From the sequence record NC_020851.1: a stretch of 64,000 nucleotides of DNA. One strand, given 5' to 3'. A program made the translations under genes and the position numbers. Numbering within the stretch: the first letter of the stretch is position 1; every line of letters starts with the position of its first letter. This document shows, one piece after another, positions 1-64,000 of this stretch. The notes under the pieces are model-generated. The model saw nothing but the letters and a program-made list of their open reading frames with translations. It ran no database searches and was not told where the DNA came from.

Positions 1-1226
1 TAAATTATTCCTGGTGCTGATGTAGTCTCATTAGAGAAATCAAGACGGTCGATTGTGTTGACATTAGGTGGAGCATAACCACCACCAAAGTAACCATAAG
101 AACTATTTGAGACTGCTGCTAAACCTCGTCTTGCTTGAGGTAAATTATTTCCTGGTAATGATAAAGTTTCATTTGAGAAATCTAAACGGTCGATTGTGTT
201 GACAAAAGGTGGAGTCTCACCACCACCAAAGTAACCATAAGTTCTTGAACCTTTTATTCTCTCTGATGCTCCTCCAGAGACTGCTGCTAAATCACGTCTT
301 GCTTGAGGTAAATTATTTCCTGGTAATGATAAAGTTTCATTTGAGAAATCTAAACGGTCGATTGTGGCAGCATAAGGTGGAGCAAAACCACCACCAAAGT
401 AACCATAAGAACTACTTGAGACTGCTGCTAAACCAATTCTTGCTTGAGTTAAATTATTACCTGGTGCTGATGTGGTCTCATTTGAGAAGTCAATACGGTC
501 TATTGTGTTAACAAAAGGTGTAGCATAACCACCACCAAAGTAACCATAAGAACTACTTGAGACTGCTGCTAAACCAAATCTTCCTTGAGGTAAAGTAGCA
601 GTTACTGGTGATGTAGTTTCATTAGAAAAATCAATACGGTCTATTACAAAGTCTGGTGATAATCCACCACCAAAGTAACCATAAGAACTACTTGAGAGTG
701 CTGCTAAACTATGTCTTGCTTGAGTTAAATTATTACCTGGTGCTGATGTAGTTTCATTGGAGAAATCTAAACGGTCGATTGTGTTAACAGTAGATGGACT
801 TTCTGCTGGACTTTGACCACCACCAAAGTAACCATAAGAACTACTTGAGACTGCTGCTAAAAAAGCTCTTACTTGAGGTAGATTATTACCTGGTGCTGAT
901 GTGGTCTCATTTGAGAAGTCAATACGGTCTACTGTGTTAACATAAGATGGTGATAATCCTAGATCTCTACCACCACCAAAGTAACCATAAGAACTACTTG
1001 AGACTGCTGCTAAAGTATATTTAACTAGAGATAGATTATTACCTGGTGTTGATGTAGTCTCATTAGAGAAATCAATACGGTCTATTGTGTCAACCGAAGG
1101 TGGAGCATTACCACCACCAAAGTAACCATAAGTAGCACTCTCTGGCCAACTTTCAAAGTTATCGTCCTTTATGTTTTGAACTTGCTTTTTATATACTCTA
1201 TCAAGACCAAAAATTCCTCTTGCCAT
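1..1226 (-). CDS. Kelch-like beta-propeller repeat protein (5' part; runs off the left edge)
   Basis: Not in the ORF track. ATG at 1226 reads MARGIFGLDRVYKK..., then at least 8 repeats of about 47-50 aa (YGYFGGG...TIDRxDFSNETxSxPGNNLxQAR..LAAVSSSS). The Gly-Gly motif with a preceding aromatic residue is kelch-like. No stop was seen before position 1. Confidence 0.85.
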   Translation of the reverse strand, partial: MARGIFGLDRVYKKQVQNIKDDNFESWPESATYGYFGGGNAPPSVDTIDRIDFSNETTSTPGNNLSLVKYTLAAVSSSSYGYFGGGRDLGLSPSYVNTVDRIDFSNETTSAPGNNLPQVRAFLAAVSSSSYGYFGGGQSPAESPSTVNTIDRLDFSNETTSAPGNNLTQARHSLAALSSSSYGYFGGGLSPDFVIDRIDFSNETTSPVTATLPQGRFGLAAVSSSSYGYFGGGYATPFVNTIDRIDFSNETTSAPGNNLTQARIGLAAVSSSSYGYFGGGFAPPYAATIDRLDFSNETLSLPGNNLPQARRDLAAVSGGASERIKGSRTYGYFGGGETPPFVNTIDRLDFSNETLSLPGNNLPQARRGLAAVSNSSYGYFGGGYAPPNVNTIDRLDFSNETTSAPGII

Positions 1227-1271
1227 TTATCTACTTTTAATCTTATAATACTATTTAACAAAGTAATAATA

Positions 1272-1853
1272 CTATACTATCAGTTCAACATTAAATGAAA
1301 TTGAAATTCTATTTTGATCTGATGTATTTGGTGTAACAAAGTGAGGTAACCATGAAGGAAACAAAAGTAATTCTCCAACCTTAGGATAATGTGAAAAATA
1401 TTCATCCTTGATTAAAGAACTTCTCTGAAAGTCCATCATTCTTGCTGATCTTGGATCCTGAAAAACAATTTCATTATTTTTTTCGGGCAATTGTATATAA
1501 TAAACTCCACTTAACCATCCACTAGGATGAACATGAGTAAAATTAAATCCACCTTTTGGATTGATATTTCCCCACATTGCCCTCACAACCATTTGAGGAA
1601 GTTCTTTATTCGATAAATTATTAGCAATTATTTTTGAAGCATTAAGTGTTTCATCTAAAAGAGGTTTGAAAATATTTTCTTTCCATAAAAAAGTGTCACT
1701 CTGCCAACCATTACGATTACTTCTCCTCTCACCTTCTGTTCTCTTAGAAAGTTCCATTAAAAAATTTTTATACTTTTGATTCTGATGTTCATTGAACAAA
1801 TCAGCAATATAAAAATTAGTCGGAAAAATAATACCTTCCTTCAATTGTGCCAT
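1272..1853 (-). CDS. 2OG-Fe(II) oxygenase (TIGR02466-like)
   Basis: HVHPSGWLSGVYY, LFPSWLPHFV and RISISFN motifs of the double-stranded beta-helix oxygenases common in cyanophages. Confidence 0.85.
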   Translation of the reverse strand: MAQLKEGIIFPTNFYIADLFNEHQNQKYKNFLMELSKRTEGERRSNRNGWQSDTFLWKENIFKPLLDETLNASKIIANNLSNKELPQMVVRAMWGNINPKGGFNFTHVHPSGWLSGVYYIQLPEKNNEIVFQDPRSARMMDFQRSSLIKDEYFSHYPKVGELLLFPSWLPHFVTPNTSDQNRISISFNVELIV

Positions 1854-1869
1854 AATAAATTCAATTCTT

Positions 1870-2976
1870 CTATGTTATATATTTACCCGATAAAGTAGCA
1901 GAAAGACTATCCGTAAGAGTGGTTCCGGCAATACCTACGACAATAGTATCATTTGCCGCAAGATACTTTGGTCTTTCCAAAATCTCAATAACACTATTCT
2001 TAGGTACTGTCATATTATATACTAAGTATCCCTGTCTAACACCTGTAGTCAGAATACCTCCAACACTTCCTCCACGATAGATAGATACTGATGCATCAAC
2101 ATCAATATTTAAATCATAATTACACAATCGAATTGATTGAATAACTGATGGATTTGTATTTGATGTGAACATTTCTGTTCCGGCTGGTGTAGTAACTGTT
2201 ACTCCAGTTCCAATGTAATCAGTATCAGTTTTTTCGGAATAGATTATGAAGGAATCCAATCCATTATTAACTCCTGTTGCCGTTGTTCCTACTCCATTAA
2301 GTGCTTGGAAACTTAAAACATCTGATGGTTTTGCAATAATTGGTTCTTCTAAAAGTTCCAAAGAACCTTGATAAGGAACTACAACTCTTTGTGTAGTCGG
2401 AACATTTTGTCCGCCATTAAAATCATGTCTTGATGTGAAATAAAGATTTGTATTATAAATGTTCGTTACATGAATAGACTCAATTACATAACTCTTACCT
2501 GCAGTTGATGGGAATTGCGTTGCAATTCCAGGACCAATAAAGATGTCATTATTTGCTGCAACTGTAGAAAGTCCTGCTTGTGCAGTTCCAATACCACCAG
2601 TAACTGAAATATAAACTGATGTTGTAATTCCAGTATCAAAAGTTCCTGAACCACCTCCACCACCACCAGAAATAGTAACACTACTGATACCAGTAATTCT
2701 GCCATCAGCATCTACTACGATTTGAGCAACATTTGATGCATCACCATAAGTACCATTAGCAGCACCGGTTAAATTAGTTAGATATTGACCATCACCATAA
2801 TAAGTAACGATACCAGAAGTGGCAGTGATAATACCAGTAGTTAAATTAACATCACCAGCAACAGTTAGTTGTGCTGTTGGAACTATTGTTCCAATACCAA
2901 CACGATCATTAACAATATCTACAAATATATTATTATCAGATACTAAATCACCAGTTCGTCTTGTTTTATCTGCCAT
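1870..2976 (-). CDS. Virion/tail-fibre-associated structural protein
   Basis: G/T-rich. RVGIGT and SGIVTYYGDGQYL motifs are shared with the 9990-15173 fibre. Late promoter upstream. Confidence 0.7.
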   Translation of the reverse strand: MADKTRRTGDLVSDNNIFVDIVNDRVGIGTIVPTAQLTVAGDVNLTTGIITATSGIVTYYGDGQYLTNLTGAANGTYGDASNVAQIVVDADGRITGISSVTISGGGGGGSGTFDTGITTSVYISVTGGIGTAQAGLSTVAANNDIFIGPGIATQFPSTAGKSYVIESIHVTNIYNTNLYFTSRHDFNGGQNVPTTQRVVVPYQGSLELLEEPIIAKPSDVLSFQALNGVGTTATGVNNGLDSFIIYSEKTDTDYIGTGVTVTTPAGTEMFTSNTNPSVIQSIRLCNYDLNIDVDASVSIYRGGSVGGILTTGVRQGYLVYNMTVPKNSVIEILERPKYLAANDTIVVGIAGTTLTDSLSATLSGKYIT

Positions 2977-2992
2977 CTTAAGACTTTTTAGT

Positions 2993-3000
2993 TATTTATA
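2993..3000 (-). promoter_or_regulatory. T4-type late promoter TATAAATA
   Basis: Exact TATAAATA on the minus strand, 17 nt upstream of the ATG at 2976. Confidence 0.75.
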
Positions 3001-3030
3001 CTTCAGAACCGTCAGGTTCCTCATCAACAA

Positions 3031-3282
3031 CTACTGATTATTGTCACTTTCTGTCCATTCATCAGTGTTTAGAATATTTAAGATCTCTGCATGAGTATAA
3101 GGTCCTTCAAGTGTTGTGAGTGTTGAAACAAACTCTGGTTGTTCTCCATCCCATTTTACAAAAGTTTTGTCTCCAGATACACTACGCCTTAAACTATTAG
3201 CACTTGTTTCACATACTAATGAGAAATCAACCTGATCAATTTCGGTTGTGGAGAAAATTGCGAAACTTCTATTTTCGTACAT
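3031..3282 (-). CDS. Hypothetical protein (small tail-fibre-locus protein)
   Basis: 83-aa ORF tightly packed between structural genes. Confidence 0.7.
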   Translation of the reverse strand: MYENRSFAIFSTTEIDQVDFSLVCETSANSLRRSVSGDKTFVKWDGEQPEFVSTLTTLEGPYTHAEILNILNTDEWTESDNNQ

Positions 3283-3312
3283 TGTCTTATACTCCTGTAT
3301 ATTTTTAATTAT

Positions 3313-6195
3313 TTAGAGTCCATAACGACTCTTATGAGCATTAAAGTTTTGAGTAATTTCTGATTGAGTTAATGAATCTTTGTAAATCTTTAAGTTTGAT
3401 AATGCACCATTAAAGGGATTTGTATTACCTATTCCTGATGCACCAAATTTTAATGATGCCTGATTATTTTTAATTTTTGTACGGTCTGGTGGAACAAAAT
3501 CATCTGTGTATTTTGCGACTCCTTTGGTAACACGGAAGTCGTCTATATAGGCATTTATAAAATTACTTATACTCCCAGATAAGTTTCTTCCACCAATTAT
3601 AATTTGGTCTCCTTCGTATGGTTGCCTATAGGCAGTTATTAGACTAGGAGCAAGAACACCATTAAAGAAAAGTCTATGATAAGTTCCATCACAAGAAATA
3701 GCAATGTGTCCCCAGTTATCATGGAAGAAGGCACCTCTACTTACATAATCAGGCACACCGAAACCAGTGCCATTCGATCCAGAGTTGTCTCTTTGAGTAA
3801 AATAGAAGGAAGCAAATGGTTGTCCAATGTTTGGATCATTAAATCCATATCCTATTCTTGCTTCAAGTTCAATTCCACCATAAATGAACTGATTAAATTG
3901 CCCATAATCTCTAGTTGTAGTAAAAATGCTTCTTTGAACAGTATGAAAGAAAGAAGTATTTACACGCATCCAAAACTCAATCGTAAAAGGATCATTACCG
4001 AAACTATAATCAGAACTAATTCCACAATCAATATAATCATTAGTGCCATCAAAGTATAATGATGATCCACCAAACTTATATTCTGATGTAGAAATACCAG
4101 CACCATTATAAGCAGTGATAATACCAGTATGATTATATGAACTGGAATCTATAATGCTTGTACTTAAGTTTTGTCCATTACCCTGAAGTAGTATTGATAA
4201 GTTATCATAGTTTGGATCATTACTATAGTATGATGCCTGATTCGGTGGTGTAAAGTCTGATGTATATTTTGCGACTCCTTTGGTAATACGGAAGTCGTCT
4301 ATGTATCCATTGAAAAAATCCACGTAAGAATCATTATTATTAAAATCTATCCGGTAGTTACATCCTACAATTAATCTACTTTCATTATATGGACTCCGAG
4401 TGTCTGTACCTGTTGTTGAATATGATAATGTACCATTAATGAAGAAATAGTAACTATCACCTTCTCTGGTCCATGCTATATGATTCCACTGCCCTCCAGT
4501 TATGCTTACACCATTTGCATTAATACTACCACCCCTTTTTCTCTCAAATGTAATACTTCCACTACCCCCAGATCCAGTATTTGCATAAACTGCAAGACTA
4601 CCATCGGGAACAGTGTTGTCAAAATGATCGGATTGTGGACCAGTTCTAAATACATATTTAGCAAAATTAGATTGATCAGTATACATCCAAAACTCAATCG
4701 TAAAGTCTTCATCCTCCATAGCATAAGAGGAATCAGTTCCACAATCAATATAATCATTAGTGCCATCAAAGTATAATGATGATCCACCAAACTTATATTC
4801 TGCTGTAGAAATACTAGCACCATTATAAGCAGTGATAATACCAGTATGATTATTTTTACTGGAGTCTATAATGTTCGTACTACCATCATTACCATTTGCA
4901 TTTAGAATAATAGAAGCATTATCAAAATATAAGTCTCTGTTCAAGTCTGCACTATAATCATAACTAGGATTTCTAGGAACAGCATTTACATAAGGAGTAT
5001 AAACATTTCCAGAACGAACTAAAGCATAATGATTCCAAGTGTTAGTTGTGATTCCTGATGAGAAGTCTGCGTTTTCTGCAATACCAAAAATATCTAAAGG
5101 ATCTAAAGGTGATGGTGATGTATATCTTCCTTTTAGAGCATTATAGTTTCTTTGGATTTCTGATGCTGTGAGTGCTTTATTGTAAACTAAAGTCTGAGAT
5201 ATTTTACCGTCAAATCTATTAGTTGTTCCACTTGCTGTTGCACCTATATCGAAGTTGTTGGTTTGCTTTGAAGCACTACCAACTGCAAGATTTGTTGCAA
5301 AAACACCGTTCAAGTATGACTTAGATGTTGATCCGTCCCAAGTTACAGTCACTTCGTACCATGTATTTGCAGAGATAGAAGAAACTGTAGTAACAGTTCC
5401 TCCTCTTAGTCTTACCTTAAGATTGTTCCCATCCCTATAAGTAACATAAGTAGCAGCTGCTCCTAGTCCTCCTCCCTTTCCAGTAATTGCATCTTGCCCT
5501 GATCCTACAGTATCACTATTAAACCATGAAGTTACTGACCAAGCACTAGTAGAGTTAGCAAATAGCCCATCAGCATCCGGATCTAGTTGGTTGCCTGTTG
5601 TAACGTAATCATCAGTCCCATCAAAAACAATAGAACCACCATCAGCAGAACTATAAGTTGGTCCATTAGTTAAAGTTCCATTATTACCCTGACCACTCAA
5701 ATCAGTCCAAGTAGTTCCAGAACCAGGATATGAGTCAGTATCCCCAGCATCAAGGTGCAATACAAGACCACTAGTAACTATTCCCGCAACAGCAGCAGTA
5801 GGATGAGTGACAAAACCAACAGAATACTGAAGTTTATTTGTAGCAGTCTTGATTGCCCAACCACCAACAGTACTAGTATTACCATAAGATACTAATACAT
5901 CACTTGTTTGGTCACTGAAAGAGTTCATCCAAAAATCAATCGTAAAATCACCATCAGTTAAGTTTACAGATTCATCATAAGGAATCTCCATATAATGATT
6001 AATTCCATTAAAGGTAAAATAACCTACATTAGAACTTGTATATCCAACACCATTATATAAAGTTGCTGTATTGTTATTGAGACTTATATCTGTTACAGAA
6101 GTCGTAACACCAGTATAAGACTTTGGATTAGCAGCATCTAATGCCAATGAAAGATTCTTATTTGTAGTGATTTTTGGATTATGATATCTTGACAT
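3313..6195 (-). CDS. Multi-LamG (concanavalin A-like lectin) tail-fibre/receptor-binding protein
   Basis: LHLDAG...[14 protein letters not shown], FDGTxDY, DFTIEFW, WxHxA and IDDFRxTKGVAKYT motifs; internal duplication of a roughly 230-aa LamG unit. Confidence 0.85.
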   Translation of the reverse strand: MSRYHNPKITTNKNLSLALDAANPKSYTGVTTSVTDISLNNNTATLYNGVGYTSSNVGYFTFNGINHYMEIPYDESVNLTDGDFTIDFWMNSFSDQTSDVLVSYGNTSTVGGWAIKTATNKLQYSVGFVTHPTAAVAGIVTSGLVLHLDAGDTDSYPGSGTTWTDLSGQGNNGTLTNGPTYSSADGGSIVFDGTDDYVTTGNQLDPDADGLFANSTSAWSVTSWFNSDTVGSGQDAITGKGGGLGAAATYVTYRDGNNLKVRLRGGTVTTVSSISANTWYEVTVTWDGSTSKSYLNGVFATNLAVGSASKQTNNFDIGATASGTTNRFDGKISQTLVYNKALTASEIQRNYNALKGRYTSPSPLDPLDIFGIAENADFSSGITTNTWNHYALVRSGNVYTPYVNAVPRNPSYDYSADLNRDLYFDNASIILNANGNDGSTNIIDSSKNNHTGIITAYNGASISTAEYKFGGSSLYFDGTNDYIDCGTDSSYAMEDEDFTIEFWMYTDQSNFAKYVFRTGPQSDHFDNTVPDGSLAVYANTGSGGSGSITFERKRGGSINANGVSITGGQWNHIAWTREGDSYYFFINGTLSYSTTGTDTRSPYNESRLIVGCNYRIDFNNNDSYVDFFNGYIDDFRITKGVAKYTSDFTPPNQASYYSNDPNYDNLSILLQGNGQNLSTSIIDSSSYNHTGIITAYNGAGISTSEYKFGGSSLYFDGTNDYIDCGISSDYSFGNDPFTIEFWMRVNTSFFHTVQRSIFTTTRDYGQFNQFIYGGIELEARIGYGFNDPNIGQPFASFYFTQRDNSGSNGTGFGVPDYVSRGAFFHDNWGHIAISCDGTYHRLFFNGVLAPSLITAYRQPYEGDQIIIGGRNLSGSISNFINAYIDDFRVTKGVAKYTDDFVPPDRTKIKNNQASLKFGASGIGNTNPFNGALSNLKIYKDSLTQSEITQNFNAHKSRYGL

Positions 6196-6205
6196 TTAAC
6201 TAAAT

Positions 6206-6715
6206 CTAATTTATAGAAGTTCCAGAACCATCAGCAATATCTATAACTTCTTCTACAGAAGTTCCAGAACCATCACTAATATCTATAACTTCTTCTGATT
6301 CATTAGAAGGCATTATGGGCCAGGTAATCACAAAAGGATTTGATTGTGATGTAATATCTCTCAGTTCTTGTCGGTATGATTTCCATTCTTCTGTGTTTGT
6401 AATCTCAAAATTATAATCACTTACCTGTGTATAATCACTTTCTTTTAATACATTATCTCTTTGATTGCGAATTACACTCCATTGATTCTCAATCTCTTGA
6501 TCGTTGTATGGTCTTGCGGTAAATCCAACTCCAACCCATTCCATTTTTTCTATTGTTGAATCATAAGATGGGTATGTATAGGGACCAGTATACTCTGCAC
6601 TGATGATTTCTTCTTCAGTAAAAGTAGAAGCATCAGTTCTTGTGAATCCGTTTGGCAGACGAATACGATTTGGTAATGATTTTGGATATTGATTTTTATA
6701 TGAGTATAATGCCAT
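6206..6715 (-). CDS. Tail-fibre assembly chaperone
   Basis: WSVIRNQRDNVLKESDYTQ...WKSYRQELRDIT...ITWP signature of phage tail assembly chaperones. Confidence 0.8.
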   Translation of the reverse strand: MALYSYKNQYPKSLPNRIRLPNGFTRTDASTFTEEEIISAEYTGPYTYPSYDSTIEKMEWVGVGFTARPYNDQEIENQWSVIRNQRDNVLKESDYTQVSDYNFEITNTEEWKSYRQELRDITSQSNPFVITWPIMPSNESEEVIDISDGSGTSVEEVIDIADGSGTSIN

Positions 6716-6731
6716 TGTTTTTTCTAATTAT

Positions 6732-8144
6732 TTATAGACCATATCTTCCTTTGAGGGCATCAAAGTTTTGAGTGACTTCTGATGCTGTTAATATTCGATT
6801 ATAGACCAAAACAACTCCAATTTCACAATCAGCATATTCTCCCCATTGGCCTGATCTTGCTAGGTTTATTGTATTTGGTCCTTGAGAACCACCTGCATTT
6901 GGACCCACAAAAGAAGTACCATTTTTATATAATTCCCATTGATCGGCACTATAATTTCCTGTTGCCGCATAACAAATCCAATCAGTAGTTCCCGTTGAAC
7001 CTGAAGTAGAACTAACCCACCCCTCAGCATAATACTTATCTATAGTGTTCGCGTGCCACCCCATAAGCCAATTGTTATTTGCAGAAATCACTCTTCCATT
7101 AGAACTAGTATTAGTATATCTTGCAAATGCTATAACAGTGCTTGTAGTAGTGCTATAGTTTCCAGGAATTACGGCATATTCACTCTGCGATTTATTAAAG
7201 GAAAATATGCCACCATTAGTGCTTGCATTATGTGTTGGAGTATTATAAAGAGTTGCATCATTCCCATTACCACTCAAATCAGTCCAAGTAGTACCAGAAC
7301 CAGGATATGAAGCACTATCGCCAGCATCAAGGTGTAATACAAGACCATCGGTGACGATTGATGGTACAAGTCCAGTCCATACCTCTCTACGAACAGCATC
7401 ACATTGCTCCAGTCCAGTCCAAAGACCTGATGCAAAAGTTCCAGTCTCTCCACCAGGAAGTTGTGCTGTTGGTGGTGTGAAGTTACTGGTGTATCTTGCG
7501 ACTCCTACAGTAAACCTGAGATCATCAATATATCCAATTCCCCTATAGTTACTTCCCTCTGCTGCTCCAACATAAAAAGCAGAATTGTTTGTTAAGTTTG
7601 TGGAATCCGTATGAGTGCTTTCTAGGTTTCCATTAACAAATAAATATCCAGTTACACTAGATCTACAATATGCTACATGTGCCCACGCCCCATTTGCAAC
7701 ACTTGTTGTAGAAGTCATATTGTTATTAGAATTGCTTCCATTAGAAAAATTTTGGATTACTAACTTGTTGCTACCATTAATCCAAAAAGTAAATCCACCT
7801 CCAGTAAGACTTGGGTGGTTGTGTGCTATTCCTCTTGTTCCAGAATTTTGAGGATAAACCCACGCTTCAATTGTATAGTCACCAGAGCCAATATTAAAAC
7901 TTGAATCGTGTGGGAATGTGCCGTAAGCACTAGTGCTGAAATATAAAGATCCAGTTCCGTATTTTCTTGTAGTGGTATTTACTGTGATATTGGTGTTGCT
8001 CAACGCATGAGCATGACTACTGCCATCAGTTAGGTCATTACCATTCAATAGTGATGAGACATTAGAATAGTTGGGGTCATCACTTTTAGTTCCAGTAAAT
8101 GGATCATTATTAGAACCAATTCTTCCTCCGTTATACAATGGCAT
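6732..8144 (-). CDS. Two-LamG-domain tail-fibre protein
   Basis: LamG motifs; paralogue of 8157-9626 with near-identical DNA blocks. Confidence 0.85.
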
Positions 8145-8156
8145 TCTTATAACTCC

Positions 8157-9626
8157 TTATAAACCATATCTTCCTTTGAGAGCATCAAAGTTTTGAGTGA
8201 CTTCTGATGATGTGAGTGCTTTGTTGTATATTGTGACTTGTGATATAAAACCATCGTGAACTTGAGTAGTAGATGCCCAGTGTCTCCCAACATAGTATGA
8301 GGAGTGAGAGGACATATTCCAATATAAACTACCACTATTAGTTAATAATGACCCATCCTTATAAGCATAGACATTTACAGCACTTCCATTAGAAACTCCA
8401 CCAAATGTTATTACACCATAAATCCACTTATTAAGATGGTCTGCTCCCAAATCAACTGCTGCTACCGAAGTTGCATTAATACCCGATTGGTTAATTCCTA
8501 AAGAATTTGACGTATCAATAAAAGTTAATATAGAACAAGAAGTTGTATTTACATTATTTGAAAACAAAGCAGACCACTGTTTCACGGTTTGTCTATAAAA
8601 CCAGCAACAAATACTATGTGGTCCAGTGAAAGTAGATGATGAAATAGTTCCTTGAACATAATCACTAGACCCATCAAAATCTAAATATCCACCATTAGCA
8701 CTACTATAATTATTACCATCCATACTGACGAGTGTTCCATTATTCCCATTACCACTCAAATCAGTCCAAGTAGTACCAGAACCAGGATATGAAGCACTAT
8801 CGCCAGCATCAAGGTGTAATACAAGACCATCGGTGACGATTGATGGTACAAATCCAGGCCACAATTCATTACGAATTTGTTTGATATGATCGGAAGATGT
8901 CCAAAGACCTGATGCGAAAGTTCCAGTTTCTCTACCAGGAAGTTGTGCTGTTGGTGGTGTGAAGTTACTTGTGTATCTTGCGACTCCTTTTGTGAGACGG
9001 AGGTCGTCTATGTAAGTATTTGAACTGTTACCATTAATATTTGATCCTACTCTTGCACCCTCTGCAGTCAAATCTCTTGATGAAGTAGCAGTACCGTCCA
9101 AAACACCATTTACAAAAACTCTTACAGTTGTTCCTTGCCTACAAAAAGCAACATGATACCATGTATTTGTGGAATATGTATTTGTAGAATTGTAAAGATA
9201 TGCTCCCTCTGTTCCGTCCCAAATTTTAGGTCCAGAAGTCTTAAATTCATAACCGAACCCAGCATTAAACAAACTTGTTCTTGTTTCAAAAATAGCTGAT
9301 GAAACTACAGGGTATACCCATGCTTCAACAGTAAAATCTCCAGTTCCAAATGCAAATTCACTACTGTTCGCAGCGTCTACCCAATCACCACTACCATCAA
9401 AATACATTGACGCACCACCAAACTTACTTTGCGTGGTGGAGATTTGTGCATTACCGTTAGCAGTTACGGTATGACTATAACTACTGCTATCAGTAAAAGT
9501 AGTACTACCATTGGTTCCATTACCATTCAACAGTAATGAAACACTAGAATAGTTGGGGTCATCACTTTTAGTTCCGGTAAATACTGTATTTGCTATACCA
9601 ATAGTGCCACCATTGAATCCAAGCAT
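8157..9626 (-). CDS. Two-LamG-domain tail-fibre protein
   Basis: LamG motifs; ends [15 protein letters not shown] like 6732-8144. Confidence 0.85.
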   Translation of the reverse strand: MLGFNGGTIGIANTVFTGTKSDDPNYSSVSLLLNGNGTNGSTTFTDSSSYSHTVTANGNAQISTTQSKFGGASMYFDGSGDWVDAANSSEFAFGTGDFTVEAWVYPVVSSAIFETRTSLFNAGFGYEFKTSGPKIWDGTEGAYLYNSTNTYSTNTWYHVAFCRQGTTVRVFVNGVLDGTATSSRDLTAEGARVGSNINGNSSNTYIDDLRLTKGVARYTSNFTPPTAQLPGRETGTFASGLWTSSDHIKQIRNELWPGFVPSIVTDGLVLHLDAGDSASYPGSGTTWTDLSGNGNNGTLVSMDGNNYSSANGGYLDFDGSSDYVQGTISSSTFTGPHSICCWFYRQTVKQWSALFSNNVNTTSCSILTFIDTSNSLGINQSGINATSVAAVDLGADHLNKWIYGVITFGGVSNGSAVNVYAYKDGSLLTNSGSLYWNMSSHSSYYVGRHWASTTQVHDGFISQVTIYNKALTSSEVTQNFDALKGRYGL

Positions 9627-9988
9627 TATGAAATCTCTTCGTATCCTATTGTAATATGAATATCATCAGCAGCACTTGCCTGTGCTCTGATTCCTACAGT
9701 CTCTTCCAGATAAAAGTAAATATCTTTAGAGCATAAAATTTGTGTTGCATCGGCAGGAACACTTACTGTCTTTGCAAGATAATAATCTACTCCACCTCTC
9801 AAGACACTCACACTTACATCTGCAGCAGATGTTCCATCAACATTTGCGGCAAGTATTGTATTAATCTTTAATACCTTACCACTTGCCGACGAATTCGTCA
9901 GGATTCCAGTAATTCCAGTCGTGCTAAGATTAACAACTGTCGTGATTCCTGTAATCGTGGTCGGATTTTTTAAGTTAGGTGCTGCCAT
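9626..9988 (-). CDS. Conserved small tail-fibre-locus protein
   Basis: 120-aa beta-rich ORF translationally coupled to both neighbours. Confidence 0.7.
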   Translation of the reverse strand: MAAPNLKNPTTITGITTVVNLSTTGITGILTNSSASGKVLKINTILAANVDGTSAADVSVSVLRGGVDYYLAKTVSVPADATQILCSKDIYFYLEETVGIRAQASAADDIHITIGYEEIS

Positions 9989-9989
9989 T

Positions 9990-12900
9990 TTAGAATATCA
10001 TTCCCATCATTATTGGACTTATATCTGGAGTTGATCCTGATATATTTATATTACTATAACCTACCACTTCCACAATATCATTTAATGATGCTCCAGTATC
10101 TAGTACAATAGATGTTCCATTTGTTGCCGTGTATTCATTTTCACTCAACTTAACACCATTCAAGAAGACATCAACATAACCAACATTATAAGTTGCAGAG
10201 AATGTTGTTTGAGCAGATGTTGCAGTATAAGTATTTACAGTTCTTGTAGTATCGCTGGTAACAATACTAATATCAACTGTATTTCCATTAAGAGCAAAAG
10301 TATTTCCTGCACCAACAAAGTTTAATGTCGTGATTCCAGTTCCAATGACAGTACCACCGGATTGAATACCAACACCAGATACTGCAGCATCTTGCCAAGA
10401 AATACCAGAACCAGTTGATGTTAATACCTGATTAGTAGCACCAATACCATTAGAATTATCATATAGTGCTCCACGAAGTCTAATGTTTCCATTAACATCA
10501 AGTTTTTGTGTTGGATTTGTGGTTCCGATTCCAACATATTCAGTGCTACCAAAAGGTGCTAGTTGAATAGTCCCATCAGCATCTACATCAATACTTGGAA
10601 TACCTGATACATCATTGACTGAGAAGATACTTCCAGAAGTCAGATTGTTAGTAATAGAGAATAATTGACCTTCAGATCCTTCTATATTAAGTGCAGTCAG
10701 TCCAGTTCCAACATTAATATCAAGTTTTGCCTGTGGCAATGTCTGACCAATACCCATCCTTCCAGTGAAAGGATTAAAGACAAGACCTTCTGTAGTGACA
10801 CCCAGTCCAGTTGTATTTCCTGTTGATACTGCGTATGTTAAGTATTGTGATTGGTCTAATGTATTATTAGAGATTGTTATAGAACTTATACCACCACTAC
10901 TACTAATATTCTGAAGGTATTGACCATCACCATAATAAGTAACGATACCAGAAGTAGCAGTTACAATACCAGCATTAATTTGAACACTTCCAATCGTTGC
11001 TATACCAGTTGTGAAAAGATTTACATCAGATGCAATACCTGCATTTACAATGTAAATCTTACCTCCCATTCCACCGTGTCCACCAGTGGTACATTGATAA
11101 TAAAGAATGTCTGGAGAATCAAACTGAACATTCCACAATAAAGTTGTTCCGTTTCCAGCATTATTATTAGTGATGCCATCATTATATTGTGTTCCTACAG
11201 ATCCATTTGGAGTACTTTGAATCCTAAAAGGATGCCCACCGGTATTATTAGTAAACTTATATTGTTCTCCTCTTGTCAAGTAAAAAGTAGGATCATTTTC
11301 AGTTCCTGTCAATCCAGGTCCACTAATTCCATAATCACTACCGTTTCCAGTTTCCAGAATCCATTCGGAAGTATAAGTTGCTATACCTGCTGTTTGTGCA
11401 AAGGCAACATTAAGATTTGATTCTACAAAACCATCAAGATTAAATGCAGTAGTCGCAAAAGATGCAGTAGAAGCAGTACCAGTGATGTCAATATCATAAG
11501 AACCAGTTAATCTATCAGAAGAAATAGTTCCTGTAGTGATATTAGCAGCATTAGATAAGTTAGTAGCAGTTGTAGCAGTACCAGTGATGTCAATATCATA
11601 AGAACCAGTTAATCTATCAGAAGAAATAGTTCCTGTAGTGATATTAGCAGCATTAGATAAGTTAGTAGCAGTAGTAGCAGTTGCAACATTAAGATCACTT
11701 TCGACTACACCATTAAGATTAAATGCAGTGGTAGCAAAAGATGCTGTTGATGCAGTACCAGTTAAGTTTCCTTCAAATCCGACAGAAGCAGTAACAATAC
11801 CAGAAGAATTAATATTTCTTACTGCTGCTAAATCATTCTCAGTAAACTGAACGCTTCCAGCAGCAAGTCTTGTTCCTGTTGGAAATTGTGTAGATCCAAT
11901 ACCAATCGCATAATTACTTAACCAGGCATCAGTTCCAAGTCCAGAGAAACTTCCAGACTTAAACCACATAATTTTCTTATATGTGGAAGGAAGTGTTTCA
12001 CCAGCACCAGGATTTGTAAGTGTAATTAATGGATTTCCTTCAGTTGATGCAATTGCAATACCACCGTGATTTGCAGTATTATCGGTAGAAATATCATTAC
12101 CAAGTGCATCCGTTCTTACTCCAAGAATAAGGTCAGGGTCAGCAACAGTTAATGTCTGGGTGAATAATGTTGCGGATGTACCCCCAATAGTAATATTTCC
12201 ATTGACATTCAGGTTACGATTAATCTCAACATCTCTTGTAACTGTTAAATCTTGACCGATTGTTACATCACTAGGAAGTCCAATCTGTGGGGTAGAACCT
12301 TCACCGGAAGTAACTGATACTGTGACTTCATTTGAAGTTCCCGTTATTGATTTTACATAATCACCAAAAGTATCTGTGCCAAGTCCAACACTGTTAGGTT
12401 GAATTGTTGCTGCGAGTGATACATTACCAGTGCCATCAAAAGTGATTGGTGAGGCAACGACATCACCAGTAATCTCAAAAGTTCTTGAAGTTTGAAGTTT
12501 TGTTGTTTCGGTAGATAATCCTGCTGTTTGTGCAAAGGCAACATTAAGATTTGATGCCACAACACCATTAAGATTAAATGCTGTGGTAGCAAATGATGCA
12601 GTAGAAGCAGTCCCAGCATTGCCAGTGATGTCAATATCATAAGAACCAGTTAATCTATCAGAAGAAATAGTTCCTGTAGTGATATTAGCAGCATTAGATA
12701 AGTTAGTAGCAGTAGTTGCTGTTCCGGTAATATCAATCCCATAAGAACCAGTTAATCTATCACTACTAATAGTTCCTGTGGTTATGTTAGCAGCATCTGC
12801 TAAGTTAGTAGCAGTATTAGCAATACCACCAGAACCATCAACACTTTGACTAATAGTGATTGTGGCAATATTTCCACCGGCAGTTGCAGTTGCTATGACT

Positions 12901-15173
12901 CCATTACCTTTAAAGTTTAATGTAGAAATACTACCAGAACCTCCTACAATTGAACCTTCATCTCTGACGGTTATGCCTTCAATTGCCGAAGCAGATCCAA
13001 CAGCAGTCCATATAGGTGCTATCCCAGGACCCTGAGAAGTTAATACTTGATTTGATGGTCCTGTTGTTAAGAATCCAGTAACATTAGGTGCGGTTTGATA
13101 AGATATTTGACCTGCTACTCCACCAACAAGATTAGTTGCTATACCTGCTGTTTGAGCAAAGGCAACATTAAGATTTGATGCCACAACACCATTAAGATTA
13201 AATGCAGTAGTCGCAAAAGATGCAGTAGAAGCAGTACCAGTGATGTCAATAGAATAAGAACCAGTTAATCTATCAGAAGAAATAGTTCCTGTAGTGATAT
13301 TAGCAGCATTAGATAAGTTAGTAGCAGTTGTAGCAGTACCAGTGATGTCAATAGCATAAGAACCAGTTAATCTATCACTACTAATAGTTCCTGTGGTTAT
13401 GTTAGCAGCATCTGCTAAGTTAGTAGCAGTTGTAGCAGTACCAGTAATATCAATATCATAAGAACCAGTTAATCTATCAGAAGAAATAGTTCCTGTGGTT
13501 ATGTTAGCAGCATCTGCTAAGTTAGTAGCAGTAGTTGCTGTTCCGGTAATATCAATATCATAAGAACCAGTTAATCTATCACTACTAATAGTTCCTGTAG
13601 TGATATTTGCCGCATCTGCTAAGTTAGTAGCAGTTGTAGCAGTACCAGTGATGTCAATATCATAAGAACCAGTTAATCTATCACTACTAATAGTTCCTGT
13701 AGTGATATTAGCAGCATCAGATAAGTTGAATGCAGTTGTAGCAGTGCCAGTAATATCAATATCATAAGAACCAGTTAATCTATCACTACTAATAGTTCCT
13801 GTAGTGATATTAGCAGCATTAGATAAGTTGAATGCAGTTGTAGCAAAAGATGCCGTTGATGCAGTTCCAGTTAAGTTTCCTACAAAAGTTGGTGCAGTTA
13901 TTTCATCTTCGGTAAAATTAATACTATTGCCAACAGCAAAAAGTTGTCCATTTTGAATTTGTGTTCTACCAATACTTATTGGTTGATTACTTATAAATGC
14001 ATCAGTGCCTTGTCCAACAAATGTTCCATTCTTAAACCACTTAATTTGTTTATAGGTATTAGGTGTGGTATTAATTCCAGGAACTTGTAAATCTACAAGA
14101 AAATAACCCTCTGTTGATGCAACTGCAATACCCGCAGCATTTGCCGTAGTATCATTTGGAGTAATTGTTGTAGTGAATCCAATTAATAGTTCCTTACCCT
14201 CAATACGAATAGTTTCAGTGTCTAATGTAACTCCTGTTCCTCCAACAGAAATATTACCAGAAACAAATAGGTCATCAAATATATTAACTTCACTATTAAA
14301 TCTTGCAATATCTCCAAATGTAGAAAATCCAGATACATTAAGATTATCTAATTCAAGATTTGTAAAATCTCCCGTTGTAGCACTTACAATACCATTACCA
14401 ATAGTAACTGCACTGCCAACAGTTAGTAAATTATTAACATCAAGACTTGCTCCAATACTTACGTTCTTATCAATCCCTACTCCACCATCAATTTGGACAA
14501 TACCAGTATTAGTATCTCCTATTACATTATCAGTATTACCATTAAATGAGGCAATACCTGATACATTAAGATCTTGTGTATCAACATTAAACTCACCAAT
14601 AAAAGATGATGCGCTTATAATACCAGAGAATATCGCATCTCCAAGAACATCCAGTTTTACATCAGTAAGAACTCCAACATTTCCAAGTCTAGGTTGTGTG
14701 AGACCAATACCAACTGTTCCTGTAGTGTAAATTCCTCCTCCACCACCAGGCGTTCTATCCCTATACCATCTAGGGTCAATTCTTATATCAGCAAAACCAG
14801 GATTATCAGGATTAGTTGTTATTCCCAACAACTGATCGGATATAAAATTAAGTCCAGTATAAGTTTGTAATCCAATATTGTTTAAAATATCCCCATCTTC
14901 AGCAAGAAAGATAGAATTATTACCAAGTGGGGGAACATTTGTCCAAGTTAATCCTTCTACATCCTTCGTAAGGAAGTATCCCATTGACCCGATGACTCCT
15001 CTGGAGTCAATAATATTATCCCTAATTCTAATTTGATTTGTATCAATATCGGTAGTTGCCGAAGTTCCAATACCTACAGCAATTCTTCCATCTACATTGA
15101 CTACCGTGTCATTTGTAGTAATACCAGGAACACCGAAATCCTGATTAATTTTTCTTCCTGATACGTATTGCAT
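9990..15173 (-). CDS. Long tail-fibre protein with tandem repeats
   Basis: 1727 aa, T/G/A-rich, ten copies of a 34-aa repeat, GIGTTNPTQKLDVNGNI fibre motif. Confidence 0.85.
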   Translation of the reverse strand: MQYVSGRKINQDFGVPGITTNDTVVNVDGRIAVGIGTSATTDIDTNQIRIRDNIIDSRGVIGSMGYFLTKDVEGLTWTNVPPLGNNSIFLAEDGDILNNIGLQTYTGLNFISDQLLGITTNPDNPGFADIRIDPRWYRDRTPGGGGGIYTTGTVGIGLTQPRLGNVGVLTDVKLDVLGDAIFSGIISASSFIGEFNVDTQDLNVSGIASFNGNTDNVIGDTNTGIVQIDGGVGIDKNVSIGASLDVNNLLTVGSAVTIGNGIVSATTGDFTNLELDNLNVSGFSTFGDIARFNSEVNIFDDLFVSGNISVGGTGVTLDTETIRIEGKELLIGFTTTITPNDTTANAAGIAVASTEGYFLVDLQVPGINTTPNTYKQIKWFKNGTFVGQGTDAFISNQPISIGRTQIQNGQLFAVGNSINFTEDEITAPTFVGNLTGTASTASFATTAFNLSNAANITTGTISSDRLTGSYDIDITGTATTAFNLSDAANITTGTISSDRLTGSYDIDITGTATTATNLADAANITTGTISSDRLTGSYDIDITGTATTATNLADAANITTGTISSDRLTGSYDIDITGTATTATNLADAANITTGTISSDRLTGSYAIDITGTATTATNLSNAANITTGTISSDRLTGSYSIDITGTASTASFATTAFNLNGVVASNLNVAFAQTAGIATNLVGGVAGQISYQTAPNVTGFLTTGPSNQVLTSQGPGIAPIWTAVGSASAIEGITVRDEGSIVGGSGSISTLNFKGNGVIATATAGGNIATITISQSVDGSGGIANTATNLADAANITTGTISSDRLTGSYGIDITGTATTATNLSNAANITTGTISSDRLTGSYDIDITGNAGTASTASFATTAFNLNGVVASNLNVAFAQTAGLSTETTKLQTSRTFEITGDVVASPITFDGTGNVSLAATIQPNSVGLGTDTFGDYVKSITGTSNEVTVSVTSGEGSTPQIGLPSDVTIGQDLTVTRDVEINRNLNVNGNITIGGTSATLFTQTLTVADPDLILGVRTDALGNDISTDNTANHGGIAIASTEGNPLITLTNPGAGETLPSTYKKIMWFKSGSFSGLGTDAWLSNYAIGIGSTQFPTGTRLAAGSVQFTENDLAAVRNINSSGIVTASVGFEGNLTGTASTASFATTAFNLNGVVESDLNVATATTATNLSNAANITTGTISSDRLTGSYDIDITGTATTATNLSNAANITTGTISSDRLTGSYDIDITGTASTASFATTAFNLDGFVESNLNVAFAQTAGIATYTSEWILETGNGSDYGISGPGLTGTENDPTFYLTRGEQYKFTNNTGGHPFRIQSTPNGSVGTQYNDGITNNNAGNGTTLLWNVQFDSPDILYYQCTTGGHGGMGGKIYIVNAGIASDVNLFTTGIATIGSVQINAGIVTATSGIVTYYGDGQYLQNISSSGGISSITISNNTLDQSQYLTYAVSTGNTTGLGVTTEGLVFNPFTGRMGIGQTLPQAKLDINVGTGLTALNIEGSEGQLFSITNNLTSGSIFSVNDVSGIPSIDVDADGTIQLAPFGSTEYVGIGTTNPTQKLDVNGNIRLRGALYDNSNGIGATNQVLTSTGSGISWQDAAVSGVGIQSGGTVIGTGITTLNFVGAGNTFALNGNTVDISIVTSDTTRTVNTYTATSAQTTFSATYNVGYVDVFLNGVKLSENEYTATNGTSIVLDTGASLNDIVEVVGYSNINISGSTPDISPIMMGMIF
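13200..13860 (-). repeat. Six tandem 102-bp (34-aa) coding repeats; four more copies at about 11460-11670 and 12600-12810
   Basis: agaaccagttaatctatc recurs at 102-bp spacing (13461, 13563, 13665); unit NLADAANITTGTISSDRLTGSYDIDITGTATTAT. Boundaries approximate. Confidence 0.9.
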
Positions 15174-15181
15174 TTTTTAAA

Positions 15182-15526
15182 TCAACCCTTTGCTGTTTCT
15201 AATACACTCATAGTAATTTGGAGAACACCGTTCTCATTTGAACTCACTCGAATTTCATCATCAGTTTCTAAAACTAAACGACCCGTAAGAGGACTTAATG
15301 CATCCTTTACAGGAATGCCCCCATCTTTTATCAGGTCAAATTGTCCACCTTCAGTTCTAAAATGAGAAAATGTTGCGAGGTAAGTGGTATTTCCAGTAGA
15401 TATGTTTGCAATCTGTGCTGAAACAATAATACTAGCAACTCCAATTGGAGCAGTGTAAATTCCAACAGTAGAGTTAGTAAGATTGTGTCGTATAGTCTTA
15501 AAAGTATTAAGTGCTACTGCTGCCAT
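15182..15526 (-). CDS. Conserved small structural protein
   Basis: 114-aa beta-rich ORF with architecture similar to 9626-9988. Confidence 0.65.
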   Translation of the reverse strand: MAAVALNTFKTIRHNLTNSTVGIYTAPIGVASIIVSAQIANISTGNTTYLATFSHFRTEGGQFDLIKDGGIPVKDALSPLTGRLVLETDDEIRVSSNENGVLQITMSVLETAKG

Positions 15527-15530
15527 TTTT

Positions 15531-18317
15531 TTATCCTAGTGCGATAATTAGGGGATTTACTTTATTTATGATACTCTGATCGAACGATCTACCAGAGATA
15601 GTTCCTGTTAATTGATTTGCAACCAATCCATCACCAATTCTGAAGTTTCCTGCCTGGTCAGTGCTTGTGTAAACAACCTGACCACCTCCAACTTCTATCA
15701 CTTCATTTTCAGGAATAACAACACCACCAAGAGCAGGTTTTGCAGGATTTATTGTATTACCAGATCCGACCCACTCAAATGAATGAGAAGATGTAATCTG
15801 TAAACTGACACGACTAAAGAATATCGTAGTGCCTGCACCTATAGTATTATTCAATCTTTGATTTAAAATGATTGTAGAAATACCAGCAGATGGTTTTGTT
15901 GCACTCTCAATAGAATAATAAATTGGAAACAATTCTACTTCTGCTGTTGCAGTTGTTCCTGCTCCAGTAGGCCCATCAATTACAACTTGAGTATTATCAG
16001 TAAGACGATACTGACTTCCATCGGCAATAATATCAATTGAAGTAACCTGACCCGAAGAATCAATATTTGAAGATCCTTCTGCAGTAGCTCCTTGTGGTCC
16101 ACTTGGACTATCAATCGTTAATCTTGGTGGTTTTGTATACCCAGAACCAGGATTAGTAACTTTAAGTCCTTTTACAAAGTAGAAGAGTTCACCAAAATAA
16201 AGTGCCTGACCATCATAAGGTCTTTGTTGTCCAAGACCTGATACGACAAGAACATCATTTTCAATTAAGGATTCTGTATTTGCAATTCCAGTATAACGAT
16301 AAATTGATTTAGAAGTTTCATCACCAACACCTTCAGAATATAATCCAAAAGTTCCGAATGATGCATTAGAGTTCGTCAAATCACATTGTCCACCATCATT
16401 TGTGTAAATAGCAATCTGATCACAAATTGTGAAGATAGAAACTAACTGAGCATAAGCACCATTCGTAATCGAAACTCCAATTCCACCCTGATTAAATTGA
16501 GTAAATGAGTCAACACTCATCGAACCAGTAACACCAATATCTTCTTGGTCTGCTGGTTCAGCATCAAATCCATTAATTCTCATTCCAATACTCTTTGGAA
16601 TAAAATTGGTACAGTTTCTTACATAAGGACCTTGTGTGATCGGTCCAACACCAGGTGAGTATGGAGGTCTTACAATACCATCAGAAACATAAGTGTGTGG
16701 AAGAGTTGATGTTCCGACATTCACCGAGAAAGTATTTCCGGCACCGGTCAGAACTTTAAAGTCATATCCATTTTTACCTGAAGGAAATTCTTGAGTTGTT
16801 GTTCCAATCCCTGCTCCAGAGTCACAAGAGAATATTAAATCTCTTAAAGTAATAAATTCATTTACTTTTAATTTAGCACCAGGTGAAGTGAATGTAATAA
16901 TGCCACTTACATTATCATATGATGCTGTCGTTATTGCAACAGAACGATCAACAATAAATCCACCAGAAACATAAGTATGCGGAAGAGTTGATGTTCCAAC
17001 ATTTACAACAAAGGATTCGTCAGCATTTACTCTATCAACATAAAACTCATTTCCGTATTTACCGGAAGGGAAGAATTGAGTTGTGGTTCCAATTCCTGCT
17101 CCAGAATCACAAGAGAATATTAAATCACGAATCTCAAATCTATCTCCTTTAACTACAGAAATTCCTGGTGCCTCAAGATAAAGATTACCTGTTCTCTCAT
17201 TATATAATGCACTTGTAACTCCAATGGTTCCAGTAAACCCAACTCCAGCATTACCAGGATAATTTGTTGTTAATCCAGTTGTTGATGGATTTCCATCAAT
17301 ACCATTCTGAATAATGTTAGTTACAATTCCTACACAAGTAAAAATTGCAGAATGAACATTTGCACAAGAACCATAATCACTATTTGATCCTGTCGCACCA
17401 TCTGCTTGTATACTTAAATCTCTAAGTTGAGAAAATTCTGATTGATAATTTCCAGTCCATAAAATATTATTAACACAGGAACGAGCAATACCAATAGAAT
17501 AATTGAATGCATCAATTGTAGTAGAACCAAATCCTACAATATGATCTAAGTTTCCATTAATATCAAAATACTTTTTACCTGCATCGATACACTTAGAATT
17601 TCCACCTCTTGTTATGTCATGACAAATTGCACGATAAACATCTTTAATATCATCGGCACAATTAGTTGAGTCAATACTAATGGCAGGATTTTTATAATCT
17701 GTGCTTGTAAGATATCCTACCGTTTCATTCGCAATATAATCTAAATTATAACGAATCATTCTTGCGGCATCAAAAAATCTATCTGATGTTACACCAACTA
17801 ATGGTTCAAAAGAAAGCACTGCTGCTCCATCGGTCATATCACGACCATCATCCAATCTAAAACTCATGTCAGTGACATGAACACTATTGTTTACATAAAA
17901 TAAATCTCTATCAACATTCTTTGGTGTTACAATACAGTTACGAAGTTCTGTTCCCTCTAATGAAACACTCCTATCAAGAATGATTGGATTATCTTCGACA
18001 TAGATACCAGGATAAACTTTAATCGTATCACCAGGAAGTGAAATAGCAGCGGCACCTTTAATAGTTGCCTTGGAATCAATCTCATTCAATCCACTATTTT
18101 CATCATTACCAGTAGCAGTAACAAAAATAGTCTTCCCTAAAACAGAACCAGCACCTACTTCAATAACACGAGTGCTAATTCCTAACTTACCTTGATCTTG
18201 CTTTAAGAATACTCTTCCATCAAAAGTATTAAGACCCAATTCAGCAAAAAGTAAATCACTATTTGTCGGGACTTTTGCGGGAACTGGAGACCTTCTGATT
18301 CTAATGGGTGTTGCCAT
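15531..18317 (-). CDS. Virion structural/tail-fibre protein, possible beta-helix
   Basis: TIFVTATGND...TIKGAA...PGDTIKVYPGIYVE pectin-lyase-like start; duplicated RDLIFSCDSGAGIGTTTQ...GTSTLPHTYVS module; late promoter upstream. Confidence 0.75.
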   Translation of the reverse strand: MATPIRIRRSPVPAKVPTNSDLLFAELGLNTFDGRVFLKQDQGKLGISTRVIEVGAGSVLGKTIFVTATGNDENSGLNEIDSKATIKGAAAISLPGDTIKVYPGIYVEDNPIILDRSVSLEGTELRNCIVTPKNVDRDLFYVNNSVHVTDMSFRLDDGRDMTDGAAVLSFEPLVGVTSDRFFDAARMIRYNLDYIANETVGYLTSTDYKNPAISIDSTNCADDIKDVYRAICHDITRGGNSKCIDAGKKYFDINGNLDHIVGFGSTTIDAFNYSIGIARSCVNNILWTGNYQSEFSQLRDLSIQADGATGSNSDYGSCANVHSAIFTCVGIVTNIIQNGIDGNPSTTGLTTNYPGNAGVGFTGTIGVTSALYNERTGNLYLEAPGISVVKGDRFEIRDLIFSCDSGAGIGTTTQFFPSGKYGNEFYVDRVNADESFVVNVGTSTLPHTYVSGGFIVDRSVAITTASYDNVSGIITFTSPGAKLKVNEFITLRDLIFSCDSGAGIGTTTQEFPSGKNGYDFKVLTGAGNTFSVNVGTSTLPHTYVSDGIVRPPYSPGVGPITQGPYVRNCTNFIPKSIGMRINGFDAEPADQEDIGVTGSMSVDSFTQFNQGGIGVSITNGAYAQLVSIFTICDQIAIYTNDGGQCDLTNSNASFGTFGLYSEGVGDETSKSIYRYTGIANTESLIENDVLVVSGLGQQRPYDGQALYFGELFYFVKGLKVTNPGSGYTKPPRLTIDSPSGPQGATAEGSSNIDSSGQVTSIDIIADGSQYRLTDNTQVVIDGPTGAGTTATAEVELFPIYYSIESATKPSAGISTIILNQRLNNTIGAGTTIFFSRVSLQITSSHSFEWVGSGNTINPAKPALGGVVIPENEVIEVGGGQVVYTSTDQAGNFRIGDGLVANQLTGTISGRSFDQSIINKVNPLIIALG

Positions 18318-18355
18318 TTATTCTATTCCAGATTCTTTACATTTTCTCTTCAAAT

Positions 18356-18363
18356 TATTTATA
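18356..18363 (-). promoter_or_regulatory. T4-type late promoter TATAAATA
   Basis: Exact match upstream of the structural operon that starts at 18317. Confidence 0.75.
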
Positions 18364-18369
18364 ATAAAT

Positions 18370-18741
18370 TCAAAAGACCTTATTTGTCCTTGAACCATAT
18401 CGATAAAGGTTTACTGCTGGTTCTGGTTCCATCCACTTCTTAATTTTCTCATATCGATCAACATTAAAAAACTCCTGCGAAAGATACCAATCTTCCATAG
18501 GAGAATATGCTTTATCTTGATTACAATCATGGCAGGCACATAAAAGATTTTTTGTAAAATCTGGTCCACCCTTTGCCTTTGGAATAATATGGTCTATCGT
18601 AAGTTTATCTTGCGATCCACAATACGCACACTCATAACCCCATTCTTCCTTTATCTGTGTCCTCCATAACCTTTTTGCTTCTGCAGAACTTGTTGTTTGG
18701 AGGTTGAAGACATAGGCTTGTGGAGAATTATAGAGAGGCAT
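18370..18741 (-). CDS. HNH endonuclease
   Basis: CAYCG...LTIDHIIPKAKGG...NLLCACHDCN. Confidence 0.9.
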   Translation of the reverse strand: MPLYNSPQAYVFNLQTTSSAEAKRLWRTQIKEEWGYECAYCGSQDKLTIDHIIPKAKGGPDFTKNLLCACHDCNQDKAYSPMEDWYLSQEFFNVDRYEKIKKWMEPEPAVNLYRYGSRTNKVF

Positions 18742-18764
18742 AAAAGATTGCGTCTTACCATTAT

Positions 18765-19265
18765 TTAGATAAACTCACCCATATCATAGATATACATTCT
18801 TCCCATCATAATCCAATAAGAAGTAAATACATCCTCAAAATGTTCTGCGAAAAATCTAAACTTCTCATCAATAAGTTGACGACCTAATACTTGAAAGTGT
18901 GCCTTAGATAATGCAAAGAATTCATCCAGTGCTTCTTCATCTCCTTGCTTAAATCCACGAACATATAAATCCCTTGCAGTATTCATAATCTCATGACATT
19001 CTTCTGGAAGTATCACCTTCGTTCTTCCATCAGGTAATGGCAATACTTTATTTTTAATTGTTCCCATCGAAAGTTTCATACACTCTCGACTTTGTTCTAC
19101 AGATAGTGCTCTCTCATCACCATCTCTAAATGCATGTTGTATACATCCATTCGTGCATTCCACAACACGAATAAGTGCAGTCGCATCTAATACTTCTTGA
19201 GATTGAGAACACCAAATGTCCTTCCAATACTTATAATACTGTTGATTAACTTCCATAATATTCAC
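18765..19265 (-). CDS. Hypothetical protein
   Basis: 166-aa ORF coupled to the purM stop. Confidence 0.7.
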   Translation of the reverse strand: MNIMEVNQQYYKYWKDIWCSQSQEVLDATALIRVVECTNGCIQHAFRDGDERALSVEQSRECMKLSMGTIKNKVLPLPDGRTKVILPEECHEIMNTARDLYVRGFKQGDEEALDEFFALSKAHFQVLGRQLIDEKFRFFAEHFEDVFTSYWIMMGRMYIYDMGEFI

Positions 19266-20201
19266 TCATTTGTTTTTAACAGTTCCAATGACCCATGATC
19301 TCATACCAAATGGAGTATCGGCAATAAAATTCTGGACCAATTCTACTGCATCTGGTGGCACAACTAAACAGAATCCAATACCACAGTTGAATACATTTCT
19401 CATCTCTTCCTCAGCAATGTCTCCTGCCTCCTGTATCTTGTTAAAGAGTTCTGGTCGTTCCCAGGCAGACCAATCAACATCGACAGTCAGATGCTCTGGA
19501 AGGCATCGTGGGAGGTTCTCAGGCAGTCCTCCTCCAGTAATATGTGCCATTCCTAGGATAGGAACTTCGTCCAACAGGTGCTGAATGAGACGGGCATAGA
19601 TGGTGGTTGGCACCAACAGTTCTGGCATCTCCTTGTAGTAAATATAATTTCTCCACAGCATATCATTGACCAGTGTGTATCCATTACTATGAAGACCACT
19701 ACTCTCAATACCAATGACTACATCACCAGGTCTGATGTTACTACCATCAACAATCTCATTCTTCTCTACAATACCAGTGCAGAAACCAGCAAGGTCATAG
19801 TCAGTTGCTCTGAAATGCTCTGCCGTTTCTCCACCTAAGAGTTCCATACCAGCCATTACACAACCAACATTAACTCCATACACAATGTCACTGACATTAG
19901 CATCAAGTGATTTAGTAGAGACATAATCTAGAAAATATAATGGTTCAGCACCAGAACATATAACGTCATTGACGCACATAGCAACGAGATCCTGACCAAT
20001 AGTGGTGTAATCATTAGCAATCCTACAGATATTAATTTTAGTTCCGACACCATCGGCACCAGATACTAATACAGGGTTCTTATAGTGTGATGGGATCTCC
20101 ATCCTTCCACTGAACCCACCAACACTAGGTGCTAGTGCTTTGATATACTCTACAAAAGATCTACCCTTGATAATGTCAACACCAGAAGTTTTGTAGTCCA
20201 T
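19266..20201 (-). CDS. purM: Phosphoribosylformylglycinamidine cyclo-ligase (AIR synthetase)
   Basis: MDYKTSGVDI, ADGVGTK, GQDLVAMCVND, GGETAEH, SSGLHSNGY, HITGGG, FNCGIG. Confidence 0.97.
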   Translation of the reverse strand: MDYKTSGVDIIKGRSFVEYIKALAPSVGGFSGRMEIPSHYKNPVLVSGADGVGTKINICRIANDYTTIGQDLVAMCVNDVICSGAEPLYFLDYVSTKSLDANVSDIVYGVNVGCVMAGMELLGGETAEHFRATDYDLAGFCTGIVEKNEIVDGSNIRPGDVVIGIESSGLHSNGYTLVNDMLWRNYIYYKEMPELLVPTTIYARLIQHLLDEVPILGMAHITGGGLPENLPRCLPEHLTVDVDWSAWERPELFNKIQEAGDIAEEEMRNVFNCGIGFCLVVPPDAVELVQNFIADTPFGMRSWVIGTVKNK

Positions 20202-20419
20202 CAGTCTCTTCCTAAACGAATGTATAAAGTAATCAATGATTGAGAGATTAGATCACAAGAATAAGTGAATCCAATCTTATCTTCCTTGTCCCAGTGTTCT
20301 CTTTGACTTTTAAGAATAGCAGAGAACTCTTTGATCTTAGATCTCATCTCTTCTTTAGATAATTTATCCAACGATTTCACCTTTTGCGATTTGTTCGTGA
20401 TATCGAGACGTGACATCAC
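20201..20419 (-). CDS. Hypothetical protein
   Basis: Short ORF coupled to the purM start; true start uncertain. Confidence 0.55.
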   Translation of the reverse strand: MMSRLDITNKSQKVKSLDKLSKEEMRSKIKEFSAILKSQREHWDKEDKIGFTYSCDLISQSLITLYIRLGRD

Positions 20420-20687
20420 GCAAGTATTTTTCTGCTTTTCTTTTACTAAAACCTGCTAGTTTCCATACGATGTAGTCCATCGTTGGAATACAAATAGGAT
20501 TCCAACCTACAAATCCATGTGTCTCTCCAGAATTCATAACCCAACAGGGAGCATCATCATTCTCAAGGTCTAATGACTTACGATACTCTTCCTCACCAAA
20601 CATAACAACTGCTCTCTCTGCTTCATTCAAACTCTTGAAGCAATCAAAGCAATTCTTTCTAATGATATCAGGGATTTCGTGTTTCAT
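20364..20687 (-). CDS. Hypothetical protein
   Basis: Likely start ATG at 20687 (MKHEIPD...), within ORF-track entry 20364-20792. Confidence 0.6.
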   Translation of the reverse strand: MKHEIPDIIRKNCFDCFKSLNEAERAVVMFGEEEYRKSLDLENDDAPCWVMNSGETHGFVGWNPICIPTMDYIVWKLAGFSKRKAEKYLRDVTSRYHEQIAKGEIVG

Positions 20688-20904
20688 TTTGAATCTCAAG
20701 TTTAAGTTTACGAATACCAGTGATGAAATAACCAAAGTCCCTGGTTTCTGTGATGGGTTTTGTCTCACCACATACACCACACTTTGATTCATACACAGAT
20801 GAACATCCTACAGAATAAACTCCATACTTATGTCCACAATCAAAACAAGTGTTGTAGGCATTCTCAAGTGTTTTAATAAGTGCTTTCTTTTCTTTGATGG
20901 TCAT
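20668..20904 (-). CDS. Hypothetical protein with CxxC...CxxC zinc-ribbon motif
   Basis: CFDCG...CGVCG; overlaps the purC stop. Confidence 0.65.
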   Translation of the reverse strand: MTIKEKKALIKTLENAYNTCFDCGHKYGVYSVGCSSVYESKCGVCGETKPITETRDFGYFITGIRKLKLEIQNETRNP

Positions 20905-21599
20905 TGGATTGCCAAGGGTTGTAGTCGGTCGAGAATCTCACGATAGGCAGGAACAATATCCCCCTCATCGTTTCTGAATAAATCTTTATCAAATCTTTCG
21001 TCACTACCAATCTTCCATAGTCTCATACTATCAGGACTAATCTCATCAGCAAGTAGCAATTCACCATGAGCAGTATATCCATACTCAATCTTAAAGTCAA
21101 CCAGATCAATACCCATGATGTAGAACATCTGACGAAGATGATCATTAATTCTTAATGTCATCTCAATAAAAGGTTCAGGATCATATCCCATCAGACGCAC
21201 ACGATCTGGTGTCAGTAGAGGATCATGCTTCGTATCATCCTTTAAAAAGAATTCAACAATTGGTTGTGGTAGTGGTTGTCCTTCTTTAAGAGTTGTTTCT
21301 CTTACAATAGATCCAGCAGCACGATTCCTACAAATCACTTCCAGTGGAACAATTTCTACCTTAGTACAAATCATTTTGTTTGCACCAACCATACAATCAT
21401 AGTGAGTCGGAATACCTGCTTCAGCAAGTTTCTCAAAGATAAGAGATGAAATACTACAACAGAGAGATCCTTTTCCTAAAGGGTAATCTTCCTTTTCTCC
21501 ATTACCAGCAGTCACCTTATCATGATACTCAATAATGACTTGCTGTGCATGATTACCTGAGTATACCGTCTTCACCTTTCCTTCGGTAATTATTTCCAT
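20901..21599 (-). CDS. purC: SAICAR synthetase
   Basis: EGKVK, IPTHY, PLEVICRNRAAGS, EFFLKDD, DLVDFKIEYG, LADEISPDSMRLW, FDKDLFR. Confidence 0.97.
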   Translation of the reverse strand: MEIITEGKVKTVYSGNHAQQVIIEYHDKVTAGNGEKEDYPLGKGSLCCSISSLIFEKLAEAGIPTHYDCMVGANKMICTKVEIVPLEVICRNRAAGSIVRETTLKEGQPLPQPIVEFFLKDDTKHDPLLTPDRVRLMGYDPEPFIEMTLRINDHLRQMFYIMGIDLVDFKIEYGYTAHGELLLADEISPDSMRLWKIGSDERFDKDLFRNDEGDIVPAYREILDRLQPLAIQ

Positions 21600-21630
21600 A
21601 AAAAAGAGGGTTTCTAACCCTCATAGTATA

Positions 21631-21948
21631 TCACTCTTCGTCCTGCTTGTAAAGGATACTATGAATTTTATTTAGAGACCTCTGCATGTTTGCGCGTCCT
21701 ACTGGATTGTCTGTGTGAAATGTGATGATTGGAAAGTCGTCTTTGGTATATTCACCAACGAAAACTGCCTCTTCTAACCAATTCATAAAATCATATCCAG
21801 TATGATCTGGGTCTGTATCTCCAAGGTCATGATCCAAAGAGATGTGAGTAGGATTCTCAGTTGCTGTTAAGAACATCATATCCTTTACATTTGATACGAG
21901 AGTCCAACTTTCTGGTGGAGTTCTTACATCATCAAGATACAATTTCAT
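21631..21948 (-). CDS. Cyclic-phosphate-processing receiver-like domain protein
   Basis: MKLYLDDVRTPP...ISLDHDLG...TGYDFMNWL...HTDNPVGRANM family signature. Confidence 0.75.
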   Translation of the reverse strand: MKLYLDDVRTPPESWTLVSNVKDMMFLTATENPTHISLDHDLGDTDPDHTGYDFMNWLEEAVFVGEYTKDDFPIITFHTDNPVGRANMQRSLNKIHSILYKQDEE

Positions 21949-21973
21949 TTGCTATCTCCTTTCGAACAAAGAT

Positions 21974-22018
21974 ATTATACAATAAAAAAGCACCCCGTGC
22001 AAGGAGTGCTGTGACGGT
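21974..22018 (-). promoter_or_regulatory. Stem-loop sigma70 early promoter cassette (terminator plus promoter), copy 1
   Basis: TTGCAC-17-TATAAT, with the -35 box in the loop of a hairpin followed by T6. Confidence 0.75.
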
Positions 22019-22029
22019 TTAGGGAGTGG

Positions 22030-22293
22030 TCAGTCATTCATTTTCCCGTTAAGAATTTCGTAATAATCTGGGGAAGGACGTTTACCATTCTTCCATACAG
22101 ATTGTGTTGAATCTCTTCCAGTTAGATTATAAGGGTCAACACCTTCGGGGATTGGTTTATCCCAGTCATCTATCTCACTGATAGATTTGACAAGATCAAT
22201 AATAGTTGCATTCTTATCTTTGTTATTTACAAACACATCGTCCCACCAATCTGCAATTACATCGTAAAGTTTTTGTTCGTATTCAGTCATCAT
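22030..22293 (-). CDS. Hypothetical protein
   Basis: 87-aa ORF coupled to the upstream gene. Confidence 0.65.
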   Translation of the reverse strand: MMTEYEQKLYDVIADWWDDVFVNNKDKNATIIDLVKSISEIDDWDKPIPEGVDPYNLTGRDSTQSVWKNGKRPSPDYYEILNGKMND

Positions 22294-22757
22294 ACTACTC
22301 CATTAGCACTATCTTCAACTGTACCCATTGGACCTTTGTGACTATTCATCAGAATCTCAACCTCAGCATCACGAATCTTCCATTCCTCATACTTCTTATC
22401 AAGGTCTTCATTCATCGTTAGATCATACTCTTCACAGATCTTACGCTGCTCTTCTTCACTTATCCAGTCATTGAAGACTAATGACATAGCACCAGTATAA
22501 ATGCTCTTGGGAGACATGCCCACACAGAGCATGAACTTCTCAAATAATTTGAAGTATTGATTGGCATTGAGATCACCAGCAGGAGCAGTGATCAGGTAAT
22601 GCTCTTCAGGAATGAAGTCATCAATGACCCCTACAGTAGACCCACTACCATAGGTGGGCGTGTAGGTAGCATCAAATTTTAACTGGACGGTTGCTTCGTA
22701 GGTCATGGTGTCTGATGTGTATGAATGTAGTATACAATAAAAAAGCACCCCAGTCAA
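22290..22757 (-). CDS. Hypothetical protein
   Basis: Probable start at MTYEATVQ, downstream of the promoter at 22729-22775. Confidence 0.65.
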   Translation of the reverse strand: MTGVLFYCILHSYTSDTMTYEATVQLKFDATYTPTYGSGSTVGVIDDFIPEEHYLITAPAGDLNANQYFKLFEKFMLCVGMSPKSIYTGAMSLVFNDWISEEEQRKICEEYDLTMNEDLDKKYEEWKIRDAEVEILMNSHKGPMGTVEDSANGVV

Positions 22758-22775
22758 TGAGGTGCTGTGACGGTT
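22729..22775 (-). promoter_or_regulatory. Stem-loop sigma70 early promoter cassette, copy 2
   Basis: TTGACT-17-TATACT; shares accgtcacagcac...ggggtgcttttttattgtata with copy 1. Confidence 0.75.
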
Positions 22776-22786
22776 GTGGAAGTGGT

Positions 22787-23326
22787 TTAGAGTGCTTCCA
22801 AATTTTCTACCAGTATTTTGAGTTCTTGTAGGGTGGCATCATTTTTGAGTGTGTTGGCTCTGTTACTGATGACCCACACATTACCTTTGATGTATCCTTT
22901 CTCTGGAATAATTTTATCCAGTGAAGGATTGTTTGGGGAGTTTCTAACCTCCGTGCTTTCAATTTTTATACCAAGCAACGGACATCTCTCTGGAATAATA
23001 ATATCAGAAAGTTCAATATTAAAGGCAAGATTATTTTTCTTTGCCCTATTTTTTGCTCTTGCTAACATTTTATATTCTGTTGTCTTTGAGATTGCGTTGG
23101 GGTCAAATCTTTTCTTATTTGTCTCAACAGATCTTTCTCTACGAAGACATCCACAGGATTGAGTTTTGCCAGAAACTATTTCGTGTCTTCTGGTTGTAGA
23201 AGTGCTCCCACCACAAGAGCAAGAGCATTCACATAGAACATACTTTTTACAAGGAGATTGATACTCTCGTAAGATAGTCAATCTCCCATAAGTATTACCA
23301 ACTAAACTTTTCCTTTTATAAGACAT
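22787..23326 (-). CDS. Free-standing HNH-type homing endonuclease downstream of psbD
   Basis: N-terminal GRLTIL...CECSCSCGG...SGKTQSCGC; C-terminal CPLLG...PSLDKIIPEKGYIKGNVWVISNRANTLKN. Confidence 0.8.
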   Translation of the reverse strand: MSYKRKSLVGNTYGRLTILREYQSPCKKYVLCECSCSCGGSTSTTRRHEIVSGKTQSCGCLRRERSVETNKKRFDPNAISKTTEYKMLARAKNRAKKNNLAFNIELSDIIIPERCPLLGIKIESTEVRNSPNNPSLDKIIPEKGYIKGNVWVISNRANTLKNDATLQELKILVENLEAL

Positions 23327-23330
23327 ACTA

Positions 23331-23381
23331 TACCTTCGTTAGTTACTATTATTTATACAAATAAATACTTCAACGAAGGTA
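23331..23381 (-). promoter_or_regulatory. RBS-sequestering hairpin with a late promoter in its loop
   Basis: 10-bp arms taccttcgtt/aacgaaggta at 23331-23340 and 23372-23381; TATAAATA at 23350-23357. Confidence 0.75.
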
Positions 23382-23386
23382 ATAAA

Positions 23387-24442
23387 TCAAAGAGCATTAC
23401 CTCTTGGAAGGATTTCCTCAATTACAGGAAAGTTTTCGTGTGGTTGGTCAATAGTCATCATCCATTCACGGAGGCCATTGTTCAACAAAATATTTTTCGT
23501 GTAGAAGGTCTCATACGAACCATCTTCAGCAGCACGAATCTCTTGACTCACAAAATCATAAGCACGAAGATTAAGAGCAAGCCCAATGATGCCAATAGAA
23601 GAGACCCAAAGACCCATGACAGGAACAAACAACATAAAGAAGTGCAACCAACGCTTATTGCTAAACGCAACCCCGAAGATTTGTGACCAAAAACGATTTG
23701 CTGTAACCATCGAATAGGTCTCCTCCTCCTGAGTGGAATCGAACGCTTTAAAAGTGTTTGCCTGTTCTCCATCTTCATACAGTGTATTCTCGACAGTAAC
23801 TCCATGAATAGCAGAGAGAAGTGCTCCTCCCAGTATACCAGCAACTCCCATCATATGGAAGGGGTTGAGCGTCCAGTTATGAAAGCCCTGGAGGAAGAGA
23901 AGGAACCTGAAAATCGCCGCAACACCGAAACTCGGCGCAAAGAACCAAGATGACTGTCCCAAAGGATAGATGAGGAATACAGACACGAATACAGCAATAG
24001 GACCAGAAAAAGCAATCGCATTGTAGGGACGGATTCCAATTAGACGTGCCAGTTCAAACTGACGTAACATAAAACCTATAAGTGCAAAGGCACCGTGGAG
24101 AGCAACAAAGGACCAAAGCCCTCCAAGTTGGAGCCACCGTTGAAAGTCCCCTTGAGACTCAGGACCCCAAAGTAGAAGAAGAGAATGACCCATAGCGTCA
24201 GCAGGCGTCGAGACAGCTGCCGTAAGAAAGTTAGCACCCTCAAGATAGGAACTAGCAAGTCCATGGGTGTACCAACTCGTAACAAAAGCTGTGCCAGTAA
24301 GCCAACCGCCAATGGCAAGATAAGCAGTGGGAAGAAGTAGGAGTCCAGACCAACCCACAAAGACAAAGCGATCCCGTTTAACCCAGTCGTCCAAGATGTC
24401 AAACCATCCCCTCCCTGATTGTTGTAATGTTGAAGTAGTCAT
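23387..24442 (-). CDS. psbD: Photosystem II D2 protein
   Basis: [27 protein letters not shown], ends PRGNAL; C-terminal lumenal segment unusually divergent. Confidence 0.98.
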
Positions 24443-24468
24443 AACTCCGTAATAAACTTATGCTATTT

Positions 24469-24497
24469 AGTTTACACTTCTTTACAATCGGTGTCAA
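24469..24497 (-). promoter_or_regulatory. sigma70-type promoter of psbD
   Basis: TTGACA-17-TAAACT. Confidence 0.7.
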
Positions 24498-24592
24498 TGA
24501 GAAGTTATACCTACTTTATGTTTCCGGTAGAGTTGAGGCCAAGTGTCCCGAATAATCTCTGCCAACTTATCGGGTGTGGATGAACTAATCAC
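24494..24592 (-). CDS. Small hypothetical protein (32 aa)
   Basis: GTG start overlapping the talC stop; MISSSTPDKLAEIIRDTWPQLYRKHKVGITSH. Confidence 0.5.
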   Translation of the reverse strand: MISSSTPDKLAEIIRDTWPQLYRKHKVGITSH

Positions 24593-25254
24593 AGACCCTT
24601 GACAGAGTTCCAATCTTTCTGGAACTTCTCAAGACCTTGATCTGTTAGAACATGATTATACATTCCCCAAAATACATGAGGTGGAATTGTACAGATTTCT
24701 GCACCGGCATCAAAACATCTTCCTACTTGATGAACATCACGAACTGATGCGGCAATAATCTTAGTAGTACTAAAGTGTTGATTATAGAGACTAGCAATAG
24801 TCTGAACGAGTGCTACTCCAGAAAGAGAGTTATCGTTCATTCTCCCTACAAAAGGAGAAATATATGCGGCACCAGCACGACGTGCAAGAATTGCCTGTGC
24901 TGCAGAAAATATAAGAGTTACATTAACCTTTCTTCCCACAGAAGCAAGTGCTGTACATGCCTTCAATCCTTCTACAGTACAAGGAACTTTGATTGTGACA
25001 TTCCATAGTCCTTCAAATTCCATTGCCTGGTCAATCATTTCTTCGGCAGTATCGGCAACAACTTCTGCCGATACAGATTCGAATTGATTACTCATAGAAG
25101 AAATCTCTTTGATAACTTCTACAGGATCCATACCACTTGCTTTAATCAGAGTAGGATTGGTTGTAATACCCTCAATCATTCCTGTTGTGTTTGCTTCACT
25201 GATTGCATCAACATCAGCAGTGTCTAAAAATAGTTTCATTAGTTTGCAATTCAA
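24589..25254 (-). CDS. talC: Transaldolase (TalC family)
   Basis: LFLDTA, GITTNPTLI, SAEV (catalytic Glu), TIKVP (Schiff-base Lys), NVTLIFS, YISPFVGR. Likely start at MKLFLDT. Confidence 0.95.
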   Translation of the reverse strand: MNCKLMKLFLDTADVDAISEANTTGMIEGITTNPTLIKASGMDPVEVIKEISSMSNQFESVSAEVVADTAEEMIDQAMEFEGLWNVTIKVPCTVEGLKACTALASVGRKVNVTLIFSAAQAILARRAGAAYISPFVGRMNDNSLSGVALVQTIASLYNQHFSTTKIIAASVRDVHQVGRCFDAGAEICTIPPHVFWGMYNHVLTDQGLEKFQKDWNSVKGL

Positions 25255-25328
25255 AATTGTGGTTGACCATTAAAAAAGGACTCATTCAGAGTCCTTATTA
25301 CATTAATATTTAGATAAGACCATATGCA

Positions 25329-25514
25329 TTATTCTCTAAGAACCTCCCGACATATACGTTTGCATGATGACTGATTATCATCACACTCAATTAGACAATT
25401 GTAATAATCATTGATTAGATCCGATTCCTCTATACTTTTATCTAGGGTTTTACCAAATCTTTTAAAACTTTCTTTCCATCCTGCTAATTGATTATAGGAT
25501 ATAAGATTATGCAC
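25329..25514 (-). CDS. Small Cys-motif hypothetical protein
   Basis: GGAGG RBS then GTG at 25514; C-x3-C-x6-C-x3-C near the C-terminus; not CP12. Confidence 0.65.
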   Translation of the reverse strand: MHNLISYNQLAGWKESFKRFGKTLDKSIEESDLINDYYNCLIECDDNQSSCKRICREVLRE

Positions 25515-25708
25515 AATAACCTCCACGAATAAATTTACTCATAATAAAAATCGACTTAGTTACACTTTGCTCAACTCCTCAATTCTACCACTATATAGAT
25601 GATTTGTGTGTAAATCAATACAATTCAGAAACAAAAATTTATGCCTACGAGTTTATACTTACACATAAAAAAAGAGAGGTTTCTTAATTACTTTGATTAA
25701 AACTGCTT

Positions 25709-26218
25709 TTATTTGAATTTTTCTTTTTTCAATATTCTATATCCAGAAGCAGATTTATTATAATTTTTTAATGTGCTTTGAGTCCTCCATAAATTCCCAG
25801 TTATTACTCCATTTTCTCTACACCACTTTCTCAAATTAATACATTCATAAATCGTTCCACTATTAATATTCTCTATTGTCCAAATCCATCTGCAAATAGA
25901 ATGCTCACTATTTTTTTGATTATTTGTCCATTCTAGATTGCAAACTCTATTATCATCTTTTATTTCATTAATATGATTTACTTGAGGAAAATTATTTGGA
26001 TTTGGAATAAAAGTTTCTGCAACCAATCTATGAATTCTTTTATTATAATGTTTGTTATTTTTCATTAATCCCACAAATAAATAACCCTTTTGATGGTAAC
26101 GCAATTTCAATTCACGGAAAGTTATATTCCTATTATCACCCGGTCCCGTGATTTTATCACTAAAAACTTTACCATCCTCAGTAATATAATATCCTGGAAA
26201 ATCTTTTAGTTCTTTCAT
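25709..26218 (-). CDS. NUMOD4-HNH homing endonuclease
   Basis: YYITEDGKV..., KGYLFVGL, IHRLVAETFIPNPNNFPQVNHINEIKDDNRVCNLEW. Confidence 0.88.
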   Translation of the reverse strand: MKELKDFPGYYITEDGKVFSDKITGPGDNRNITFRELKLRYHQKGYLFVGLMKNNKHYNKRIHRLVAETFIPNPNNFPQVNHINEIKDDNRVCNLEWTNNQKNSEHSICRWIWTIENINSGTIYECINLRKWCRENGVITGNLWRTQSTLKNYNKSASGYRILKKEKFK

Positions 26219-26222
26219 GATC

Positions 26223-26588
26223 TTAGTGTTCTTGTAGATATTCTATCATACTTTGGAGAGTTTGGGTGTTGTCTCCTACCAGCCCCAGTGCAGTGTTGCA
26301 GTTGTTGCAGAGCACACCCCGTATCTTATTTGTTGAGTGGCAGTGGTCAATACATTTCTTGGTTAGTTCTGCATCACATATTTGGCAGTTTGTATTAGAC
26401 ATCAAGTTATTATATTGGTCTTCTGTGAGCCTAAACTTTCTTCGTGCAACCTCATGGGGTTTATAGTATTGTCTACGAACTTCTCTTTCACAGTCCTTAC
26501 ACTTTGATTGGACACCAGAAGGTCTGCTGCTCCTTTTAGAAAAACAAGAAAGTTCTTTTGTTTCTCCACATCTGCTACAAGTTTTCAT
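26223..26588 (-). CDS. Endonuclease VII-family free-standing homing endonuclease (F-CphI-like position and family)
   Basis: CSRCG...CKDC, CQICD...CIDHCHSTNKIRGVLCNNCNTALG; immediately downstream of psbA; late promoter at 26615-26622. Confidence 0.85.
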   Translation of the reverse strand: MKTCSRCGETKELSCFSKRSSRPSGVQSKCKDCEREVRRQYYKPHEVARRKFRLTEDQYNNLMSNTNCQICDAELTKKCIDHCHSTNKIRGVLCNNCNTALGLVGDNTQTLQSMIEYLQEH

Positions 26589-26633
26589 TATGGTATGGAA
26601 GTTTGGTATGGAACTATTTATACATTATAACAT

Positions 26634-26658
26634 AAAAAAGAGACCCGAAGGTCTCTTT
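26634..26658 (-). terminator. Intrinsic terminator of psbA
   Basis: gagacc-TTCG-ggtctc followed by T6. Confidence 0.9.
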
Positions 26659-26684
26659 CTTGTTATTCAGTTTTTCTAACTAAC

Positions 26685-27764
26685 TCAACCGATGGAAGGA
26701 GCAGTAAGTGCTACAGGAGTTGACTCAGCAGCAGCAAGATCCAATGGAAAATTATGGGCGTTCCTTTCGTGAATCACCTCTAATCCAAGACCAGCACGGT
26801 TGAGAACGTCTGCCCAAGTGTTGAGCACACGACCCTGTGAATCAATCACAGACTGATTGAAGTTGAAACCGTTGAGATTGAAAGCCATCGTGGATACACC
26901 AAGTGCGGTGAACCAGATGCCAACAACGGGCCATGCAGCAAGGAAGAAGTGCAAGGAACGTGAGTTGTTGAATGAAGCATATTGGAAGATCAAACGACCG
27001 AAGTAGCCATGTGCTGCGACGATGTTGTAGGTCTCTTCTTCTTGACCGAACTTATAACCATAGTTCTGTGACTCAGTTTCAGTCGTCTCACGGACGAGTG
27101 AAGATGTAACCAGACTTCCGTGCATAGCAGAGAAAAGAGATCCACCGAATACCCCAGCAACACCGAGCATGTGGAACGGGTGCATAAGGATATTGTGTTC
27201 TGCCTGGAATACAAGCATGTAGTTAAAAGTACCAGAGATACCAAGAGGCATAGCATCGGAGAAAGAACCTTGACCGAAAGGATAGACGAGGAATACTGCA
27301 CTCGCAGCAGCGACTGGAGCAGAATATGCTACACAGATCCATGGACGCATACCTAAACGATATGAGAGTTCCCACTCACGTCCCATATAAGCATAGATGC
27401 CGATAAGGAAGTGGAAGACTACCAGTTGGAAAGGACCACCGTTATACAACCACTCATCGAGTGATGCTGCTTCCCAGATTGGGTAGAAGTGGAGACCGAT
27501 TGCATTTGAACTTGGGACAACTGCACCAGAAATGATGTTGTTGCCATACATAAGTGAACCAGCAACGGGTTCACGAATACCGTCAATATCGACGGGTGGT
27601 GCTGCGATGAATGCGACAATGAAGCAGACAGTTGCTGCTAACAGTGTTGGGATCATCAGTACACCGAACCAACCAACATACAAACGGTTGTTAGTTGATG
27701 TCACCCACTCACAGAAATTCTGCCATGGGGATGTAGATTGTTGCCTTGAAAGAGTTGTAGCCAT
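26685..27764 (-). CDS. psbA: Photosystem II D1 protein (no intron)
   Basis: Uninterrupted 359-aa D1 with [37 protein letters not shown]. Confidence 0.99.
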
Positions 27765-27771
27765 TGAATTG

Positions 27772-27885
27772 TACGAAAAAGTAAGACCATCAGGGAATGG
27801 TGGAGTTACTATTTCCCAGACACCCTAAGTCTGGGATATGAAAGACGTGTTTAGACACCCTATAGGTCTTGGTTTGAGGGGTGTT
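27772..27885 (-). ncRNA. PhotoRC-II-like structured psbA leader RNA
   Basis: Hairpins cccagac/gtctggg and accat/atggt, and an aaacacgtctttcatatcc core, directly upstream of psbA. Family call is from recall and position; boundaries approximate. Confidence 0.7.
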
Positions 27886-27932
27886 ACAAACAGTTAAGAA
27901 ATGTGTTGATTCCTTAACTTGCTGATGTATTT

Positions 27933-27961
27933 AGTGTATCACGATTTACAGTCCCTGTCAA
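27933..27961 (-). promoter_or_regulatory. sigma70-type promoter of psbA
   Basis: TTGACA-17-TACACT; a second stem-loop promoter cassette lies at 28008-28043. Confidence 0.7.
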
Positions 27962-28077
27962 CTCCCGTGTTGAGAGTGTTTTGAGGTGGTGTCCCGAATA
28001 CCTTAGTATTATAAGGCATAAAAAAGACCCGTCAAGGGTCTTTTGCCAGTTATGTGATTGGAACGTTATTATACCAG

Positions 28078-31000
28078 TCAAGTAGATAACTGTTTAATCA
28101 TTACTCTACAAGTATCAGCTATAGTAATTGCGGTTCCAGTATTGATATTAGTTCGTCTCAACGTAAATCTAAAATTATCACCAGTAGTAAAACTTTCAAT
28201 TGTATTAAGGTTAAATGCAGTTTGATTTGCATTAGAGGTACGACGAATATATCCATCATGAACTCTAGCCAATAATGTTCCAGTATCTGAGTTCAGACGC
28301 ATATCTAATTCTCCTGTGTATCTATAGTTACTTCCTGTAGTACCGTTAAGGCAAAACTCAATATTAACTTCATACACTCCCGTTTCATTTATCGTGTAAA
28401 CACCACCACTTTCCGAAAAAATTGCATCATTAAAAGATGCTGCATCATCAATATTTGAGATTCTGGTGGCAGTTGTGGCGTTAAAGTTTTCACCACCAGT
28501 AGCGTCTTTATAAATCGCACATTTTATTGCTGTTGCACCTCCACCACCAGATCCATTAGAGGCAGCAGTAATACGACCCTGAGCATCAACAGTAATATCT
28601 GAGTTAGTATAAGAACCTGCAGAGACAGATGTATTAGCAAGTTGAGCAGCTGAAATTGTACCTGATAGAGATGAAGTAGGATAGTTAGTGGCATCACTTA
28701 AATCAAATGCTGGAGTAGCATCAGAAGCACCAAGATCTAGTGATACTCCACCATAGGAAACACTGTCGTTTGCTAACTTAGAGTTGGCAATAGACCCGGC
28801 AAGTTGAGCATTCGTAATGGTTCCTGTTAAATCTGTTGTTGGTAGATTTCCACTGAATGTTGTTGCCTTAACAGTTCCAATTACATCAAGTTTTTCTGAT
28901 GGAGAAGTGCTATTGATGCCAACATTACCAGTAGAAGTTATACGAAGTCTTTCTGTTGCATTTGTGTAACCGTTTGTAGTTCCTGTAGCAAAAACAATTG
29001 CAGCATCTCCGCTTGATGTAGCGAGATATAATGCATTACTGGGACCAATTGAACTTGAATTAGTAAGGTTCATCCCGATTGAACCTAAATCCAATGCACC
29101 ATCTTGCCTAAACACTATGTTTGGATTATCAGTTTCATCATTATTGTCAGTGTCTGCTTCAAGAATTAACGTTGCATCTCCAGAAGTTCCTGATGAAACG
29201 TGCAATATCCCTTGTGGATTATCAGTTCCGATACCAACATTGCCAGCAGAAGTTATACGAAGTCTTTCTGCTCCAGCAGTCTCTACCGCAACTGTATCAG
29301 CAGCAGGGAATCTAATCGCAGTATCAGTATCACCATCATGAATTATCTTATCTGCTATGGATAGATCACCACCTACAGTAAGAGCACTAAGTGTTCCAAC
29401 GGAAGTCAGAGAAGAATTAACAACACTAGATCCTAATGTTGTTGCATTCAATACTTCAACTTGATTAACCTGATATCCTTTTCCTGTGAGAACATTTAAG
29501 TTTTCACTAGATTTAAGTGAGGGATTAGTTCCACTATTAAACTCATATAAGAATGTTTTATCACTACCAATTCCAATACCAGCACCATCAGTCAGAAGAT
29601 TGGAAGTACAAGTAGTAGCAATACCAATAACTTTATCTGCAATCTCAACTGTCGTAGAATTTACAAAAGTTTCAGTACCATCGACATATAAATCACCTTT
29701 AATTCTAACAATACCAGTATTATCACCAACAACACCTGGATCAATAATTAAATTAGATGGTCCAGCAATCGTTGCGGTATCACTAGCACCATTAAAAACA
29801 GATATACCAATACCAGTCGTTTCAAGTTTTTTGGCGTTGCTATAGTAAAGTTCTATTTGACCTCCATCCCTATAAGCACGTAAAAGACTATGAGTATTAG
29901 ATGATTTTTGGATGGATAGATAATCACCATTTGTGTAATATGCTAATTCTAGTCCATCAATACTACTATCTTTGAATATTACTTTTTGAGTACCATTACT
30001 GTCTAATATTAAATTTCCAGTACTTGTTATTGTCACATCACCAGAGAATGTAGAGACACCAGAAATATTTAAATTGCCAGTTCCAGTTATGCTGTTATTA
30101 TTAGAATCTAATACAATTGAAGATGTACCTATGCTTAAAATTCCAGTAACTCTTCCGTTACCAACAACAACTAAATCTTCACTATAAGTAACACCTGAAC
30201 CAACAGGATCTACATGAAGTTTGGTAGAAGTAACAACACCAACACTCATTCCTCTGGTAGAAGTATCTCCTAGTTGTAAAGTTTCATCGAGTGTTTGAGA
30301 ACCACCACCTCCACCACTAACAGTTACAAATTCAAATTTCTCAATACTATGATCATACTTTAAAAATTTACCATTATAAGCAGAAGCATTCGTAGCAATA
30401 CCAACAATATCATCAAGATACTTTAATTTAGTTTCACCACCACCACCAAGTGATGAAAGTTGTTGTTGAATACGATTTACAAATAGCCTATAGTGACTCT
30501 GGAGTTGATCCAAAGTTACAAATTTTTGATCTAATGGTGTTAATGGATCACTATTATCTGAAGAACTAGGTTCTGTAATAATACTTTCATTAAGAATTTC
30601 TTTCTCGTTAAATTTCTCAAATACTTCTTCAATATATTTTACTTTACTTGCAAGTCTTGAGTTATTCTTTTGTATTTCCTCAATACTTAACTTATCAATC
30701 GCAGATTTAACATCTTCATGAATAGTTTCAATACTTTTATTTTGATTTTCAATATGTGATTCATTTCTAAGAATCTCAATTTTTAAATCTACAACTTTTT
30801 TATCTAGTTCATCTCTAGTAGTTTCACTCTTTTCAATATCCTCAAGCATCAGATCATGAATCTGATTAACTTCACTAACTTTAGAATTTAAAGTATCAAA
30901 AATTTCAGTATTATCTTCTTTTACAAGTTCAATTTTAGATACAACATCATTTACAGTATTATCTAAAAATTCCGCAAACTCTTTAATTTTTGAATCTGTT

Positions 31001-31641
31001 TTTATTTCAGAGTCAACAATTAAATTTTTGTATTTTGGTATATCATTCTTCTTTATTCTACCAAGTTCTTCATTGAGAGAATTAAAATCCTGAACATATT
31101 TTTCATCAACAACATCTTTTATATTATCTAAAGTTTCTTTCAGTTCTTCTTCTAATACTTCACATCTATTAGTAAGTCTAATTTCAGAATCAGAAACTAA
31201 TTTTTCATATCTTGGAAGTTCATCATCAATAAAAGTATTGACGGTTTCAGACAAACTAGAAACATCTAGTTTAACTTGAGTCAGATTTTTTTGATTTATA
31301 CCTTTAACTTTTTCTTGAACATCACGAATACATTCCTCAAGAAACAAAAGTTGAGATACTAATGCCTTGTCCAAATCTTCTTTCGTAAGAAGATTTTTAA
31401 TATCACCGTCTATCTCATCAATTTTTTCTGAGAGATGATTTACCTTTTCTATATTAGATTGATAGTTCCCTAATGTTTCAGAAAAATCAGTTAGAACATC
31501 AACCTTACTTAAATTTCTTTTGAATGCATCATAGGCATCAGAAATAGTATTCAGTTCAGGATTTTCAATACTCCCCTGAATTACATTTTCAACAGATGCT
31601 TTTTCTCTATCAAAGTATTCTGATGGTTTTCTGATTGCCAC
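28078..31641 (-). CDS. Large virion protein: N-terminal coiled coil plus tail-fibre-like C-terminus
   Basis: About 400 aa of E/K/L-rich heptads, then GGGG linkers and ERLRITSxGNVGI fibre motifs; GTG start with ATAAATA upstream. Confidence 0.75.
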   Translation of the reverse strand: MAIRKPSEYFDREKASVENVIQGSIENPELNTISDAYDAFKRNLSKVDVLTDFSETLGNYQSNIEKVNHLSEKIDEIDGDIKNLLTKEDLDKALVSQLLFLEECIRDVQEKVKGINQKNLTQVKLDVSSLSETVNTFIDDELPRYEKLVSDSEIRLTNRCEVLEEELKETLDNIKDVVDEKYVQDFNSLNEELGRIKKNDIPKYKNLIVDSEIKTDSKIKEFAEFLDNTVNDVVSKIELVKEDNTEIFDTLNSKVSEVNQIHDLMLEDIEKSETTRDELDKKVVDLKIEILRNESHIENQNKSIETIHEDVKSAIDKLSIEEIQKNNSRLASKVKYIEEVFEKFNEKEILNESIITEPSSSDNSDPLTPLDQKFVTLDQLQSHYRLFVNRIQQQLSSLGGGGETKLKYLDDIVGIATNASAYNGKFLKYDHSIEKFEFVTVSGGGGGSQTLDETLQLGDTSTRGMSVGVVTSTKLHVDPVGSGVTYSEDLVVVGNGRVTGILSIGTSSIVLDSNNNSITGTGNLNISGVSTFSGDVTITSTGNLILDSNGTQKVIFKDSSIDGLELAYYTNGDYLSIQKSSNTHSLLRAYRDGGQIELYYSNAKKLETTGIGISVFNGASDTATIAGPSNLIIDPGVVGDNTGIVRIKGDLYVDGTETFVNSTTVEIADKVIGIATTCTSNLLTDGAGIGIGSDKTFLYEFNSGTNPSLKSSENLNVLTGKGYQVNQVEVLNATTLGSSVVNSSLTSVGTLSALTVGGDLSIADKIIHDGDTDTAIRFPAADTVAVETAGAERLRITSAGNVGIGTDNPQGILHVSSGTSGDATLILEADTDNNDETDNPNIVFRQDGALDLGSIGMNLTNSSSIGPSNALYLATSSGDAAIVFATGTTNGYTNATERLRITSTGNVGINSTSPSEKLDVIGTVKATTFSGNLPTTDLTGTITNAQLAGSIANSKLANDSVSYGGVSLDLGASDATPAFDLSDATNYPTSSLSGTISAAQLANTSVSAGSYTNSDITVDAQGRITAASNGSGGGGATAIKCAIYKDATGGENFNATTATRISNIDDAASFNDAIFSESGGVYTINETGVYEVNIEFCLNGTTGSNYRYTGELDMRLNSDTGTLLARVHDGYIRRTSNANQTAFNLNTIESFTTGDNFRFTLRRTNINTGTAITIADTCRVMIKQLST

Positions 31642-31705
31642 TATTATTACAAATCCTTATGTATAGATATTTATTATATTCCCAGGAAGACAAATTGTCA
31701 AATAA

Positions 31706-31867
31706 TCAATAACGATATTCTTGGATTCTATCCAACACCTTGTTAAGATATTTATGTGCTAAATCTTTTTCTTTCTGCCAGACTACTTTAGATTCTGTAT
31801 CGACTTCATGCTTGAGTTTAAGAACATGGCATATTAGTTCATCCTTGTTCAATTGATTCTTCGGCAT
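31706..31867 (-). CDS. Small hypothetical protein (53 aa)
   Basis: Hand-translated: MPKNQLNKDELICHVLKLKHEV...QEYRY. Confidence 0.6.
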   Translation of the reverse strand: MPKNQLNKDELICHVLKLKHEVDTESKVVWQKEKDLAHKYLNKVLDRIQEYRY

Positions 31868-31917
31868 ATCATAAAAAAGACTCTACTCAGTATATAGAGT
31901 AAAGTCTTTCTTGTCTA

Positions 31918-32043
31918 TTATTGAATTGGGTTTTGTGCTGGTATCAACATACCACCACCTGGTCCATCATCATCATCAATATTTTCCGTGAGTACAGAAT
32001 GAATTATAAAAGCACCCAACATAAAGGTTGCTAATAACATCAT
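31918..32043 (-). CDS. Small membrane protein with DDDDGPGGG motif (41 aa)
   Basis: Hand-translated: MMLLATFMLGAFIIHSVLTENIDDDDGPGGGMLIPAQNPIQ; coupled to hli. Confidence 0.65.
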   Translation of the reverse strand: MMLLATFMLGAFIIHSVLTENIDDDDGPGGGMLIPAQNPIQ

Positions 32044-32044
32044 C

Positions 32045-32152
32045 TTACCATACTCCAGGAATTAGGTCGCCGGTTAGAGCATAGGATCCCATTGCGGCAA
32101 TGACACCAATCATTGCTGCCCAACCATTAATACGTTCTGCTCTTTCGTTCAT
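32045..32152 (-). CDS. hli: High-light inducible protein (35 aa)
   Basis: MNERAERINGWAAMIGVIAAMGSYALTGDLIPGVW; AERxNGxxAMxG motif. Confidence 0.92.
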   Translation of the reverse strand: MNERAERINGWAAMIGVIAAMGSYALTGDLIPGVW

Positions 32153-32298
32153 TGTTCTTGCTCCTGTGTTTTGTTGTAAATAATGACTCTACCATTTTCA
32201 TGAGTGAATACTAATTCATCATCATGTGCCCAGCAGAGTTCTTCGTATAGGGCATTTAATCTCTCCATATCATCATAGAGTTGATTTGGATTAAACAT
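32149..32298 (-). CDS. Small hypothetical protein (49 aa)
   Basis: MFNPNQLYDDMERLNALYEELCW...; ATGA overlap with hli. Confidence 0.6.
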   Translation of the reverse strand: MFNPNQLYDDMERLNALYEELCWAHDDELVFTHENGRVIIYNKTQEQEQ

Positions 32299-32608
32299 TC
32301 TTTACTGGTTCATATGAATGTTGAGGTTTGTGCTCTCTATCCATAGGTTGAGAAGGAGTCCATGGGTCTCGTGAAAGATTTTTGATAACAATGAATGCTT
32401 CTTTGTTATATTTACGAGTGCCGATAGGTGACTGCCACTTTTTGTTATAGACTTCACCGACATCAATACCAGAAACTTGAGTTCCTGCCATTTCAACTAC
32501 GATGTTATCACCTTCTTCCCACCCATATTTTTGGGCAAGAGAAGAAACTTGTTCATAAACAGATGGAGCATCCATTACTCGATCTTCTGGTTCAAGACTT
32601 CCGTGCAT
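32291..32608 (-). CDS. Conserved cyanophage hypothetical protein
   Basis: 105 aa, coupled to petF. Confidence 0.7.
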   Translation of the reverse strand: MHGSLEPEDRVMDAPSVYEQVSSLAQKYGWEEGDNIVVEMAGTQVSGIDVGEVYNKKWQSPIGTRKYNKEAFIVIKNLSRDPWTPSQPMDREHKPQHSYEPVKNV

Positions 32609-32901
32609 CAGTAGAGTTTCTCTTCTTGTTCAGTTTCAATTATAACATCAGAAGTTGGATATGCAACACAAGTGAGCACAAACCCTTCTTCAATTTGATC
32701 ATCATCCAAGAACGACTGATCACTTTGGTCTACTGTACCAGATACAATCTTACCTGCACAAGATGAACAGGCACCTGCACGACAAGAGTAGTTTAAATCA
32801 ACCCCACCTTCCTCTGCTGCATCAAGGATGTATTGATCATCAGCACAAGTAACAGTGGTTTCTGCACCATCAGGAGTGCGGAGAGTAATATTAAAAGACA
32901 T
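32608..32901 (-). CDS. petF: Plant-type [2Fe-2S] ferredoxin
   Basis: [14 protein letters not shown]...[13 protein letters not shown]. Confidence 0.97.
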
Positions 32902-32987
32902 TAGTAAGTTTCAGAAAGATTTTGTACAGAGTATGCCAACAATACAAGGAAGGCAATACTGGTGATTGTAAACAAGATTTGATGCAT
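32901..32987 (-). CDS. 28-aa single-helix membrane peptide
   Basis: [28 protein letters not shown]; TAATG overlap with petF. Confidence 0.5.
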
Positions 32988-32997
32988 TGTCAAGTAA

Positions 32998-33255
32998 TCA
33001 GAATCCGAAAAGTCCAAAAAAGAACACACTACCAGTCGTAGCATAAGAAACCAGGGCAGCAGCAAATCCAATCATTGCTGTGCGACCATTGAGTTTCTCT
33101 GCACGTTCTGCATATGTCTCAAGACCATACGTCTCAGTATAGGATGGATCAACGTACATGCGGGGTTCAGTAGCCCACATGTTTGTGCGTCCACCGTCTT
33201 CGGTTGTTACAGTCATTTGAGTTTTGTGAAGAAACATTACAGTATTATATAGCAA
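32998..33255 (-). CDS. hli: High-light inducible protein (longer type); likely start at MTVTTEDGG
   Basis: AERAEKLNGRTAMIGFAA motif. Confidence 0.9.
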   Translation of the reverse strand: MLYNTVMFLHKTQMTVTTEDGGRTNMWATEPRMYVDPSYTETYGLETYAERAEKLNGRTAMIGFAAALVSYATTGSVFFFGLFGF

Positions 33256-33280
33256 AAATAAAGAGGGGTCAAGCCCCTCT
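33244..33280 (-). promoter_or_regulatory. Stem-loop sigma70 promoter cassette upstream of hli/petF
   Basis: agagggg-c-TTGACC-cctct hairpin; TTGACC-17-TATAAT. Confidence 0.7.
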
Positions 33281-33285
33281 CTGTG

Positions 33286-33996
33286 TTATTCACCACTTTT
33301 TTGTATAATGTATGCCCTACCTTGATCATCAAAACCATCAATATCAATATGAACTGGTTTCCCCGAAAAATTATCCACAGGAGCAATTAGTAAGTACGGA
33401 CCAGGAACTCTATCAGTTCTTACATCATAAGTTCTAAAGTTAGTAGGATGAAAATGAATCGTAACTACTTTCTTACCAGGATTACGACAAGTATATCCAA
33501 GTTCTCTCATATGATATGTAATCTTATTATCACAACCAGGTTTACCCATTGTATAATTCATACCATCACATGTTGGTATTGGAGTTTTAAAAATCCAAGA
33601 GTCTTGTGATGCTGAATTATCATATGGTTCAACCTCCCAGTTCTTACCATCTGTAGTAGATATTTCCCATCGACTCAATGCATAAAATTGTTTTTCCATA
33701 TTAGGACTCTTGAAGAATCGAAGAGTATCATCAAAAATAATATCTGCATTTGCAACTACACAAATTTGTTCTTTTAGACTCTCATTACAAAAATCAAAAA
33801 GATCTTTATATGATGGTCTTTCTTTTCTCACTATTCTATTAATTTTAGGAGAGTTGAAATTAAGTTCAGCATCATCTTCCATAAAAATATAAACCTTATC
33901 AATATATTCATTGGCAAGATTTTGATGCAGACAATACAAATACTCCCCGTTTCTCATATGATTACGAGAGTTAAAATATTCTATAATGAGATTCAT
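33286..33996 (-). CDS. Hypothetical glycosyltransferase-like protein
   Basis: VVANADIIFD (DxD-like), ALSRW, SQDSWIF, GKPGCDN; last gene of the glycan island. Confidence 0.55.
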   Translation of the reverse strand: MNLIIEYFNSRNHMRNGEYLYCLHQNLANEYIDKVYIFMEDDAELNFNSPKINRIVRKERPSYKDLFDFCNESLKEQICVVANADIIFDDTLRFFKSPNMEKQFYALSRWEISTTDGKNWEVEPYDNSASQDSWIFKTPIPTCDGMNYTMGKPGCDNKITYHMRELGYTCRNPGKKVVTIHFHPTNFRTYDVRTDRVPGPYLLIAPVDNFSGKPVHIDIDGFDDQGRAYIIQKSGE

Positions 33997-34886
33997 TGTT
34001 CAGAGATCCAATCCATTAAGTTTACTTTTGGTTCCCAACCAAATGTTCTTTTTAATTTATCATTTTTAGCAAGGGTAATTCTAGACTCACCAATTCTTGA
34101 GGGAATATTGACTTGATTGTCAGAAATTACATTAGCAATTTCATTAATAGAATAGTTTACACCATTACCCACATTATATAATTGACCATAATTCATATCA
34201 TGAACTTCGTTTGTTGCCGCAAGAATGTTTGCTTGTACAACATCAGATACGTGAGTAAAGTCTCTACGTTGCTCTCCATCACCAACAATAGTAAGTGCTT
34301 CTTCTGAATCACGTTGACGTAAAAAGATGCCTATTACAGGAGCATACTGACCCTTCAGAGGTTGCCTTTCCCCATATACATTAAAGTATCTGAGGAAAAC
34401 TGTTTTGAGTCCCCACAAGTCATTGTACATCTTACAAAGTTTTTCACCAGCAACCTTCGATACTGAATATGGATTTAAACAGTCATCATTCTGAAGTTCA
34501 TCATTAGGTGGTTCATTGAACCCATAACCTGATGAAGTAGAAGAGTAGATTACTTTCTTTACACCTACCTCTCGGGCACACTGAAGAACAGTAACCGTAC
34601 CTACACAGTTTACACTGACTGCCTCAATAGGATTTAAGATAGCAGGTTGAATTCTAGATTCGGCAGCAAGATGAAAAACATAGTCAACACCAGTCATAGA
34701 GTTTTTCAATAACTGGTAGTCTCTAATATCACCTTTTATATTGTAAGCTTTAGGATTCCTATAAAAATCTTCATTAGATTCTGCACTCTCATTATCATAG
34801 CAGACAACTTCATGACCCATTTCGAGAAGTTTGTCTACAATGTGAGACCCGATAAATCCTGCCCCACCTGTTACTAATGATTTCAT
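33993..34886 (-). CDS. NAD-dependent nucleotide-sugar epimerase/dehydratase
   Basis: VTGGAGFIGSH, YSSTSS, PYSVSK, LRYFNVYG, GDGEQRRDFTHVSDV. Confidence 0.92.
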   Translation of the reverse strand: MKSLVTGGAGFIGSHIVDKLLEMGHEVVCYDNESAESNEDFYRNPKAYNIKGDIRDYQLLKNSMTGVDYVFHLAAESRIQPAILNPIEAVSVNCVGTVTVLQCAREVGVKKVIYSSTSSGYGFNEPPNDELQNDDCLNPYSVSKVAGEKLCKMYNDLWGLKTVFLRYFNVYGERQPLKGQYAPVIGIFLRQRDSEEALTIVGDGEQRRDFTHVSDVVQANILAATNEVHDMNYGQLYNVGNGVNYSINEIANVISDNQVNIPSRIGESRITLAKNDKLKRTFGWEPKVNLMDWISEQ

Positions 34887-35011
34887 AAATCTCCTCCAGA
34901 AAAAATAACATCAACTTGAAACACATCACCCTTCCTTAAACTATCAGTGTCTTCATCCATCCAGATGTTTTCACCAATAATTTCATAATTGTCAAATCCA
35001 ATACTATTCAT
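34883..35011 (-). pseudogene. 42-aa ORF resembling the C-terminal tail of an FkbM-type methyltransferase
   Basis: MNSIGFDNYEIIGENIWMD...DVFQVDVIF; ATGA-coupled on both sides. Confidence 0.4.
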
Positions 35012-35958
35012 AAGTATACTTCCTTAAATTTTTGGCAGACTTTTTCTGGAGTGTAGTCTTGATAACAATTCCATTCTAAAGAATTTATTTCCTTCTTATC
35101 CAAATTTCTTAAGATATGAAGAATATCGGAATAATTTTCATAATAAATTCCTTTTTCTCCAAGTGTATCTATATGGTTTCTTTCTGGAGATTTTTCATAA
35201 GTAATCACAGGTTTATTTCTAATTGAGAACTCTGCACATGATAGACCAAATGATTCTCCAATATACCTAGCATGGAGCATAGCATCACATGTATTAATAA
35301 ATTTTACCTTAGTGTTCATATCAGAGGTGCCTGGTAAATGAATCACTCGTTCATGCTGAATAAAAGGTTCTGTAAACTGAAAAACAAACCAGATATCAGA
35401 TCTCTCAGACAATACTTGTTGTATTGCTTGTTTTACAAAAGGCAAATCAAAAGTTTCCCATCCACCATTTCTACCAAGAACTAAAGCATTCTTAGGAATA
35501 GATAACTCTTCTCTCATATCTTCCTCAATCTCAGGAAGATGCACTATGTAAGGAACATATGGGATAGTATAATTCGTTATTTTAGATAACCATTTAGATC
35601 CCATAGCATAGATATCACCATGAACCCAATTCGATTGCCAATTACCAGAAATAGCATTAACAAGATTTTTACTAACCGAAGATATAACTCCATCCGGATC
35701 TCCACCTTTTTCCATTAAGAAATAATCACATTTATTTTTATCCAAAATAGAATCTATCCCACTGACAGTATCATAAGAAAAAACCGAAAACTCTTTTTCA
35801 AATTTTTTCAAAGCATCGATACTATTAGCAGGATGAGTAGAGGGATACATGATAATTGGATCGACACCAAGGTAATATCTGGTCCAATATGCCCAATCAT
35901 AAATTGCTACAGTAGTCCCTCTCAAAGAGAGGGAATTGTCATGAAAAGCTATCTTCAT
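35008..35958 (-). CDS. GT-B fold glycosyltransferase-like protein
   Basis: RGTTVAIYD, GRNGGWETF, CDAMLHARYIGESFGLSCAEF. Confidence 0.75.
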   Translation of the reverse strand: MKIAFHDNSLSLRGTTVAIYDWAYWTRYYLGVDPIIMYPSTHPANSIDALKKFEKEFSVFSYDTVSGIDSILDKNKCDYFLMEKGGDPDGVISSVSKNLVNAISGNWQSNWVHGDIYAMGSKWLSKITNYTIPYVPYIVHLPEIEEDMREELSIPKNALVLGRNGGWETFDLPFVKQAIQQVLSERSDIWFVFQFTEPFIQHERVIHLPGTSDMNTKVKFINTCDAMLHARYIGESFGLSCAEFSIRNKPVITYEKSPERNHIDTLGEKGIYYENYSDILHILRNLDKKEINSLEWNCYQDYTPEKVCQKFKEVYL

Positions 35959-36764
35959 TTAGAAATTTTTTGTTCCAAATCTTTACGGGCAGTATCTCCA
36001 AGTCCATCCATTTGTTCAAAGAAGGCAAGAGATAGATTGATGTTGTCATCAGTAATTGTTGGACTAAAAGGACCAACTGGTTTGTAACCATACTCCATAT
36101 TCAGAATACGTTGGAAGTTATCTCCTTGGAAAATATCTGCCCAACACTTCTCACCGATGGTAGGAACTGTATCAAGATAGAATGAATAAATGATTTGTTC
36201 GGTGGTTCTCTGACTACCAGTAATAATTTCAGTATTTCCAAAATTGCACTGATTTACAAACGCAATAGCAGACTGTGCATCAATACCAACCTCTTCCATA
36301 CGACCAGGAATGATACTAATATATCCAACATCGTAAGTGCAACACTTCAGTGCAGTTGAAGAATCAGCAAGGCCAGTAACATTAGTAATTACATATTCAT
36401 TGAACTGATCGACATACTCTAATGCTTTCTGGTAGGGAGGAATCTTCATACCAACCTTACAGGTTCCTTGAGTTGCATCAGTAATGATCTTTGCATATTC
36501 AAGGATTATTTCGGGATCAAGATGAGAATAAGGTGCTTGAATATGAACTTCACCTTCATTGTCTCCACGAATATCTGCAACCAACTTACCCATGACTACA
36601 GCATGATCTAACCACTCATCAAGATGATACTTATCAATCTTACTAAATGCATTTGGATTTGTAGTTACACCACGAACCCATTTTGGATTGATATCAGATC
36701 CATACTTATCCATAGTAGATTTTATAAAATCCACATTTGCAGTATCAAAGAAAAAGTCTCTCAT
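35955..36764 (-). CDS. Divergent transaldolase/FSA-family class I aldolase
   Basis: FFFDTA, GVTTNP, GMKIPP (Schiff-base Lys), TNVT, YISIIPGR; Gln (HIQ) at the position of the transaldolase catalytic Glu. Confidence 0.8.
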   Translation of the reverse strand: MRDFFFDTANVDFIKSTMDKYGSDINPKWVRGVTTNPNAFSKIDKYHLDEWLDHAVVMGKLVADIRGDNEGEVHIQAPYSHLDPEIILEYAKIITDATQGTCKVGMKIPPYQKALEYVDQFNEYVITNVTGLADSSTALKCCTYDVGYISIIPGRMEEVGIDAQSAIAFVNQCNFGNTEIITGSQRTTEQIIYSFYLDTVPTIGEKCWADIFQGDNFQRILNMEYGYKPVGPFSPTITDDNINLSLAFFEQMDGLGDTARKDLEQKISK

Positions 36765-37117
36765 AATTGTTTCAAAGTTTCGTTAAAAGTTTTCCAGTTT
36801 TCTAGTCTGACTGCTTTATCGTCAACATAAAAATCTGCAACCGGTTTTCCAAAGTGAAGTTCATCATAAGGAATACCGTGTCTATCTAGCCATTCTACCA
36901 CAATGGGTGATTGATTGGCAATAATTTTACCCAGATTATTATTGTGGGTAACCATGTTTCTAGCAGTCATTATGATAATGTAATGACCTTCTTCTTTTAG
37001 TTTCTGAAGAGTCTCTATTGCACCAGGAATAGGTTTTACATCACTATAATGTTCACCTTCTTTTCTTATATAACAGAGAGTTCCGTCAAGATCAAAACAA
37101 AATTTATAATGTTTCAT
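36761..37117 (-). CDS. Small HAD phosphatase (capsule-biosynthesis type)
   Basis: FDLDGT, MTARNM, FGKPVADFYVDDKA. Confidence 0.88.
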   Translation of the reverse strand: MKHYKFCFDLDGTLCYIRKEGEHYSDVKPIPGAIETLQKLKEEGHYIIIMTARNMVTHNNNLGKIIANQSPIVVEWLDRHGIPYDELHFGKPVADFYVDDKAVRLENWKTFNETLKQL

Positions 37118-38069
37118 AAATTTGATTTAAGATATCCAATCCAGTAATGAACATTGCTTTCTGTCTCTCTAGACTATCATAATGTCTAGCACACATACCA
37201 ATAAAAATACATCCCTCAATCAATATTATCTTTTGATAATCAAAACCAAATCGATTAACCAGATCTACAAACTTCTTATTGATGTTTTGTTTGTTGGATT
37301 CATTCTCAAACTTAAGATCAAACTGATTGCCATTTACATTTACATCAAACTTATCGTAAATGAAATACTCATACCCACCATTGCATGAGTGAGAGATTTT
37401 TGCTAAGTCATAATAAGGATCACCATAATATTTGGTTTCACCAAACATGCCTCTAGGATCAATCATTTTAAGAATTAGATCATTTGTGATGGAATTTACT
37501 CCATACAAAATATTACTAAAACAGAGATCACCATGGATGAAATAGAACTTATCTTCAATTAATTTTGTTTCAATAAATTCTTTTATCTTTCCCCAAATAC
37601 TATCAAAAGATTTAAGTGTCTTTCCATTCAGAACAAATTCATCAACGTTCATCAGTTCTCTGAAGAAATCAAAGTTATACATCAGATTAACATATTCATT
37701 TTCAGTCTTATCAATGAACATCAAAAGAGAATCTCTCCGATTAGCATCGATTGATTGGGAATTCTTATAACAGTTAATATATCCTAAAAGAAAATCAAAT
37801 GCATTTTCCCAAAAGGTATCATCATAATCAGATGATACCATTACATTTCCAAGATTATTATAAGCGTAATATTCCAACTCCAAAGAGTATGGATTTTTTA
37901 AATTACAATCAATTAGTCTTGGAAAAAATACTTTTAGATTACTAGGGAGATCCAAATAATAATTTGCTTCTCCCTTTAATCTATCTTCCTCACTTGTTTT
38001 AATAACACTAGCTTTGGTTTGAGGATTCAGAGTAAATCTATTATATGCTCTAGTCGTAAATTCCATCAA
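37104..38069 (-). CDS. APH/choline-kinase-fold sugar kinase-like protein
   Basis: HGDLCFSNIL, MIDPRG, GDPYYDLAKISHS. Confidence 0.82.
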   Translation of the reverse strand: MMEFTTRAYNRFTLNPQTKASVIKTSEEDRLKGEANYYLDLPSNLKVFFPRLIDCNLKNPYSLELEYYAYNNLGNVMVSSDYDDTFWENAFDFLLGYINCYKNSQSIDANRRDSLLMFIDKTENEYVNLMYNFDFFRELMNVDEFVLNGKTLKSFDSIWGKIKEFIETKLIEDKFYFIHGDLCFSNILYGVNSITNDLILKMIDPRGMFGETKYYGDPYYDLAKISHSCNGGYEYFIYDKFDVNVNGNQFDLKFENESNKQNINKKFVDLVNRFGFDYQKIILIEGCIFIGMCARHYDSLERQKAMFITGLDILNQIYETL

Positions 38070-39493
38070 ACTTTTGCCATAGACTCAAGTGTTGCCTCAT
38101 CAACAGCAGACAATGGAACACTACCTTCAGAATCTTTATTGTAGACTTCATCATGAAGTTCTTCAATAGAAACAAATGTGAGGTTATAAATGTCAGCAAA
38201 TTGCTTAAGATCATCTCCCTTGATCATTTTGCCATACTCATCCATAATCTCAATGATCACCCCAACTTGCTTCATGCCAGCAAGTTTCAAAATTTCCACA
38301 CAACCCTCAGTGTGTCCACGTCTTTCACTCAGAAGTCCTGGACGTGCACGAAGTGGGAACAAGTGACCTGGTTGAGCAAGAGAATCTGGTTTAGAAGAAT
38401 CAGACAGGAAAGTGGAGATAGTTGCTACACGATCATTAACAGACATGCCAGTTGTTGCACCTTCAACAGCATCAATACTGGTGGCAAAGGGAGTTCCAAA
38501 CTCATCACATCCGTTCGAATGCATCATTGGAATACCAAACTGATCCAGTTTTTCCTGTGTGCAGGGAAGGCACATCAAACCACGAGCATGACGCATAGCA
38601 AACAGAAGGTTTTCTGCAGTTGCTTTTTCTGCTGCTAGAACAATATCACCCTCAAACTCACGGTCATAATCATCAACCATGACAATAGGTTTACCATTAC
38701 GAAGATCTTCAACTGCTTGCATTACATTTTGACGTTTAATGTGAAGCATAATATCATTTGGACTACCGAGAGAAACAAACTCATCATCTGCCATATGATA
38801 ATTCATAACTTTTTTGCCTTCAGAAATTAAATAGTTGTAAGTGAGAGATACATACTTTTCCTTAACACAAGACATTTTGCCAGTAGACCATCCAGCGTCC
38901 GTATCATCAGACATTAACTGCTGAGAACTTTCAATAAAATAATTTCCTTCTTTCCAATAGAAAATTCCATTCAGTGCTAGAGGAGAAATTGCAACTTTTT
39001 CGGCAAGACGTGTTGCATATCCATTATCATTGAGTTGAATATGACTGTAAGGACTGTCGGATCCCACTTCAATACCTAAATGATCGTAAGTACTCACAAC
39101 TCCATCAGGATCATTATCTCTAATAAAACTGAGGAACTTATTAGAGTTCCAAGGAGTATACTGATCACAATTGGTGACAACTAGTGGTTCAGAGGTATCA
39201 ATGTTTGCTTTTTGAATTCCCAACAAACAAGTTTCTGCTTGACCAAGTGTTGACTTTCCAATGTCAACGATTTCCAAATTCAGATAGTATTTTTCCTTAA
39301 TACTATTGAGGATATTGATATAGTCTTGTTCTAATCCATTAACAATAACAAAATATTTGCCCGTAAGTTTCAAAGAAGAAAGAGCCCACTCAATCAAAGG
39401 TTTACCTTTGAACTTCACAAATGGTTTGGGATCGATATATCCATTATTTTTAAACCTGGTCCCAAGACCGGCAATTGGAAATAAAATGTTCAT
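38066..39493 (-). CDS. ribB: Fusion of a sugar nucleotidyltransferase and 3,4-dihydroxy-2-butanone-4-phosphate synthase (RibB)
   Basis: N-terminus ILFPIAGLGTRF...PKPF, TLGQAETC, NCDQ, LGSP; C-terminus DDYDREFEGDI, GLMCLP, TTGMSVNDR, PGHLFPL, RRGHTEG, IIEIM. Confidence 0.88.
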   Translation of the reverse strand: MNILFPIAGLGTRFKNNGYIDPKPFVKFKGKPLIEWALSSLKLTGKYFVIVNGLEQDYINILNSIKEKYYLNLEIVDIGKSTLGQAETCLLGIQKANIDTSEPLVVTNCDQYTPWNSNKFLSFIRDNDPDGVVSTYDHLGIEVGSDSPYSHIQLNDNGYATRLAEKVAISPLALNGIFYWKEGNYFIESSQQLMSDDTDAGWSTGKMSCVKEKYVSLTYNYLISEGKKVMNYHMADDEFVSLGSPNDIMLHIKRQNVMQAVEDLRNGKPIVMVDDYDREFEGDIVLAAEKATAENLLFAMRHARGLMCLPCTQEKLDQFGIPMMHSNGCDEFGTPFATSIDAVEGATTGMSVNDRVATISTFLSDSSKPDSLAQPGHLFPLRARPGLLSERRGHTEGCVEILKLAGMKQVGVIIEIMDEYGKMIKGDDLKQFADIYNLTFVSIEELHDEVYNKDSEGSVPLSAVDEATLESMAKV

Positions 39494-39506
39494 GTTGACG
39501 TAGCAA

Positions 39507-40178
39507 TTAAATTTCTGAGGTCGTTTTGTTTCTTAAAAATACCCAACCACCATTTGAGGCAGATGGATTTACACATACCATATTCATCTTTTCACGATAT
39601 TCTCTCAGACTATGAAAAAATAATCTGTGATGGCACAAAGGTATCTTATCACTTTGTAGATAGTTTGTCAAATTGTCATATATTTCACAGATCTTTAAAA
39701 TTTTATCTGCTGAAGCACAGAACCATTTGGCATCTAGATGTGTATTTAACCATTCAATACCTTTGACGTATGAAAAATAAAGTTCATCTTTATCCATTTT
39801 ATACTCTTTTATTGATTCATCACAAATACATCCAGCATCTGTTCTGGTGACAATAACAAAATCATATTCATCATCAAACTTTTTTATAATTTCACCAACT
39901 TTTTTCAATGAGTATATTGGTGAAATTGTTTGAAATACACTTTTTGTTATCTTAGATAAATCTGTCTGTTCCGGTATATCGCAAAAATCTTCCTTTTGTT
40001 TTTCTATAATTACTTCCTTGAAATTAAATTCAGAAAGCAATTCATCTTTATCTAAATCAGGGTCCTCCCAAAAATGAGCATAAAAATCTACATCACATCC
40101 ATCATAAAAATTTTCAAAGTTATCTTTCCATAGATCATAGAATCTAGGATATCCAAAAAAACAAATAGCAATTTTCAT
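39507..40178 (-). CDS. Putative glycosyltransferase-like protein (paralogue 1 of 3)
   Basis: MKIAICFFGYPR...YDFVIVTRTD; same pattern as 40182 and 42010. Confidence 0.6.
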   Translation of the reverse strand: MKIAICFFGYPRFYDLWKDNFENFYDGCDVDFYAHFWEDPDLDKDELLSEFNFKEVIIEKQKEDFCDIPEQTDLSKITKSVFQTISPIYSLKKVGEIIKKFDDEYDFVIVTRTDAGCICDESIKEYKMDKDELYFSYVKGIEWLNTHLDAKWFCASADKILKICEIYDNLTNYLQSDKIPLCHHRLFFHSLREYREKMNMVCVNPSASNGGWVFLRNKTTSEI

Positions 40179-40181
40179 AAT

Positions 40182-40910
40182 TTACCAAGAATGTCTGTCA
40201 GGGTCCATTACAAACCAACCAGATCTATTGGGTTGTTTTGCAATGGGATCTATCCCACCATTAACCGGGATTCTTATTAATCCCATTCTATGTATATGAA
40301 TTCCATTATAGGTTTCTGGGTGAAATGCATTTCCTTCATCAAAATATTGATCAACATAATCAATACAAGATGAATACTTATTCATAGTTTCAGAATTACA
40401 TAGAACAGAAGTATCGGATACACCAAGCTTGTTTACAGATTTAAAATCCCATGCAGTTGGAATTAAAATATTCTCATCAATCTTTGCTCTTTCCAATTCG
40501 GTATCTGTTATTGAGGTGTGCCACAAAGCATCAGCTCTAGCCTTTAAACATAAGTCATAAGTAAAATCATTTTCTTTCTCATACTCCAGTTTCAACTCGT
40601 TCACCTTCTTTAGATTATACATTCCAGACAACCAAGTATGAGGTGTTGTTTCTGGTCTTTTTCTCGCATTAAACTTTTCATCATTTGAATGAACTTCCTT
40701 TCTAACTTCTTCAGTATACTCTCTGAGAATATACTTCTTAGGATTCCAGAGTTCTCTAACTTTCTGATCACAATAATCCATGCCCATTTTATTAGGATGT
40801 CCTGAGAAAAAAATATCAGGAGATAGTTTATCAAGAACTACCTCCTTTAGAGAATCATAATCATTTACAAAACTGTCTAATCTACCAATTATAAGTAAAG
40901 CTATTTTCAT
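40182..40910 (-). CDS. Putative glycosyltransferase-like protein (paralogue 2 of 3)
   Basis: MKIALLIIGRLDSF...YDLCLKARAD...HPET. Confidence 0.6.
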   Translation of the reverse strand: MKIALLIIGRLDSFVNDYDSLKEVVLDKLSPDIFFSGHPNKMGMDYCDQKVRELWNPKKYILREYTEEVRKEVHSNDEKFNARKRPETTPHTWLSGMYNLKKVNELKLEYEKENDFTYDLCLKARADALWHTSITDTELERAKIDENILIPTAWDFKSVNKLGVSDTSVLCNSETMNKYSSCIDYVDQYFDEGNAFHPETYNGIHIHRMGLIRIPVNGGIDPIAKQPNRSGWFVMDPDRHSW

Positions 40911-42009
40911 ACAAATCTTGTTGTTGAATTTATATTTAATATCTGATCCTTTATTTCTTCAGTATATACTCCTGCACGAAGAATTACAGTTGGACTATCT
41001 ATATCTCTCAAAACTTCTGGTGATTGAATTGTCAGATCAGTTCCATATAATCTTTTGCCCTGCTTCTTTGTATCATTATCTAATATGGATACAATTAAAT
41101 TTTCATCTATTCCAAAATTCAGAAGGGTTTGAGAAAACACATGGGCACCAAAAAGGTAAACATTATCTTCTATATCATCAAGTATATTAGATACATCACT
41201 TTTTAATTTGTAAATATAATCTAAAAACAAATCTTTTGAATATTCAAAGTTTACATCAACTTTGCCAATGTCACTAGATTTAACTGCTTTTACAAAAATA
41301 GAATGAGTATCAACTACTTTTTTGTCGATAGAAAATCCTGCTCTTGCTAACACATGTTCCAAAACAAACTCATCAAGATAGTAAGTGTGTTCGAAATTTA
41401 TAGTGTTTGTATATCCCCGTTTCAACCAATGCCTCATATTTGGTATTGAGATAAACTGAACACCATCATCAGTAAGATCCTCAAATATTTTTTTAAGAAA
41501 CTCTATGGGATTGTACGCATGTTCAAAAACATGAGAGTGAATAATACATTTATATTTCTCATCAAAAGATTGTGTTTCATAGAATCCTCTAACATATTTC
41601 AATCTAGAATCAGAGGATTCCTGATGTGATGGTTCAATGATTTCATAACTGAACTGAGAATCTAGAGTAGAAAAGTTTTTCCACAAACTTCCAGATGCTC
41701 CACCTATTTCAAGATACCGATCAATGTTATCAGAGTTTTCGATAATAAAATCAAAAAATCTTTTGTGATGTTGTTTCCATATCTTTCCAACACTTCCAGG
41801 AGTATGAGAATTTTCATACAGGATATTAGGATCAATTAAAGTCTTCAGTTGAACTAATCCATTCTCAGAAACACCCCAATCTTGATCAAAAAAGATATCG
41901 TCTTCTACAGGTGTATCAACGCATCCCATAAAGACAGGAAACTTCTCTAAGGTGTATAATTTTTTACGGATGTTTTATTATCTAAAATACAATTGTTTCT
42001 TTCAGTCAT
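40907..42009 (-). CDS. SAM-dependent sugar (C-)methyltransferase-like protein, frameshifted near the N-terminus
   Basis: LEIGGASG, HSHVFEH, SIPN, FEHTYY, FGAH...ILDND..KQGKRLYGT. Coupled ATG at 42009 joins LYTLEKFPVFMGC only if the A6 at 41960-41965 is read as A7. Confidence 0.75.
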
Positions 42010-42801
42010 TTATGAATACCAGTTTTTAAAAAATTCGTAATCACTATAGTTTTCAAGTCTAAAACAGTCTCCAAGAACTCTATGAAAACTTTGAATCCTA
42101 ATTTGATTCTCAATGCATTGTGCGTACATCATTCTACATGCATCATATTTACCATAATTAATATAATGATTTGTTTCTGCTAGTTTGCCATAATCTTCCC
42201 AACAATTACAGAGAATATCCATTGTTTTGGAATTTCCCAACAAGAACATAGAGTAAATTCTATTGGGAGAATATGTTTTTCCAGTGTTAATATGATAACA
42301 CACATTCTCCAGATCATCAAAATATTCTTCAATATCAGTATGTAAATGTAAAAAGTCAGGACGACTTCTTATTACAGCATCATATGTAAATAAATTATCA
42401 CTTTCATATTTTCTCTTCATCTGAGCAGCAAGATGCATTGTATAGAATTCTGGACTACTGCTTGCCACCAAACCATACTCTTTATTATTATACCATCTAT
42501 GCAATAAAGATTTTATTTCATCGGAGCAAAGATTATCAAGATACTCATCATAATCTGATATCACATAGTCCTTTACATTTACAAACTTTTCAATATCACT
42601 AGTGGTTATAACATCATCAACGTCATCTTTGTATAATTCAGGATTCTGAGATCTAACACTCCACATAGAAACACCACGATTTTTCCATGTAGATATGAAG
42701 ACATCACAGTTAAATTTTTCACTCAATCTATTAGTGTTCTCTAGAACCTTTGGATGATCAAAGGTCCTCATTTGTCCACAAAGTAGTAGTGCTGTTCTCA
42801 T
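42010..42801 (-). CDS. Putative glycosyltransferase-like protein (paralogue 3 of 3)
   Basis: MRTALLLCGQMRTF...YDAVIRSRPD. Confidence 0.6.
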   Translation of the reverse strand: MRTALLLCGQMRTFDHPKVLENTNRLSEKFNCDVFISTWKNRGVSMWSVRSQNPELYKDDVDDVITTSDIEKFVNVKDYVISDYDEYLDNLCSDEIKSLLHRWYNNKEYGLVASSSPEFYTMHLAAQMKRKYESDNLFTYDAVIRSRPDFLHLHTDIEEYFDDLENVCYHINTGKTYSPNRIYSMFLLGNSKTMDILCNCWEDYGKLAETNHYINYGKYDACRMMYAQCIENQIRIQSFHRVLGDCFRLENYSDYEFFKNWYS

Positions 42802-42809
42802 TTTAGATT

Positions 42810-43537
42810 TTAAAATTTGTTTCTAGTAGCCCATATTGGATAATCTTTTCCTGCAATAGTCCAGGCAGGTGCCCAATATGTTTCGTCAGGAATACAATAG
42901 AATTTATACTTCTTACTCATGAGGGAAAAAACTGATTGATCGTGCCTATGATCTTTAAACTCTTTATGGTTCTGTTCTTGTGATGGAGCATCATTAATGT
43001 AAAAATGATCATTTTCTATAGAGATATTTTTTATCTCTTGAATGATATTTCTATTCTCTTGAGTATTCTTAAGAATGAATGTAGTTGCACATCTCTGTCC
43101 AGTGTTCAAGTGATCAAGGGTTTCTGGAAATATTTTTTATATGTATCCATCTTAGTATATGATCTTTCCAAATGTCCAAGATCAAAACACAATGAACCAT
43201 ACTCTGATGTCAGGTTACAATATTCTTTAAATCTTTTAACTCCATCATTATTAAAAGTGCATCCAATATCAGCATAACATATCAAATCATCATCCGGGAC
43301 TAACTCCATAATTTTAGAAATTAAAAAAGACTTCCACATCCAATGCCCATAACCTTTGGTTGATGATAAAAATTTTTCATAAGGAGTTATTTCAGGACAA
43401 AAATCAAATATATTATTTTCCGAAAATAAATTTATAGTAGAAAACTGACCAAAATTATTAGCACCTTGTAAAACTCTCTGATGTGCTCTATGAAAAATAT
43501 TAAATGGTGCACCAAAAGAAACTAAATGAATATTCAT
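42810..43537 (-). CDS. Putative glycosyltransferase-like protein split by a frameshift
   Basis: YGHWMWK...YADIGC in the upstream frame joins KIFPETLDHLNTGQ...HRHDQSVFS if the A6 at 43133-43138 is A7. Confidence 0.7.
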
Positions 43538-44390
43538 GATAAAGATTTAAACAAAAAGTCTTTGATATTATCCAAAGATACTTTCTCAGTAAAAATTGGT
43601 TCTTTTGCCATTTTATTATACAAATTATCTGATTGATCCAATTCAATAATTTTTTGAATTAATTCTTCATCAGACATATCAACTGCATTAATAAAGCAAT
43701 CTGGATTAAAATCTTCACCTATACTTTTATCTCCATAATAAATTGGAATATTTCCTGCAACTTTTCCGTGGAGTAACTTCTCCGTGTGATATCCAGGAGT
43801 TACAGAGTTCTCATAACACAATGAAAACTTATAATTAGAAATCAAATCTAACTTATATTTTTCACCGTCTGGCAAATAGTAATTAGGATTTGCTTTCCCA
43901 AAAACATCTATCTGTTTGTAGTTAGAACATATATTTTGAATTGCATTAATTCTAGATTCAATTTGTTTACCATAAACTATGGAACAAAATTTATCTTTCT
44001 TCTTTTGTGTAAATTCATTATCATTGTATAGATATGATTCTGGAATCAACCAATCAGGATTATCATAACTATTAACTTCAAACCAATCAATGTAAAGATA
44101 CCACAAAGGAAGTCTAAAATTTTTACCTTCATGCTCATCAACATCAAAAGTTAAAGAGTAATCACACCTCTTGAAATTGGGTCTTACATTTTCACCCGTA
44201 AAAAATATTTTTTACAATCTTTGTATCGACCACTCTCATTCCCAAATAAACTGAAGAACATTACATCAGCATCTTCAGGTTCTACAACCTCAACATCCTC
44301 AAACAAATCACGAATGATGTGAATAAAGAAATTGTTATTTGGATCAAATGCTTTTGGATATTGCCAGAAGTCAGAGAATGTTATTTTCAT
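43534..44390 (-). CDS. Alpha-1,3/4-fucosyltransferase (GT10-like) split by a frameshift
   Basis: Adding one A at 44208-44213 gives KKIFFTGENVRPNF...DYSLTFD...RLPLW, continuous with KFCS...YKFSLCYENSVTPGYHTEKL. Confidence 0.82.
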
Positions 44391-45076
44391 GATTGAATAA
44401 AAGATTTATCTAAATTTAAGTGAGATGCTTGTTGTAGTGATGGTTCAGTCCAACCAACTTTTAAATTTTCTTTAATAATAATTTCATTTAATTTGAAATC
44501 TATTGGCCAGTTTATTGGATAAAGATTCTGTATTATCTTCTTAGCAGCATCCAGAGAAAACATCATTGCATGAGTACATCTTGTCAATTGATTTTCTCCA
44601 TAATGAACAAGTCTATTCTCTTTAATATAAGGAGATGTAAAACCAAAACAACTACCCAACATTACACAATCTAATTTTGGATTATAATTATCAAACTCTT
44701 CATAACAGACATTTAAATATTCTTCAAAGTTATCCGGAAGCATAATATCATCTTCCAAAATAACTATTGTTTCATATTCATTTTCAATCTGTTTTTCAAA
44801 ACAATATTGATGTTTCAAATATAATGAAAGTTCTGGAATAGAAACTCTTTTACCAGCATTCTCATACAATGTATACTGATTCTGCTGAACACCAGGAACA
44901 TTAGGATTAATGAATAAGTCTTTCGTTCCTATTACTTCATCATAACTTTCAACAATTTCTTCTGGAGAGAAATTTTCAACCCATTCCACTTCAATATTTT
45001 TAGATAAAAAGAAATTAATTAGATATTCCTTTCTATGTGTCAGTGGTGAATGATGACAAACAAAAATTTTATTCAT
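44387..45076 (-). CDS. GT25-like glycosyltransferase
   Basis: SLYLKH, IVILEDD, RCTHAMMFS...PID. Confidence 0.75.
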   Translation of the reverse strand: MNKIFVCHHSPLTHRKEYLINFFLSKNIEVEWVENFSPEEIVESYDEVIGTKDLFINPNVPGVQQNQYTLYENAGKRVSIPELSLYLKHQYCFEKQIENEYETIVILEDDIMLPDNFEEYLNVCYEEFDNYNPKLDCVMLGSCFGFTSPYIKENRLVHYGENQLTRCTHAMMFSLDAAKKIIQNLYPINWPIDFKLNEIIIKENLKVGWTEPSLQQASHLNLDKSFIQS

Positions 45077-45930
45077 TACACTCTTTTAATAATATTCTCA
45101 AATACACCTTGAAGTGAAAAGTAATCTTGATAGAGTTCCTTACCTTTCTTTAACATCTCATTGTATGTATCGTCAGAAATACTCTTTAAAATATCATATG
45201 CATTTCCGATATTATCATCATCAATTATAACACAGAACTCTTCCCAATCCAATTCGTCAGACCAAGGAAGTGCATGGTCATCAGAAATATAAACAGGAAC
45301 AGTATTCAATTGGAAGGATTCATAGAGTCTGAAACTTGTCGTTCCATATCCCCTGGGACATAGAGAGAACTTAGAAGCAGACATAACATCAAGGAAGTTA
45401 TTCAGTTTTTCTTCTCCAACATTGATATCCCAGTTTCCTGCTTTGACGAGACAATCATCCTTTCCACGGAATGCTTTCATCATATCAGTTCTCACCCAAT
45501 AAGTATTGGATCCAATAAAAGAAGCAAAGTATTTTTGTTCTTGTTTAGGAGTTTCCGGAATAGAAGAACATACCAATGGAATGGGAATTACATTTCCTTT
45601 TTTACGATTACCTCCTGCACAAAAGATCATTGTATCTTCAGGAAAATCTTCAAATGGACCATCATCTTGTTGACAAATAGTAAAGTAAGATCCATCTGAA
45701 CTTAGTGTATCATACATAAGGTTTTGCAGATCAGGATATGGTTGTCCTGCCCAAATCTTATTACAAAAAATATTTGACCAGAAGATATCAATATATTCTC
45801 TTTCTGGTTTATCTTCTAATTGTTGATAATGACTATAAAAATATTCTTCTAGATATTCTCCTTGATGATAGGGAGGATATGTTGGTGTAAGAGACTTTGG
45901 TCTTAGATAATCTTCCTTCAAATAAACCAC
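45076..45930 (-). CDS. Exostosin (GT47)-like glycosyltransferase
   Basis: SKFSLCPRGYGTTSFRLYESFQLNTVPVYISD...LPW. Confidence 0.8.
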   Translation of the reverse strand: MVYLKEDYLRPKSLTPTYPPYHQGEYLEEYFYSHYQQLEDKPEREYIDIFWSNIFCNKIWAGQPYPDLQNLMYDTLSSDGSYFTICQQDDGPFEDFPEDTMIFCAGGNRKKGNVIPIPLVCSSIPETPKQEQKYFASFIGSNTYWVRTDMMKAFRGKDDCLVKAGNWDINVGEEKLNNFLDVMSASKFSLCPRGYGTTSFRLYESFQLNTVPVYISDDHALPWSDELDWEEFCVIIDDDNIGNAYDILKSISDDTYNEMLKKGKELYQDYFSLQGVFENIIKRV

Positions 45931-46589
45931 AGTCCTTCCTCCTTAAACTTATTGATTTTGGTTTCTACACCAACCATCCAATTATTATGAACGATCATAG
46001 CGTTTTCTTTTTTACCTTGTTGATAATACACATTACCATTAGGAAATAAATCCTCAGATAGTAATGCTATATTATCATTATATTTTGTAAGTGCAATACG
46101 ATTCATGATTAGTTGATCATCATCAGAATCATCCACACCACATTCTTCTACTAACTGACGACATTCGAGTGTCTCATTAAATACCATAAAGCCAGTGCAG
46201 ATTGTAGACCCAGGAGCATCAGTTTGAAATAGTACTTCTTCATGACCAGTCAGAATCTCAACAGGATTTTCTTTGAATACAATATCAGTATCAACCCACA
46301 TCAGATTAGGATATTCTTTGTGAACCTGATTAATGATCTTCCACTTGTGACGAACCACATTTCTAAATCCACTATTACTATCAAAAGTCCAATCCTGATA
46401 TTCTTTTAAGTTACTATCCATATAAAGAAAAGCACCTTTATAACCGTCAAGAATAAAAGACTTATAAACGTCTTCATCCATACATGCAATAATAAAGTCA
46501 TCCATATCAATGCCCACTTTTTCAGCAGACCTTAACATATTCAGACAAATATCATGACATCCAGAATTTAAGAATGTAAGAAATTTCAT
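45918..46589 (-). CDS. Nucleotide-diphospho-sugar transferase (GT77-like)
   Basis: LMWVDTDIVF, ICTGFM, DDQLIMN, FPNG, VHNNW...K. Confidence 0.75.
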   Translation of the reverse strand: MKFLTFLNSGCHDICLNMLRSAEKVGIDMDDFIIACMDEDVYKSFILDGYKGAFLYMDSNLKEYQDWTFDSNSGFRNVVRHKWKIINQVHKEYPNLMWVDTDIVFKENPVEILTGHEEVLFQTDAPGSTICTGFMVFNETLECRQLVEECGVDDSDDDQLIMNRIALTKYNDNIALLSEDLFPNGNVYYQQGKKENAMIVHNNWMVGVETKINKFKEEGLWFI

Positions 46590-47536
46590 CGATCTTTATA
46601 CCATTCGTAAGTTGATTTAATACCCTCTTTCAAATCAATCTTTGGTTCCCATCCAAGAGATTTAATTTTAGTTACGCCCAAAAGTTTTCTTGGTGTTCCA
46701 TTTGGTTTAGAAGTGTCCCATGTTGTTTCACCAGGATATCCCACAATACCAGAAATCATATTTGAAAGTTCTTTGATTGTAATGTCTTCACCGGTTCCCA
46801 CATTGATAATATCAGGATCATTATAATCCCTCATACAAGTATAACATGCTTCAGCAAGATCATCAACATGAAGAAATTCTCTCCTTGCCGAACCGTCACC
46901 CCATAGTTCTACATCTGGCCACCAAGGACCTCCCATATCAACACTATAACCATCAGTTGTAGCATGATGATATTTTGCAATCATCGCGGGAAGAACATGC
47001 GAACTTTCTAGGTCAAAATTATCATTTGGACCATATAGGTTTGTAGGCATCAAAGAGATAGCATTAAATCCATACTGCTGATGGTATGCCTGACACATCT
47101 TGATACCAGCAATCTTTGCAATAGCATAAGAATCATTACTAGGTTCAAGAGGACCACTCATTAGATATTCTTCCCTAATAGGTTGTTCACATAATTTTGG
47201 ATAAATGCAGGAAGAACCAAGAAATAAAAGTTTCTTAACACCAAACTTACGTGCAGAATGAATGATGTTTGATTGAATCATCAAATTATCATAGATGAAG
47301 TGTCCGGGATAATCCTTATTAGCACCAATACCACCCACCTTTGCAGCAGCAAGATAAACGTACTCAGGTTCATTGATTTGAAAAAACCTTTCAACATCTT
47401 CCTGACGACGTAAATCCCAATGAGAAGATGGTGATGAAAGAATATTAGTGTATCCTTTCCAATGAAGCATACGGACAATTGCTGATCCTACAAGTCCAGT
47501 ATTACCAGCAACATAAATTCGACTCTGACTATTCAT
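46586..47536 (-). CDS. fcl: GDP-L-fucose synthase
   Basis: [56 protein letters not shown]; start at MNSQSRIY. Confidence 0.95.
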
Positions 47537-48524
47537 GGATACACATGTCCTCAACCAATTGTTTAAAAGAAGTTTTAGGTTCCCAACCCAATTTTTTCTT
47601 TGCCTTAGAGGCATCACCTAATAAGGTCTCTACTTCAGCAGGACGGAAATATTTAGAGTCAATTCTGATAACCGTTTTACCATCAGAATCAATACCAACT
47701 TCATCAAGACCAGAACCTTCCCATCTAATATTCATATCAAAATAAGGTGCAGATTCCTCAACAAACTGACGGACAGAATATTGATTTCCTGTGGCAATAA
47801 CAAAATCATCAGGTTCTTCTTGTTGAAGCATTAACCACATAGCCTCGACATAATCTCTGGCATGTCCCCAGTCACGAAGTGCATCAAGATTTCCTAGATA
47901 TAAACAGTCTTGCTTACCTTCAGAGATTGCTTTTAATGCTCTTGTAATCTTACGAGTTACAAAAGTTTCACCACGTCTTGGAGATTCATGATTAAAAAGA
48001 ATACCACTACAGGCATACATTCCGTATGATTCACGATAGTTCTTTACTATCCAGTACCCATAGAGTTTTGCAACACCATAAGGAGAACGTGGATAGAAAG
48101 GTGTGGTCTCTGTCTGTGGAGTCTCTTGCACCTTACCATAAAGTTCACTGGTGGATGCTTGATAGATACGAACCCTATCTTCCATCTCAAGCAAACGGAC
48201 TGCCTCAAGCACTCTCAGGGTGCCTATGGCATCTGTCTGACCAGTATACTCGGGCATCTCAAACGAAACCTTTACATGACTCTGTGCCCCAAGATTATAA
48301 ATCTCATCTGGTTGAACCTGCTGAATAACCCTCACTAAATTTGTAGAGTCTGTTAAGTCTCCATAATGCAATTTTAATTGATCATAAATGTGATCAATTC
48401 TATGTGTATTAATTAAAGAAGCCCGACGGACAATACCATGAACCTCATACCCCTTTTCAAGAAGAAGTTCTGCTAAGTATGAACCATCTTGTCCTGTAAT
48501 ACCAGTGATTAAAGCAACTTTCAT
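47529..48524 (-). CDS. gmd: GDP-mannose 4,6-dehydratase
   Basis: [59 protein letters not shown]. Confidence 0.97.
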
Positions 48525-48553
48525 AAACTATAATATCGTAATTACATTATACC

Positions 48554-48579
48554 AAAAAGGAGAGTTTATGCAACTCTCC
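48554..48579 (-). terminator. Intrinsic terminator between the wcaG-like RNA and gmd
   Basis: ggagagtt-gcata-aactctcc followed by T5. Confidence 0.8.
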
Positions 48580-48582
48580 TCA

Positions 48583-48662
48583 TAAGGTCTTGCCATGCAC
48601 GCCACTTGCTCTTTAACCAGAAGCAAGAAACTGGACGGTAGTAACTTCCACCCGCACCAACG
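48583..48662 (-). ncRNA. wcaG-like RNA motif
   Basis: ttggtgcgg...gtggcgtgcatggcaagacctta directly upstream of gmd/fcl; matches my recollection of the cyanophage wcaG motif and its usual context. Confidence 0.7.
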
Positions 48663-48715
48663 GCATTTGAGAGATGCCGTAAACTCATAAGAGGGTCATA
48701 ATGACTCCACCAGGT

Positions 48716-48976
48716 CTAGTTTTCAGACGATACCGAGTCTCTAACATAACAAGGAACACCATCCGGATCTAACCAGCAAGTGTATTCATAATCCTCCATA
48801 GCAGTCATCAATTGCATTTCATTATCACAAAGATACATATCACGATAACGACCGGTATATGAATCTGCTTTTTGAATGCGACAATCTGGTTTACCATTAA
48901 TTTCCAAAGTGCCAACTTGGATATAACGATAAGGAGACCGTTCAAGAAGAACGGTTGGTTTTTGCACAACTTTCAT
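48716..48976 (-). CDS. Conserved cyanophage hypothetical protein
   Basis: 86 aa, coupled to the upstream ORF. Confidence 0.7.
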   Translation of the reverse strand: MKVVQKPTVLLERSPYRYIQVGTLEINGKPDCRIQKADSYTGRYRDMYLCDNEMQLMTAMEDYEYTCWLDPDGVPCYVRDSVSSEN

Positions 48977-49197
48977 CAGGCAACCTCAACAGAAATTTCT
49001 AAATCAGAATACAAACAGTCCATCATGATTTCATAATCATCAAGTGGATCACCAGAAAAAATTACTCCATTAGATTCATAATATTTACGAACCTTCTTAA
49101 ATAATTTTGGACTTTTTACATCTAAGAAAATTTCACCTTTTGCAGCATTACGAAGAGTTTCTAAATCCTTACTCTTGAATTTTTCAGTCAGTGCCAT
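48976..49197 (-). CDS. Conserved cyanophage hypothetical protein
   Basis: 73 aa; promoter TTGACT-17-TATAAT at 49220-49248. Confidence 0.7.
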   Translation of the reverse strand: MALTEKFKSKDLETLRNAAKGEIFLDVKSPKLFKKVRKYYESNGVIFSGDPLDDYEIMMDCLYSDLEISVEVA

Positions 49198-49250
49198 TGT
49201 CCGTTTTGATTACCTGTGTATTATAAGGTGTTGTGATTATGTAGTCAAGT

Positions 49251-49322
49251 AAAAGTAGGTTCCTATCGCCGCTGCTCCTGAACCTACTGAAGGGGAGCAC
49301 CGCAGTTGATTTCTCAACTCAT
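49251..49322 (-). ncRNA. Candidate small pseudoknotted RNA
   Basis: Own TTGACA-17-TATAAT promoter (49325-49353), hairpin plus H-type pseudoknot, then a T-tract and the next promoter. Confidence 0.55.
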
Positions 49323-49330
49323 ATATTATA

Positions 49331-49492
49331 CTACCTCTGGTGCCCTCTGTCAAATGGTGCCCAATGTTGCCAATTGTATTTGTGGACTGCCCACATTCCT
49401 ATGATAGGAACAAAGACAAGACACCATGCTAAGAAACCGCAACCCCATGGATTGTTTAATACCGTTCCGCAAAACCTAGCAAACTGTAACAT
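49331..49492 (-). CDS. Small membrane protein (53 aa)
   Basis: MLQFARFCGTVLNNPWGCGFLAWCLVFVPIIGMWAVHKYNWQHWAPF... Confidence 0.6.
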   Translation of the reverse strand: MLQFARFCGTVLNNPWGCGFLAWCLVFVPIIGMWAVHKYNWQHWAPFDRGHQR

Positions 49493-49547
49493 TACTCTTG
49501 TAAAATTGAAAGGATAAAAAGAAATAAACCTAGTGAAGAATAAAATA

Positions 49548-49853
49548 CTATGAAGGCAATGACCATGTTTTCCATAGTTCTAAAAAGTAACGATCAACTT
49601 GATATAAGTCTTTAGCAGGTGGTATTTCATCAATATTTTCAGACCACTCTCTACAAAGTGCTCTCATCTCACATATAATATTATTGGGTCTAAACATTCT
49701 ACCAAATGAGGACATGGCAAACGCATACCTCATCTTAATGCGCTGTTCCATTTCCGTCATATTTGTCACTTTCATAGTAGATATTTTCACCTTTTCTGTG
49801 CCCGAAATAGATGGTGGCACATAGAAAGGGTAGTGTTCCCCAGAGTAAGACAT
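49548..49853 (-). CDS. Hypothetical protein
   Basis: ORF track; true start probably internal. Confidence 0.55.
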   Translation of the reverse strand: MSYSGEHYPFYVPPSISGTEKVKISTMKVTNMTEMEQRIKMRYAFAMSSFGRMFRPNNIICEMRALCREWSENIDEIPPAKDLYQVDRYFLELWKTWSLPS

Positions 49854-49862
49854 CTGCTAAAG

Positions 49863-50333
49863 TCATATGACATTTCCTGGTGATAAAGATTGAAAAATTT
49901 TAGAACAAGTATCAATAGCAACATGTGCTCCATATACCCCAGAGAAAATATATAAGATACCTAACTTAGAACAGTACAGTTCCAGTTCCTGACATTTTCT
50001 TATATCTGTGGTACTGTAATCAATAATAATATCACCCTCCTCAAGTAAAGGTAGCAACTCATCAAGTGTGTCTTCTGTCTTTTGCTCTGGAAGTGTAATC
50101 TGAAAGATGCCAGGAACTTTTCCGGCACTAGTGTATCTAAGACCATCAGATTTAACTGCCTGAACAAGATACTCTAATGAAGTTACACATCCACTAATAT
50201 ATCCTGCTTCATATTGTCCACAGGCATTCTCATAACTACTGCTACTGTAACCCCAAACTTCCATTCCCTTTTCAATCATACGACGGGACATACCTTCACC
50301 AGTACGACCTAAACCAATCATTCCAACTTTCAT
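49863..50333 (-). CDS. gnd: Truncated, degenerate 6-phosphogluconate dehydrogenase (NAD(P)-binding domain only)
   Basis: MKVGMIGLGRTGEGMSRR, PGIFQ, LLPLLEEGDIIID; the GNS motif and whole catalytic C-terminal domain are missing. Confidence 0.75.
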   Translation of the reverse strand: MKVGMIGLGRTGEGMSRRMIEKGMEVWGYSSSSYENACGQYEAGYISGCVTSLEYLVQAVKSDGLRYTSAGKVPGIFQITLPEQKTEDTLDELLPLLEEGDIIIDYSTTDIRKCQELELYCSKLGILYIFSGVYGAHVAIDTCSKIFQSLSPGNVI

Positions 50334-50342
50334 AAAATTCTC

Positions 50343-50558
50343 CTACAATTTAATCTGTAACCATGGTAATAGTGGAGGAATAACTCCAATCAATCTGAGA
50401 AGGCCCTCAGCAAATAAGCATAAGACAACCCACCCAACACACATGCTGATAATACCTGCGTTTCTATTGTGTCTCCGAATAGCATCATCGATCATCTCCT
50501 GACACTCTTTTTGAGTGACATAATGTTCTGATTTTATTTCATCCATCCGATGGTTCAT
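50343..50558 (-). CDS. Small membrane protein
   Basis: C-terminal hydrophobic helix. Confidence 0.6.
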   Translation of the reverse strand: MNHRMDEIKSEHYVTQKECQEMIDDAIRRHNRNAGIISMCVGWVVLCLFAEGLLRLIGVIPPLLPWLQIKL

Positions 50559-50697
50559 TTTTCATCATTTTATCAATAGGATCTGGCGATCCACCAACTA
50601 TAGCACATGCTCTCTGATAGAAAAAGTTGTTGGTATTCCCAGATGACTCAAAAGTCTCTTTGACTTTCACCCAGTTATTATAGGTGTGCTCGTCCAT
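50539..50697 (-). CDS. Small hypothetical protein (52 aa)
   Basis: MDEHTYNNWVKVKETFESSGNTNNFFYQRACAIVGG... Confidence 0.6.
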   Translation of the reverse strand: MDEHTYNNWVKVKETFESSGNTNNFFYQRACAIVGGSPDPIDKMMKNEPSDG

Positions 50698-50773
50698 GGT
50701 TTTTAAATTGAAATACATATTAGCTATAATAGTTACTAATTTGTATTCATCAACTTATTTTGATTTCCTAATA

Positions 50774-51030
50774 TTACCTAGTCTCAAAATTTATTTTACG
50801 AACTTTGCGTTGCTTTCTTTGTTCTTGCCATAAGATATCTTCTGATGAAAGAACTCCTTTTTATTTTTAGTCTGATAAGAGTTTACCATAACAACATTTG
50901 ATAAGTCAACTGCTGAAATCTTATCACCACGAATGGTTGCCATGTTAGGACAACCACAAGAAACTGTCTTACTTGGGTGCCCTTCCAATTCCTTTCCGCA
51001 GGAACGACACCTAATCTTTATATTTTCCAT
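50774..51030 (-). CDS. Zn-ribbon hypothetical protein with a probable frameshift
   Basis: CRSCG...SCGCPN; adding one A at 50858-50862 gives KKGVLSSEDILWQEQRKQRKVRKINFETR-stop. Confidence 0.6.
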
Positions 51031-51066
51031 TGTATAATTCTTTATACGTCTTCAGTTTTCAGTTAT

Positions 51067-51243
51067 TTATAATTTTTCTTCTAACATATACTCTACCGTA
51101 TTGGCAACATCATTCATTGCATCTCGCAATTCCTCACGTTGTCCGGCATGTTGCTCTACTTTCGTAACACCATTTCTAAATTCTTCACAGAGAGTCCATC
51201 TCCACTGACTCATACTCTTAGAGTACCAAAGATTAATTTTCAT
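51067..51243 (-). CDS. Small hypothetical protein (58 aa)
   Basis: MKINLWYSKSMSQWRWTL... Confidence 0.6.
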   Translation of the reverse strand: MKINLWYSKSMSQWRWTLCEEFRNGVTKVEQHAGQREELRDAMNDVANTVEYMLEEKL

Positions 51244-51409
51244 TTGTAGAAAAGTCGTCTACGCGACTATTTAGTTCTCCCATCTTACGAATCAATTGCG
51301 TGTGTTCATTTTCTATTTCCTCAATACGACACTGTAGTATCTCAATCATATCGTAGATGTTATCGCAGTCTGCAATTTTTTGTTCCGACTTTTTTATTTT
51401 CTTTTTCAT
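51233..51409 (-). CDS. Small coiled-coil hypothetical protein (58 aa)
   Basis: MKKKIKKSEQKIADCDNIYDMIEILQCRIEEIE... Confidence 0.55.
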   Translation of the reverse strand: MKKKIKKSEQKIADCDNIYDMIEILQCRIEEIENEHTQLIRKMGELNSRVDDFSTNEN

Positions 51410-51445
51410 GAAAAAGGGGGACTACTGTCCCCCACTATACTTATA

Positions 51446-52402
51446 TTATTCGATACTGTCAACAGCAGCAAGTGCTTTCTGTCTCAAGTCTTCAGGCAGT
51501 GGAACATAACCAAGACCATCAGACATTGCCTGTGCCTTCTCACTCAACATATAACGAAGAGTTTCTTTCACACCAGTCTTAGACTCAGGGTATGCTAGGA
51601 TCCAAGTAAGGGAGACAATAGGATATGCGTTGACACCAGCAGGATTAGCATCAGCACCACGAAGCTGATCGTCAAGGATGATTCTCGATAGACCTGCCGC
51701 AGATGTTTCAGCATTTGCTTTGACATAGTTACCTGCCTTGTTTTGTAGTGATACTTGTTGAAACTTATCACCATTCACATAACCATAGTTCAGGTAACCA
51801 ATAGCACCAGGAACTTGCTTCACTTGTGCGGCAACACCAGAGTTACCTTTACCACCAACACCAGCAGGCCACTTTACTGCCTTACCTGTGCCTACATTCT
51901 CTTTCCATTCAGAAGAGAATGCTGATAGTGAGTTAGTGAAACCTTTTGTGGTGCCACTACCATCAGAACGGAATACAGGAACAATAGTTTTACTCTCACA
52001 TCCAAAAGTAGACCAGTTAGTAATCTTACCAAGATATACATCAGCAAGTTGTGTCTGTGTCATCTTAACATCACAACCAGGCATGTTGTAAGTAGGAACA
52101 ATAGCACCACCAGTCATAGGAATGTGAAGCATCGGAAGCTTCTGCTTCTCATCACTTACAGCACCATCACTGGCACCAAAATCAACTGTGCCAGCCATAT
52201 ACTGACGGACACCAGAACCACTACCAACTGCTTGATAGTTTACTTGGTTTCCAGTTTCACTTGCCATGGTTTGAAACCATGCTTGATATAACGGAGCAGG
52301 GAATGTAGCACCTGCTCCATCTAATCTAAATGTGGTTGATGTACCACCACATGCCACCATCAGTGGAGCAATAGAGATTGTTGCGAGTGCTTTGAGTTTC
52401 AT
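51446..52402 (-). CDS. pstS: Phosphate ABC transporter substrate-binding lipoprotein
   Basis: Lipobox MVAC, GAGATFPAPLY, GSGSG, DFGASD, RSDGSGTT, AIGY. Confidence 0.96.
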   Translation of the reverse strand: MKLKALATISIAPLMVACGGTSTTFRLDGAGATFPAPLYQAWFQTMASETGNQVNYQAVGSGSGVRQYMAGTVDFGASDGAVSDEKQKLPMLHIPMTGGAIVPTYNMPGCDVKMTQTQLADVYLGKITNWSTFGCESKTIVPVFRSDGSGTTKGFTNSLSAFSSEWKENVGTGKAVKWPAGVGGKGNSGVAAQVKQVPGAIGYLNYGYVNGDKFQQVSLQNKAGNYVKANAETSAAGLSRIILDDQLRGADANPAGVNAYPIVSLTWILAYPESKTGVKETLRYMLSEKAQAMSDGLGYVPLPEDLRQKALAAVDSIE

Positions 52403-52426
52403 AAATTTACGATATTAGTTAACCAT

Positions 52427-52450
52427 AAAAAAGGACTCTCGTCAGAGTCC
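52427..52450 (-). terminator. Intrinsic terminator between the OMP gene and pstS
   Basis: ggactct-gacg-agagtcc followed by T6. Confidence 0.85.
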
Positions 52451-52483
52451 CCGAACATCTAGATGTTTATTTTATATGGAAGA

Positions 52484-52858
52484 TCAGAAGGAGTACTTCA
52501 GACCCAATTTGGTTCCGTATCCACGGTCGATGTCAGAATCACCTGAACCGACGAAGGAGACTTCACCATAAGCACCCAGTGCGTCGGTCAGTGCAAGACC
52601 GAGACCTGCCTTACCAGAAGGAACAGTGTCACTTTCAGCACCATCAGGGGAGACTACAGTAGCACCACCTTGGACGTAGTAGGATGCAGACTCACCCAGT
52701 TCACCTTCATATCCTACGTGAAGGTCTGTGGCAGTTCCACCATAATCAGATCCCGTCCAACCGGAGTTAGCTTCGACGTTGACGTAGGGTCCGGCTAGGG
52801 CGGCAGCAGGGGCAAGAGCAATTGCAGCAGCAGCTGCAGCGATAGTCGTTTTGAACAT
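52484..52858 (-). CDS. Small outer-membrane beta-barrel-like protein
   Basis: Ala-rich signal peptide, alternating beta strands, C-terminal LGLKYSF beta-signal; higher GC than its neighbours. Confidence 0.75.
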   Translation of the reverse strand: MFKTTIAAAAAAIALAPAAALAGPYVNVEANSGWTGSDYGGTATDLHVGYEGELGESASYYVQGGATVVSPDGAESDTVPSGKAGLGLALTDALGAYGEVSFVGSGDSDIDRGYGTKLGLKYSF

Positions 52859-52995
52859 TTGTTTTCCTCGTTTTTTACTTGCGGAATGGTTACCCGCAGA
52901 TGTTAAGAACCTCGACTGGTTCTGTTGTAAATCGTTACTTACAGTAACAGAGTATATATACTCATTTTGTTTTTCGGGTATTCGGATAACCCGAA

Positions 52996-53066
52996 AGCGG
53001 AATACCAGAATCGAACTGGTGACGAAAGGTTGGAAACCTTTAGTTTTGCCTCTAAACTAATTCCGC
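52996..53066 (-). tRNA. tRNA-Gly(TCC)
   Basis: Cloverleaf; anticodon loop TTTCCAA. Confidence 0.92.
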
Positions 53067-53112
53067 AGAGTGGGAGATTGCTCCCCCATCACACTTCCTT
53101 CACACAAGAAGT

Positions 53113-53141
53113 ATTATAAGACAAGATTTGATTCTTGTCAA
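53113..53141 (-). promoter_or_regulatory. sigma70 promoter upstream of tRNA-Gly
   Basis: TTGACA-17-TATAAT with an internal inverted repeat gacaaga/tcttgtc. Confidence 0.75.
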
Positions 53142-53142
53142 G

Positions 53143-53215
53143 TGGGTTTAGTCAGGCTCGAACTGACGACTTGCAGGTTAAAAGCCCGATACTCTACCAA
53201 CTGAGTTATAAACCC
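53143..53215 (-). tRNA. tRNA-Lys(TTT)
   Basis: Cloverleaf; loop CTTTTAA. Confidence 0.9.
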
Positions 53216-53238
53216 AAATCTACTTATTAAAAGTAGAA

Positions 53239-53310
53239 AGCCTTCGACAAGATTTGAACTTGCGACCTGAGCTTTACAAAAGCCCTGCTCTACCACTGAG
53301 CTACAAAGGC
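53239..53310 (-). tRNA. tRNA-Thr(TGT)
   Basis: Cloverleaf; loop TTTGTAA. Confidence 0.92.
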
Positions 53311-53314
53311 AAGA

Positions 53315-53401
53315 CGGAGGATGTTGGATTCGAACCAACGGAAGATTTACACCTTCGACAATTTAGCAAACTGTTGCTTTCGACCACTCAGCCAATCCTC
53401 C
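53315..53401 (-). tRNA. tRNA-Ser(GCT)
   Basis: Long variable arm; loop TTGCTAA. Confidence 0.92.
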
Positions 53402-53406
53402 GTGAA

Positions 53407-53480
53407 TGCCCGAATCCGGACTCGAACCAGAGACCTCACCGTTATCAGCGGTGTGCTCTAACCATCTGAGCTATTCGGGC
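53407..53480 (-). tRNA. tRNA-Ile(GAT)
   Basis: Cloverleaf; loop CTGATAA. Confidence 0.93.
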
Positions 53481-53484
53481 AAAG

Positions 53485-53569
53485 CGGAGAGGGTGAGATT
53501 CGAACTCACGGAGGCTTTCACCTCGCTGGTTTTCAAGACCAGAGCCATAAACCACTCGACCACCTCTCC
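53485..53569 (-). tRNA. tRNA-Ser(TGA)
   Basis: Long variable arm; loop CTTGAAA. Confidence 0.93.
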
Positions 53570-53575
53570 AGGTTT

Positions 53576-53702
53576 AAGAGAAGGGCAGATTCGAACTGCC
53601 ATTTGCCAAAGGACTAACTTAAACGTTTCGTCTCGGACGGGAGGTAATCCGTCTCTGCCACCTTGAATTCTAGGCGACCACCATCCTAATAGGTGCTTCT
53701 CT
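53576..53702 (-). ncRNA. 127-nt tRNA-like RNA with no canonical anticodon arm
   Basis: Perfect acceptor stem AGAGAAG/CTTCTCT and T-arm GGCAG-TTCGAAT-CTGCC enclosing several extra hairpins. Confidence 0.7.
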
Positions 53703-53711
53703 TATGCGACA

Positions 53712-53740
53712 ATCATACCAGAAGTGGTGATGATTGCCAA
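53712..53740 (-). promoter_or_regulatory. Promoter cassette of the tRNA-like RNA; near-duplicate at 53899-53926
   Basis: TTGGCA-17-TATGAT and TTGACA-16-TATGAT, sharing caatcat...ttctggtatgattgtc. Confidence 0.65.
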
Positions 53741-53813
53741 TGGAGAATAACGGACTCGAACCGTTGACATCCTACTTGCAAAGCAGGCGCTCTACCAACT
53801 GAGCTAATTCCCC
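53741..53813 (-). tRNA. tRNA-Ala(TGC)
   Basis: G3:U70 pair; loop TTTGCAA. Confidence 0.93.
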
Positions 53814-53815
53814 AA

Positions 53816-53887
53816 TCGGGGTGGCAGGGATCGAACCTGCGACCCTCGCTTCCCAAAAACGATGCGCTACCTCTGCGCTACACCCCG
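53816..53887 (-). tRNA. tRNA-Pro(TGG)
   Basis: Cloverleaf; loop TTTGGGA. Confidence 0.92.
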
Positions 53888-53926
53888 AAGATGAGACAAT
53901 CATACCAGAAAGGTAATGATTGTCAA

Positions 53927-53998
53927 CTCCCCCGGCAAGATTCGAACTTGCGACAAAGTGATTAACAGTCACCGACTCTACCGCTGAGCTACAGGGGA
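53927..53998 (-). tRNA. tRNA-Asn(GTT)
   Basis: Cloverleaf; loop CTGTTAA. Confidence 0.93.
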
Positions 53999-54003
53999 TC
54001 AGG

Positions 54004-54077
54004 CAGGCAAGGAGGGACTCGAACCCCCGACCAACGCATTAGAAGTGCGTGGCTCTGTCCATCTGAGCTACTTGCCC
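54004..54077 (-). tRNA. tRNA-Arg(TCT)
   Basis: Cloverleaf; loop CTTCTAA. Confidence 0.92.
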
Positions 54078-54116
54078 TTGCTGACCTTCATATTATAATG
54101 CCTTCTGGTCTATGCG

Positions 54117-54332
54117 TCAACCCTCTTCTACGACTTCCGTCTCAGACACTTCTGCTTCTGGTTCAGGTTCCGGCAATTTGACACCGGTTGCTTCCAAATA
54201 CTCAATAGCACCTTGAGTCTTAAACATCAGTTCTCTTGTTCTTGTAGATTGTGTTTGGATTCCTTCCAACTTTTGCGACAGTGTTACTCTTTGTTCGATT
54301 AATTGTGAAAGGTGATTTTGCTGCTCGTTCAT
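54117..54332 (-). CDS. Small coiled-coil hypothetical protein
   Basis: 71 aa; TATAAATA at 54356-54363. Confidence 0.7.
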   Translation of the reverse strand: MNEQQNHLSQLIEQRVTLSQKLEGIQTQSTRTRELMFKTQGAIEYLEATGVKLPEPEPEAEVSETEVVEEG

Positions 54333-54383
54333 TTCAAATCATTAATGTTTCACATTATTTATAACTAAATAATTACAAACAAA

Positions 54384-54899
54384 TTGCATCGAAAAATGAA
54401 AAAATCACTGCTGTTTTTTGGTATGATGTTTTTGATGGCACCTTCAGCACATGCCGATATTACAAGTAGATTGTCTTCAAGCGTTCAATTAACCGTTGAT
54501 GCAGCAGCATCACAAGCAACAAGAATTGGAAGTTCATACTCCGTAAGTGGTAGTAATGTTTCAGCAACTCTTGGTGGTCTTACAGCACCCGCAAGTGCCA
54601 CCTCTGCAGCAACGATGAATGCTGGCACATATACACAAACAACTGATGGAGCAGCAATCACCTTCACAGAGGCATTTACGCAAGGTGATGCCGTTAATGT
54701 AATCAACTCCGGAACAGATATTACTTCAGGTGTTGTAGGTTCTCTCCCTGCTTATGGAGAAGTCACTACAACTGCTGGTGGTGTAGCAGGAACTCTTGCA
54801 GGTTCTATTGATTCTGCAGGTACTATCGGACCTCTAACTGCCGGTGGTGCAGGAACAAGTGCAACAGGACAATTCGTATCTGAAATTACAGTAAGATAA
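54384..54899 (+). CDS. Signal-peptide-bearing Ser/Thr/Ala-rich protein
   Basis: First of three consecutive plus-strand genes; MKKSLL...SAHA signal sequence. Confidence 0.7.
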   Translation: MHRKMKKSLLFFGMMFLMAPSAHADITSRLSSSVQLTVDAAASQATRIGSSYSVSGSNVSATLGGLTAPASATSAATMNAGTYTQTTDGAAITFTEAFTQGDAVNVINSGTDITSGVVGSLPAYGEVTTTAGGVAGTLAGSIDSAGTIGPLTAGGAGTSATGQFVSEITVR

Positions 54900-55342
54900 T
54901 GAAAGAATCTATTGGATTGGGTTTATTTTTAGGTATTCTACATGGACTGCTTCAACCAGTAGGAGCAGTTCCAGTTGTTCCCAATTTCACACAAGGATCT
55001 CAAACATCTACCACAGAAACAAAAACTAAAGTAAGTGAAACTATAAACTCTATAAATTATAATACAGGATACCAATATAGTGTAACTGGAACAAATGTCC
55101 AAATGGATGGTTCTAGTATAACACCAGGAACTAATTCTACATCAAATAATATCGATGGGGTGACTTCATCATGGACGAATCTAAATCTGAACAACAAACC
55201 CAACTGGTCAGTAACAAAACCAGGACAGGCATTTCAATTTACAGAAACTTATCAAGGTCCTGGAATTTCAAATCAAACAATTATACAAAGAACAACGGAA
55301 TTAGACAGCGTTACAACTACTACAAGTATCTTCTCCCAATAA
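54899..55342 (+). CDS. Signal-peptide-bearing Thr-rich protein
   Basis: AVPVVPNF after a hydrophobic leader; coupled start. Confidence 0.7.
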   Translation: MKESIGLGLFLGILHGLLQPVGAVPVVPNFTQGSQTSTTETKTKVSETINSINYNTGYQYSVTGTNVQMDGSSITPGTNSTSNNIDGVTSSWTNLNLNNKPNWSVTKPGQAFQFTETYQGPGISNQTIIQRTTELDSVTTTTSIFSQ

Positions 55343-56019
55343 TTACATTATTATTTGCTTCTCCGTCTTATGCTGAAACTGTTGGTGGTGTCTCTGCTAC
55401 TGCTGCTCCTGTTGCTAACTCTTCAGGTTCCGTTACAAACCAGGCTATACAAGTCCTTCAGGGACCTTACATTACGAACACCTACGGTGGAGGTATACAA
55501 TGTCAAGGTCCCACTCTCAACTTTACACCCTATGTAACAGGTGCCGTATCAGCACAAAAACCATTTGAAGATTTTTATAATGACCCAGTATATGATTTAA
55601 GAGATCTTGATGAAGATGGTTCTTTAGATAATCCAGGAGATATATTATATCGAGTTCCAATAAGAACAGGTCAAAAAGATAATTATAGTTTGAGTCTTGG
55701 ATTTTCTGCCACTTGGTCTAAACCATTAGATACTAAATTACAAGAACAATGTAAACAAGCAGCAGCAACTCAAATAGAATTACAACAACAATTAATTGCC
55801 AATAAAAGATTAGATTTTGAAATTGCCAGACTTAAGAATTGTGGAGAACTTAAGAAACAAGGAATTTATTTTCACCCCAAGTCTCCATATTATTCAGTAT
55901 GTGCGGATATTATAGTCACTAATCCAGGTGGTGTAATTCCACAACATAGACATTCTATTCCAACACCAGTATCAAAGAAAGCAGAAGACCTTGGTGGTGT
56001 TATATCAACGACCCCTTAA
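55171..56019 (+). CDS. Secreted/membrane hypothetical protein; true start near YKYLLPII
   Basis: Signal peptide LLFASPSYA, Cys pairs, third plus-strand gene. Confidence 0.7.
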   Translation: MDESKSEQQTQLVSNKTRTGISIYRNLSRSWNFKSNNYTKNNGIRQRYNYYKYLLPIITLLFASPSYAETVGGVSATAAPVANSSGSVTNQAIQVLQGPYITNTYGGGIQCQGPTLNFTPYVTGAVSAQKPFEDFYNDPVYDLRDLDEDGSLDNPGDILYRVPIRTGQKDNYSLSLGFSATWSKPLDTKLQEQCKQAAATQIELQQQLIANKRLDFEIARLKNCGELKKQGIYFHPKSPYYSVCADIIVTNPGGVIPQHRHSIPTPVSKKAEDLGGVISTTP

Positions 56020-56706
56020 TTTCCTAATTGCCCTTACTGCTTCAGTTTTCTCTCTTTGTATTTCTCTTCGTTCATTAATACTTAATACAATTTCTTCTTT
56101 ACCAAATTTATTAGAAACTTTTTTAATTACTTTTTTCATAACAGGTCTAATAAGTTTTAAAAGCAAATTTGCTAATGGTCTAGCAACTAATGCACCAGAT
56201 GCCGCAGCAGCAGCAATAACAGTAGTTGATACGACTGCTTCTACTGGAGGTAGGTAATCTACAATATTAATAGTTTCTTCTATTATAGGATCTTCCTTTT
56301 CCTCAGTTCTAATTACAGGTATTTCAGTTTTAGGTATAGTAGGTGGTTTAATTTGCGGTGATTTAAAATCTGTCTCTGGAGGTTTATAAGGAGGGACAGG
56401 TGCTTTTGATGGTTGAAGATAATCTTCAGCATTAAAGTCTATAGGATTAAACGATGGTAATGACCCATCACAAAATGTCAATGTTCCATTTGGATCATCT
56501 TGAAGTAGAGCAGTATTTTTTGGATTGTTCTCCTTATTAGATTCTACACATCCAGGAAGATTAACAATAGGAAAACCAAGTTGAACTGTCACAGGAGGAG
56601 CAGTTGGTATTGATCGTGAGGGTGCTATCACATACTTAGGAATATCCAAAGATCTAATCGGACTTATGGATATTGGTCGTATTTCAATATTAGGAATATT
56701 CTCCAT
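56005..56706 (-). CDS. Pro-rich membrane-anchored hypothetical protein
   Basis: 233 aa with a hydrophobic AAAAASGAL segment. Confidence 0.7.
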   Translation of the reverse strand: MENIPNIEIRPISISPIRSLDIPKYVIAPSRSIPTAPPVTVQLGFPIVNLPGCVESNKENNPKNTALLQDDPNGTLTFCDGSLPSFNPIDFNAEDYLQPSKAPVPPYKPPETDFKSPQIKPPTIPKTEIPVIRTEEKEDPIIEETINIVDYLPPVEAVVSTTVIAAAAASGALVARPLANLLLKLIRPVMKKVIKKVSNKFGKEEIVLSINERREIQREKTEAVRAIRKLRGR

Positions 56707-56837
56707 TAATCATTCTTAAAAATTCCAGCAATACCGGTGAACAAATGATAAAAAATCACATAAAGAAAAAATCTATTCTCAGTATCAGATTTTTTCTTTA
56801 TATTAGACCTCCTTCTCTTTGCATTAGAAACAGACAT
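56706..56837 (-). CDS. Small membrane protein (43 aa)
   Basis: MSVSNAKRRRSNIKKKSDTENRFFLYVIFYHLFTGIAGIFKND. Confidence 0.55.
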   Translation of the reverse strand: MSVSNAKRRRSNIKKKSDTENRFFLYVIFYHLFTGIAGIFKND

Positions 56838-56884
56838 AAGAATTCACATTTACTATTATATATTTAACAAATCTCATAAAGTTT

Positions 56885-57202
56885 TCAGAAAGGCAGTGCT
56901 CCACCCGTCATCGAAGGAACTGATTGTGTAGATTCCGGAAGGACATTACCAGTCATACTAGGCATTTCAGGTAATGAAGAATTAATCATACCAGGAAGTG
57001 CTTCCGTAATTGCTTTAGTAATTTGTTCTGTTGCTTGTTCCTTTACTTGCTCAATCATTGCATCCTTATTAAGATAAAGATATGCTCCGGCACCGACAAT
57101 GGATAGTGTTACAAGTCCTGAGAGTAATGCGATTCCGTTAACTAATTTTTGCATTTTAATTTTACCTTTTTTATAGGCCATGTAATATGTAGACCATAAC
57201 AA
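56885..57202 (-). CDS. Membrane-anchored hypothetical protein; likely start MQKLVNG
   Basis: N-terminal TM helix, Pro-rich tail. Confidence 0.65.
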   Translation of the reverse strand: MLWSTYYMAYKKGKIKMQKLVNGIALLSGLVTLSIVGAGAYLYLNKDAMIEQVKEQATEQITKAITEALPGMINSSLPEMPSMTGNVLPESTQSVPSMTGGALPF

Positions 57203-57239
57203 AGTAAAGTAATAAATCCAAATACGAATAAACCGATCA

Positions 57240-57701
57240 TCATTCTACCAACGTACCATGTTGTCTACGAATTTCTCGTAGTGCCTCTAAGTTCATATCC
57301 TTGGTGCCACCATCATATGCGTGAGCATAACCTTCAGTGATCATTTGCTCGTTAAGGGACACACTGTCGTCCCCAATGTAAAGCCAACCCAGAAGACGCC
57401 CGTATTTGCCAGTGCCACCAACAAGTTCAGTCCTAACAGACAACTCATCATCACCAGCCAAAGTGCCTTCGAGTTTCTCTTTGAGCCAGTTGGTTGCGTC
57501 GATTCCAAGTGCTTTCTCCTCTAAATTTTTGGTCCTCTTCTCTGGCGTATCCACACCCGCTACCCTTACTCTCTCCTTTTTGTATAAGTCAAATCCAAGA
57601 TCAATTGTTATATCCAGCGTATCTCCATCAAGAACACGATTTACCTCCACTACTCTAAAATTGTAACAGGACTTCCTGCTCGGTGGTTTCATAGCACCCA
57701 T
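57240..57701 (-). CDS. Thermonuclease (staphylococcal nuclease) family
   Basis: RVLDGDT, RVRVAGVDTPE, GKYGRLLG, NEQMITEGYA. Confidence 0.92.
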   Translation of the reverse strand: MGAMKPPSRKSCYNFRVVEVNRVLDGDTLDITIDLGFDLYKKERVRVAGVDTPEKRTKNLEEKALGIDATNWLKEKLEGTLAGDDELSVRTELVGGTGKYGRLLGWLYIGDDSVSLNEQMITEGYAHAYDGGTKDMNLEALREIRRQHGTLVE

Positions 57702-57713
57702 AACTATTCCTCA

Positions 57714-58148
57714 TTATTTTTTATTTATTTGGGATTTACTCATCTTTGCTTTACTTTCTTCCGAGTGCTTGGCACCTTTCCTATTAGGTGGTTTTACATT
57801 AGGACTATTTCTTAAAGTTTCCTTATATTCTTCGGACATTTTCTTGCCTTTATTCCAGGGAATTCTTCCTTTTGCGGCAAGACCCATTTTTCTACCAGAT
57901 TCTCTTTGTGCTTCTTTATTCACCCTTCCACTTTTTTTACCTGCTTCACTTAATATTCTTTTGATAATTTCTTCTTTACCTATTTGCCCAGATAATCCTA
58001 ACCAAGCAATCTCATCTTCTTCTTTACCATATTCTTCGTAGAGTTTCTTATGTGCCTCTGCGTGTTCTTCAATAGACAACTCAATAAGATTGGAAGGATC
58101 ATCAGTTCCTCCCATATGTTTAGGAACAATATGGTGAATATGTTTCAT
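57714..58148 (-). CDS. HNH-NUMOD3 homing endonuclease
   Basis: HIHHIVPKHMGGTDDPSNLIELSIEEHAEAH, then GRIPWNKGKKMSEE and KHSEESKAKMS repeats. Confidence 0.88.
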   Translation of the reverse strand: MKHIHHIVPKHMGGTDDPSNLIELSIEEHAEAHKKLYEEYGKEEDEIAWLGLSGQIGKEEIIKRILSEAGKKSGRVNKEAQRESGRKMGLAAKGRIPWNKGKKMSEEYKETLRNSPNVKPPNRKGAKHSEESKAKMSKSQINKK

Positions 58149-58171
58149 ATAAGATGGGAGCAATGATAAAA

Positions 58172-58333
58172 CTATTTATCATTTTCAATGCTCCCATCTC
58201 CTATTTCCTCAAATGCTTCTCCTATTATGTATACAACATAACCTAATGCTAATCCAACAGCAATAAATACTAAAATAATTACCGACCATACAGGATCAGT
58301 AACATTATCAAGTGGACGTAATAATAAATTCAT
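58172..58333 (-). CDS. Small membrane protein (53 aa)
   Basis: MNLLLRPLDNVTDPVWSVIILVF... Confidence 0.6.
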   Translation of the reverse strand: MNLLLRPLDNVTDPVWSVIILVFIAVGLALGYVVYIIGEAFEEIGDGSIENDK

Positions 58334-58336
58334 TTG

Positions 58337-58793
58337 TTATAAAGAATAAGGTGGTTTAGGAGGATCCGTTGGTACAGGTTTAATTATCGTTTCACTATTT
58401 TCAAATCTAATTGGACCTTGCTCAACTCTTATAGTTTGGGAAGGTGCAGTTTGTGCAGCAGAATCAATTAATTTCTGTAAGTCTTCTTTACTAATTCCAC
58501 CACCATTACTATTATTCTCTCCCGATTTTTTTGCTGCCTGTACACCGAAAGTGGCTAAAACACCAGTAAATACTGATGCGATAAAAGTAGGATCAAGTTT
58601 CTGTTCAGGAACACCTAAAGCAGGAGGTAACTTAATATATGCAAGTGTGAGTATTCCACCACTCCATACTAAAATAGCAAGACGAACAAAAGTTGATAAT
58701 ATTTCTAATTGTTCTTCTTTGTCGTCAACAGAATTTTTAATTTTACCAAAAATATTTTATTTTTAAATCTCGATTCTTAACCTCTTCTTCCAT
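58337..58793 (-). CDS. Membrane protein with apparent frameshift(s) near the N-terminus
   Basis: Long open frame (GKIKNSVDDKEEQLEILSTFVRLAILVWSGGILTLAY...) with no start; ATG at 58793 joins it if two A-runs near 58755-58765 are each one base longer. Confidence 0.55.
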
Positions 58794-58816
58794 TAAAAAC
58801 CAGCAGGTTTATATAT

Positions 58817-59047
58817 TTATGGTTTAAGAAGGTCAACTGTGATACTTGTTTTCTCTATTTGATTAAATTTTTGACACAATCTATCACTGGATTCATGTTC
58901 CCATTTATGATAGGTTTTTTGCAATTGTTCTTTATAATCAGAACTATCGCACAGTTTCATTTCTTCGGCAACGATAGTCTTGATTAGTATATCTCTAGTT
59001 AAAGATGTCATACTTGATTTTTTGTTATCCAACAAAGAGTTCACCAT
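58817..59047 (-). CDS. Hypothetical protein
   Basis: ORF track; likely start MTSLTRD. Confidence 0.6.
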   Translation of the reverse strand: MVNSLLDNKKSSMTSLTRDILIKTIVAEEMKLCDSSDYKEQLQKTYHKWEHESSDRLCQKFNQIEKTSITVDLLKP

Positions 59048-59104
59048 TATAACACAAGAGGTTTCACAGAACTCTTCTTGGTAGGTTATCTGTTTAGGAT
59101 GTTA

Positions 59105-59776
59105 TTATTTAGTAATGTAACCTTCCTTAACCAAATACTTACGTGTCAAGGGAGTGGGAGGATACATTTCCCACATTTTACCATTGGCACATGCCATAAG
59201 TGCTTTGGAAGTCATCCCTTCTGTCTTACCTGCCCATGTTGCTTCTTTCTCCCATGGCCATACTGATTCCGGATAAGTGCGCTCTACCATCTCACTCCAC
59301 AACGTAGGCACTTGATCTTCGGGTTTGATAATAGCAATCACGCTATTATCAATAGTACCCGCCATACAATCTTGTGCTGCGTGCCATCCTTCATGACGCA
59401 TGACACTCATCAATACATTCGGACGACCCATAAATTCTTTATTAAGAAAGAAATTATTTCCTACAGTATGATAAACACCACGATGTCCTACAGGAAAATA
59501 TTTTTGATCTGCTAAAAATACCTTAACCCCTATCATCTCAAGAGAATTGAGCATATTATTAAATTCTGTAGCAACAGAATAAAAAGAATCAGTGTTAGAA
59601 TATTGACTAGAAATATCAAGAATATTATAAACTTGTTTTACTTCATCTGTACACTCTCGCAGAAGCATACACCCCATAGAATGCATAGTGAAGTACTCAC
59701 TATCTTTAATCGGATCTGCAGAAACAGGAGTAAATAATGCCGCAGATGCTAATAAACCTGCAATAATTTTTTTCAT
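59105..59776 (-). CDS. Signal-peptide protein with an HExxH zincin-like motif
   Basis: MKKIIAGLL...VSA leader; VMRHEGWHAAQDC. Confidence 0.7.
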   Translation of the reverse strand: MKKIIAGLLASAALFTPVSADPIKDSEYFTMHSMGCMLLRECTDEVKQVYNILDISSQYSNTDSFYSVATEFNNMLNSLEMIGVKVFLADQKYFPVGHRGVYHTVGNNFFLNKEFMGRPNVLMSVMRHEGWHAAQDCMAGTIDNSVIAIIKPEDQVPTLWSEMVERTYPESVWPWEKEATWAGKTEGMTSKALMACANGKMWEMYPPTPLTRKYLVKEGYITK

Positions 59777-60015
59777 TTGTAATATGCCTCAAAATATTTA
59801 ATAATACCATTAGTATTTACATTACCCTGAGATACCCAATCATGAGCACATTCATACATCGATTGATTACTATACTCAGGTAATGATTCTTTTAGTTGAC
59901 TACCATATTTAGTAAGAAGAACTTTAAGTGCCGACTCACGAAGTTTTAACTTCTGTTCACTGTAACGCCAATCTTCAATCATATAAATTGCCCCAAACAA
60001 ATTCCAGATTGCCAA
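59773..60015 (-). CDS. Hypothetical protein; likely start MIEDWRY
   Basis: Coupled to neighbours. Confidence 0.6.
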   Translation of the reverse strand: MAIWNLFGAIYMIEDWRYSEQKLKLRESALKVLLTKYGSQLKESLPEYSNQSMYECAHDWVSQGNVNTNGIIKYFEAYYK

Positions 60016-60335
60016 CCACCAACACCAGTCGGATTCAGTTGTGTAGTAGTTTTACCACTACTTGTAGCAATACGATAGATAGTCTCATGAATATCTTTAG
60101 GTTCTACTATATCATCCTCATGCAGTAATTGCCTTTCGGATACTGCATGTTCATATGCTTCTTTAATAGTCATTTGTTTTTCAGATAAAACAGCCGGACC
60201 AAACCAAGAGTCATCATCCAAATAATCCGGAGCAAGAATTCCTACAAAAGAACCATATCCTTGAGTGAAATGCCCAGAACCACATTCAAATAACGGTGCT
60301 TCTAAGTTATCAATCAAATCTAAAGTCATGCCCAT
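59979..60335 (-). CDS. Hypothetical protein
   Basis: 118-aa acidic ORF. Confidence 0.6.
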   Translation of the reverse strand: MGMTLDLIDNLEAPLFECGSGHFTQGYGSFVGILAPDYLDDDSWFGPAVLSEKQMTIKEAYEHAVSERQLLHEDDIVEPKDIHETIYRIATSSGKTTTQLNPTGVGGWQSGICLGQFI

Positions 60336-60946
60336 ACCATTTTCTTAGTGTAGTCATATGCATAGATTTCCCTATTACCTTTGATACCCCATCCTAACCA
60401 GTAGTATGCAGGTCTCATGTAATAAGATACTGTTTGACCACCACCTTCAAATTGTGGAAGAACTTTTTGAAATATAGGTTCATTAATCATCCAACGAACT
60501 TGACAATCTAATTCACTTGGATTGCAACTATACTTCACTGCAAAGTTTCCAAGTCCTTTATAACGATTGATAGAAGTCCACTGAATCAATCCATAACCAC
60601 CTCTCAAACAATTTTCATAAGTAACACGAGCACCACCTTCACAGATGTTAGAGATGAATTTAGATTCTTGCTGAATGTTTCCCATGATTGTTGCAAGTGC
60701 ATTACGATCAGAGATCTTTGTGTGCTCTTGTAGTGCTGCTAGAACAACTTTTTCATTAGGAGTACAACTAGGACACTTCCAAGTCTCTTCCTCTATAAGA
60801 ATTTCTTCTACAGGTTCTGGTTCTAATTTTACTTTGACTTGTTCAGGTTCTGGTGGGGAAGGGATTGCAAATACACTTGCAAGAACTCCAATTCCAAAAA
60901 GTGATTTAATCATTGTCTCCAAGATATTCAAGTGAGTAGATTTCAT
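60326..60946 (-). CDS. Phage tail-type lysozyme domain protein
   Basis: ALATIMGNIQQES...GGYGLIQWT. Confidence 0.8.
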   Translation of the reverse strand: MKSTHLNILETMIKSLFGIGVLASVFAIPSPPEPEQVKVKLEPEPVEEILIEEETWKCPSCTPNEKVVLAALQEHTKISDRNALATIMGNIQQESKFISNICEGGARVTYENCLRGGYGLIQWTSINRYKGLGNFAVKYSCNPSELDCQVRWMINEPIFQKVLPQFEGGGQTVSYYMRPAYYWLGWGIKGNREIYAYDYTKKMVWA

Positions 60947-61109
60947 GATCCTCGGTATTAGGGTCTAACCATTCGGCAAACTCTGACTGGATCGCATGAG
61001 CATCTTCTACAGATTTTAGCACATCATCTGTCTTCATGTCACAGAGGATGTGCAGTCTGTCAACTGCCCAGTCGTGAGTCACCTGCAGGGTCTTTTCCAA
61101 AGTTTCCAT
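60906..61109 (-). CDS. Hypothetical protein
   Basis: Likely start METLEKT at 61109. Confidence 0.55.
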   Translation of the reverse strand: METLEKTLQVTHDWAVDRLHILCDMKTDDVLKSVEDAHAIQSEFAEWLDPNTEDHEIYSLEYLGDND

Positions 61110-61521
61110 AATCTTTCCGCATGTAACGGCCGAGAATGTTGCTATTATAGTATGCCGGTGCTCCGTTGTCAAGTGCCTCTGATAGCACATTATTTAGAAA
61201 CAACTGCTTGGTCTCCTCAAAGTTACAATCTCCCTTCTTCTCATGAAGACTTAGTATTACTCTACTGAAGAACTCTTTTCCGTATCTTTTTATATCTTCC
61301 TTCAACTCAGGACAAGAACCATAATACTTCTTCCAATCAGATTCTTGTTTTACTTTTCTCTTTTTTCCTGGTGGGGTTCTGAATGACCAAAAGTATTTCC
61401 TTCCAAGGTATTTTCTACCGGTGGTCTTATTGGTAATACAGTAAACAAAACCAAAGTAGTTCCCAATAGCATCAGACTCAAAAGGTTCATTATTGTATAT
61501 CCAAGAATTCTCATAACTCAT
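61060..61521 (-). CDS. GIY-YIG-like endonuclease
   Basis: FGFVYCITNKTTGRKYLGRK...YYGS...E...YYN pattern. Confidence 0.7.
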   Translation of the reverse strand: MSYENSWIYNNEPFESDAIGNYFGFVYCITNKTTGRKYLGRKYFWSFRTPPGKKRKVKQESDWKKYYGSCPELKEDIKRYGKEFFSRVILSLHEKKGDCNFEETKQLFLNNVLSEALDNGAPAYYNSNILGRYMRKDYGNFGKDPAGDSRLGS

Positions 61522-61628
61522 GATATAGTATCTTATGAGCTATTATTTATCTTTAACGGGGACAAACCTAGTCTACATAAAAAAGGAGACTTGTCAAGCC
61601 CCCCTTAGAATATTATGTGAGTTTTATA

Positions 61629-63677
61629 TTACTTTTTTCCACGAGCACGACGGGCAGCAGCTGCAACTTTATCACCCACTTCTTTCTTAGCTCTCAGCAT
61701 TTCTTCTCGATCTGCTTTTGTAAAACGAGCAGTAGGTTTAGAATCAGAATGTCCTGGATTCTCCTTTTCAAATGGAGTCTTCTTTTGCTTCTTGGGTTTC
61801 ACCTCGGGGTGTCCACCATAACGATTTAAGTATTCAATATTAGGTTGTTCACCCTCACTCAATGAGATTTCATCAAGATGCTCACCCCCATTACTTATAG
61901 AGAGGTATGCCTGTCGGAGAGATTCAAGTTCTTCTTTCCTAGTAAGTTTACCAACAGCACGACCGATACCTTTCTGCCTCCTATCAATCTTCTTATCTTT
62001 AGGTGTTTGACCTGGATAACCGATTTCGGCATCTTCAGCATCAGTTGAACCTTGAGAATAGGATCTTTTCTCAACATCCTTAGATGCTTTCTTTACATAA
62101 GAACCCATAGTTCCTTTGGAAAGTTCGTCAAGTTGCTCAAATTCTTCATTCTTAGCACCTGACTTATGACGAACGGTTCCTTTCTCGTCAGTATAAGTTT
62201 CTTTCTCCCTTCTAGGGGTTACATAACCAACACCAGGAACTACACCAGTCTTACCAGCAGCTCTCGCAGCATTTCTATCTGCTGCTCTTTGTGCTGCTCT
62301 CTTACGGTTTTTATCATAAGAACTCATTGCTTCATCAACATTCTCTGACTCCACAAGTGCTTCAATCTCCTTCATAGTAAAGAGACCGGTTGCTTCGAGT
62401 TCTTCTTGACGAAGCGACTTACGACGACGCTTCTCTGCTTGCTTAGGACTTACGGTAGCACCTTTACCTCTGTTTGCGTCTTTATCCCAGTTGGTAGGTG
62501 GAGTATATTCTATCTTACTATTTTTAAACATTGCGATTCTATCACGAACCCCCTGATCACTCTTACCCATTTCATCAATATACTCTTCTTTCTTCATATT
62601 AGCTTCCCTTCTCTTCGCAACATAGTCATGACCAAAGTCTTTTCCCTTGTCGTTAGTGCCTTCACGTTTTCTTTGTGCGGCAAGACGCTTTTCTCTTCTT
62701 GCTTGCATTGCAGCAAGTGAATCTGCTTCATCAAGTTGCTCAGGTTCTTCTTCTTGATGATTACAAACTTGTCTATAAAGTTCTTTGATTGTTGCGAGTT
62801 CTTTGTTGTAATTCATGTCCTCTTTCCTTGCTCTATCTGTAAGTGAATCAGCACCTGCCTTAACTGCACCAGCAGCAGCAGAAACACCTTTTGTAATGCC
62901 TCTGACGACCTTCTTAAGTCCTCTCTTCAGAAGACCATCCTTTCTCTTTCTAGGTGCCGCAGAAGACGATCCACCACCACTAGAAGAACTGGAAGATGGT
63001 CCAGTGCCTGATGATGAAGAACTTCCACTGTCAGAAGAACTAGAAGAACCAGTGCCTGATGATGAAGAACTTCCACTATCAGAAGAAGAACTTGAAGAAC
63101 CTCCACCAGAACCTTGTCTTCCTCTCTCATATCCTTTCTTAGCAGCACTCTTGACTGCACTACCTGCTCTCACTGCAGTTCCTACTGCTCTTGTAGCAAG
63201 ACCTATACCACCTTTTGCTGCCTGACCTACTTTCTTAACTGCACCTTTAATTTGTGAAAGTTTTGATGCTTTCTTTTCGGGAGAAGCACTTCCAACTTTT
63301 TGCTTAGATACTTTGAGTTTTGCTCTAGCAGCTGCTCCAGCATCTCTGTCTGATTTCTGACCTTCTCCAGATGCTGCAGAGGTTTTATCCCTCATTCTCA
63401 TTGCAGCAACTTGTGCAGGATTTGTAACCTCAGTAAGAATTTCTAACTCGGTATCAACCGACTCACAAATCGTTTGCTCTACAATATCAATATCTAATCC
63501 TTCTTCCAAGCACTCTTCAAAGAATTCTGTTACTTGTTCTTCAATATATTCATCTGTAAGATCATCAAGATCTTCATCAGTAAATTCATCTAAAATACTT
63601 TCTGCAATATCAGGAGCATAAACATCCTGATATAAACTTCGAATTAGTCCATAATCAGACTGCGATAAAGATTTCAT
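61629..63677 (-). CDS. Low-complexity late protein, possible internal head protein
   Basis: Charged segments separated by EEFEQLDE/EQLDE/KEELE motifs, a Ser/Gly tract, and TATAAATA at 63706-63713. Confidence 0.7.
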   Translation of the reverse strand: MKSLSQSDYGLIRSLYQDVYAPDIAESILDEFTDEDLDDLTDEYIEEQVTEFFEECLEEGLDIDIVEQTICESVDTELEILTEVTNPAQVAAMRMRDKTSAASGEGQKSDRDAGAAARAKLKVSKQKVGSASPEKKASKLSQIKGAVKKVGQAAKGGIGLATRAVGTAVRAGSAVKSAAKKGYERGRQGSGGGSSSSSSDSGSSSSSGTGSSSSSDSGSSSSSGTGPSSSSSSGGGSSSAAPRKRKDGLLKRGLKKVVRGITKGVSAAAGAVKAGADSLTDRARKEDMNYNKELATIKELYRQVCNHQEEEPEQLDEADSLAAMQARREKRLAAQRKREGTNDKGKDFGHDYVAKRREANMKKEEYIDEMGKSDQGVRDRIAMFKNSKIEYTPPTNWDKDANRGKGATVSPKQAEKRRRKSLRQEELEATGLFTMKEIEALVESENVDEAMSSYDKNRKRAAQRAADRNAARAAGKTGVVPGVGYVTPRREKETYTDEKGTVRHKSGAKNEEFEQLDELSKGTMGSYVKKASKDVEKRSYSQGSTDAEDAEIGYPGQTPKDKKIDRRQKGIGRAVGKLTRKEELESLRQAYLSISNGGEHLDEISLSEGEQPNIEYLNRYGGHPEVKPKKQKKTPFEKENPGHSDSKPTARFTKADREEMLRAKKEVGDKVAAAARRARGKK

Positions 63678-63711
63678 CTTAATTCTAAATTACCCTTTAT
63701 AAGGATATTTA

Positions 63712-63737
63712 TAAAAAAAGGACTCCCTTAGGAGTCC
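63712..63737 (-). terminator. Intrinsic terminator
   Basis: ggactcc-taag-ggagtcc followed by T7. Confidence 0.85.
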
Positions 63738-63854
63738 TTAGTATATGCTTCATAACCATCATAATCACCAAATAGAAAAGCATCGGATTTTGCTGCTTCT
63801 CTATACATCTCTAAAGCATCTTCAGTTTTTACACAGTTGCACTTACAATTTCCT

Positions 63855-64000
63855 TTACAAGGAGAACCCTGCAAATGTATCTTCGGTAACATCTTGTTTG
63901 ATTCCTCCGACGATGTAGGATTCAACTTCTGTCTCCTGAGGAGCAACTTGAAGACCCTTCGACGAAATCCAATGTTCTGTCCAGGGAAGTGGGTTATTCT
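63855..64000 (-). CDS. nrdB: Ribonucleotide reductase beta subunit, 3' end (partial)
   Basis: NNPLPWTEHWISSKGLQVAPQETEVESYIVGGIKQDV...F-S-L-stop. Confidence 0.9.
   Translation of the reverse strand, partial: NNPLPWTEHWISSKGLQVAPQETEVESYIVGGIKQDVTEDTFAGFSL

Follow-up and report, generated by a model that had tools for sequence, protein, structure and literature searches.

The stretch of DNA that was analysed (64,000 nt of record NC_020851.1; hereafter the window) belongs to Synechococcus phage S-SKS1, a member of the genus Llyrvirus with host WH7803, and matched the genome of this phage (NC_020851 / HQ633071) at 100% identity and with the same coordinates. It carries the photosystem II genes psbA and psbD, each followed by a gene for an endonuclease or endonuclease-like protein; the features of the locus are collected in Table 1. 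The psbD gene is intact. Its product was recognised by the Pfam Photo_RC model (PF00124, E=1.9e-71), and residues 1-351 aligned over the full length with solved D2 chains (E=3e-206), compared to an E value of 6e-52 for D1. The gene is labelled D2 in GenBank; the D1 label in RefSeq is wrong. Beyond the psbD-linked endonuclease gene there are two hypothetical genes, which are followed by purine-synthesis genes.

Table 1. Features of the S-SKS1 psbD locus, with positions in the window.
Feature	Position	Strand	Remarks
psbA	26685-27764	minus	
Endonuclease VII gene behind psbA	26223-26588	minus	F-CphI homologue (34% identity, E=7e-22)
NUMOD4/HNH_3 gene	25709-26218	minus	Small ORF between this gene and talC
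talC	24589-25254	minus	
psbD	23387-24442	minus	Photosystem II D2 protein, 351 aa, intact
Recombinant variant C-terminal patch	23390-23524	minus	psbD codons 307-351
Variant core common to all carriers	23390-23464	minus	psbD codons 327-351
Spacer, psbD stop to endonuclease ATG	23327-23386	minus	60 nt
TATAAATA motif	23350-23357		In the loop of the spacer stem-loop
Endonuclease-like gene	22787-23326	minus	Free-standing, 179 aa
Terminator and promoter-like element	22727-22789	minus	Ends the endonuclease cassette; second copy at 21968-22030

The endonuclease-like gene lies exactly 60 nt past the psbD stop, as an earlier, sequence-only reading of the locus had stated. The HNH label given to it in that reading was borne out in part. 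The product matched phrog_3322 (E=4e-34) and phrog_1035 (E=4e-24), as well as phrog_374 and phrog_3118 ("HNH endonuclease"), so that endonuclease, endonuclease VII and HNH families of PHROG were represented; no match to the 179-aa protein was obtained in Pfam, including its HNH models, or in NCBIfam. There were 428 metagenomic homologues (E<=1e-5), none of them named, and in IMG/VR the family was represented by ~60 loci, 44-96% identical to the S-SKS1 protein and almost always located directly behind psbD. All of the family-invariant residues, which include Asp137, Asn149 and Asn158, are kept in the S-SKS1 protein.

An AlphaFold model built from the alignment reached a pLDDT of 86.8 (the single-sequence model had a pLDDT of 35). 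It comprised an N-terminal three-stranded sheet and helix with invariant cysteines, and a small C-terminal sheet-and-helix domain. The best PDB match found with Foldseek was the HNH enzyme PacI, a weak match (probability 0.98, E=0.04, TM 0.38/0.46). The viral fold library yielded many strong matches, with E values down to 2e-9, some of which were annotated as HNH homing endonuclease or AP2/ERF domain. The protein is predicted from this model, with its weak PDB match, to consist of an AP2-like DNA-binding domain and a PacI-like beta-beta-alpha-metal domain of the HNH superfamily. A sequence search of the PDB gave no matches with the single sequence and, with the profile, only a chance-level match to a cytochrome b5-domain protein (E=1.1).

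RNA folding of the 60-nt spacer gave a stem-loop of -16.7 kcal/mol (z=-3.1) that was equalled in stability by none of 200 shuffles and that pairs the purine-rich stretch immediately before the endonuclease ATG. The motif TATAAATA is located in the loop, 24 nt upstream of the ATG. Nine copies of this motif were present in the window, all nine on the coding strand; it is also present ahead of the tail-fibre gene and of the endonuclease VII gene behind psbA. When cassette types were compared, the spacer was most conserved in the region around the motif. No known RNA family was detected by Rfam over the interval between psbD and the endonuclease gene. By analogy with the T4 homing endonucleases, for which regulation by a hairpin and a late promoter has been described together with co-conversion (PMC2988022), the hairpin may hide the ribosome site on read-through transcripts, and a late promoter may lie inside it. 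At the other end of the gene, the element that closes the cassette combines a terminator-like hairpin with promoter-like hexamers that match at 10/12 positions. It is repeated within the window and in relatives, and in relatives that have no endonuclease it lies directly after the psbD stop; the cassette therefore sits between the stop and this element.

The C-terminus of PsbD had been described as rewritten, with about 13 changes in 37 residues and the rest of the protein near-canonical, and this description was confirmed. Positions 23411-23521 (minus strand) encode residues 308-344 of the 351-aa protein, which correspond to residues 309-345 in the 352-aa numbering. In the latter numbering there are 13 replacements relative to solved D2: P309G, E310S, F311Y, E323N, I325L, A327E, A330M, P331T, Q332I, V340P, F341V, P342I and V345I. 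With these, the S-SKS1 protein falls outside the canonical tail (residues 309-345) that is common to cyanobacteria and plastids. Residues E312 and K317, which are conserved, lumenal and near the Cl-1 site and proton path, are unchanged, as are the seven residues at the extreme C-terminus, in which S-SKS1 agrees with the solved D2 chains and with all relatives. When the commonest PsbD residue in each alignment column was taken from 73 endonuclease-less cyanophage relatives, S-SKS1 differed at 13 of 45 positions in the tail and at 7 of 285 in the body (Fisher p=4e-8). For 10 of the 13 tail differences, the S-SKS1 residue was absent from all 73 relatives; all seven differences in the body were ordinary polymorphisms.

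Nucleotide comparisons with relatives identified the tail as a recombination tract and not a set of scattered point mutations. The last 138 nt of the S-SKS1 psbD gene were 62-65% identical to the same segment of L003, L005, L006 and L011, the gene bodies of which were ~90% identical to that of S-SKS1. The same 138 nt were 85-94% identical to those of L002, L004 and L007, the bodies of which were 81-89% identical. The 5' breakpoint of this near-identity varied, lying at approximately codon 313 in L002, codon 322 in L007 and codon 327 in L004. All carriers of the variant tail have ordinary psbD bodies.

Two comparisons bear on whether the patch moves with the endonuclease gene. In L196, a canonical tail lies between flanks that are close to those of S-SKS1: identity to S-SKS1 was 100% over codons 262-291 and 99% over codons 248-306, fell to 58-69% over the tail and stood at 87-92% for the endonuclease, and there were 13 differences in 231 nt (codons 230-306) compared to 48 in 135 nt (codons 307-351; p=3e-13). 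Since the L196 tail differs while both flanks match, the patch swaps independently of both flanks. In the comparison with L084, by contrast, identity was mostly 85-100% from approximately codon 322 (~23480) through the endonuclease gene, with ~95% in the tail core, the spacer and the first half of the endonuclease gene, and ~78% in the psbD body. A block of identity that spans tail and endonuclease is the signature of joint transfer. Co-conversion of flanking psbD sequence with the nuclease gene, which the sequence-only reading had proposed as an immunity or co-conversion tract, is thus seen in at least one pair, S-SKS1 and L084, and is not universal, as L196 illustrates; an obligate immunity role is not supported.

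In L130, an endonuclease cassette is followed by a second fragment of the psbD 3' end; such a duplicate would be the expected trace of an insertion that carried its own copy of the gene end. A displaced remnant of a canonical tail was looked for downstream of the S-SKS1 endonuclease gene and none was found. Apparent introns in the psbD genes of IMG/VR loci were rejected, as the long matches concerned were cross-hits to the neighbouring psbA gene.

The distribution of the variant tail was determined with an exact-pattern scan for any DNA that encodes the variant core peptide. The pattern was found in five IMG/VR viral contigs and 11 metagenome contigs, and there were no matches in genomes chosen to represent 185,579 species of bacteria and archaea. 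S-SKS1 was the only carrier among 420 GenBank cultured-phage records with a psbD tail, the others being at most 77% identical over 52 residues. In a region-restricted search of 5.8 billion proteins the best tail identity was 79%; since this method missed variant tails that were later found by the DNA pattern, its negative result was not trusted.

After duplicates had been removed, 132 unique psbD 3' contexts were available. The variant tail had an endonuclease downstream in 10 contexts and none in five; the single mosaic tail was followed by an endonuclease; and the canonical tail was followed by an endonuclease in 41 contexts and by none in 73. The downstream status was undetermined for two canonical contexts and for no variant or mosaic context. 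The contexts were collected via three different search keys and are phylogenetically non-independent, so that these counts are descriptive and are not frequencies. Overall, the presence of the endonuclease was sporadic and at one fixed site, ~65-150 nt past the psbD stop in 52 contexts and absent from 78. Contigs otherwise similar to S-SKS1 that have no endonuclease behind psbD included L005, L011, L083 and L168.

The sequence-only reading had named the occurrence of the same tail in phages lacking the nuclease gene as grounds for rejection of its proposal. That occurrence was observed. Variant tails without an endonuclease were present in L168, L083/L171, L172 and L173, and two further records, L085/L175 and L169, hold only an orphan psbD 3' fragment with the variant tail, which in L085 is followed by a different small HNH gene. 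L168, a GOS contig, is a near-isogenic relative of S-SKS1: its PsbD protein is 97% identical with an identical tail, talC and the neighbouring ORF are 96-98% identical, and a small membrane-protein gene overlaps the psbD stop. In total the variant tail was found in at least seven different downstream contexts, five of them without a nuclease, and no nuclease remnants were detected by tblastn in the five nuclease-less variant contexts, in which the downstream DNA is different. The same tail also lies beside three endonuclease lineages, 46-100% identical to that of S-SKS1 (also given as only 46-50% identical).

Within the variant core (codons 327-351), 12 haplotypes were distinguished at the DNA level among the 15 contexts; they comprised 17 synonymous codon variants, and amino-acid variants were absent. 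The peptide is therefore under purifying selection, and is presumably made and used. Excess change at silent sites, by which the patch might have been regarded as recoded, was considered and rejected, as synonymous divergence was not above background: at codons for the same residue, the fraction of identical codons was 0.44 between variant and canonical tails and 0.455 among canonical tails. With silent-site divergence ordinary, the set of amino-acid replacements is the sole unusual feature of the tail. Silent-site divergence at the psbD 3' end was above that of the gene body, canonical alleles included, in Nei-Gojobori estimates that are saturated and noisy over 45 codons; this is consistent with a recombination-prone gene end. 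On the pattern of these sequences, the variant tail appears to be a real, functional and horizontally circulating D2 allele, the peptide of which is under purifying selection.

The proposal that the tail is a cleavage-resistant allele that travels with the nuclease was not supported by the endonuclease-adjacent psbD contexts, 41 of 52 of which carry the canonical tail. Three properties would be anticipated of an immunity allele: presence of the tail whenever the nuclease is present, absence or only recent orphaning where it is not, and an excess of change at the DNA level, silent sites included. The canonical tails beside the nuclease, the five nuclease-less contexts and the silent-site comparison, respectively, ran against each of these. 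Even close relatives of the S-SKS1 endonuclease were not restricted to one tail; proteins 90-92% identical to it adjoin canonical tails in L178, L193 and L196 (L196/198/199) and one 94% identical to it adjoins the mosaic tail of L179 (L179-183). Since the tail moves with or without the endonuclease gene, it is not a simple nuclease-immunity scar.

A less strict form of the same idea, in which the family nucleases cut the canonical tails of co-infecting phages and the variant is a cleavage-resistant allele spread by co-conversion or alone, is unlikely, although several observations speak for it. Phages that have no nuclease would, on this account, gain protection from marker exclusion through the variant tail, and broad resistance of that kind predicts that the tail spreads without the nuclease, while the occurrence of one tail beside three divergent nuclease lineages and the block common to S-SKS1 and L084 would fit as well. 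Variant tails were enriched beside the endonuclease, both in the tail-based metagenome set (5/11 variant compared to 1/77 canonical alleles, p=7e-5) and in the psbD-selected set (2/3 compared to 1/77, p=0.003), an enrichment that could reflect more than proximity. Furthermore, where the identity of the nuclease to that of S-SKS1 was 88% or more, six of ten contexts had variant tails, compared to one mosaic and three canonical, and the mechanism is established in T-even phages (PMC2988022).

Against this account, the nucleases 90-92% identical to that of S-SKS1 coexist with canonical tails in the same genome, and canonical tails prevail in the nuclease-adjacent contexts as a whole. The replacements are non-synonymous and fall at invariant positions, with silent-site divergence at background; escape from a nuclease that reads DNA is cheapest at silent sites, which argues for selection on the protein. 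Faster evolution of the tail beside an endonuclease was sought among canonical alleles and was not significant (tail/body ratio of 1.78 compared to 1.36, p=0.11), so that the divergence of canonical tails next to a nuclease does not significantly exceed what would be predicted from their gene bodies. An operator of the I-TevI kind, in which the promoter or spacer of the endonuclease gene would resemble psbD, was not supported either; similarity was not above that of shuffled controls, and no copy of a psbD site was seen near the nuclease promoter. The boldest version, that a lumenal surface of photosystem II which is ultra-conserved was driven into a new and stable sequence state by psbD-linked homing endonucleases, with a tail both broadly nuclease-resistant and functional that sweeps horizontally through phage populations, with or without the nuclease, owing to its protection against marker exclusion in co-infections, is a speculative one and is considered unlikely; if true, it would be a case of a selfish-DNA arms race rewriting the water-oxidising enzyme.

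The replacements may instead have been selected solely for what they do to the lumenal surface of D2 in infection, such as docking of PsbO or of assembly factors, or proton exit, with the nuclease a coincidental neighbour at a cassette hotspot. The strictness of purifying selection on the variant peptide, the location of the replacements at positions where none of the 73 relatives vary, the retention of E312 and K317 and the recovery of the tail in at least seven downstream contexts, five of them nuclease-less, agree with this explanation, as does the position of residue 310. In the literature, D2-E310 is at the broad channel's outer extremity, in the middle of a surface network with PsbO residues D222, D224, H228 and K188, while D2-E323 is at a surface position outside the network. 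The statement in the sequence-only reading that both glutamates belong to an acidic proton-exit network is therefore valid for E310 only. The altered water oxidation suggested there was overstated; mutation of D2 residues E307, D308, E310 and E323 leaves the FTIR spectra unchanged, and the effect to be expected on water oxidation is modest. It is possible that the variant tail alters the docking of PsbO or of lumenal assembly factors. The residues that have been discussed catalytically, E312 and K317, are those that were retained. Docking of CyanoP to the D2 tail was considered and dropped, as its position is given as unknown in a review.

As a complete explanation, selection on the lumenal surface with a coincidental nuclease is improbable. 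It leaves the enrichment of variant tails beside the nuclease unexplained, the literature gives no spectroscopic effect for mutation of E310 or E323, and in the phage D1 proteins (n=5) a search for co-varying changes yielded only conservative ones at variable positions and no convincing partner change. That the tail is a dispensable segment that has drifted, or an assembly chimera, is very improbable: phage auxiliary genes can decay, and two records do keep only an orphan psbD tail fragment, but the 15 contexts are independent recoveries from isolates, IMG/VR, GOS, ENA, JGI and Logan assemblies, amino-acid variants are lacking beside the 17 synonymous ones, the reading frame is uninterrupted and the final seven residues match those of all relatives.

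The explanation considered probable is that the tail is a separable, functional D2 allele that circulates at a nuclease-associated recombination hotspot. A patch of ~75-135 bp at the psbD 3' end circulates in marine Synechococcus phages, exchanged through homologous recombination or gene conversion. A free-standing, homing-endonuclease-like cassette, which has its own late-promoter-like motif and a hairpin over the ribosome-binding region, habitually inserts at this gene end as well. Because patch and cassette lie side by side, they are sometimes copied together, as in the lineage common to S-SKS1 and L084. The nuclease would be active and would cut close to the 3' end of psbD; the breaks from such nucleases would probably raise local recombination, drive exchange and help to produce the mosaics. 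The 12-13 amino-acid replacements are kept by selection at the protein level and are not needed for carriage of the nuclease. The tail may change how D2 interacts in the lumen, with PsbO for example, by way of residue 310. The patch, its mosaic breakpoints and its distribution, the purifying selection and the layout of the cassette were seen in the sequences; the part played by the nuclease and any lumenal effect are inferred.

The closest known arrangement is that of F-CphI, a free-standing homing endonuclease of cyanophage S-PM2, the gene of which lies downstream of psbA (Zeng et al. 2009, cited in PMC3037559); an antisense RNA, CfrI, belongs to the same psbA setting (PMC2984593). In both cases a free-standing endonuclease gene lies directly behind a cyanophage photosystem II reaction-centre gene and is sporadic among relatives, and S-SKS1 has a true homologue of F-CphI in the same place behind its own psbA gene. 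The psbD-linked protein, in contrast, is unrelated to F-CphI in sequence (best BLASTP E=1.3); F-CphI is of the endonuclease VII type, whereas the psbD-linked protein is predicted to be AP2-like and PacI-like. The psbD-linked gene follows psbD and not psbA, with no intron involved, and S-PM2 has no endonuclease behind psbD.

The intronless homing of the T4 seg and mob genes has several features in common with the S-SKS1 locus: the nuclease gene is inserted in an intergenic position next to a conserved gene and is transferred as a block along with coding sequence at its side, the ends of the transferred tract vary, and a hairpin that contains a late-promoter motif covers the ribosome-binding region. 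The S-SKS1 variant allele differs in being separable from the nuclease and in being absent from most nuclease carriers, and cleavage and homing are here putative. Moreover, the flanks of the T4 genes carry silent polymorphisms, whereas the S-SKS1 flank carries amino-acid replacements in an ultra-conserved protein. The predicted N-terminal sheet and helix, and the C-terminal metal-finger fold with its clusters of cysteines, resemble AP2-HNH homing endonucleases and PacI (PDB 3ldy), from which the S-SKS1 endonuclease differs in its lack of a Pfam HNH match and in the weakness of its PDB match.

Intragenic recombination of cyanophage psbD has already been documented (Sullivan et al. 2006, PMC1484495), and the S-SKS1 gene conforms to the known mosaicism of psbA and psbD in that psbD is exchanged in patches and the history of the 3' segment differs from that of the 5' part. 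It departs from it in that the patch consists of 12-13 replacements, 10 of them with a residue found in 0/73 relatives, was found only in sequences of viruses and metagenomes, and shows partial linkage to a nuclease cassette. Zeidner et al. (2005) are also said to have dealt with intragenic recombination of cyanophage psbA and psbD.

Both co-conversion and marker exclusion are textbook matters in T4. In the literature that was searched, no description was found of a psbD-linked nuclease family with AP2-like and PacI-like parts, nor of a D2 tail that is rewritten in phages only, is maintained by selection and recombines both with a nuclease and without one. Next to the known F-CphI at psbA, the psbD-linked family is the second endonuclease family to be associated with a cyanophage reaction-centre gene. 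The locus also offers a field example of a tail patch and a nuclease cassette that recombine both jointly and independently, and it advises caution, in that adjacency of a homing endonuclease alone does not make a divergent flank an immunity allele. The field example is relevant to the shaping of auxiliary metabolic genes by selfish nucleases. The tail at the C-terminus of D2 ranks with the most conserved parts of photosystem II, and the phage allele replaces a third of it. As the new tail is kept unchanged across many genomic backgrounds, it shows that these residues can be replaced in a D2 that is still under selection, and it hints at tuning of the lumenal side of photosystem II by the phage during infection.

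Several related loci, L089-L091, L095, L096, L098-L100, L117 and L133 (psbD codons 308-312), carried rare replacements at residues 308-310 of D2. The tails with these replacements lay next to the endonuclease gene and were otherwise canonical, and residues 308-310 did not vary across the 73 nuclease-less relatives, the canonical-tail cyanophage set that has no endonuclease behind psbD. The overall excess of tail changes in endonuclease-adjacent canonical tails was not significant after controlling for divergence of the psbD body.

Fragments of psbD were present in other loci. A partial second psbD 3' end was located in L130 (IMGVR_UViG_3300010389_000190), beyond the endonuclease gene and a 118-aa ORF; this duplicate appears to record the insertion of a cassette together with its own gene end. 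In L085/L175 (IMGVR_UViG_3300031566_000395) and L169, psbD was reduced to an orphan 3' fragment with the variant tail, the body having been lost through one deletion or replacement. The L085 fragment came after a 215-aa ORF rich in Gly, Ser and Arg, and the gene behind it was a different HNH gene, of 91 aa. A single insert of approximately 0.2 kb was present within psbD of L201 (KJ019062, Synechococcus phage ACG-2014d isolate Syn7803C93); it was absent from sister isolates, the annotated CDS was shortened and the locus had no match in Rfam. In RefSeq NC_020851, psbD (23387-24442) is labelled 'photosystem II D1'; alignment to solved structures identified the product as D2. The same name is used for psbD in many other cyanophage RefSeq records. 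The GenBank originals give D2.

Two endonuclease genes were found in tandem behind psbA, one of them a homologue of F-CphI, the free-standing homing endonuclease downstream of psbA in cyanophage S-PM2. The other had no counterpart among the other loci retrieved for comparison. Endonuclease VII-like genes also were located behind psbA in L099, L106-L109, L133 and L147. In these same loci psbA matched in two or three pieces, separated by gaps of approximately 0.2 kb; such a pattern would fit the presence of one or two introns like those known from S-PM2 psbA. An Rfam scan of the window, in which matches above the gathering score were counted, detected structured RNAs and tRNAs.

Features of the window, with coordinates, strand and supporting match
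Feature	Coordinates	Strand	Evidence
Terminator-plus-promoter element (~60 nt), copy 1	22727-22789	-	
Terminator-plus-promoter element (~60 nt), copy 2	21968-22030	-	
Tandem endonuclease genes behind psbA	25709-26588	-	
NUMOD4/HNH_3 gene of the pair	25709-26218	-	
F-CphI homologue, endonuclease VII	26223-26588	-	34% identity to S-PM2 F-CphI, E=7e-22
PhotoRC-II RNA, upstream of psbA	27801-27896	-	Rfam, above gathering score
wcaG RNA	48591-48688	-	Rfam, above gathering score
tRNA array, ten genes	52996-54077	-	Rfam, above gathering score

A pair of hypothetical genes (22030-22757) was bracketed by the two copies of the terminator-plus-promoter element. In nuclease-less relatives this element also followed the psbD stop codon, and it occurred again in many related loci. 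It has the appearance of a portable regulatory cassette marking gene-cassette boundaries.

The total number of TATAAATA motifs in the window showed no excess over chance. All nine copies (2993-63713) were on the coding (minus) strand; one was located 27 nt upstream of the F-CphI homologue and another, at 18356-18363, upstream of the tail-fibre gene. This restriction to the coding strand, which includes the copy before the tail-fibre gene, suggests that the siphovirus S-SKS1 has T4-like late promoters.

Follow-up and report, generated by a model that had tools for sequence, protein, structure and literature searches.

A four-gene phage module with RibB and a divergent aldolase as a candidate route to a non-standard nucleotide-activated sugar

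Introduction

The phage proteins AfhE and AfhF convert arabinofuranose-5-P into UDP-arabinofuranose, and the route proceeds from a sugar-omega-P through the 1,omega-bisphosphate and the sugar-1-P to the NDP-sugar (PMC13326640). The Afh-type route is represented by AfhE/AfhF of HY126, gp55, gp52:53 and gp51 of RB69, and gp81-83 of DLP3; the RB69 cassette is laid out as API, NT-kinase and HAD. An unnamed operon that is widespread in bacteria and resides in O-antigen and capsule loci comprises an NT'-kinase fusion, a small HAD (TIGR01689-like) and an NTase. No NCBIfam name was found for this kinase/HAD/NTase operon, and its neighbours are GT2, GT4, Wzy, WavE and TagF-like genes. The syntheses of GDP-heptose and of the GDP-octose of lincomycin employ GHMP kinases (HddA and LmbP, respectively).

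Here, we analyzed 64,000 nt of Synechococcus phage S-SKS1 (NC_020851.1; this whole stretch is referred to as the window). We consider it probable (roughly 0.6) that four of its genes constitute a single biosynthetic unit, which would start from ribulose-5-phosphate (Ru5P) and supply the glycosyltransferases of the surrounding glycan island with a non-standard sugar in nucleotide-activated form. No earlier description of a RibB/aldolase sugar cassette was found in the literature.

Results

The four-gene module

The original prediction placed four overlapping genes at 35955-39493, and the reading of the ORFs in the window agreed with it: four overlapping ORFs on the minus strand fill this interval exactly. 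Five enzyme activities are encoded: the first gene specifies a fusion of an NTase to RibB, and it is followed by genes for an APH-fold kinase, a small HAD phosphatase and a divergent member of the TAL/FSA family. Successive genes overlap by 1-4, 14 and 4 nt, and the aldolase gene, the last of the module, overlaps the following GT1-like gene by 4 nt. The features of the module are as follows.

38066..39493, minus strand: NTase-RibB fusion, 475 aa (Pfam, NCBIfam and PDB matches)
nt 39493-38744, minus strand: sugar-1-P nucleotidyltransferase (NTase) domain of the fusion, aa 1-250 (PF12804, PF00483)
nt 38731-38150, minus strand: 3,4-dihydroxy-2-butanone-4-phosphate synthase (RibB) domain of the fusion, aa 255-448 (PF00926)
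37104..38069, minus strand: APH/choline-kinase-fold sugar kinase, 321 aa (motifs, AF2 and Foldseek, hhalign); start in RefSeq, ATG at 38066
36761..37117, minus strand: small cap-less HAD phosphatase, 118 aa (TIGR01689, HAD-IIIA, phrog_1238)
35955..36764, minus strand: divergent class-I aldolase of the TAL/FSA superfamily, 269 aa (PF00923 (TAL_FSA), 1.9e-12)

NTase-RibB fusion, kinase and HAD phosphatase

The NTP-transferase domain carries an AGLGTRF motif and was matched by PF12804 (1e-5) and PF00483 (2e-4) of Pfam and by 4evw of PDB (3e-10), while its similarity to HddC reached only an E value of 0.004. The RibB domain was matched by PF00926 with 5e-65, scored 188.1 against TIGR00506 (equivalog cut-off, 177.45) and gave an alignment over its length to Yersinia RibB (3h07; E of 1e-47). 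The motifs DRExEGD, PGHLFPL and RxGHTE were kept in 12 diverse members, and, by sequence, the domain looks like a canonical DHBP synthase. We found 351 full-length-type relatives of the fusion at E<=1e-10, with identities down to 38% among the 120 matches listed. Confinement of this RibB clade to the vicinity of ribH/ribE would have spoken against a sugar pathway, but no riboflavin gene besides the RibB domain was annotated in the window, and the annotated families that recur as neighbours at the module loci included no riboflavin enzyme.

The kinase had no Pfam match. It bears the motifs HGDLCFSN and IDPRG, of which HGD181xxxxN186 and D204 were invariant in 15 members. Its AlphaFold (AF2) model, with a pLDDT of 91, retrieved the folds of APH(3'), APH(2'') and ethanolamine/choline kinases in Foldseek. 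By hhalign, the kinase was matched to RB69 gp52, a homologue of the C-terminal domain of AfhE, with a probability of 98.9% and an E value of 1e-17, and at least 591 bacterial homologues were found. The HAD phosphatase possesses DLDGT, T51, K91 and DD, matched both HAD-IIIA and TIGR01689 ('capsule biosynthesis phosphatase'; 1e-26, under the cut-off), and shared 30% identity with RB69 gp51, an AfhF homologue (E of 8e-14). The RefSeq label of this 118-aa protein, 'phosphoheptose isomerase', is wrong.

Divergent aldolase

Thirteen residues of the aldolase were invariant in 15 members (D7, T34, T35, N36, Q76, K107, N128, T130, S150, I152, R155, S184 and R186). The protein shares with the small TalC/FSA-type enzymes (T. 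acidophilum TAL, B. subtilis TAL and E. coli FSA) the Schiff-base lysine (K107) and the N-terminal aspartate (D7), both kept in 15/15 members, as well as TTNP, NVT and the phosphate site of Arg155/Ser184/Arg186. On the other hand, it contains insertions that they lack, and its C terminus is extended by a conserved stretch of ~50 aa. Of the residues that define transaldolase (EC 2.2.1.2), the Schiff-base Lys and the Asp are present but the catalytic Glu (TalB E96, TacTAL E60) is not: Q76 aligns with E60 of T. acidophilum transaldolase (6yrt), as in FSA, and I152 aligns with the Phe of the same enzyme. FSA is characterized by Gln59 and the catalytic Tyr131; the Gln is present in the module aldolase, whereas the Tyr position is taken by the invariant Ile152. 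As in the known E60Q/E96Q mutants of transaldolase, a Glu-to-Gln change is expected to cripple turnover. The aldolase is without both known acid-base residues, so its chemistry may be other than an aldol reaction.

The score against TIGR00875 was 30 bits (cut-off, 246), and the aldolase profile hardly reached canonical TALs (best PDB match, 1e-10). Among 1.84 billion representatives, the family yielded only 118 clusters when the threshold was set at E<=1e-30, and relaxing it to E<=1e-3 raised the number to 447. Within the TAL/FSA superfamily, the module aldolase belongs to a subfamily of its own. S-SKS1 additionally carries a normal talC, which served as the contrast gene.

24589..25254, minus strand: canonical cyanophage talC (51% identity to S-CAM9 TalC)

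In the alignment, this talC kept the Glu and the SPFVGR motif. The presence of a separate, normal talC implies that the TAL-like gene of the module is something other than the usual auxiliary gene for pentose-phosphate metabolism.

Recurrence of the association

The aldolase search led to 47 loci on viral contigs, and in 47/47 of them RibB, the kinase and an NTase were adjacent. The reverse search by RibB motifs found 53 viral loci; among the 52 examined, the kinase and the aldolase were present in 49 and all five domains in 45. Altogether, the association was seen in 54 loci, corresponding to 30 clusters at 90% and 8 clusters at 50% aldolase identity. The co-occurrence of these genes elsewhere, which the original prediction had named as a check, is therefore widespread. 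The association is not due to chance: it was seen in all of these loci, and the reverse search from RibB showed it as well.

The gene order varies among module types, and the domains are joined in four kinds of fusion, namely NT-RibB (S-SKS1), RibB-NT'-kinase (L060), NT-HAD (L058) and HAD-aldolase (P0366). Some module types possess two NTases, which we count against the explanation favoured here. The module was also found on a Planctomycetota MAG contig of 60% GC with polysaccharide genes adjoining. No SIS isomerase was detected in the 60 sequences searched except that of RB69 itself, and when the RB69 API profile was run against the window and the further loci then under study, it matched the RB69 gene only. 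The absence of an isomerase with RibB in its slot thus held: RibB stands where the RB69 cassette has the arabinose-5-P isomerase.

Surrounding glycan island

The glycosyltransferases predicted to flank the module are real. Upstream of it lie three GT-A-fold paralogues, together with a C-methyltransferase-like gene, and downstream of it lie a gene with weak similarity to GT1 and one for a GalE-like SDR.

33260..48581, minus strand: glycan island, ~20 co-directional genes (hairpins, low GC, annotation)
33993..34886, minus strand: GalE-like NAD-dependent epimerase or reductase, 297 aa (PF01370, 3e-57)
35008..35958, minus strand: GT1-like (GT-B) protein, 316 aa (Glycos_transf_1, 1.6e-4, under the cut-off)
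39507..40178, minus strand: paralogue 1 of the F4 family, 223 aa, GT-A-fold glycosyltransferase-like (phrog_13607)
40182..40910, minus strand: paralogue 2 of the F4 family, 242 aa, GT-A fold (weak DUF7796 match; AF2, Foldseek)
40907..41929, minus strand: C-methyltransferase-like protein, 340 aa (Methyltransf_23 and Methyltransf_14 of Pfam)
42010..42801, minus strand: paralogue 3 of the F4 family, 263 aa (clusters and aligns with paralogues 1 and 2)

Terminator-like hairpins at 48581-48557 and 33282-33260 mark the edges of the island, the GC content of which is low (0.30-0.34 over 40-46 kb), and which additionally encodes Gmd, an Fcl-like SDR, and GT77-, GT47-, GT25- and GT10-like proteins. The AF2 model of paralogue 2 (pLDDT of 83) retrieved BoGT6a, XXYLT1, glycogenin and GTA/GTB in Foldseek with E values of ~1e-6. 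The motif YDxVIxxRxD is invariant in the F4 family, which occurred in 51/57 loci with 1-3 copies flanking the module. These co-conserved GT-A-fold proteins are likely the transferases for the module product, and paralogue 1 is a candidate for the acceptor-side transferase. In 42 loci, SDR genes occur together with the module, the GT1-like family was found in 18 loci, and the C-methyltransferase-like family adjoins the module in 15.

Discussion

Proposed pathway

We propose that RibB, given its canonical domain, would turn Ru5P into L-3,4-dihydroxy-2-butanone-4-phosphate (DHBP) and formate. The TAL/FSA-like class-I aldolase may then couple DHBP to a second carbonyl partner via a Schiff base at Lys107, giving a cyclisable sugar phosphate, branched-chain or deoxy, with the methyl group of DHBP. 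A point against this step is that DHBP has no aldehyde group. In the sub-model that we favour, DHBP would act as a methyl-ketone electrophile from within the conserved pocket for glyceraldehyde-3-P/phosphate, and the product would be a C-methyl-branched pentose-5-P or hexulose-6-P. Because of the homology to AfhE and AfhF, the remaining steps are proposed to follow the Afh logic: the APH-fold kinase would phosphorylate the anomeric OH of the sugar omega-phosphate, the small HAD would take off the distal, terminal phosphate, and the NTase would form the NDP-sugar. It also counts against the scheme that a ketose, if this is what the aldolase yields, would be an unusual substrate for phosphorylation at the anomeric OH and for activation as an NDP-sugar.

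Our best guess for the product is a methyl-bearing, branched or deoxy sugar derived from DHBP. That DHBP synthase here serves, for the first time, a purpose other than riboflavin synthesis, with a new aldolase subfamily joining the C4 unit to a second one on the way to a new branched or methyl-bearing sugar nucleotide, is a tentative proposal to which we give slightly less than an even chance. If true, the aldolase might use a ketone electrophile or a tertiary carbanion, and a DHBP-sugar cassette would have spread across phages of marine and fresh waters as well as a few bacteria. To our knowledge, aldol use of DHBP, as ketone electrophile or as tertiary nucleophile, is unprecedented in the TAL/FSA family.

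Alternative explanations

The direct fusion of the NTase to RibB, the resemblance of the NTase and the kinase to LicC- and LicA-type enzymes, and the TagF-like transferases that adjoin the bacterial operon in a few loci can be read in another way: the product might be an NDP-activated acyclic C4 unit (DHBP, reduced or rearranged) used in phospho-alcohol transfer like CDP-glycerol or CDP-ribitol. The aldolase-like protein, devoid of the usual acid-base residues, would then serve as an isomerase or lyase, with the DHBP Schiff base as its substrate, instead of extending the chain. We regard this as unlikely, as the kinase and phosphatase would be superfluous if DHBP were directly activated, the co-conserved transferases adopt the GT-A fold and not that of TagF or LicD, and the retained distal phosphate site of the aldolase suits a longer ligand. 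FSA is known to form arabinose-5-P from glycolaldehyde and G3P, and the cassette might accordingly make NDP-D-arabinofuranose as Afh does, with RibB serving an unrelated purpose. The homology of the kinase and the HAD to the RB69 AfhE/AfhF-type proteins and the FSA-like Gln at the Glu position fit such a scheme, but the catalytic Tyr of FSA is absent, the bacterial kinase/HAD/NTase operons manage without RibB and the aldolase, and the occurrence of RibB in essentially every copy, fused to the NTase or NT'-kinase, is left unexplained; we hold it to be quite improbable.

The pathway could also be as proposed above while its NDP-sugar serves to modify phage DNA, like the arabinose of RB69, and not a glycan, since the nearest characterised homologues work in DNA hypermodification. 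Such a destination has a low probability: the module lies among Gmd/Fcl-like enzymes, GT10, GT25, GT47 and GT77-like proteins, methyltransferases and GT-A paralogues, the bacterial homologues are located in Wzy/GT2/GT4 loci, and no modified-base synthase (thymidylate-synthase or dCMP-hydroxymethylase homologue) was annotated in the window. The least probable reading, to which we give very little weight, is that the phage carries RibB and the TAL-like gene as auxiliary metabolic genes of the ordinary kind (riboflavin/FMN supply and pentose-phosphate flux), which merely lie beside a sugar module. The RibB domain is canonical-looking, talC is known from cyanophages, and a flavoenzyme is used in RB69-type DNA modification. 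However, the four kinds of fusion, the near-obligate adjacency in both search directions and the Planctomycetota contig argue against mere proximity; likewise, other rib genes are not annotated in the window, the canonical talC is elsewhere in S-SKS1, and the Gln in the aldolase would impair transaldolase turnover.

Comparison with known systems

The proposed DHBP-to-sugar route shares with the GDP-heptose (GmhA/HddA/GmhB/HddC) and GDP-octose (LmbR/N/P/K/O) pathways the logic of a kinase, a HAD phosphatase and an NTase, and LmbR is also a TAL-family protein that builds the sugar skeleton. Of these two models, offered in the original prediction, the activation logic stands, but the enzymes are not homologues: the S-SKS1 kinase is of the APH fold (AF2 and Foldseek) and theirs are GHMP-type, and an isomerase (GmhA, LmbN) is needed there while no SIS protein was found here. 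An LmbR-type transaldolase step was not established, because the module aldolase lacks the transaldolase Glu. Compared with RibB of the riboflavin pathway, the module RibB scores above the equivalog threshold and has matches to RibB structures from enterobacteria (E of ~1e-47), but is fused or adjacent to nucleotide-sugar enzymes, and other riboflavin genes were never seen alongside in the annotated loci.

The true relatives of the S-SKS1 module are the phage AfhE/AfhF route and the unnamed bacterial operon. Among cellular homologues, the proteins of this operon come closest to the module kinase (28-39% identity across its full length), HAD and NTase, but RibB and the aldolase are absent from 78/80 bacterial loci, the exceptions being those of a Planctomycetota MAG (L060) and a Saprospiraceae MAG (L107). 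With the Afh route to arabinosyl-5-hydroxycytosine DNA, the module shares homologous APH-fold kinase (RB69 gp52) and small HAD (RB69 gp51) proteins, the order of NTase, kinase and HAD and, as proposed for S-SKS1, the start from Ru5P. In contrast to AfhE, in which an NTase is fused N-terminally to the kinase, the 321-aa kinase of S-SKS1 stands alone, and its NTase belongs to a different NTase clade (the module NT profile did not match the RB69 NT domain) and is fused to RibB. In the Afh route, UDP-arabinofuranose is used by DNA arabinosyltransferases. Afh genes lie among DNA-modification genes, whereas the S-SKS1 module lies in a glycan island, and RibB and a TAL/FSA-like aldolase replace the SIS arabinose-5-P isomerase.

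The four genes of the cassette

The window corresponds to the first 64 kb of Synechococcus phage S-SKS1 (NC_020851/HQ633071; host WH7803), with 100% identity and the same coordinates. The span of 39493-35955, in which a four-gene module had been noted, was filled exactly by four open reading frames on the minus strand, and the adjoining genes overlapped by 1-14 nt.

Genes of the S-SKS1 cassette in the order of transcription
39493-38066, minus strand: gene 1, 475 aa, nucleotidyltransferase (NTase)-RibB fusion with an N-terminal sugar-phosphate NTase domain and a C-terminal RibB domain
38069-37104, minus strand: gene 2, 321 aa, kinase with HGDxxxxN and IDPRG motifs and a modelled fold
37117-36761, minus strand: gene 3, 118 aa, cap-less HAD phosphatase with all four HAD motifs
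36764-35955, minus strand: gene 4, 269 aa, remote member of the transaldolase (TAL)/FSA family (PF00923 at 2e-12)

The NTase domain of gene 1 matched Pfam entries only weakly (NTP_transf_3 and NTP_transferase), and its top matches in NCBIfam and PDB were MurU (5e-7) and 4evw (3e-10), respectively. The RibB domain matched PF00926 at 5e-65, passed the equivalog cut-off of TIGR00506 (a score of 188 vs. 177), and, in the PDB search, gave a full-length alignment with RibB structures from enterobacteria. For gene 2, no match was found in either the Pfam search or the PDB sequence search, and the kinase fold was assigned from structure modelling only; the AlphaFold model (pLDDT 91) matched aminoglycoside, choline, and ethanolamine kinases. 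The top match of gene 3 was TIGR01689 'capsule biosynthesis phosphatase'. The label 'phosphoheptose isomerase' on this small HAD (36761-37117 in the window, and RB69 gp51 at 5579-5965 in the locus L003) is wrong, and the present analysis corrects a misannotation propagated by RefSeq and PHROG 1238.

Recurrence of the cassette in viral genomes

Co-occurrence outside the window had been set beforehand as a test of the original prediction, and the cassette recurred in both the aldolase-led and RibB-led searches. The NTase-RibB fusion had 351 relatives at E<=1e-10 in a collection of 5.8 billion proteins, and the full-length ones among them ranged down to 38% identity. On phage-like contigs with RNR, RecA, MazG, and ClpB, three divergent relatives (38-47% identity) kept the order of the fusion, a kinase of ~320 aa, a HAD of ~120 aa, and a TAL-like protein of ~270 aa. 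The aldolase scan of IMG/VR detected 47 loci; in every one, profile searches placed RibB, the kinase, and an NTase next to the aldolase, and almost all had the HAD as well. The aldolase sequences of 54 loci fell into 30, 21, and 8 clusters at 90, 70, and 50% identity, respectively. The reverse scan by RibB motifs yielded 53 viral loci, of which 52 were examined; both kinase and aldolase were present in 49 and all five domains in 45. The exceptions were L186, which is truncated by the contig end, L154, in which the kinase is ~5 kb off, and L191 (39% identity), in which RibB occurred alone. Judged from these searches, the association of the module genes is real.

The gene order varied among the loci. 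Besides NT-RibB/KIN/HAD/TAL in S-SKS1 (type A; NT, NTase; KIN, kinase; TAL, aldolase), we recognized NT/RibB/KIN/HAD/TAL (type B), RibB/KIN/NT/HAD/TAL (type C), and RibB/KIN/NT-HAD fusion/TAL (type D). A Planctomycetota MAG contig carried a triple fusion of RibB, a second NTase type (NT'), and the kinase, followed by NT, HAD, and TAL, while the metagenomic protein P0366 is a HAD-aldolase fusion. Shuffled order combined with four kinds of fusion is the classical sign of enzymes sharing one pathway, and the genomic evidence shows that the five activities are functionally linked. In 8 viral loci, a RuBisCO large-subunit-like protein (397-409 aa, PF00016 at 6e-36; L037 2174-3700, also L039, L042, L046, and L054) adjoined type-C modules, together with a small cupin and a methyltransferase.

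Bacterial homologues

The genome scan with the kinase profile retrieved at least 591 bacterial homologues. The usual bacterial layout (80 loci) comprised an NT'-kinase fusion of ~550 aa, the same small HAD, and a second NTase, with GT2, GT4, Wzy, WavE, and TagF-like genes as neighbours. This NT'-APH-kinase/TIGR01689-like HAD/NTase operon (L061-L139) is widespread in polysaccharide loci of Bacteroidota, Planctomycetota, Myxococcota, Legionella, Gastranaerophilales, Clostridia, and others. No NCBIfam name was found for its NT'-kinase, small HAD, or second NTase, and the analysis brings out a widespread but unnamed operon.

RibB and the aldolase were present in 2 of the 80 bacterial loci, namely L060 (Planctomycetota MAG) and L107 (Saprospiraceae MAG), so the full module is mainly, though not exclusively, viral. 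In L060 (60% GC), the flanking genes are those of a split transketolase, a methyltransferase, a Zn-ADH, and an RmlD-like protein. Scanning genomes for the aldolase motif S[IVL]IPGRMEE had found no cellular relative, a false negative of the pattern, as the L060 aldolase reads SIIAGRMEE; the idea of a phage-only module was dropped when the kinase scan later turned up this locus.

The aldolase subfamily

For the aldolase family, clustering at 90% identity gave at least 556 protein clusters. Among 1.84 billion representatives, 118 clusters were found at E<=1e-30 and 447 at E<=1e-3, and the nearest PDB relatives were small transaldolases, with 1e-10 at best. The aldolases form a compact, well-separated subfamily. 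Asp7, the TTNP motif, the Schiff-base Lys107, Asn128/Thr130, and Ser150, as well as the phosphate-binding Arg155/Ser184/Arg186, were invariant in 15 diverse members. In contrast, the catalytic Glu of transaldolase is replaced by an invariant Gln76, and the position of Phe in TAL and Tyr in FSA by an invariant Ile152. The Glu-to-Gln change strongly lowers transaldolase turnover in published mutants, and the Tyr is needed for FSA-like aldolase activity. The possibility of gene 4 being the ordinary cyanophage talC was ruled out, as a canonical talC lies at 24589-25254; both this TalC and that of S-CAM9 retain Glu and SPFVGR. Given Gln76, Ile152, and the separate normal talC, the module aldolase is neither the usual talC product nor a textbook transaldolase/FSA.

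Two genes annotated 'photosystem II D1' (23387-24442 and 26685-27764) flank talC, an HNH endonuclease gene, and an endonuclease VII gene, and could reflect either duplication of psbA or disruption of the psbA region through homing endonucleases. The papers on S-SKS1 gave gnd and tal as the only auxiliary genes. The '6-phosphogluconate dehydrogenase' gene (49863-50333) encodes 156 aa with the NAD-binding N-terminal domain only (PF03446); it has been truncated, or else it does not represent a full gnd. A cluster of ten tRNA genes (Gly, Lys, Thr, Ser, Ile, Ser, Ala, Pro, Asn, and Arg) occupies 52996-54077 on the minus strand and is located downstream of a gene for a pstS-like phosphate transporter.

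The glycan island and candidate transferases

The module lies inside a co-directional, low-GC island of ~15 kb with terminator-like hairpins at both ends. Among its other products are GDP-mannose 4,6-dehydratase and an Fcl-like SDR, along with GT77-, GT47-, GT25-, GT10-, C-methyltransferase-, and GT1-like proteins. Three paralogues in the island belong to F4, a family without annotation, which occurred in 51 of 57 loci with 1-3 copies close around the module. The F4 model has a retaining GT-A fold resembling those of BoGT6a, XXYLT1, and glycogenin. This family is the best candidate for the transferase. As WavE accompanies the bacterial operon, a kinship between F4 and WavE was examined and rejected (hhalign probability of 3%); the fold search pointed to the generic retaining GT-A fold only. 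Fifteen loci had a TylC3-like C-methyltransferase beside the module.

Two island genes look frameshift-split when set against the intact homologues of related contigs: the GT10 fucosyltransferase-like gene, whose N-terminal part (44396-44202) is in frame -3 and whose remainder (44223-43585) is in frame -2, and a gene of the F10 family (43444-43139 and 43124-42885). Genuine pseudogenes, programmed frameshifting, and errors in sequencing could each account for this.

Proposed pathway and alternatives

We propose that RibB, given its equivalog-level match, would convert ribulose-5-phosphate (Ru5P) to L-3,4-dihydroxy-2-butanone-4-phosphate (DHBP). The aldolase reaction is the weakest step of the proposal. 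DHBP has no aldehyde; it is the methyl-ketone analogue of glyceraldehyde-3-phosphate, but its carbinol carbon has the opposite configuration. We favor DHBP as the electrophile, attacked by a dihydroxyacetone- or glycolaldehyde-type donor, since the protein retains a phosphate site of the glyceraldehyde-3-phosphate type as well as the Ser that binds the C1-OH. The product would be a C-methyl-branched hexulose-6-phosphate or pentose-5-phosphate, the latter closely resembling the substrate of the Afh enzymes. Alternatively, DHBP may act as a C3 nucleophile, like the last enediol of the RibB reaction, giving a 3-C-branched 1-deoxyketose. With DHBP as either electrophile or nucleophile, the homology to AfhE/AfhF, phage enzymes of UDP-arabinofuranose (UDP-Araf) synthesis, suggests an anomeric kinase, a distal phosphatase, and an NTase as the third to fifth steps.

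Other readings of the cassette were weighed against this pathway. An NDP-activated acyclic C4 phospho-alcohol is improbable, as it would render the kinase and phosphatase superfluous and fits poorly with GT-A partners. An Afh-like route to NDP-arabinose with an FSA-type arabinose-5-phosphate synthase is somewhat less probable still, for the obligate, fused RibB is left unexplained. Phage DNA as the target of the NDP-sugar deserves about the same low credence, the gene context favoring a glycan. RibB and the aldolase being coincidental auxiliary genes is very improbable, and is contradicted by the fusions and the two-way co-occurrence.

If the proposed pathway is correct, the route from Ru5P through DHBP to a sugar would be a new entry into nucleotide-sugar metabolism, probably leading to a new monosaccharide, and RibB would have a second biological role. 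The aldolases would form a new subfamily that might be useful in the biocatalysis of tertiary-alcohol or deoxy sugars. As the cassette is common in environmental phages, it could account for some of the effects that the large, unexplained 'LPS/glycan islands' of cyanophages have on host surfaces or virions.

Comparison with known nucleotide-sugar pathways

In the full-text literature, we found no paper tying RibB/DHBP synthase to nucleotide-sugar enzymes or to the cassette, and none describing RibB or DHBP in connection with transaldolase, NTases, phages, or cyanophages. In many phages, RB69 among them, the tblastn search with the S-SKS1 kinase matched the C-terminal half of an NTase-kinase fusion. 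The RB69 cassette comprises arabinose-5-phosphate isomerase (API), NTase, kinase, and small HAD in this order. The S-SKS1 kinase family is related to RB69 gp52 (hhalign probability of 98.9%), and the HAD shares 30% identity with RB69 gp51. With the isomerase first in the RB69-type cassette and the kinase and HAD homologous, RibB holds the place of the Ru5P-consuming first enzyme, as had been predicted. The predicted absence of an isomerase gene was borne out as well: the RB69 API profile had no match in the window and detected RB69's own gene alone, and no SIS (isomerase) protein was found in the window or the other loci searched then.

In other cyanophage islands, the NTase clade of the S-SKS1 module was paired with a HAD_2 (beta-phosphoglucomutase-like) domain, as a fusion protein in S-CAM9 (gp067; L002 5341-6726) and as neighbouring genes in L004 (12278-13598); this pairing is a different route to an NDP-sugar, by a mutase plus an NTase.

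NT-kinase proteins with an additional SIS isomerase fusion have been described in Butyrivibrio (PMC6024577). In HY126, the homologue AfhE phosphorylates arabinofuranose-5-phosphate to the 1,5-bisphosphate, AfhF takes off the 5-phosphate, and the N-terminal domain of AfhE then yields UDP-Araf (PMC13326640). There is a substantial chance that both the chemistry and the sugar of the S-SKS1 cassette are new. Altogether, the activation logic is already known, and the front end of RibB plus aldolase and the aldolase subfamily are new.

Follow-up and report, generated by a model that had tools for sequence, protein, structure and literature searches.

Why should a cyanophage that already has a canonical transaldolase gene carry another member of the same family, and what does that second enzyme do? 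The window analysed here, a stretch of 64,000 nucleotides from record NC_020851.1, comes from the Synechococcus phage S-SKS1. A six-frame search of the 208-kb phage genome found just two TAL-family genes, talC and SWZG_00039, the latter scoring 46.7 bits against PF00923 in that search. SWZG_00039 is labelled a transaldolase in RefSeq and IMG, and PHROG 440 holds both genes.

35955 to 36764, minus strand: SWZG_00039, 269 amino acids, predicted class I aldolase of TAL/FSA fold (PF00923), virus-only clade
24589 to 25254, minus strand: canonical phage talC, for comparison, 221 amino acids, with Glu and Phe present

The translations agree with the motifs that a first-pass annotation of this DNA had picked out: talC carries SAEV and SPFVGR, and SWZG_00039 carries HIQAP and SIIPGR together with DTA, TTNP and the Schiff-base lysine (within GMKIP). 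SWZG_00039 scores 47.6 bits against the Pfam TAL_FSA family PF00923 (cut-off 27), and its AF2 model (pLDDT 95.8) is a TIM barrel that Foldseek matches with probability 1.00 to 1vpx, 3s0c, 3r8r, 1l6w and 1onr, the top matches being short transaldolases and FSA. The residues that define the superfamily (Lys107, Asp7, Asn36 of TTNP, Arg155, Ser184 and Arg186) are aligned and invariant. Against the TIGR00875 equivalog it reaches only 30.3 bits, where the cut-off is 245.95; talC scores 221 bits in TIGR00875 and 173.5 bits in PF00923. From its sequence, SWZG_00039 is most likely a Schiff-base (class I) aldolase, its activity predicted, belonging to a clade of the transaldolase/FSA family that is deeply divergent and restricted to viruses.

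At least 181 homologues of SWZG_00039 were found. Members of its clade were found only in viral or metagenomic DNA, 48 viral loci containing one, and none was detected in 185,579 species genomes by two scans, run with the single protein and with the family alignment respectively, which pick up loci keeping one of two near-invariant motifs. The ESM Atlas clusters nearest to SWZG_00039 are 98–100% viral. Among 50,697 records S-SKS1 is the only cultured phage with the gene, and S-SKS1 on Synechococcus WH7803 is a laboratory system at hand.

The active site of this clade departs from those of its relatives. Residue equivalences come from three independent alignments, all agreeing (phmmer against the T. 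acidophilum transaldolase; MAFFT, with E. coli FsaA, FsaB and TalB and the phage talC included; and hhalign), and invariance was counted over 116 dereplicated homologues with identities down to ~33%.

36444 to 36446, minus strand: Lys107 codon, predicted Schiff-base lysine (by alignment; invariant in 116/116)
36537 to 36539, minus strand: Gln76 codon, replacing the transaldolase catalytic Glu (by alignment; invariant in 116/116)
36309 to 36311, minus strand: Ile152 codon, replacing Phe (transaldolase) or Tyr (FSA) (invariant in 116/116)
36543 to 36545, minus strand: His74 codon, candidate replacement proton shuttle, at a position occupied by Tyr or His only
36207 to 36302, minus strand: predicted phosphate-binding residues Arg155 (36300-36302), Ser184 (36213-36215) and Arg186 (36207-36209), by alignment
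36315 to 36383, minus strand: Asn128, Thr130 and Ser150, transaldolase-type dihydroxyacetone pocket and water site, with the family-specific invariant Asp134, by alignment

Lys107 corresponds to the Schiff-base Lys86 of T. acidophilum TAL, Lys132 of E. coli TalB and Lys85 of E. coli FSA. In the same three enzymes Gln76 is matched by Glu60, Glu96 and Gln59, and Ile152 by Phe132, Phe178 and Tyr131; the T. acidophilum and FSA residue numbers quoted in the first-pass annotation are consistent with the title of PDB 4xz9 (E60Q/F132Y) and with PMC13259622. Its expectation that the catalytic position would lack a Glu is borne out by alignments to TalC and FsaA, which give Gln76 in 116/116, and Ile152 is equally constant; the clade thus has neither of the residues, Glu and Phe, that mark a TalC-type transaldolase (EC 2.2.1.2). 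Of the FSA hallmarks, Gln59 is present as Gln76, whereas Tyr131 is replaced by Ile152 and the hydrophobic Leu107/Ala129 donor pocket by Asn128/Ser150, which match TalB Asn154/Ser176. The pairing of Gln with Ile, invariant in 116 homologues, fits neither a transaldolase nor an FSA, as had been proposed. The corresponding motif reads S-I-I-P-G-R in the clade, as against S-P-F/Y-V-G-R in other family members. Arg155, Ser184 and Arg186 align with TalB Arg181, Ser226 and Arg228 and are invariant, as are Pro78, Asp134 and Pro153.

Neither Glu nor Tyr is found at the two known acid/base positions in this clade. In FSA, Leu107 and Ala129 form the pocket that sets donor scope, and the C4 alkoxide is protonated by Tyr131 (PMC13259622). 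Position 74 of the clade is Tyr in 76/116 and His in 40/116, with no other residue present and at least six switches between the two on the tree, and the reference enzymes have Ser or Phe there; the residue at this position is a candidate substitute proton shuttle. Position 105 is Gly or Ala in most members (108/116), compared with Thr, Val or Leu in the references. How Tyr/His74 and Asp134 lie with respect to Lys107 is deduced from strand register alone. The clade would represent a third active-site solution in the family, after the Glu/Phe of transaldolase and the Gln/Tyr of FSA: Gln/Ile backed by a Tyr or His one layer beneath. Proton transfer must then differ from both textbook mechanisms.

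The shared Gln had led the first-pass annotation to describe this gene as FSA-type, a label that is now disfavoured: the Asn128/Ser150 pocket is of transaldolase type, the FSA Tyr is absent, and the clade profile lies nearer to TalC than to FsaA. By hhalign it matches TalC-type transaldolase (talC) with an E value of 3.5e-12 and FsaA with 1.7e-3, the reverse of what closer kinship with FSA would give, and against PDB it finds short transaldolases at 1e-12 to 1e-10 and FSA at 0.07. Since the relation to FSA is weak and the other FSA residues differ, the Gln of this clade appears to have been acquired independently. The phylogeny called for earlier recovers the clade as monophyletic on a very long stem branch; with that stem saturated and long branches adjoining one another, it does not place the origin in TalC-type enzymes or in FSA.

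What the enzyme may be for is suggested by its neighbours, which lie inside glycan gene islands.

36761 to 37117, minus strand: small HAD phosphatase, 118 amino acids (TIGR01689, 1e-26), sharing 4 bases with the aldolase gene
37104 to 38069, minus strand: small-molecule kinase of APH/choline-kinase fold, 321 amino acids (AF2 pLDDT 90.5; Foldseek)
38066 to 39493, minus strand: fusion of a nucleotidyltransferase (residues 1-250) with RibB (residues 255-447; PF00926, 5.4e-65)
35008 to 35958, minus strand: putative glycosyltransferase, 316 amino acids, directly downstream of the aldolase gene (weak Glycos_transf_1; 4-base overlap)

At all 39 distinct loci examined, where the aldolases share 33–97% identity, the aldolase gene adjoins those for RibB and the APH-fold kinase; the small HAD phosphatase is adjacent in 38/39, a sugar-phosphate nucleotidyltransferase is present in most, and the glycosyltransferase accompanies the cassette in 13/39. 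Neighbouring reading frames of the cassette overlap by 4–14 bases, and the fusions differ by locus, nucleotidyltransferase to RibB in some and nucleotidyltransferase to HAD in others. The RibB domain of S-SKS1 scores 188 bits against TIGR00506, above the ribB equivalog cut-off of 177, and aligns gap-free with E. coli RibB at 40% identity; the nucleotidyltransferase domain is weakly MurU-like. The HAD family profile finds 1xpj (7.5e-31), the ‘capsule biosynthesis protein’ 9iqw (8e-17) and, weakly, GmhB (7e-4) in PDB, a pattern that places this phosphatase, as judged by profile comparison, among relatives of capsule phosphatases and GmhB. The kinase model is matched by Foldseek to APH(3′), 5-methylthioribose kinase, choline kinase and maltokinase, and its predicted fold is that of anomeric and small-molecule kinases. 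Its motif HGDxxxSN is invariant; the family sequence profile gave only insignificant kinase matches in PDB, and a profile search with the family returned close relatives only. Metatranscriptome contigs span parts of the cassette genes; DNA carry-over is possible, so they are no proof of transcription. Literature searches on RibB with transaldolase and nucleotidyltransferase, on TIGR01689, PDB 9iqw and DHBP branched-sugar aldolases, and on viral ribB turned up no description of this cassette.

Taken with the invariant signature, the conserved cassette upholds the earlier suggestion that this is probably a class I aldolase with a specialised role, linked to genes for glycan precursors and not to the pentose phosphate pathway. 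Because it always stands in a RibB cassette, the aldolase most likely helps to build an activated sugar. Our preferred reading, to which we assign a probability of roughly 0.7, is that it is the sole C–C bond-forming enzyme of a five-function cassette leading from ribulose 5-phosphate, through the DHBP made by RibB, to a nucleotide-activated sugar for the phage glycan island; its substrates, product and order of steps are inferred. The reading draws on the fold, on the residue pattern and its invariance, on gene linkage and on the distribution among viruses. The joint presence of aldolase, phosphatase and kinase would call for chain extension, because 3,4-dihydroxy-2-butanone (DHB) cannot cyclise alone and DHBP is already phosphorylated. 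Among the considerations that tell against it are the absence of both the Glu and the Tyr that could serve as acid/base catalyst, and the fact that a ketose product would require phosphorylation at the anomeric C2, or else an isomerase that is missing from the cassette.

In the mechanism that we envisage, Lys107 would hold a dihydroxyacetone unit in the retained, transaldolase-type pocket of Asp7, Asn36, Asn128 and Ser150, and the Arg155/Ser184/Arg186 site would seat the phosphate of the acceptor. The acceptor would be DHBP, in which a methyl group replaces the aldehyde hydrogen of glyceraldehyde 3-phosphate, and condensation would yield 4-C-methyl-hex-2-ulose 6-phosphate. Gln76, Ile152, Tyr/His74, Gly/Ala105 and Asp134 are expected to sit on the strands around C4, where they could provide room for the methyl group and a new proton route. 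The kinase, HAD phosphatase and nucleotidyltransferase would then relocate the phosphate to the anomeric carbon and turn the sugar into its activated form, much as in GmhB-type and AmgK/MurU-type routes. This specific chemistry is a tentative part of the proposal, and we think it rather doubtful: the clade would be a natural ketone-accepting aldolase, joining a dihydroxyacetone unit to DHBP at its C2 carbonyl. Formation of the resulting branched 4-C-methyl ketose phosphate would be the step that first commits ribulose 5-phosphate to a pathway, confined to phages, for a new branched nucleotide-sugar, and the RibB product would have a second fate besides riboflavin. We know of no natural glycan that contains a 4-C-methyl-hexulose. 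Aldol addition to ketones is moreover rare, with only one kind of aldolase known to perform it according to PMC6202814.

The same genes could be read in other ways. FSA prefers 1-deoxy donors such as hydroxyacetone, and an FSA-like aldolase might use RibB-derived DHB, with or without its phosphate, as the Schiff-base donor and an aldehyde such as glyceraldehyde 3-phosphate as acceptor, giving a 1-deoxy or branched ketose. The strict linkage to RibB and the equivalence of Gln76 with FSA Gln59 speak for this idea, yet we judge it unlikely: the pocket is polar (Asn128/Ser150) where that of FSA is the 1-deoxy-friendly Leu107/Ala129 (PMC13259622), Ile stands in place of the catalytic Tyr, the phosphate of DHBP lies two carbons from the carbonyl, too short for the conserved distal phosphate site, and DHB, unlike all known FSA donors, carries a substituent on its nucleophilic carbon. 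The first-pass annotation had offered DHB as the donor; the polar pocket for the C1 hydroxyl and the intact distal phosphate site instead favour DHBP as the acceptor. It is also improbable that the role of the enzyme is to produce or rearrange one of the usual ketose phosphates (F6P, S7P or octulose 8-phosphate) for a heptose-like NDP-sugar route, with the RibB product used otherwise in the island. Such a role would suit a dihydroxyacetone pocket and phosphate site the same as those of transaldolases, and a kinase, HAD phosphatase (with its weak GmhB match) and nucleotidyltransferase that resemble the GDP-heptose route; it leaves unexplained the replacement of Glu and Phe in every member, the constant adjacency of RibB and the occasional fusion of RibB to the nucleotidyltransferase, S-SKS1 already has a canonical talC, and the core cassette is without a sugar-phosphate isomerase.

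That the gene encodes an ordinary transaldolase, redundant with talC and likewise serving the pentose phosphate pathway as an auxiliary metabolic gene, is what the RefSeq and IMG name and the shared PHROG would imply. We consider this very improbable, given that all members are without the catalytic Glu and Phe, that the TIGR00875 score is 30 bits against a 246-bit cut-off, that the stem branch is very long and that the context is always a glycan cassette. We give equally little credence to a Schiff-base enzyme with no aldolase function, whether it isomerises or epimerises DHBP or a ketose phosphate or serves as a scaffold without catalysis. The loss of both known acid/base solutions for C3–C4 chemistry, Glu and Tyr, is what prompts the idea, but the remaining catalytic and binding residues are invariant, the Thr130 water site included, and the cassette would be left without a chain extender and without a cyclisable sugar to activate.

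If DHBP is a substrate, as in our preferred reading, the product of RibB feeds glycan synthesis and the enzyme may be one of the rare aldolases that accept ketones, of use in synthesising branched sugars. Virome surveys score viral ‘transaldolase’ and ‘ribB’ as auxiliary genes of the pentose phosphate and riboflavin pathways; they may miscount, as members of this cassette are probably neither.

By sequence profile, the nearest known enzymes are the short (subfamily 4, TalC-type) transaldolases of B. subtilis (3r8r), T. acidophilum (3s0c) and T. maritima (1vpx) and the S-SKS1 talC. The clade shares with them the TIM barrel, the Asp, TTNP and the lysine that forms the Schiff base, as well as the water site (Asn/Thr), the dihydroxyacetone pocket (Ser/Asn) and the phosphate site (Arg/Ser/Arg). 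It differs in having Gln for Glu, Ile for Phe, Tyr or His for Ser at the second residue ahead of the Gln, Gly or Ala at the corresponding place ahead of the Lys, an invariant Asp134 and an extra C-terminal extension of ~50 residues, and in its glycan cassette in place of a pentose-phosphate context and its confinement to viruses. With FSA (E. coli FsaA/FsaB, PDB 1l6w) it has in common the fold, the Lys, Asp and Thr and a Gln aligned with the transaldolase Glu, whereas Ile takes the place of Tyr131, Asn/Ser that of the Leu/Ala pocket and Arg that of Lys at the second phosphate position. The engineered enzymes TacTAL E60Q/F132Y (PDB 4xz9) and TalB E96Q/F178Y/R300E (PDB 9qpk) likewise combine a transaldolase scaffold with a Glu-to-Gln exchange, but have Tyr at the Phe position; the clade has Ile there, and its Tyr or His lies on the adjoining layer of the strand that bears the Gln. 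The logic of the cassette resembles that of KdsA/KdsC/KdsB (CMP-Kdo), GmhA/HddA/GmhB/HddC (GDP-heptose) and AmgK/MurU. In those routes synthesis of a sugar phosphate is followed by relocation of its phosphate, through a HAD phosphatase and an anomeric kinase, and by activation through a nucleotidyltransferase. The phage cassette would differ from them in drawing its carbon from the DHBP of RibB and in using, as we propose, a TAL-fold Schiff-base aldolase as the condensing enzyme.

The window belongs to Synechococcus phage S-SKS1, which encodes two proteins of the TAL_FSA family, the only such genes in the whole phage genome:

35955-36764, minus strand: paralogue, here the aldolase (269 aa; Pfam TAL_FSA 47.6 bits, cut-off 27)
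24589-25254, minus strand: canonical talC (TAL_FSA 173.5 bits, cut-off 27)

RefSeq calls the paralogue (SWZG_00039) a 'transaldolase', and its score against the NCBIfam fsa/talC equivalog is 30 bits, far under the cut-off of 246. An AF2 model (pLDDT 95.8, pTM 0.92) has transaldolases and fructose-6-phosphate aldolase (FSA) as its Foldseek neighbours.

Close to talC, the ORF at 23387-24442 (minus strand) is named 'photosystem II D1' in RefSeq but looks like D2 (PsbD) in sequence, the true psbA lying at 26685-27764. An endonuclease gene (22787-23326) adjoins the D2-like ORF, and an HNH gene (25709-26218) and an endonuclease VII gene (26223-26588) lie between talC and psbA.

Active-site equivalences were drawn from phmmer against the T. 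acidophilum transaldolase (TacTAL), from MAFFT with E. coli FsaA, FsaB and TalB and the phage talC, and from hhalign. The three agree, and the residue differences described in the first-pass annotation, including Gln in place of the catalytic Glu, stand.

Active-site residues of the aldolase and their equivalents
Asp7: TalB Asp17; kept
Asn36 (within TTNP): TalB Asn35; kept
Gln76: TacTAL Glu60, TalB Glu96, FSA Gln59; changed from Glu
Lys107: Schiff-base Lys; kept
Asn128, Thr130: TalB Asn154, Thr156; kept
Ser150: TalB Ser176; kept
Ile152: TacTAL Phe132, TalB Phe178, FSA Tyr131; changed
Arg155, Ser184, Arg186: phosphate site; kept

In FSA, the C4 alkoxide receives its proton from Tyr131, the shuttle residue, and Leu107/Ala129 form the pocket that sets donor scope (PMC13259622); the corresponding Asn128/Ser150 of the aldolase are, in contrast, of transaldolase type. 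With Gln76 and Ile152 changed and this pocket retained, the protein departs from transaldolase and from FSA in features that define each, all else being kept.

This pattern belongs to a family. A word-index search returned at least 181 homologues of about 265–270 aa, and 48 further loci came from scanning viral contigs. Across the 116 sequences left after dereplicating these sets, with identity down to about 33%, Asp7, Asn36, Gln76, Pro78, Lys107, Asn128, Thr130, Asp134, Ser150, Ile152, Pro153, Arg155, Ser184 and Arg186 are invariant. Position 74, two residues ahead of Gln76 on the same strand, is Tyr in 76 sequences and His in the other 40, and on the tree the residue changes between the two six times or more; the transaldolase and FSA references carry Ser or Phe there. 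Tolerance of just these two side chains, either of which could transfer protons, makes residue 74 a candidate to stand in as the acid/base, and Asp134 may be a second. Position 105, two residues ahead of Lys107, is mostly Gly or Ala (108/116) and is Thr, Val or Leu in the references; judged from strand register, this small residue would give Tyr/His74 space in the barrel layer beneath Lys107 and Gln76.

The family profile finds short TalC-type transaldolases as its best PDB matches (1e-12 to 1e-10) and FSA barely (0.07), and in hhalign the phage talC matches at E 3.5e-12, compared with 1.7e-3 for E. coli FsaA. Gln76 was thus probably not inherited from FSA. In a maximum-likelihood tree the family is a single clade (SH-aLRT 99) with a saturated stem, and the point at which it joins the other sequences cannot be relied on.

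A scan of 185,579 prokaryote species (one genome each) with two near-invariant motifs yielded no member, and the nearest ESM Atlas clusters are 98–100% viral. A protein search of 50,697 phage records matched S-SKS1 alone (host WH7803, 208 kb; 100% identity, same coordinates), making it the only cultured phage among them with the gene. Three metatranscriptome libraries, aquatic or marine, contain contigs that cover parts of the genes for the aldolase, the HAD phosphatase, the kinase and the NT-RibB fusion at 90–99% identity, and a 2025 run of 'organism A' likewise yielded pieces of the cassette region, 35008-39493, at that identity. S-SKS1 thus has close relatives in nature, and the metatranscriptome contigs lend weak support to transcription of the cassette there.

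The aldolase gene overlaps its neighbour on either side by 4 bases. On its upstream side are genes for a small HAD phosphatase, for an APH-fold kinase and for a sugar-phosphate nucleotidyltransferase (NT) fused to RibB:

36761-37117, minus strand: HAD phosphatase, 118 aa, TIGR01689/PDB 1xpj type
38066-39493, minus strand: NT-RibB fusion, RibB half over the ribB equivalog cut-off

RefSeq lists the former as 'phosphoheptose isomerase'; its profile matches 1xpj (7.5e-31), the 'capsule biosynthesis protein' 9iqw (8e-17) and, weakly, GmhB. The kinase model resembles APH(3'), 5-methylthioribose kinase, choline kinase and maltokinase, and the RibB half aligns ungapped with E. coli RibB at 40% identity. 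The cassette proteins were mapped onto 53 related loci, which include 39 distinct ones. In the distinct loci the aldolase adjoined the kinase in 39/39 and the phosphatase in 38/39; RibB, fused or free, was detected in every locus, and the order was RibB, kinase, (NT), HAD, aldolase. The NT is RibB-fused in S-SKS1 and many loci, free in others and HAD-fused in L053/L054 (L053:6890-7999), a lineage-dependent change of partner that is classic evidence of one shared pathway. Several loci hold a second NT.

The cassette lies within glycan islands, among genes for glycosyltransferases, epimerases, dehydratases and methyltransferases. A methyltransferase with PF08484, the C-terminal domain of sugar C-methyltransferases (40907-41929, minus strand), accompanies the cassette in 12/39 loci. 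Three paralogues of unknown function with weak DUF7796 matches (39507-40178, 40182-40910 and 42010-42801, all minus strand; hhalign E 2.4e-42 between two of their families) do so in 13–20 of 39, a WavE-family gene taking their place in L004; they are candidate transferases for the cassette's predicted sugar. Two viral-contig clades carry, 1–3 kb from the cassette, a 409-aa RuBisCO-large-like protein (PF00016; L061:11070-12299, also L062, L063, L036, L037, L040, L042, L046, L048, L031 and L033) with a conserved 102-aa partner gene; S-SKS1 lacks it. As RuBisCO-like proteins enolise keto-sugar phosphates, this one may modify the same intermediate as the cassette.

We consider it likely, at a probability of roughly 0.7, that the enzyme is a specialised aldolase in a nucleotide-sugar pathway based on DHBP, the RibB product made from ribulose 5-phosphate. 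RibB would supply DHBP; this is already phosphorylated, and 3,4-dihydroxy-2-butanone (DHB) is unable to cyclise, so that a cassette with aldolase, phosphatase, kinase and NT points to chain extension to a cyclisable sugar, whose phosphate would then be repositioned before activation.

How DHBP might enter the reaction can be considered from the pocket. In transaldolases the distal phosphate site binds the phosphate of glyceraldehyde 3-phosphate (GAP) or E4P. In the aldolase the polar pocket would hold the C1 hydroxyl of a dihydroxyacetone unit and the retained distal site would take the acceptor phosphate. DHBP fits as that acceptor because it is GAP with a methyl on the carbonyl carbon, and the family-specific changes all lie around C4, where this methyl would sit. 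The product would be 4-C-methyl-hex-2-ulose 6-phosphate. We put this ketone-acceptor reaction forward tentatively, as rather doubtful: it is chemically unusual, and ketone acceptors are rare among aldolases (PMC6202814). The first-pass annotation had instead suggested DHB, with or without phosphate, as the donor; the polar donor pocket and the phosphate geometry agree less well with that alternative.

In conclusion, the aldolase clade is genuine and conserved, a virus-only form of the transaldolase/FSA family whose function is predicted, and what is new in it is the catalytic-site pattern together with the pathway context. The proposed DHBP pathway follows the same logic as the heptose, Kdo and AmgK/MurU routes.
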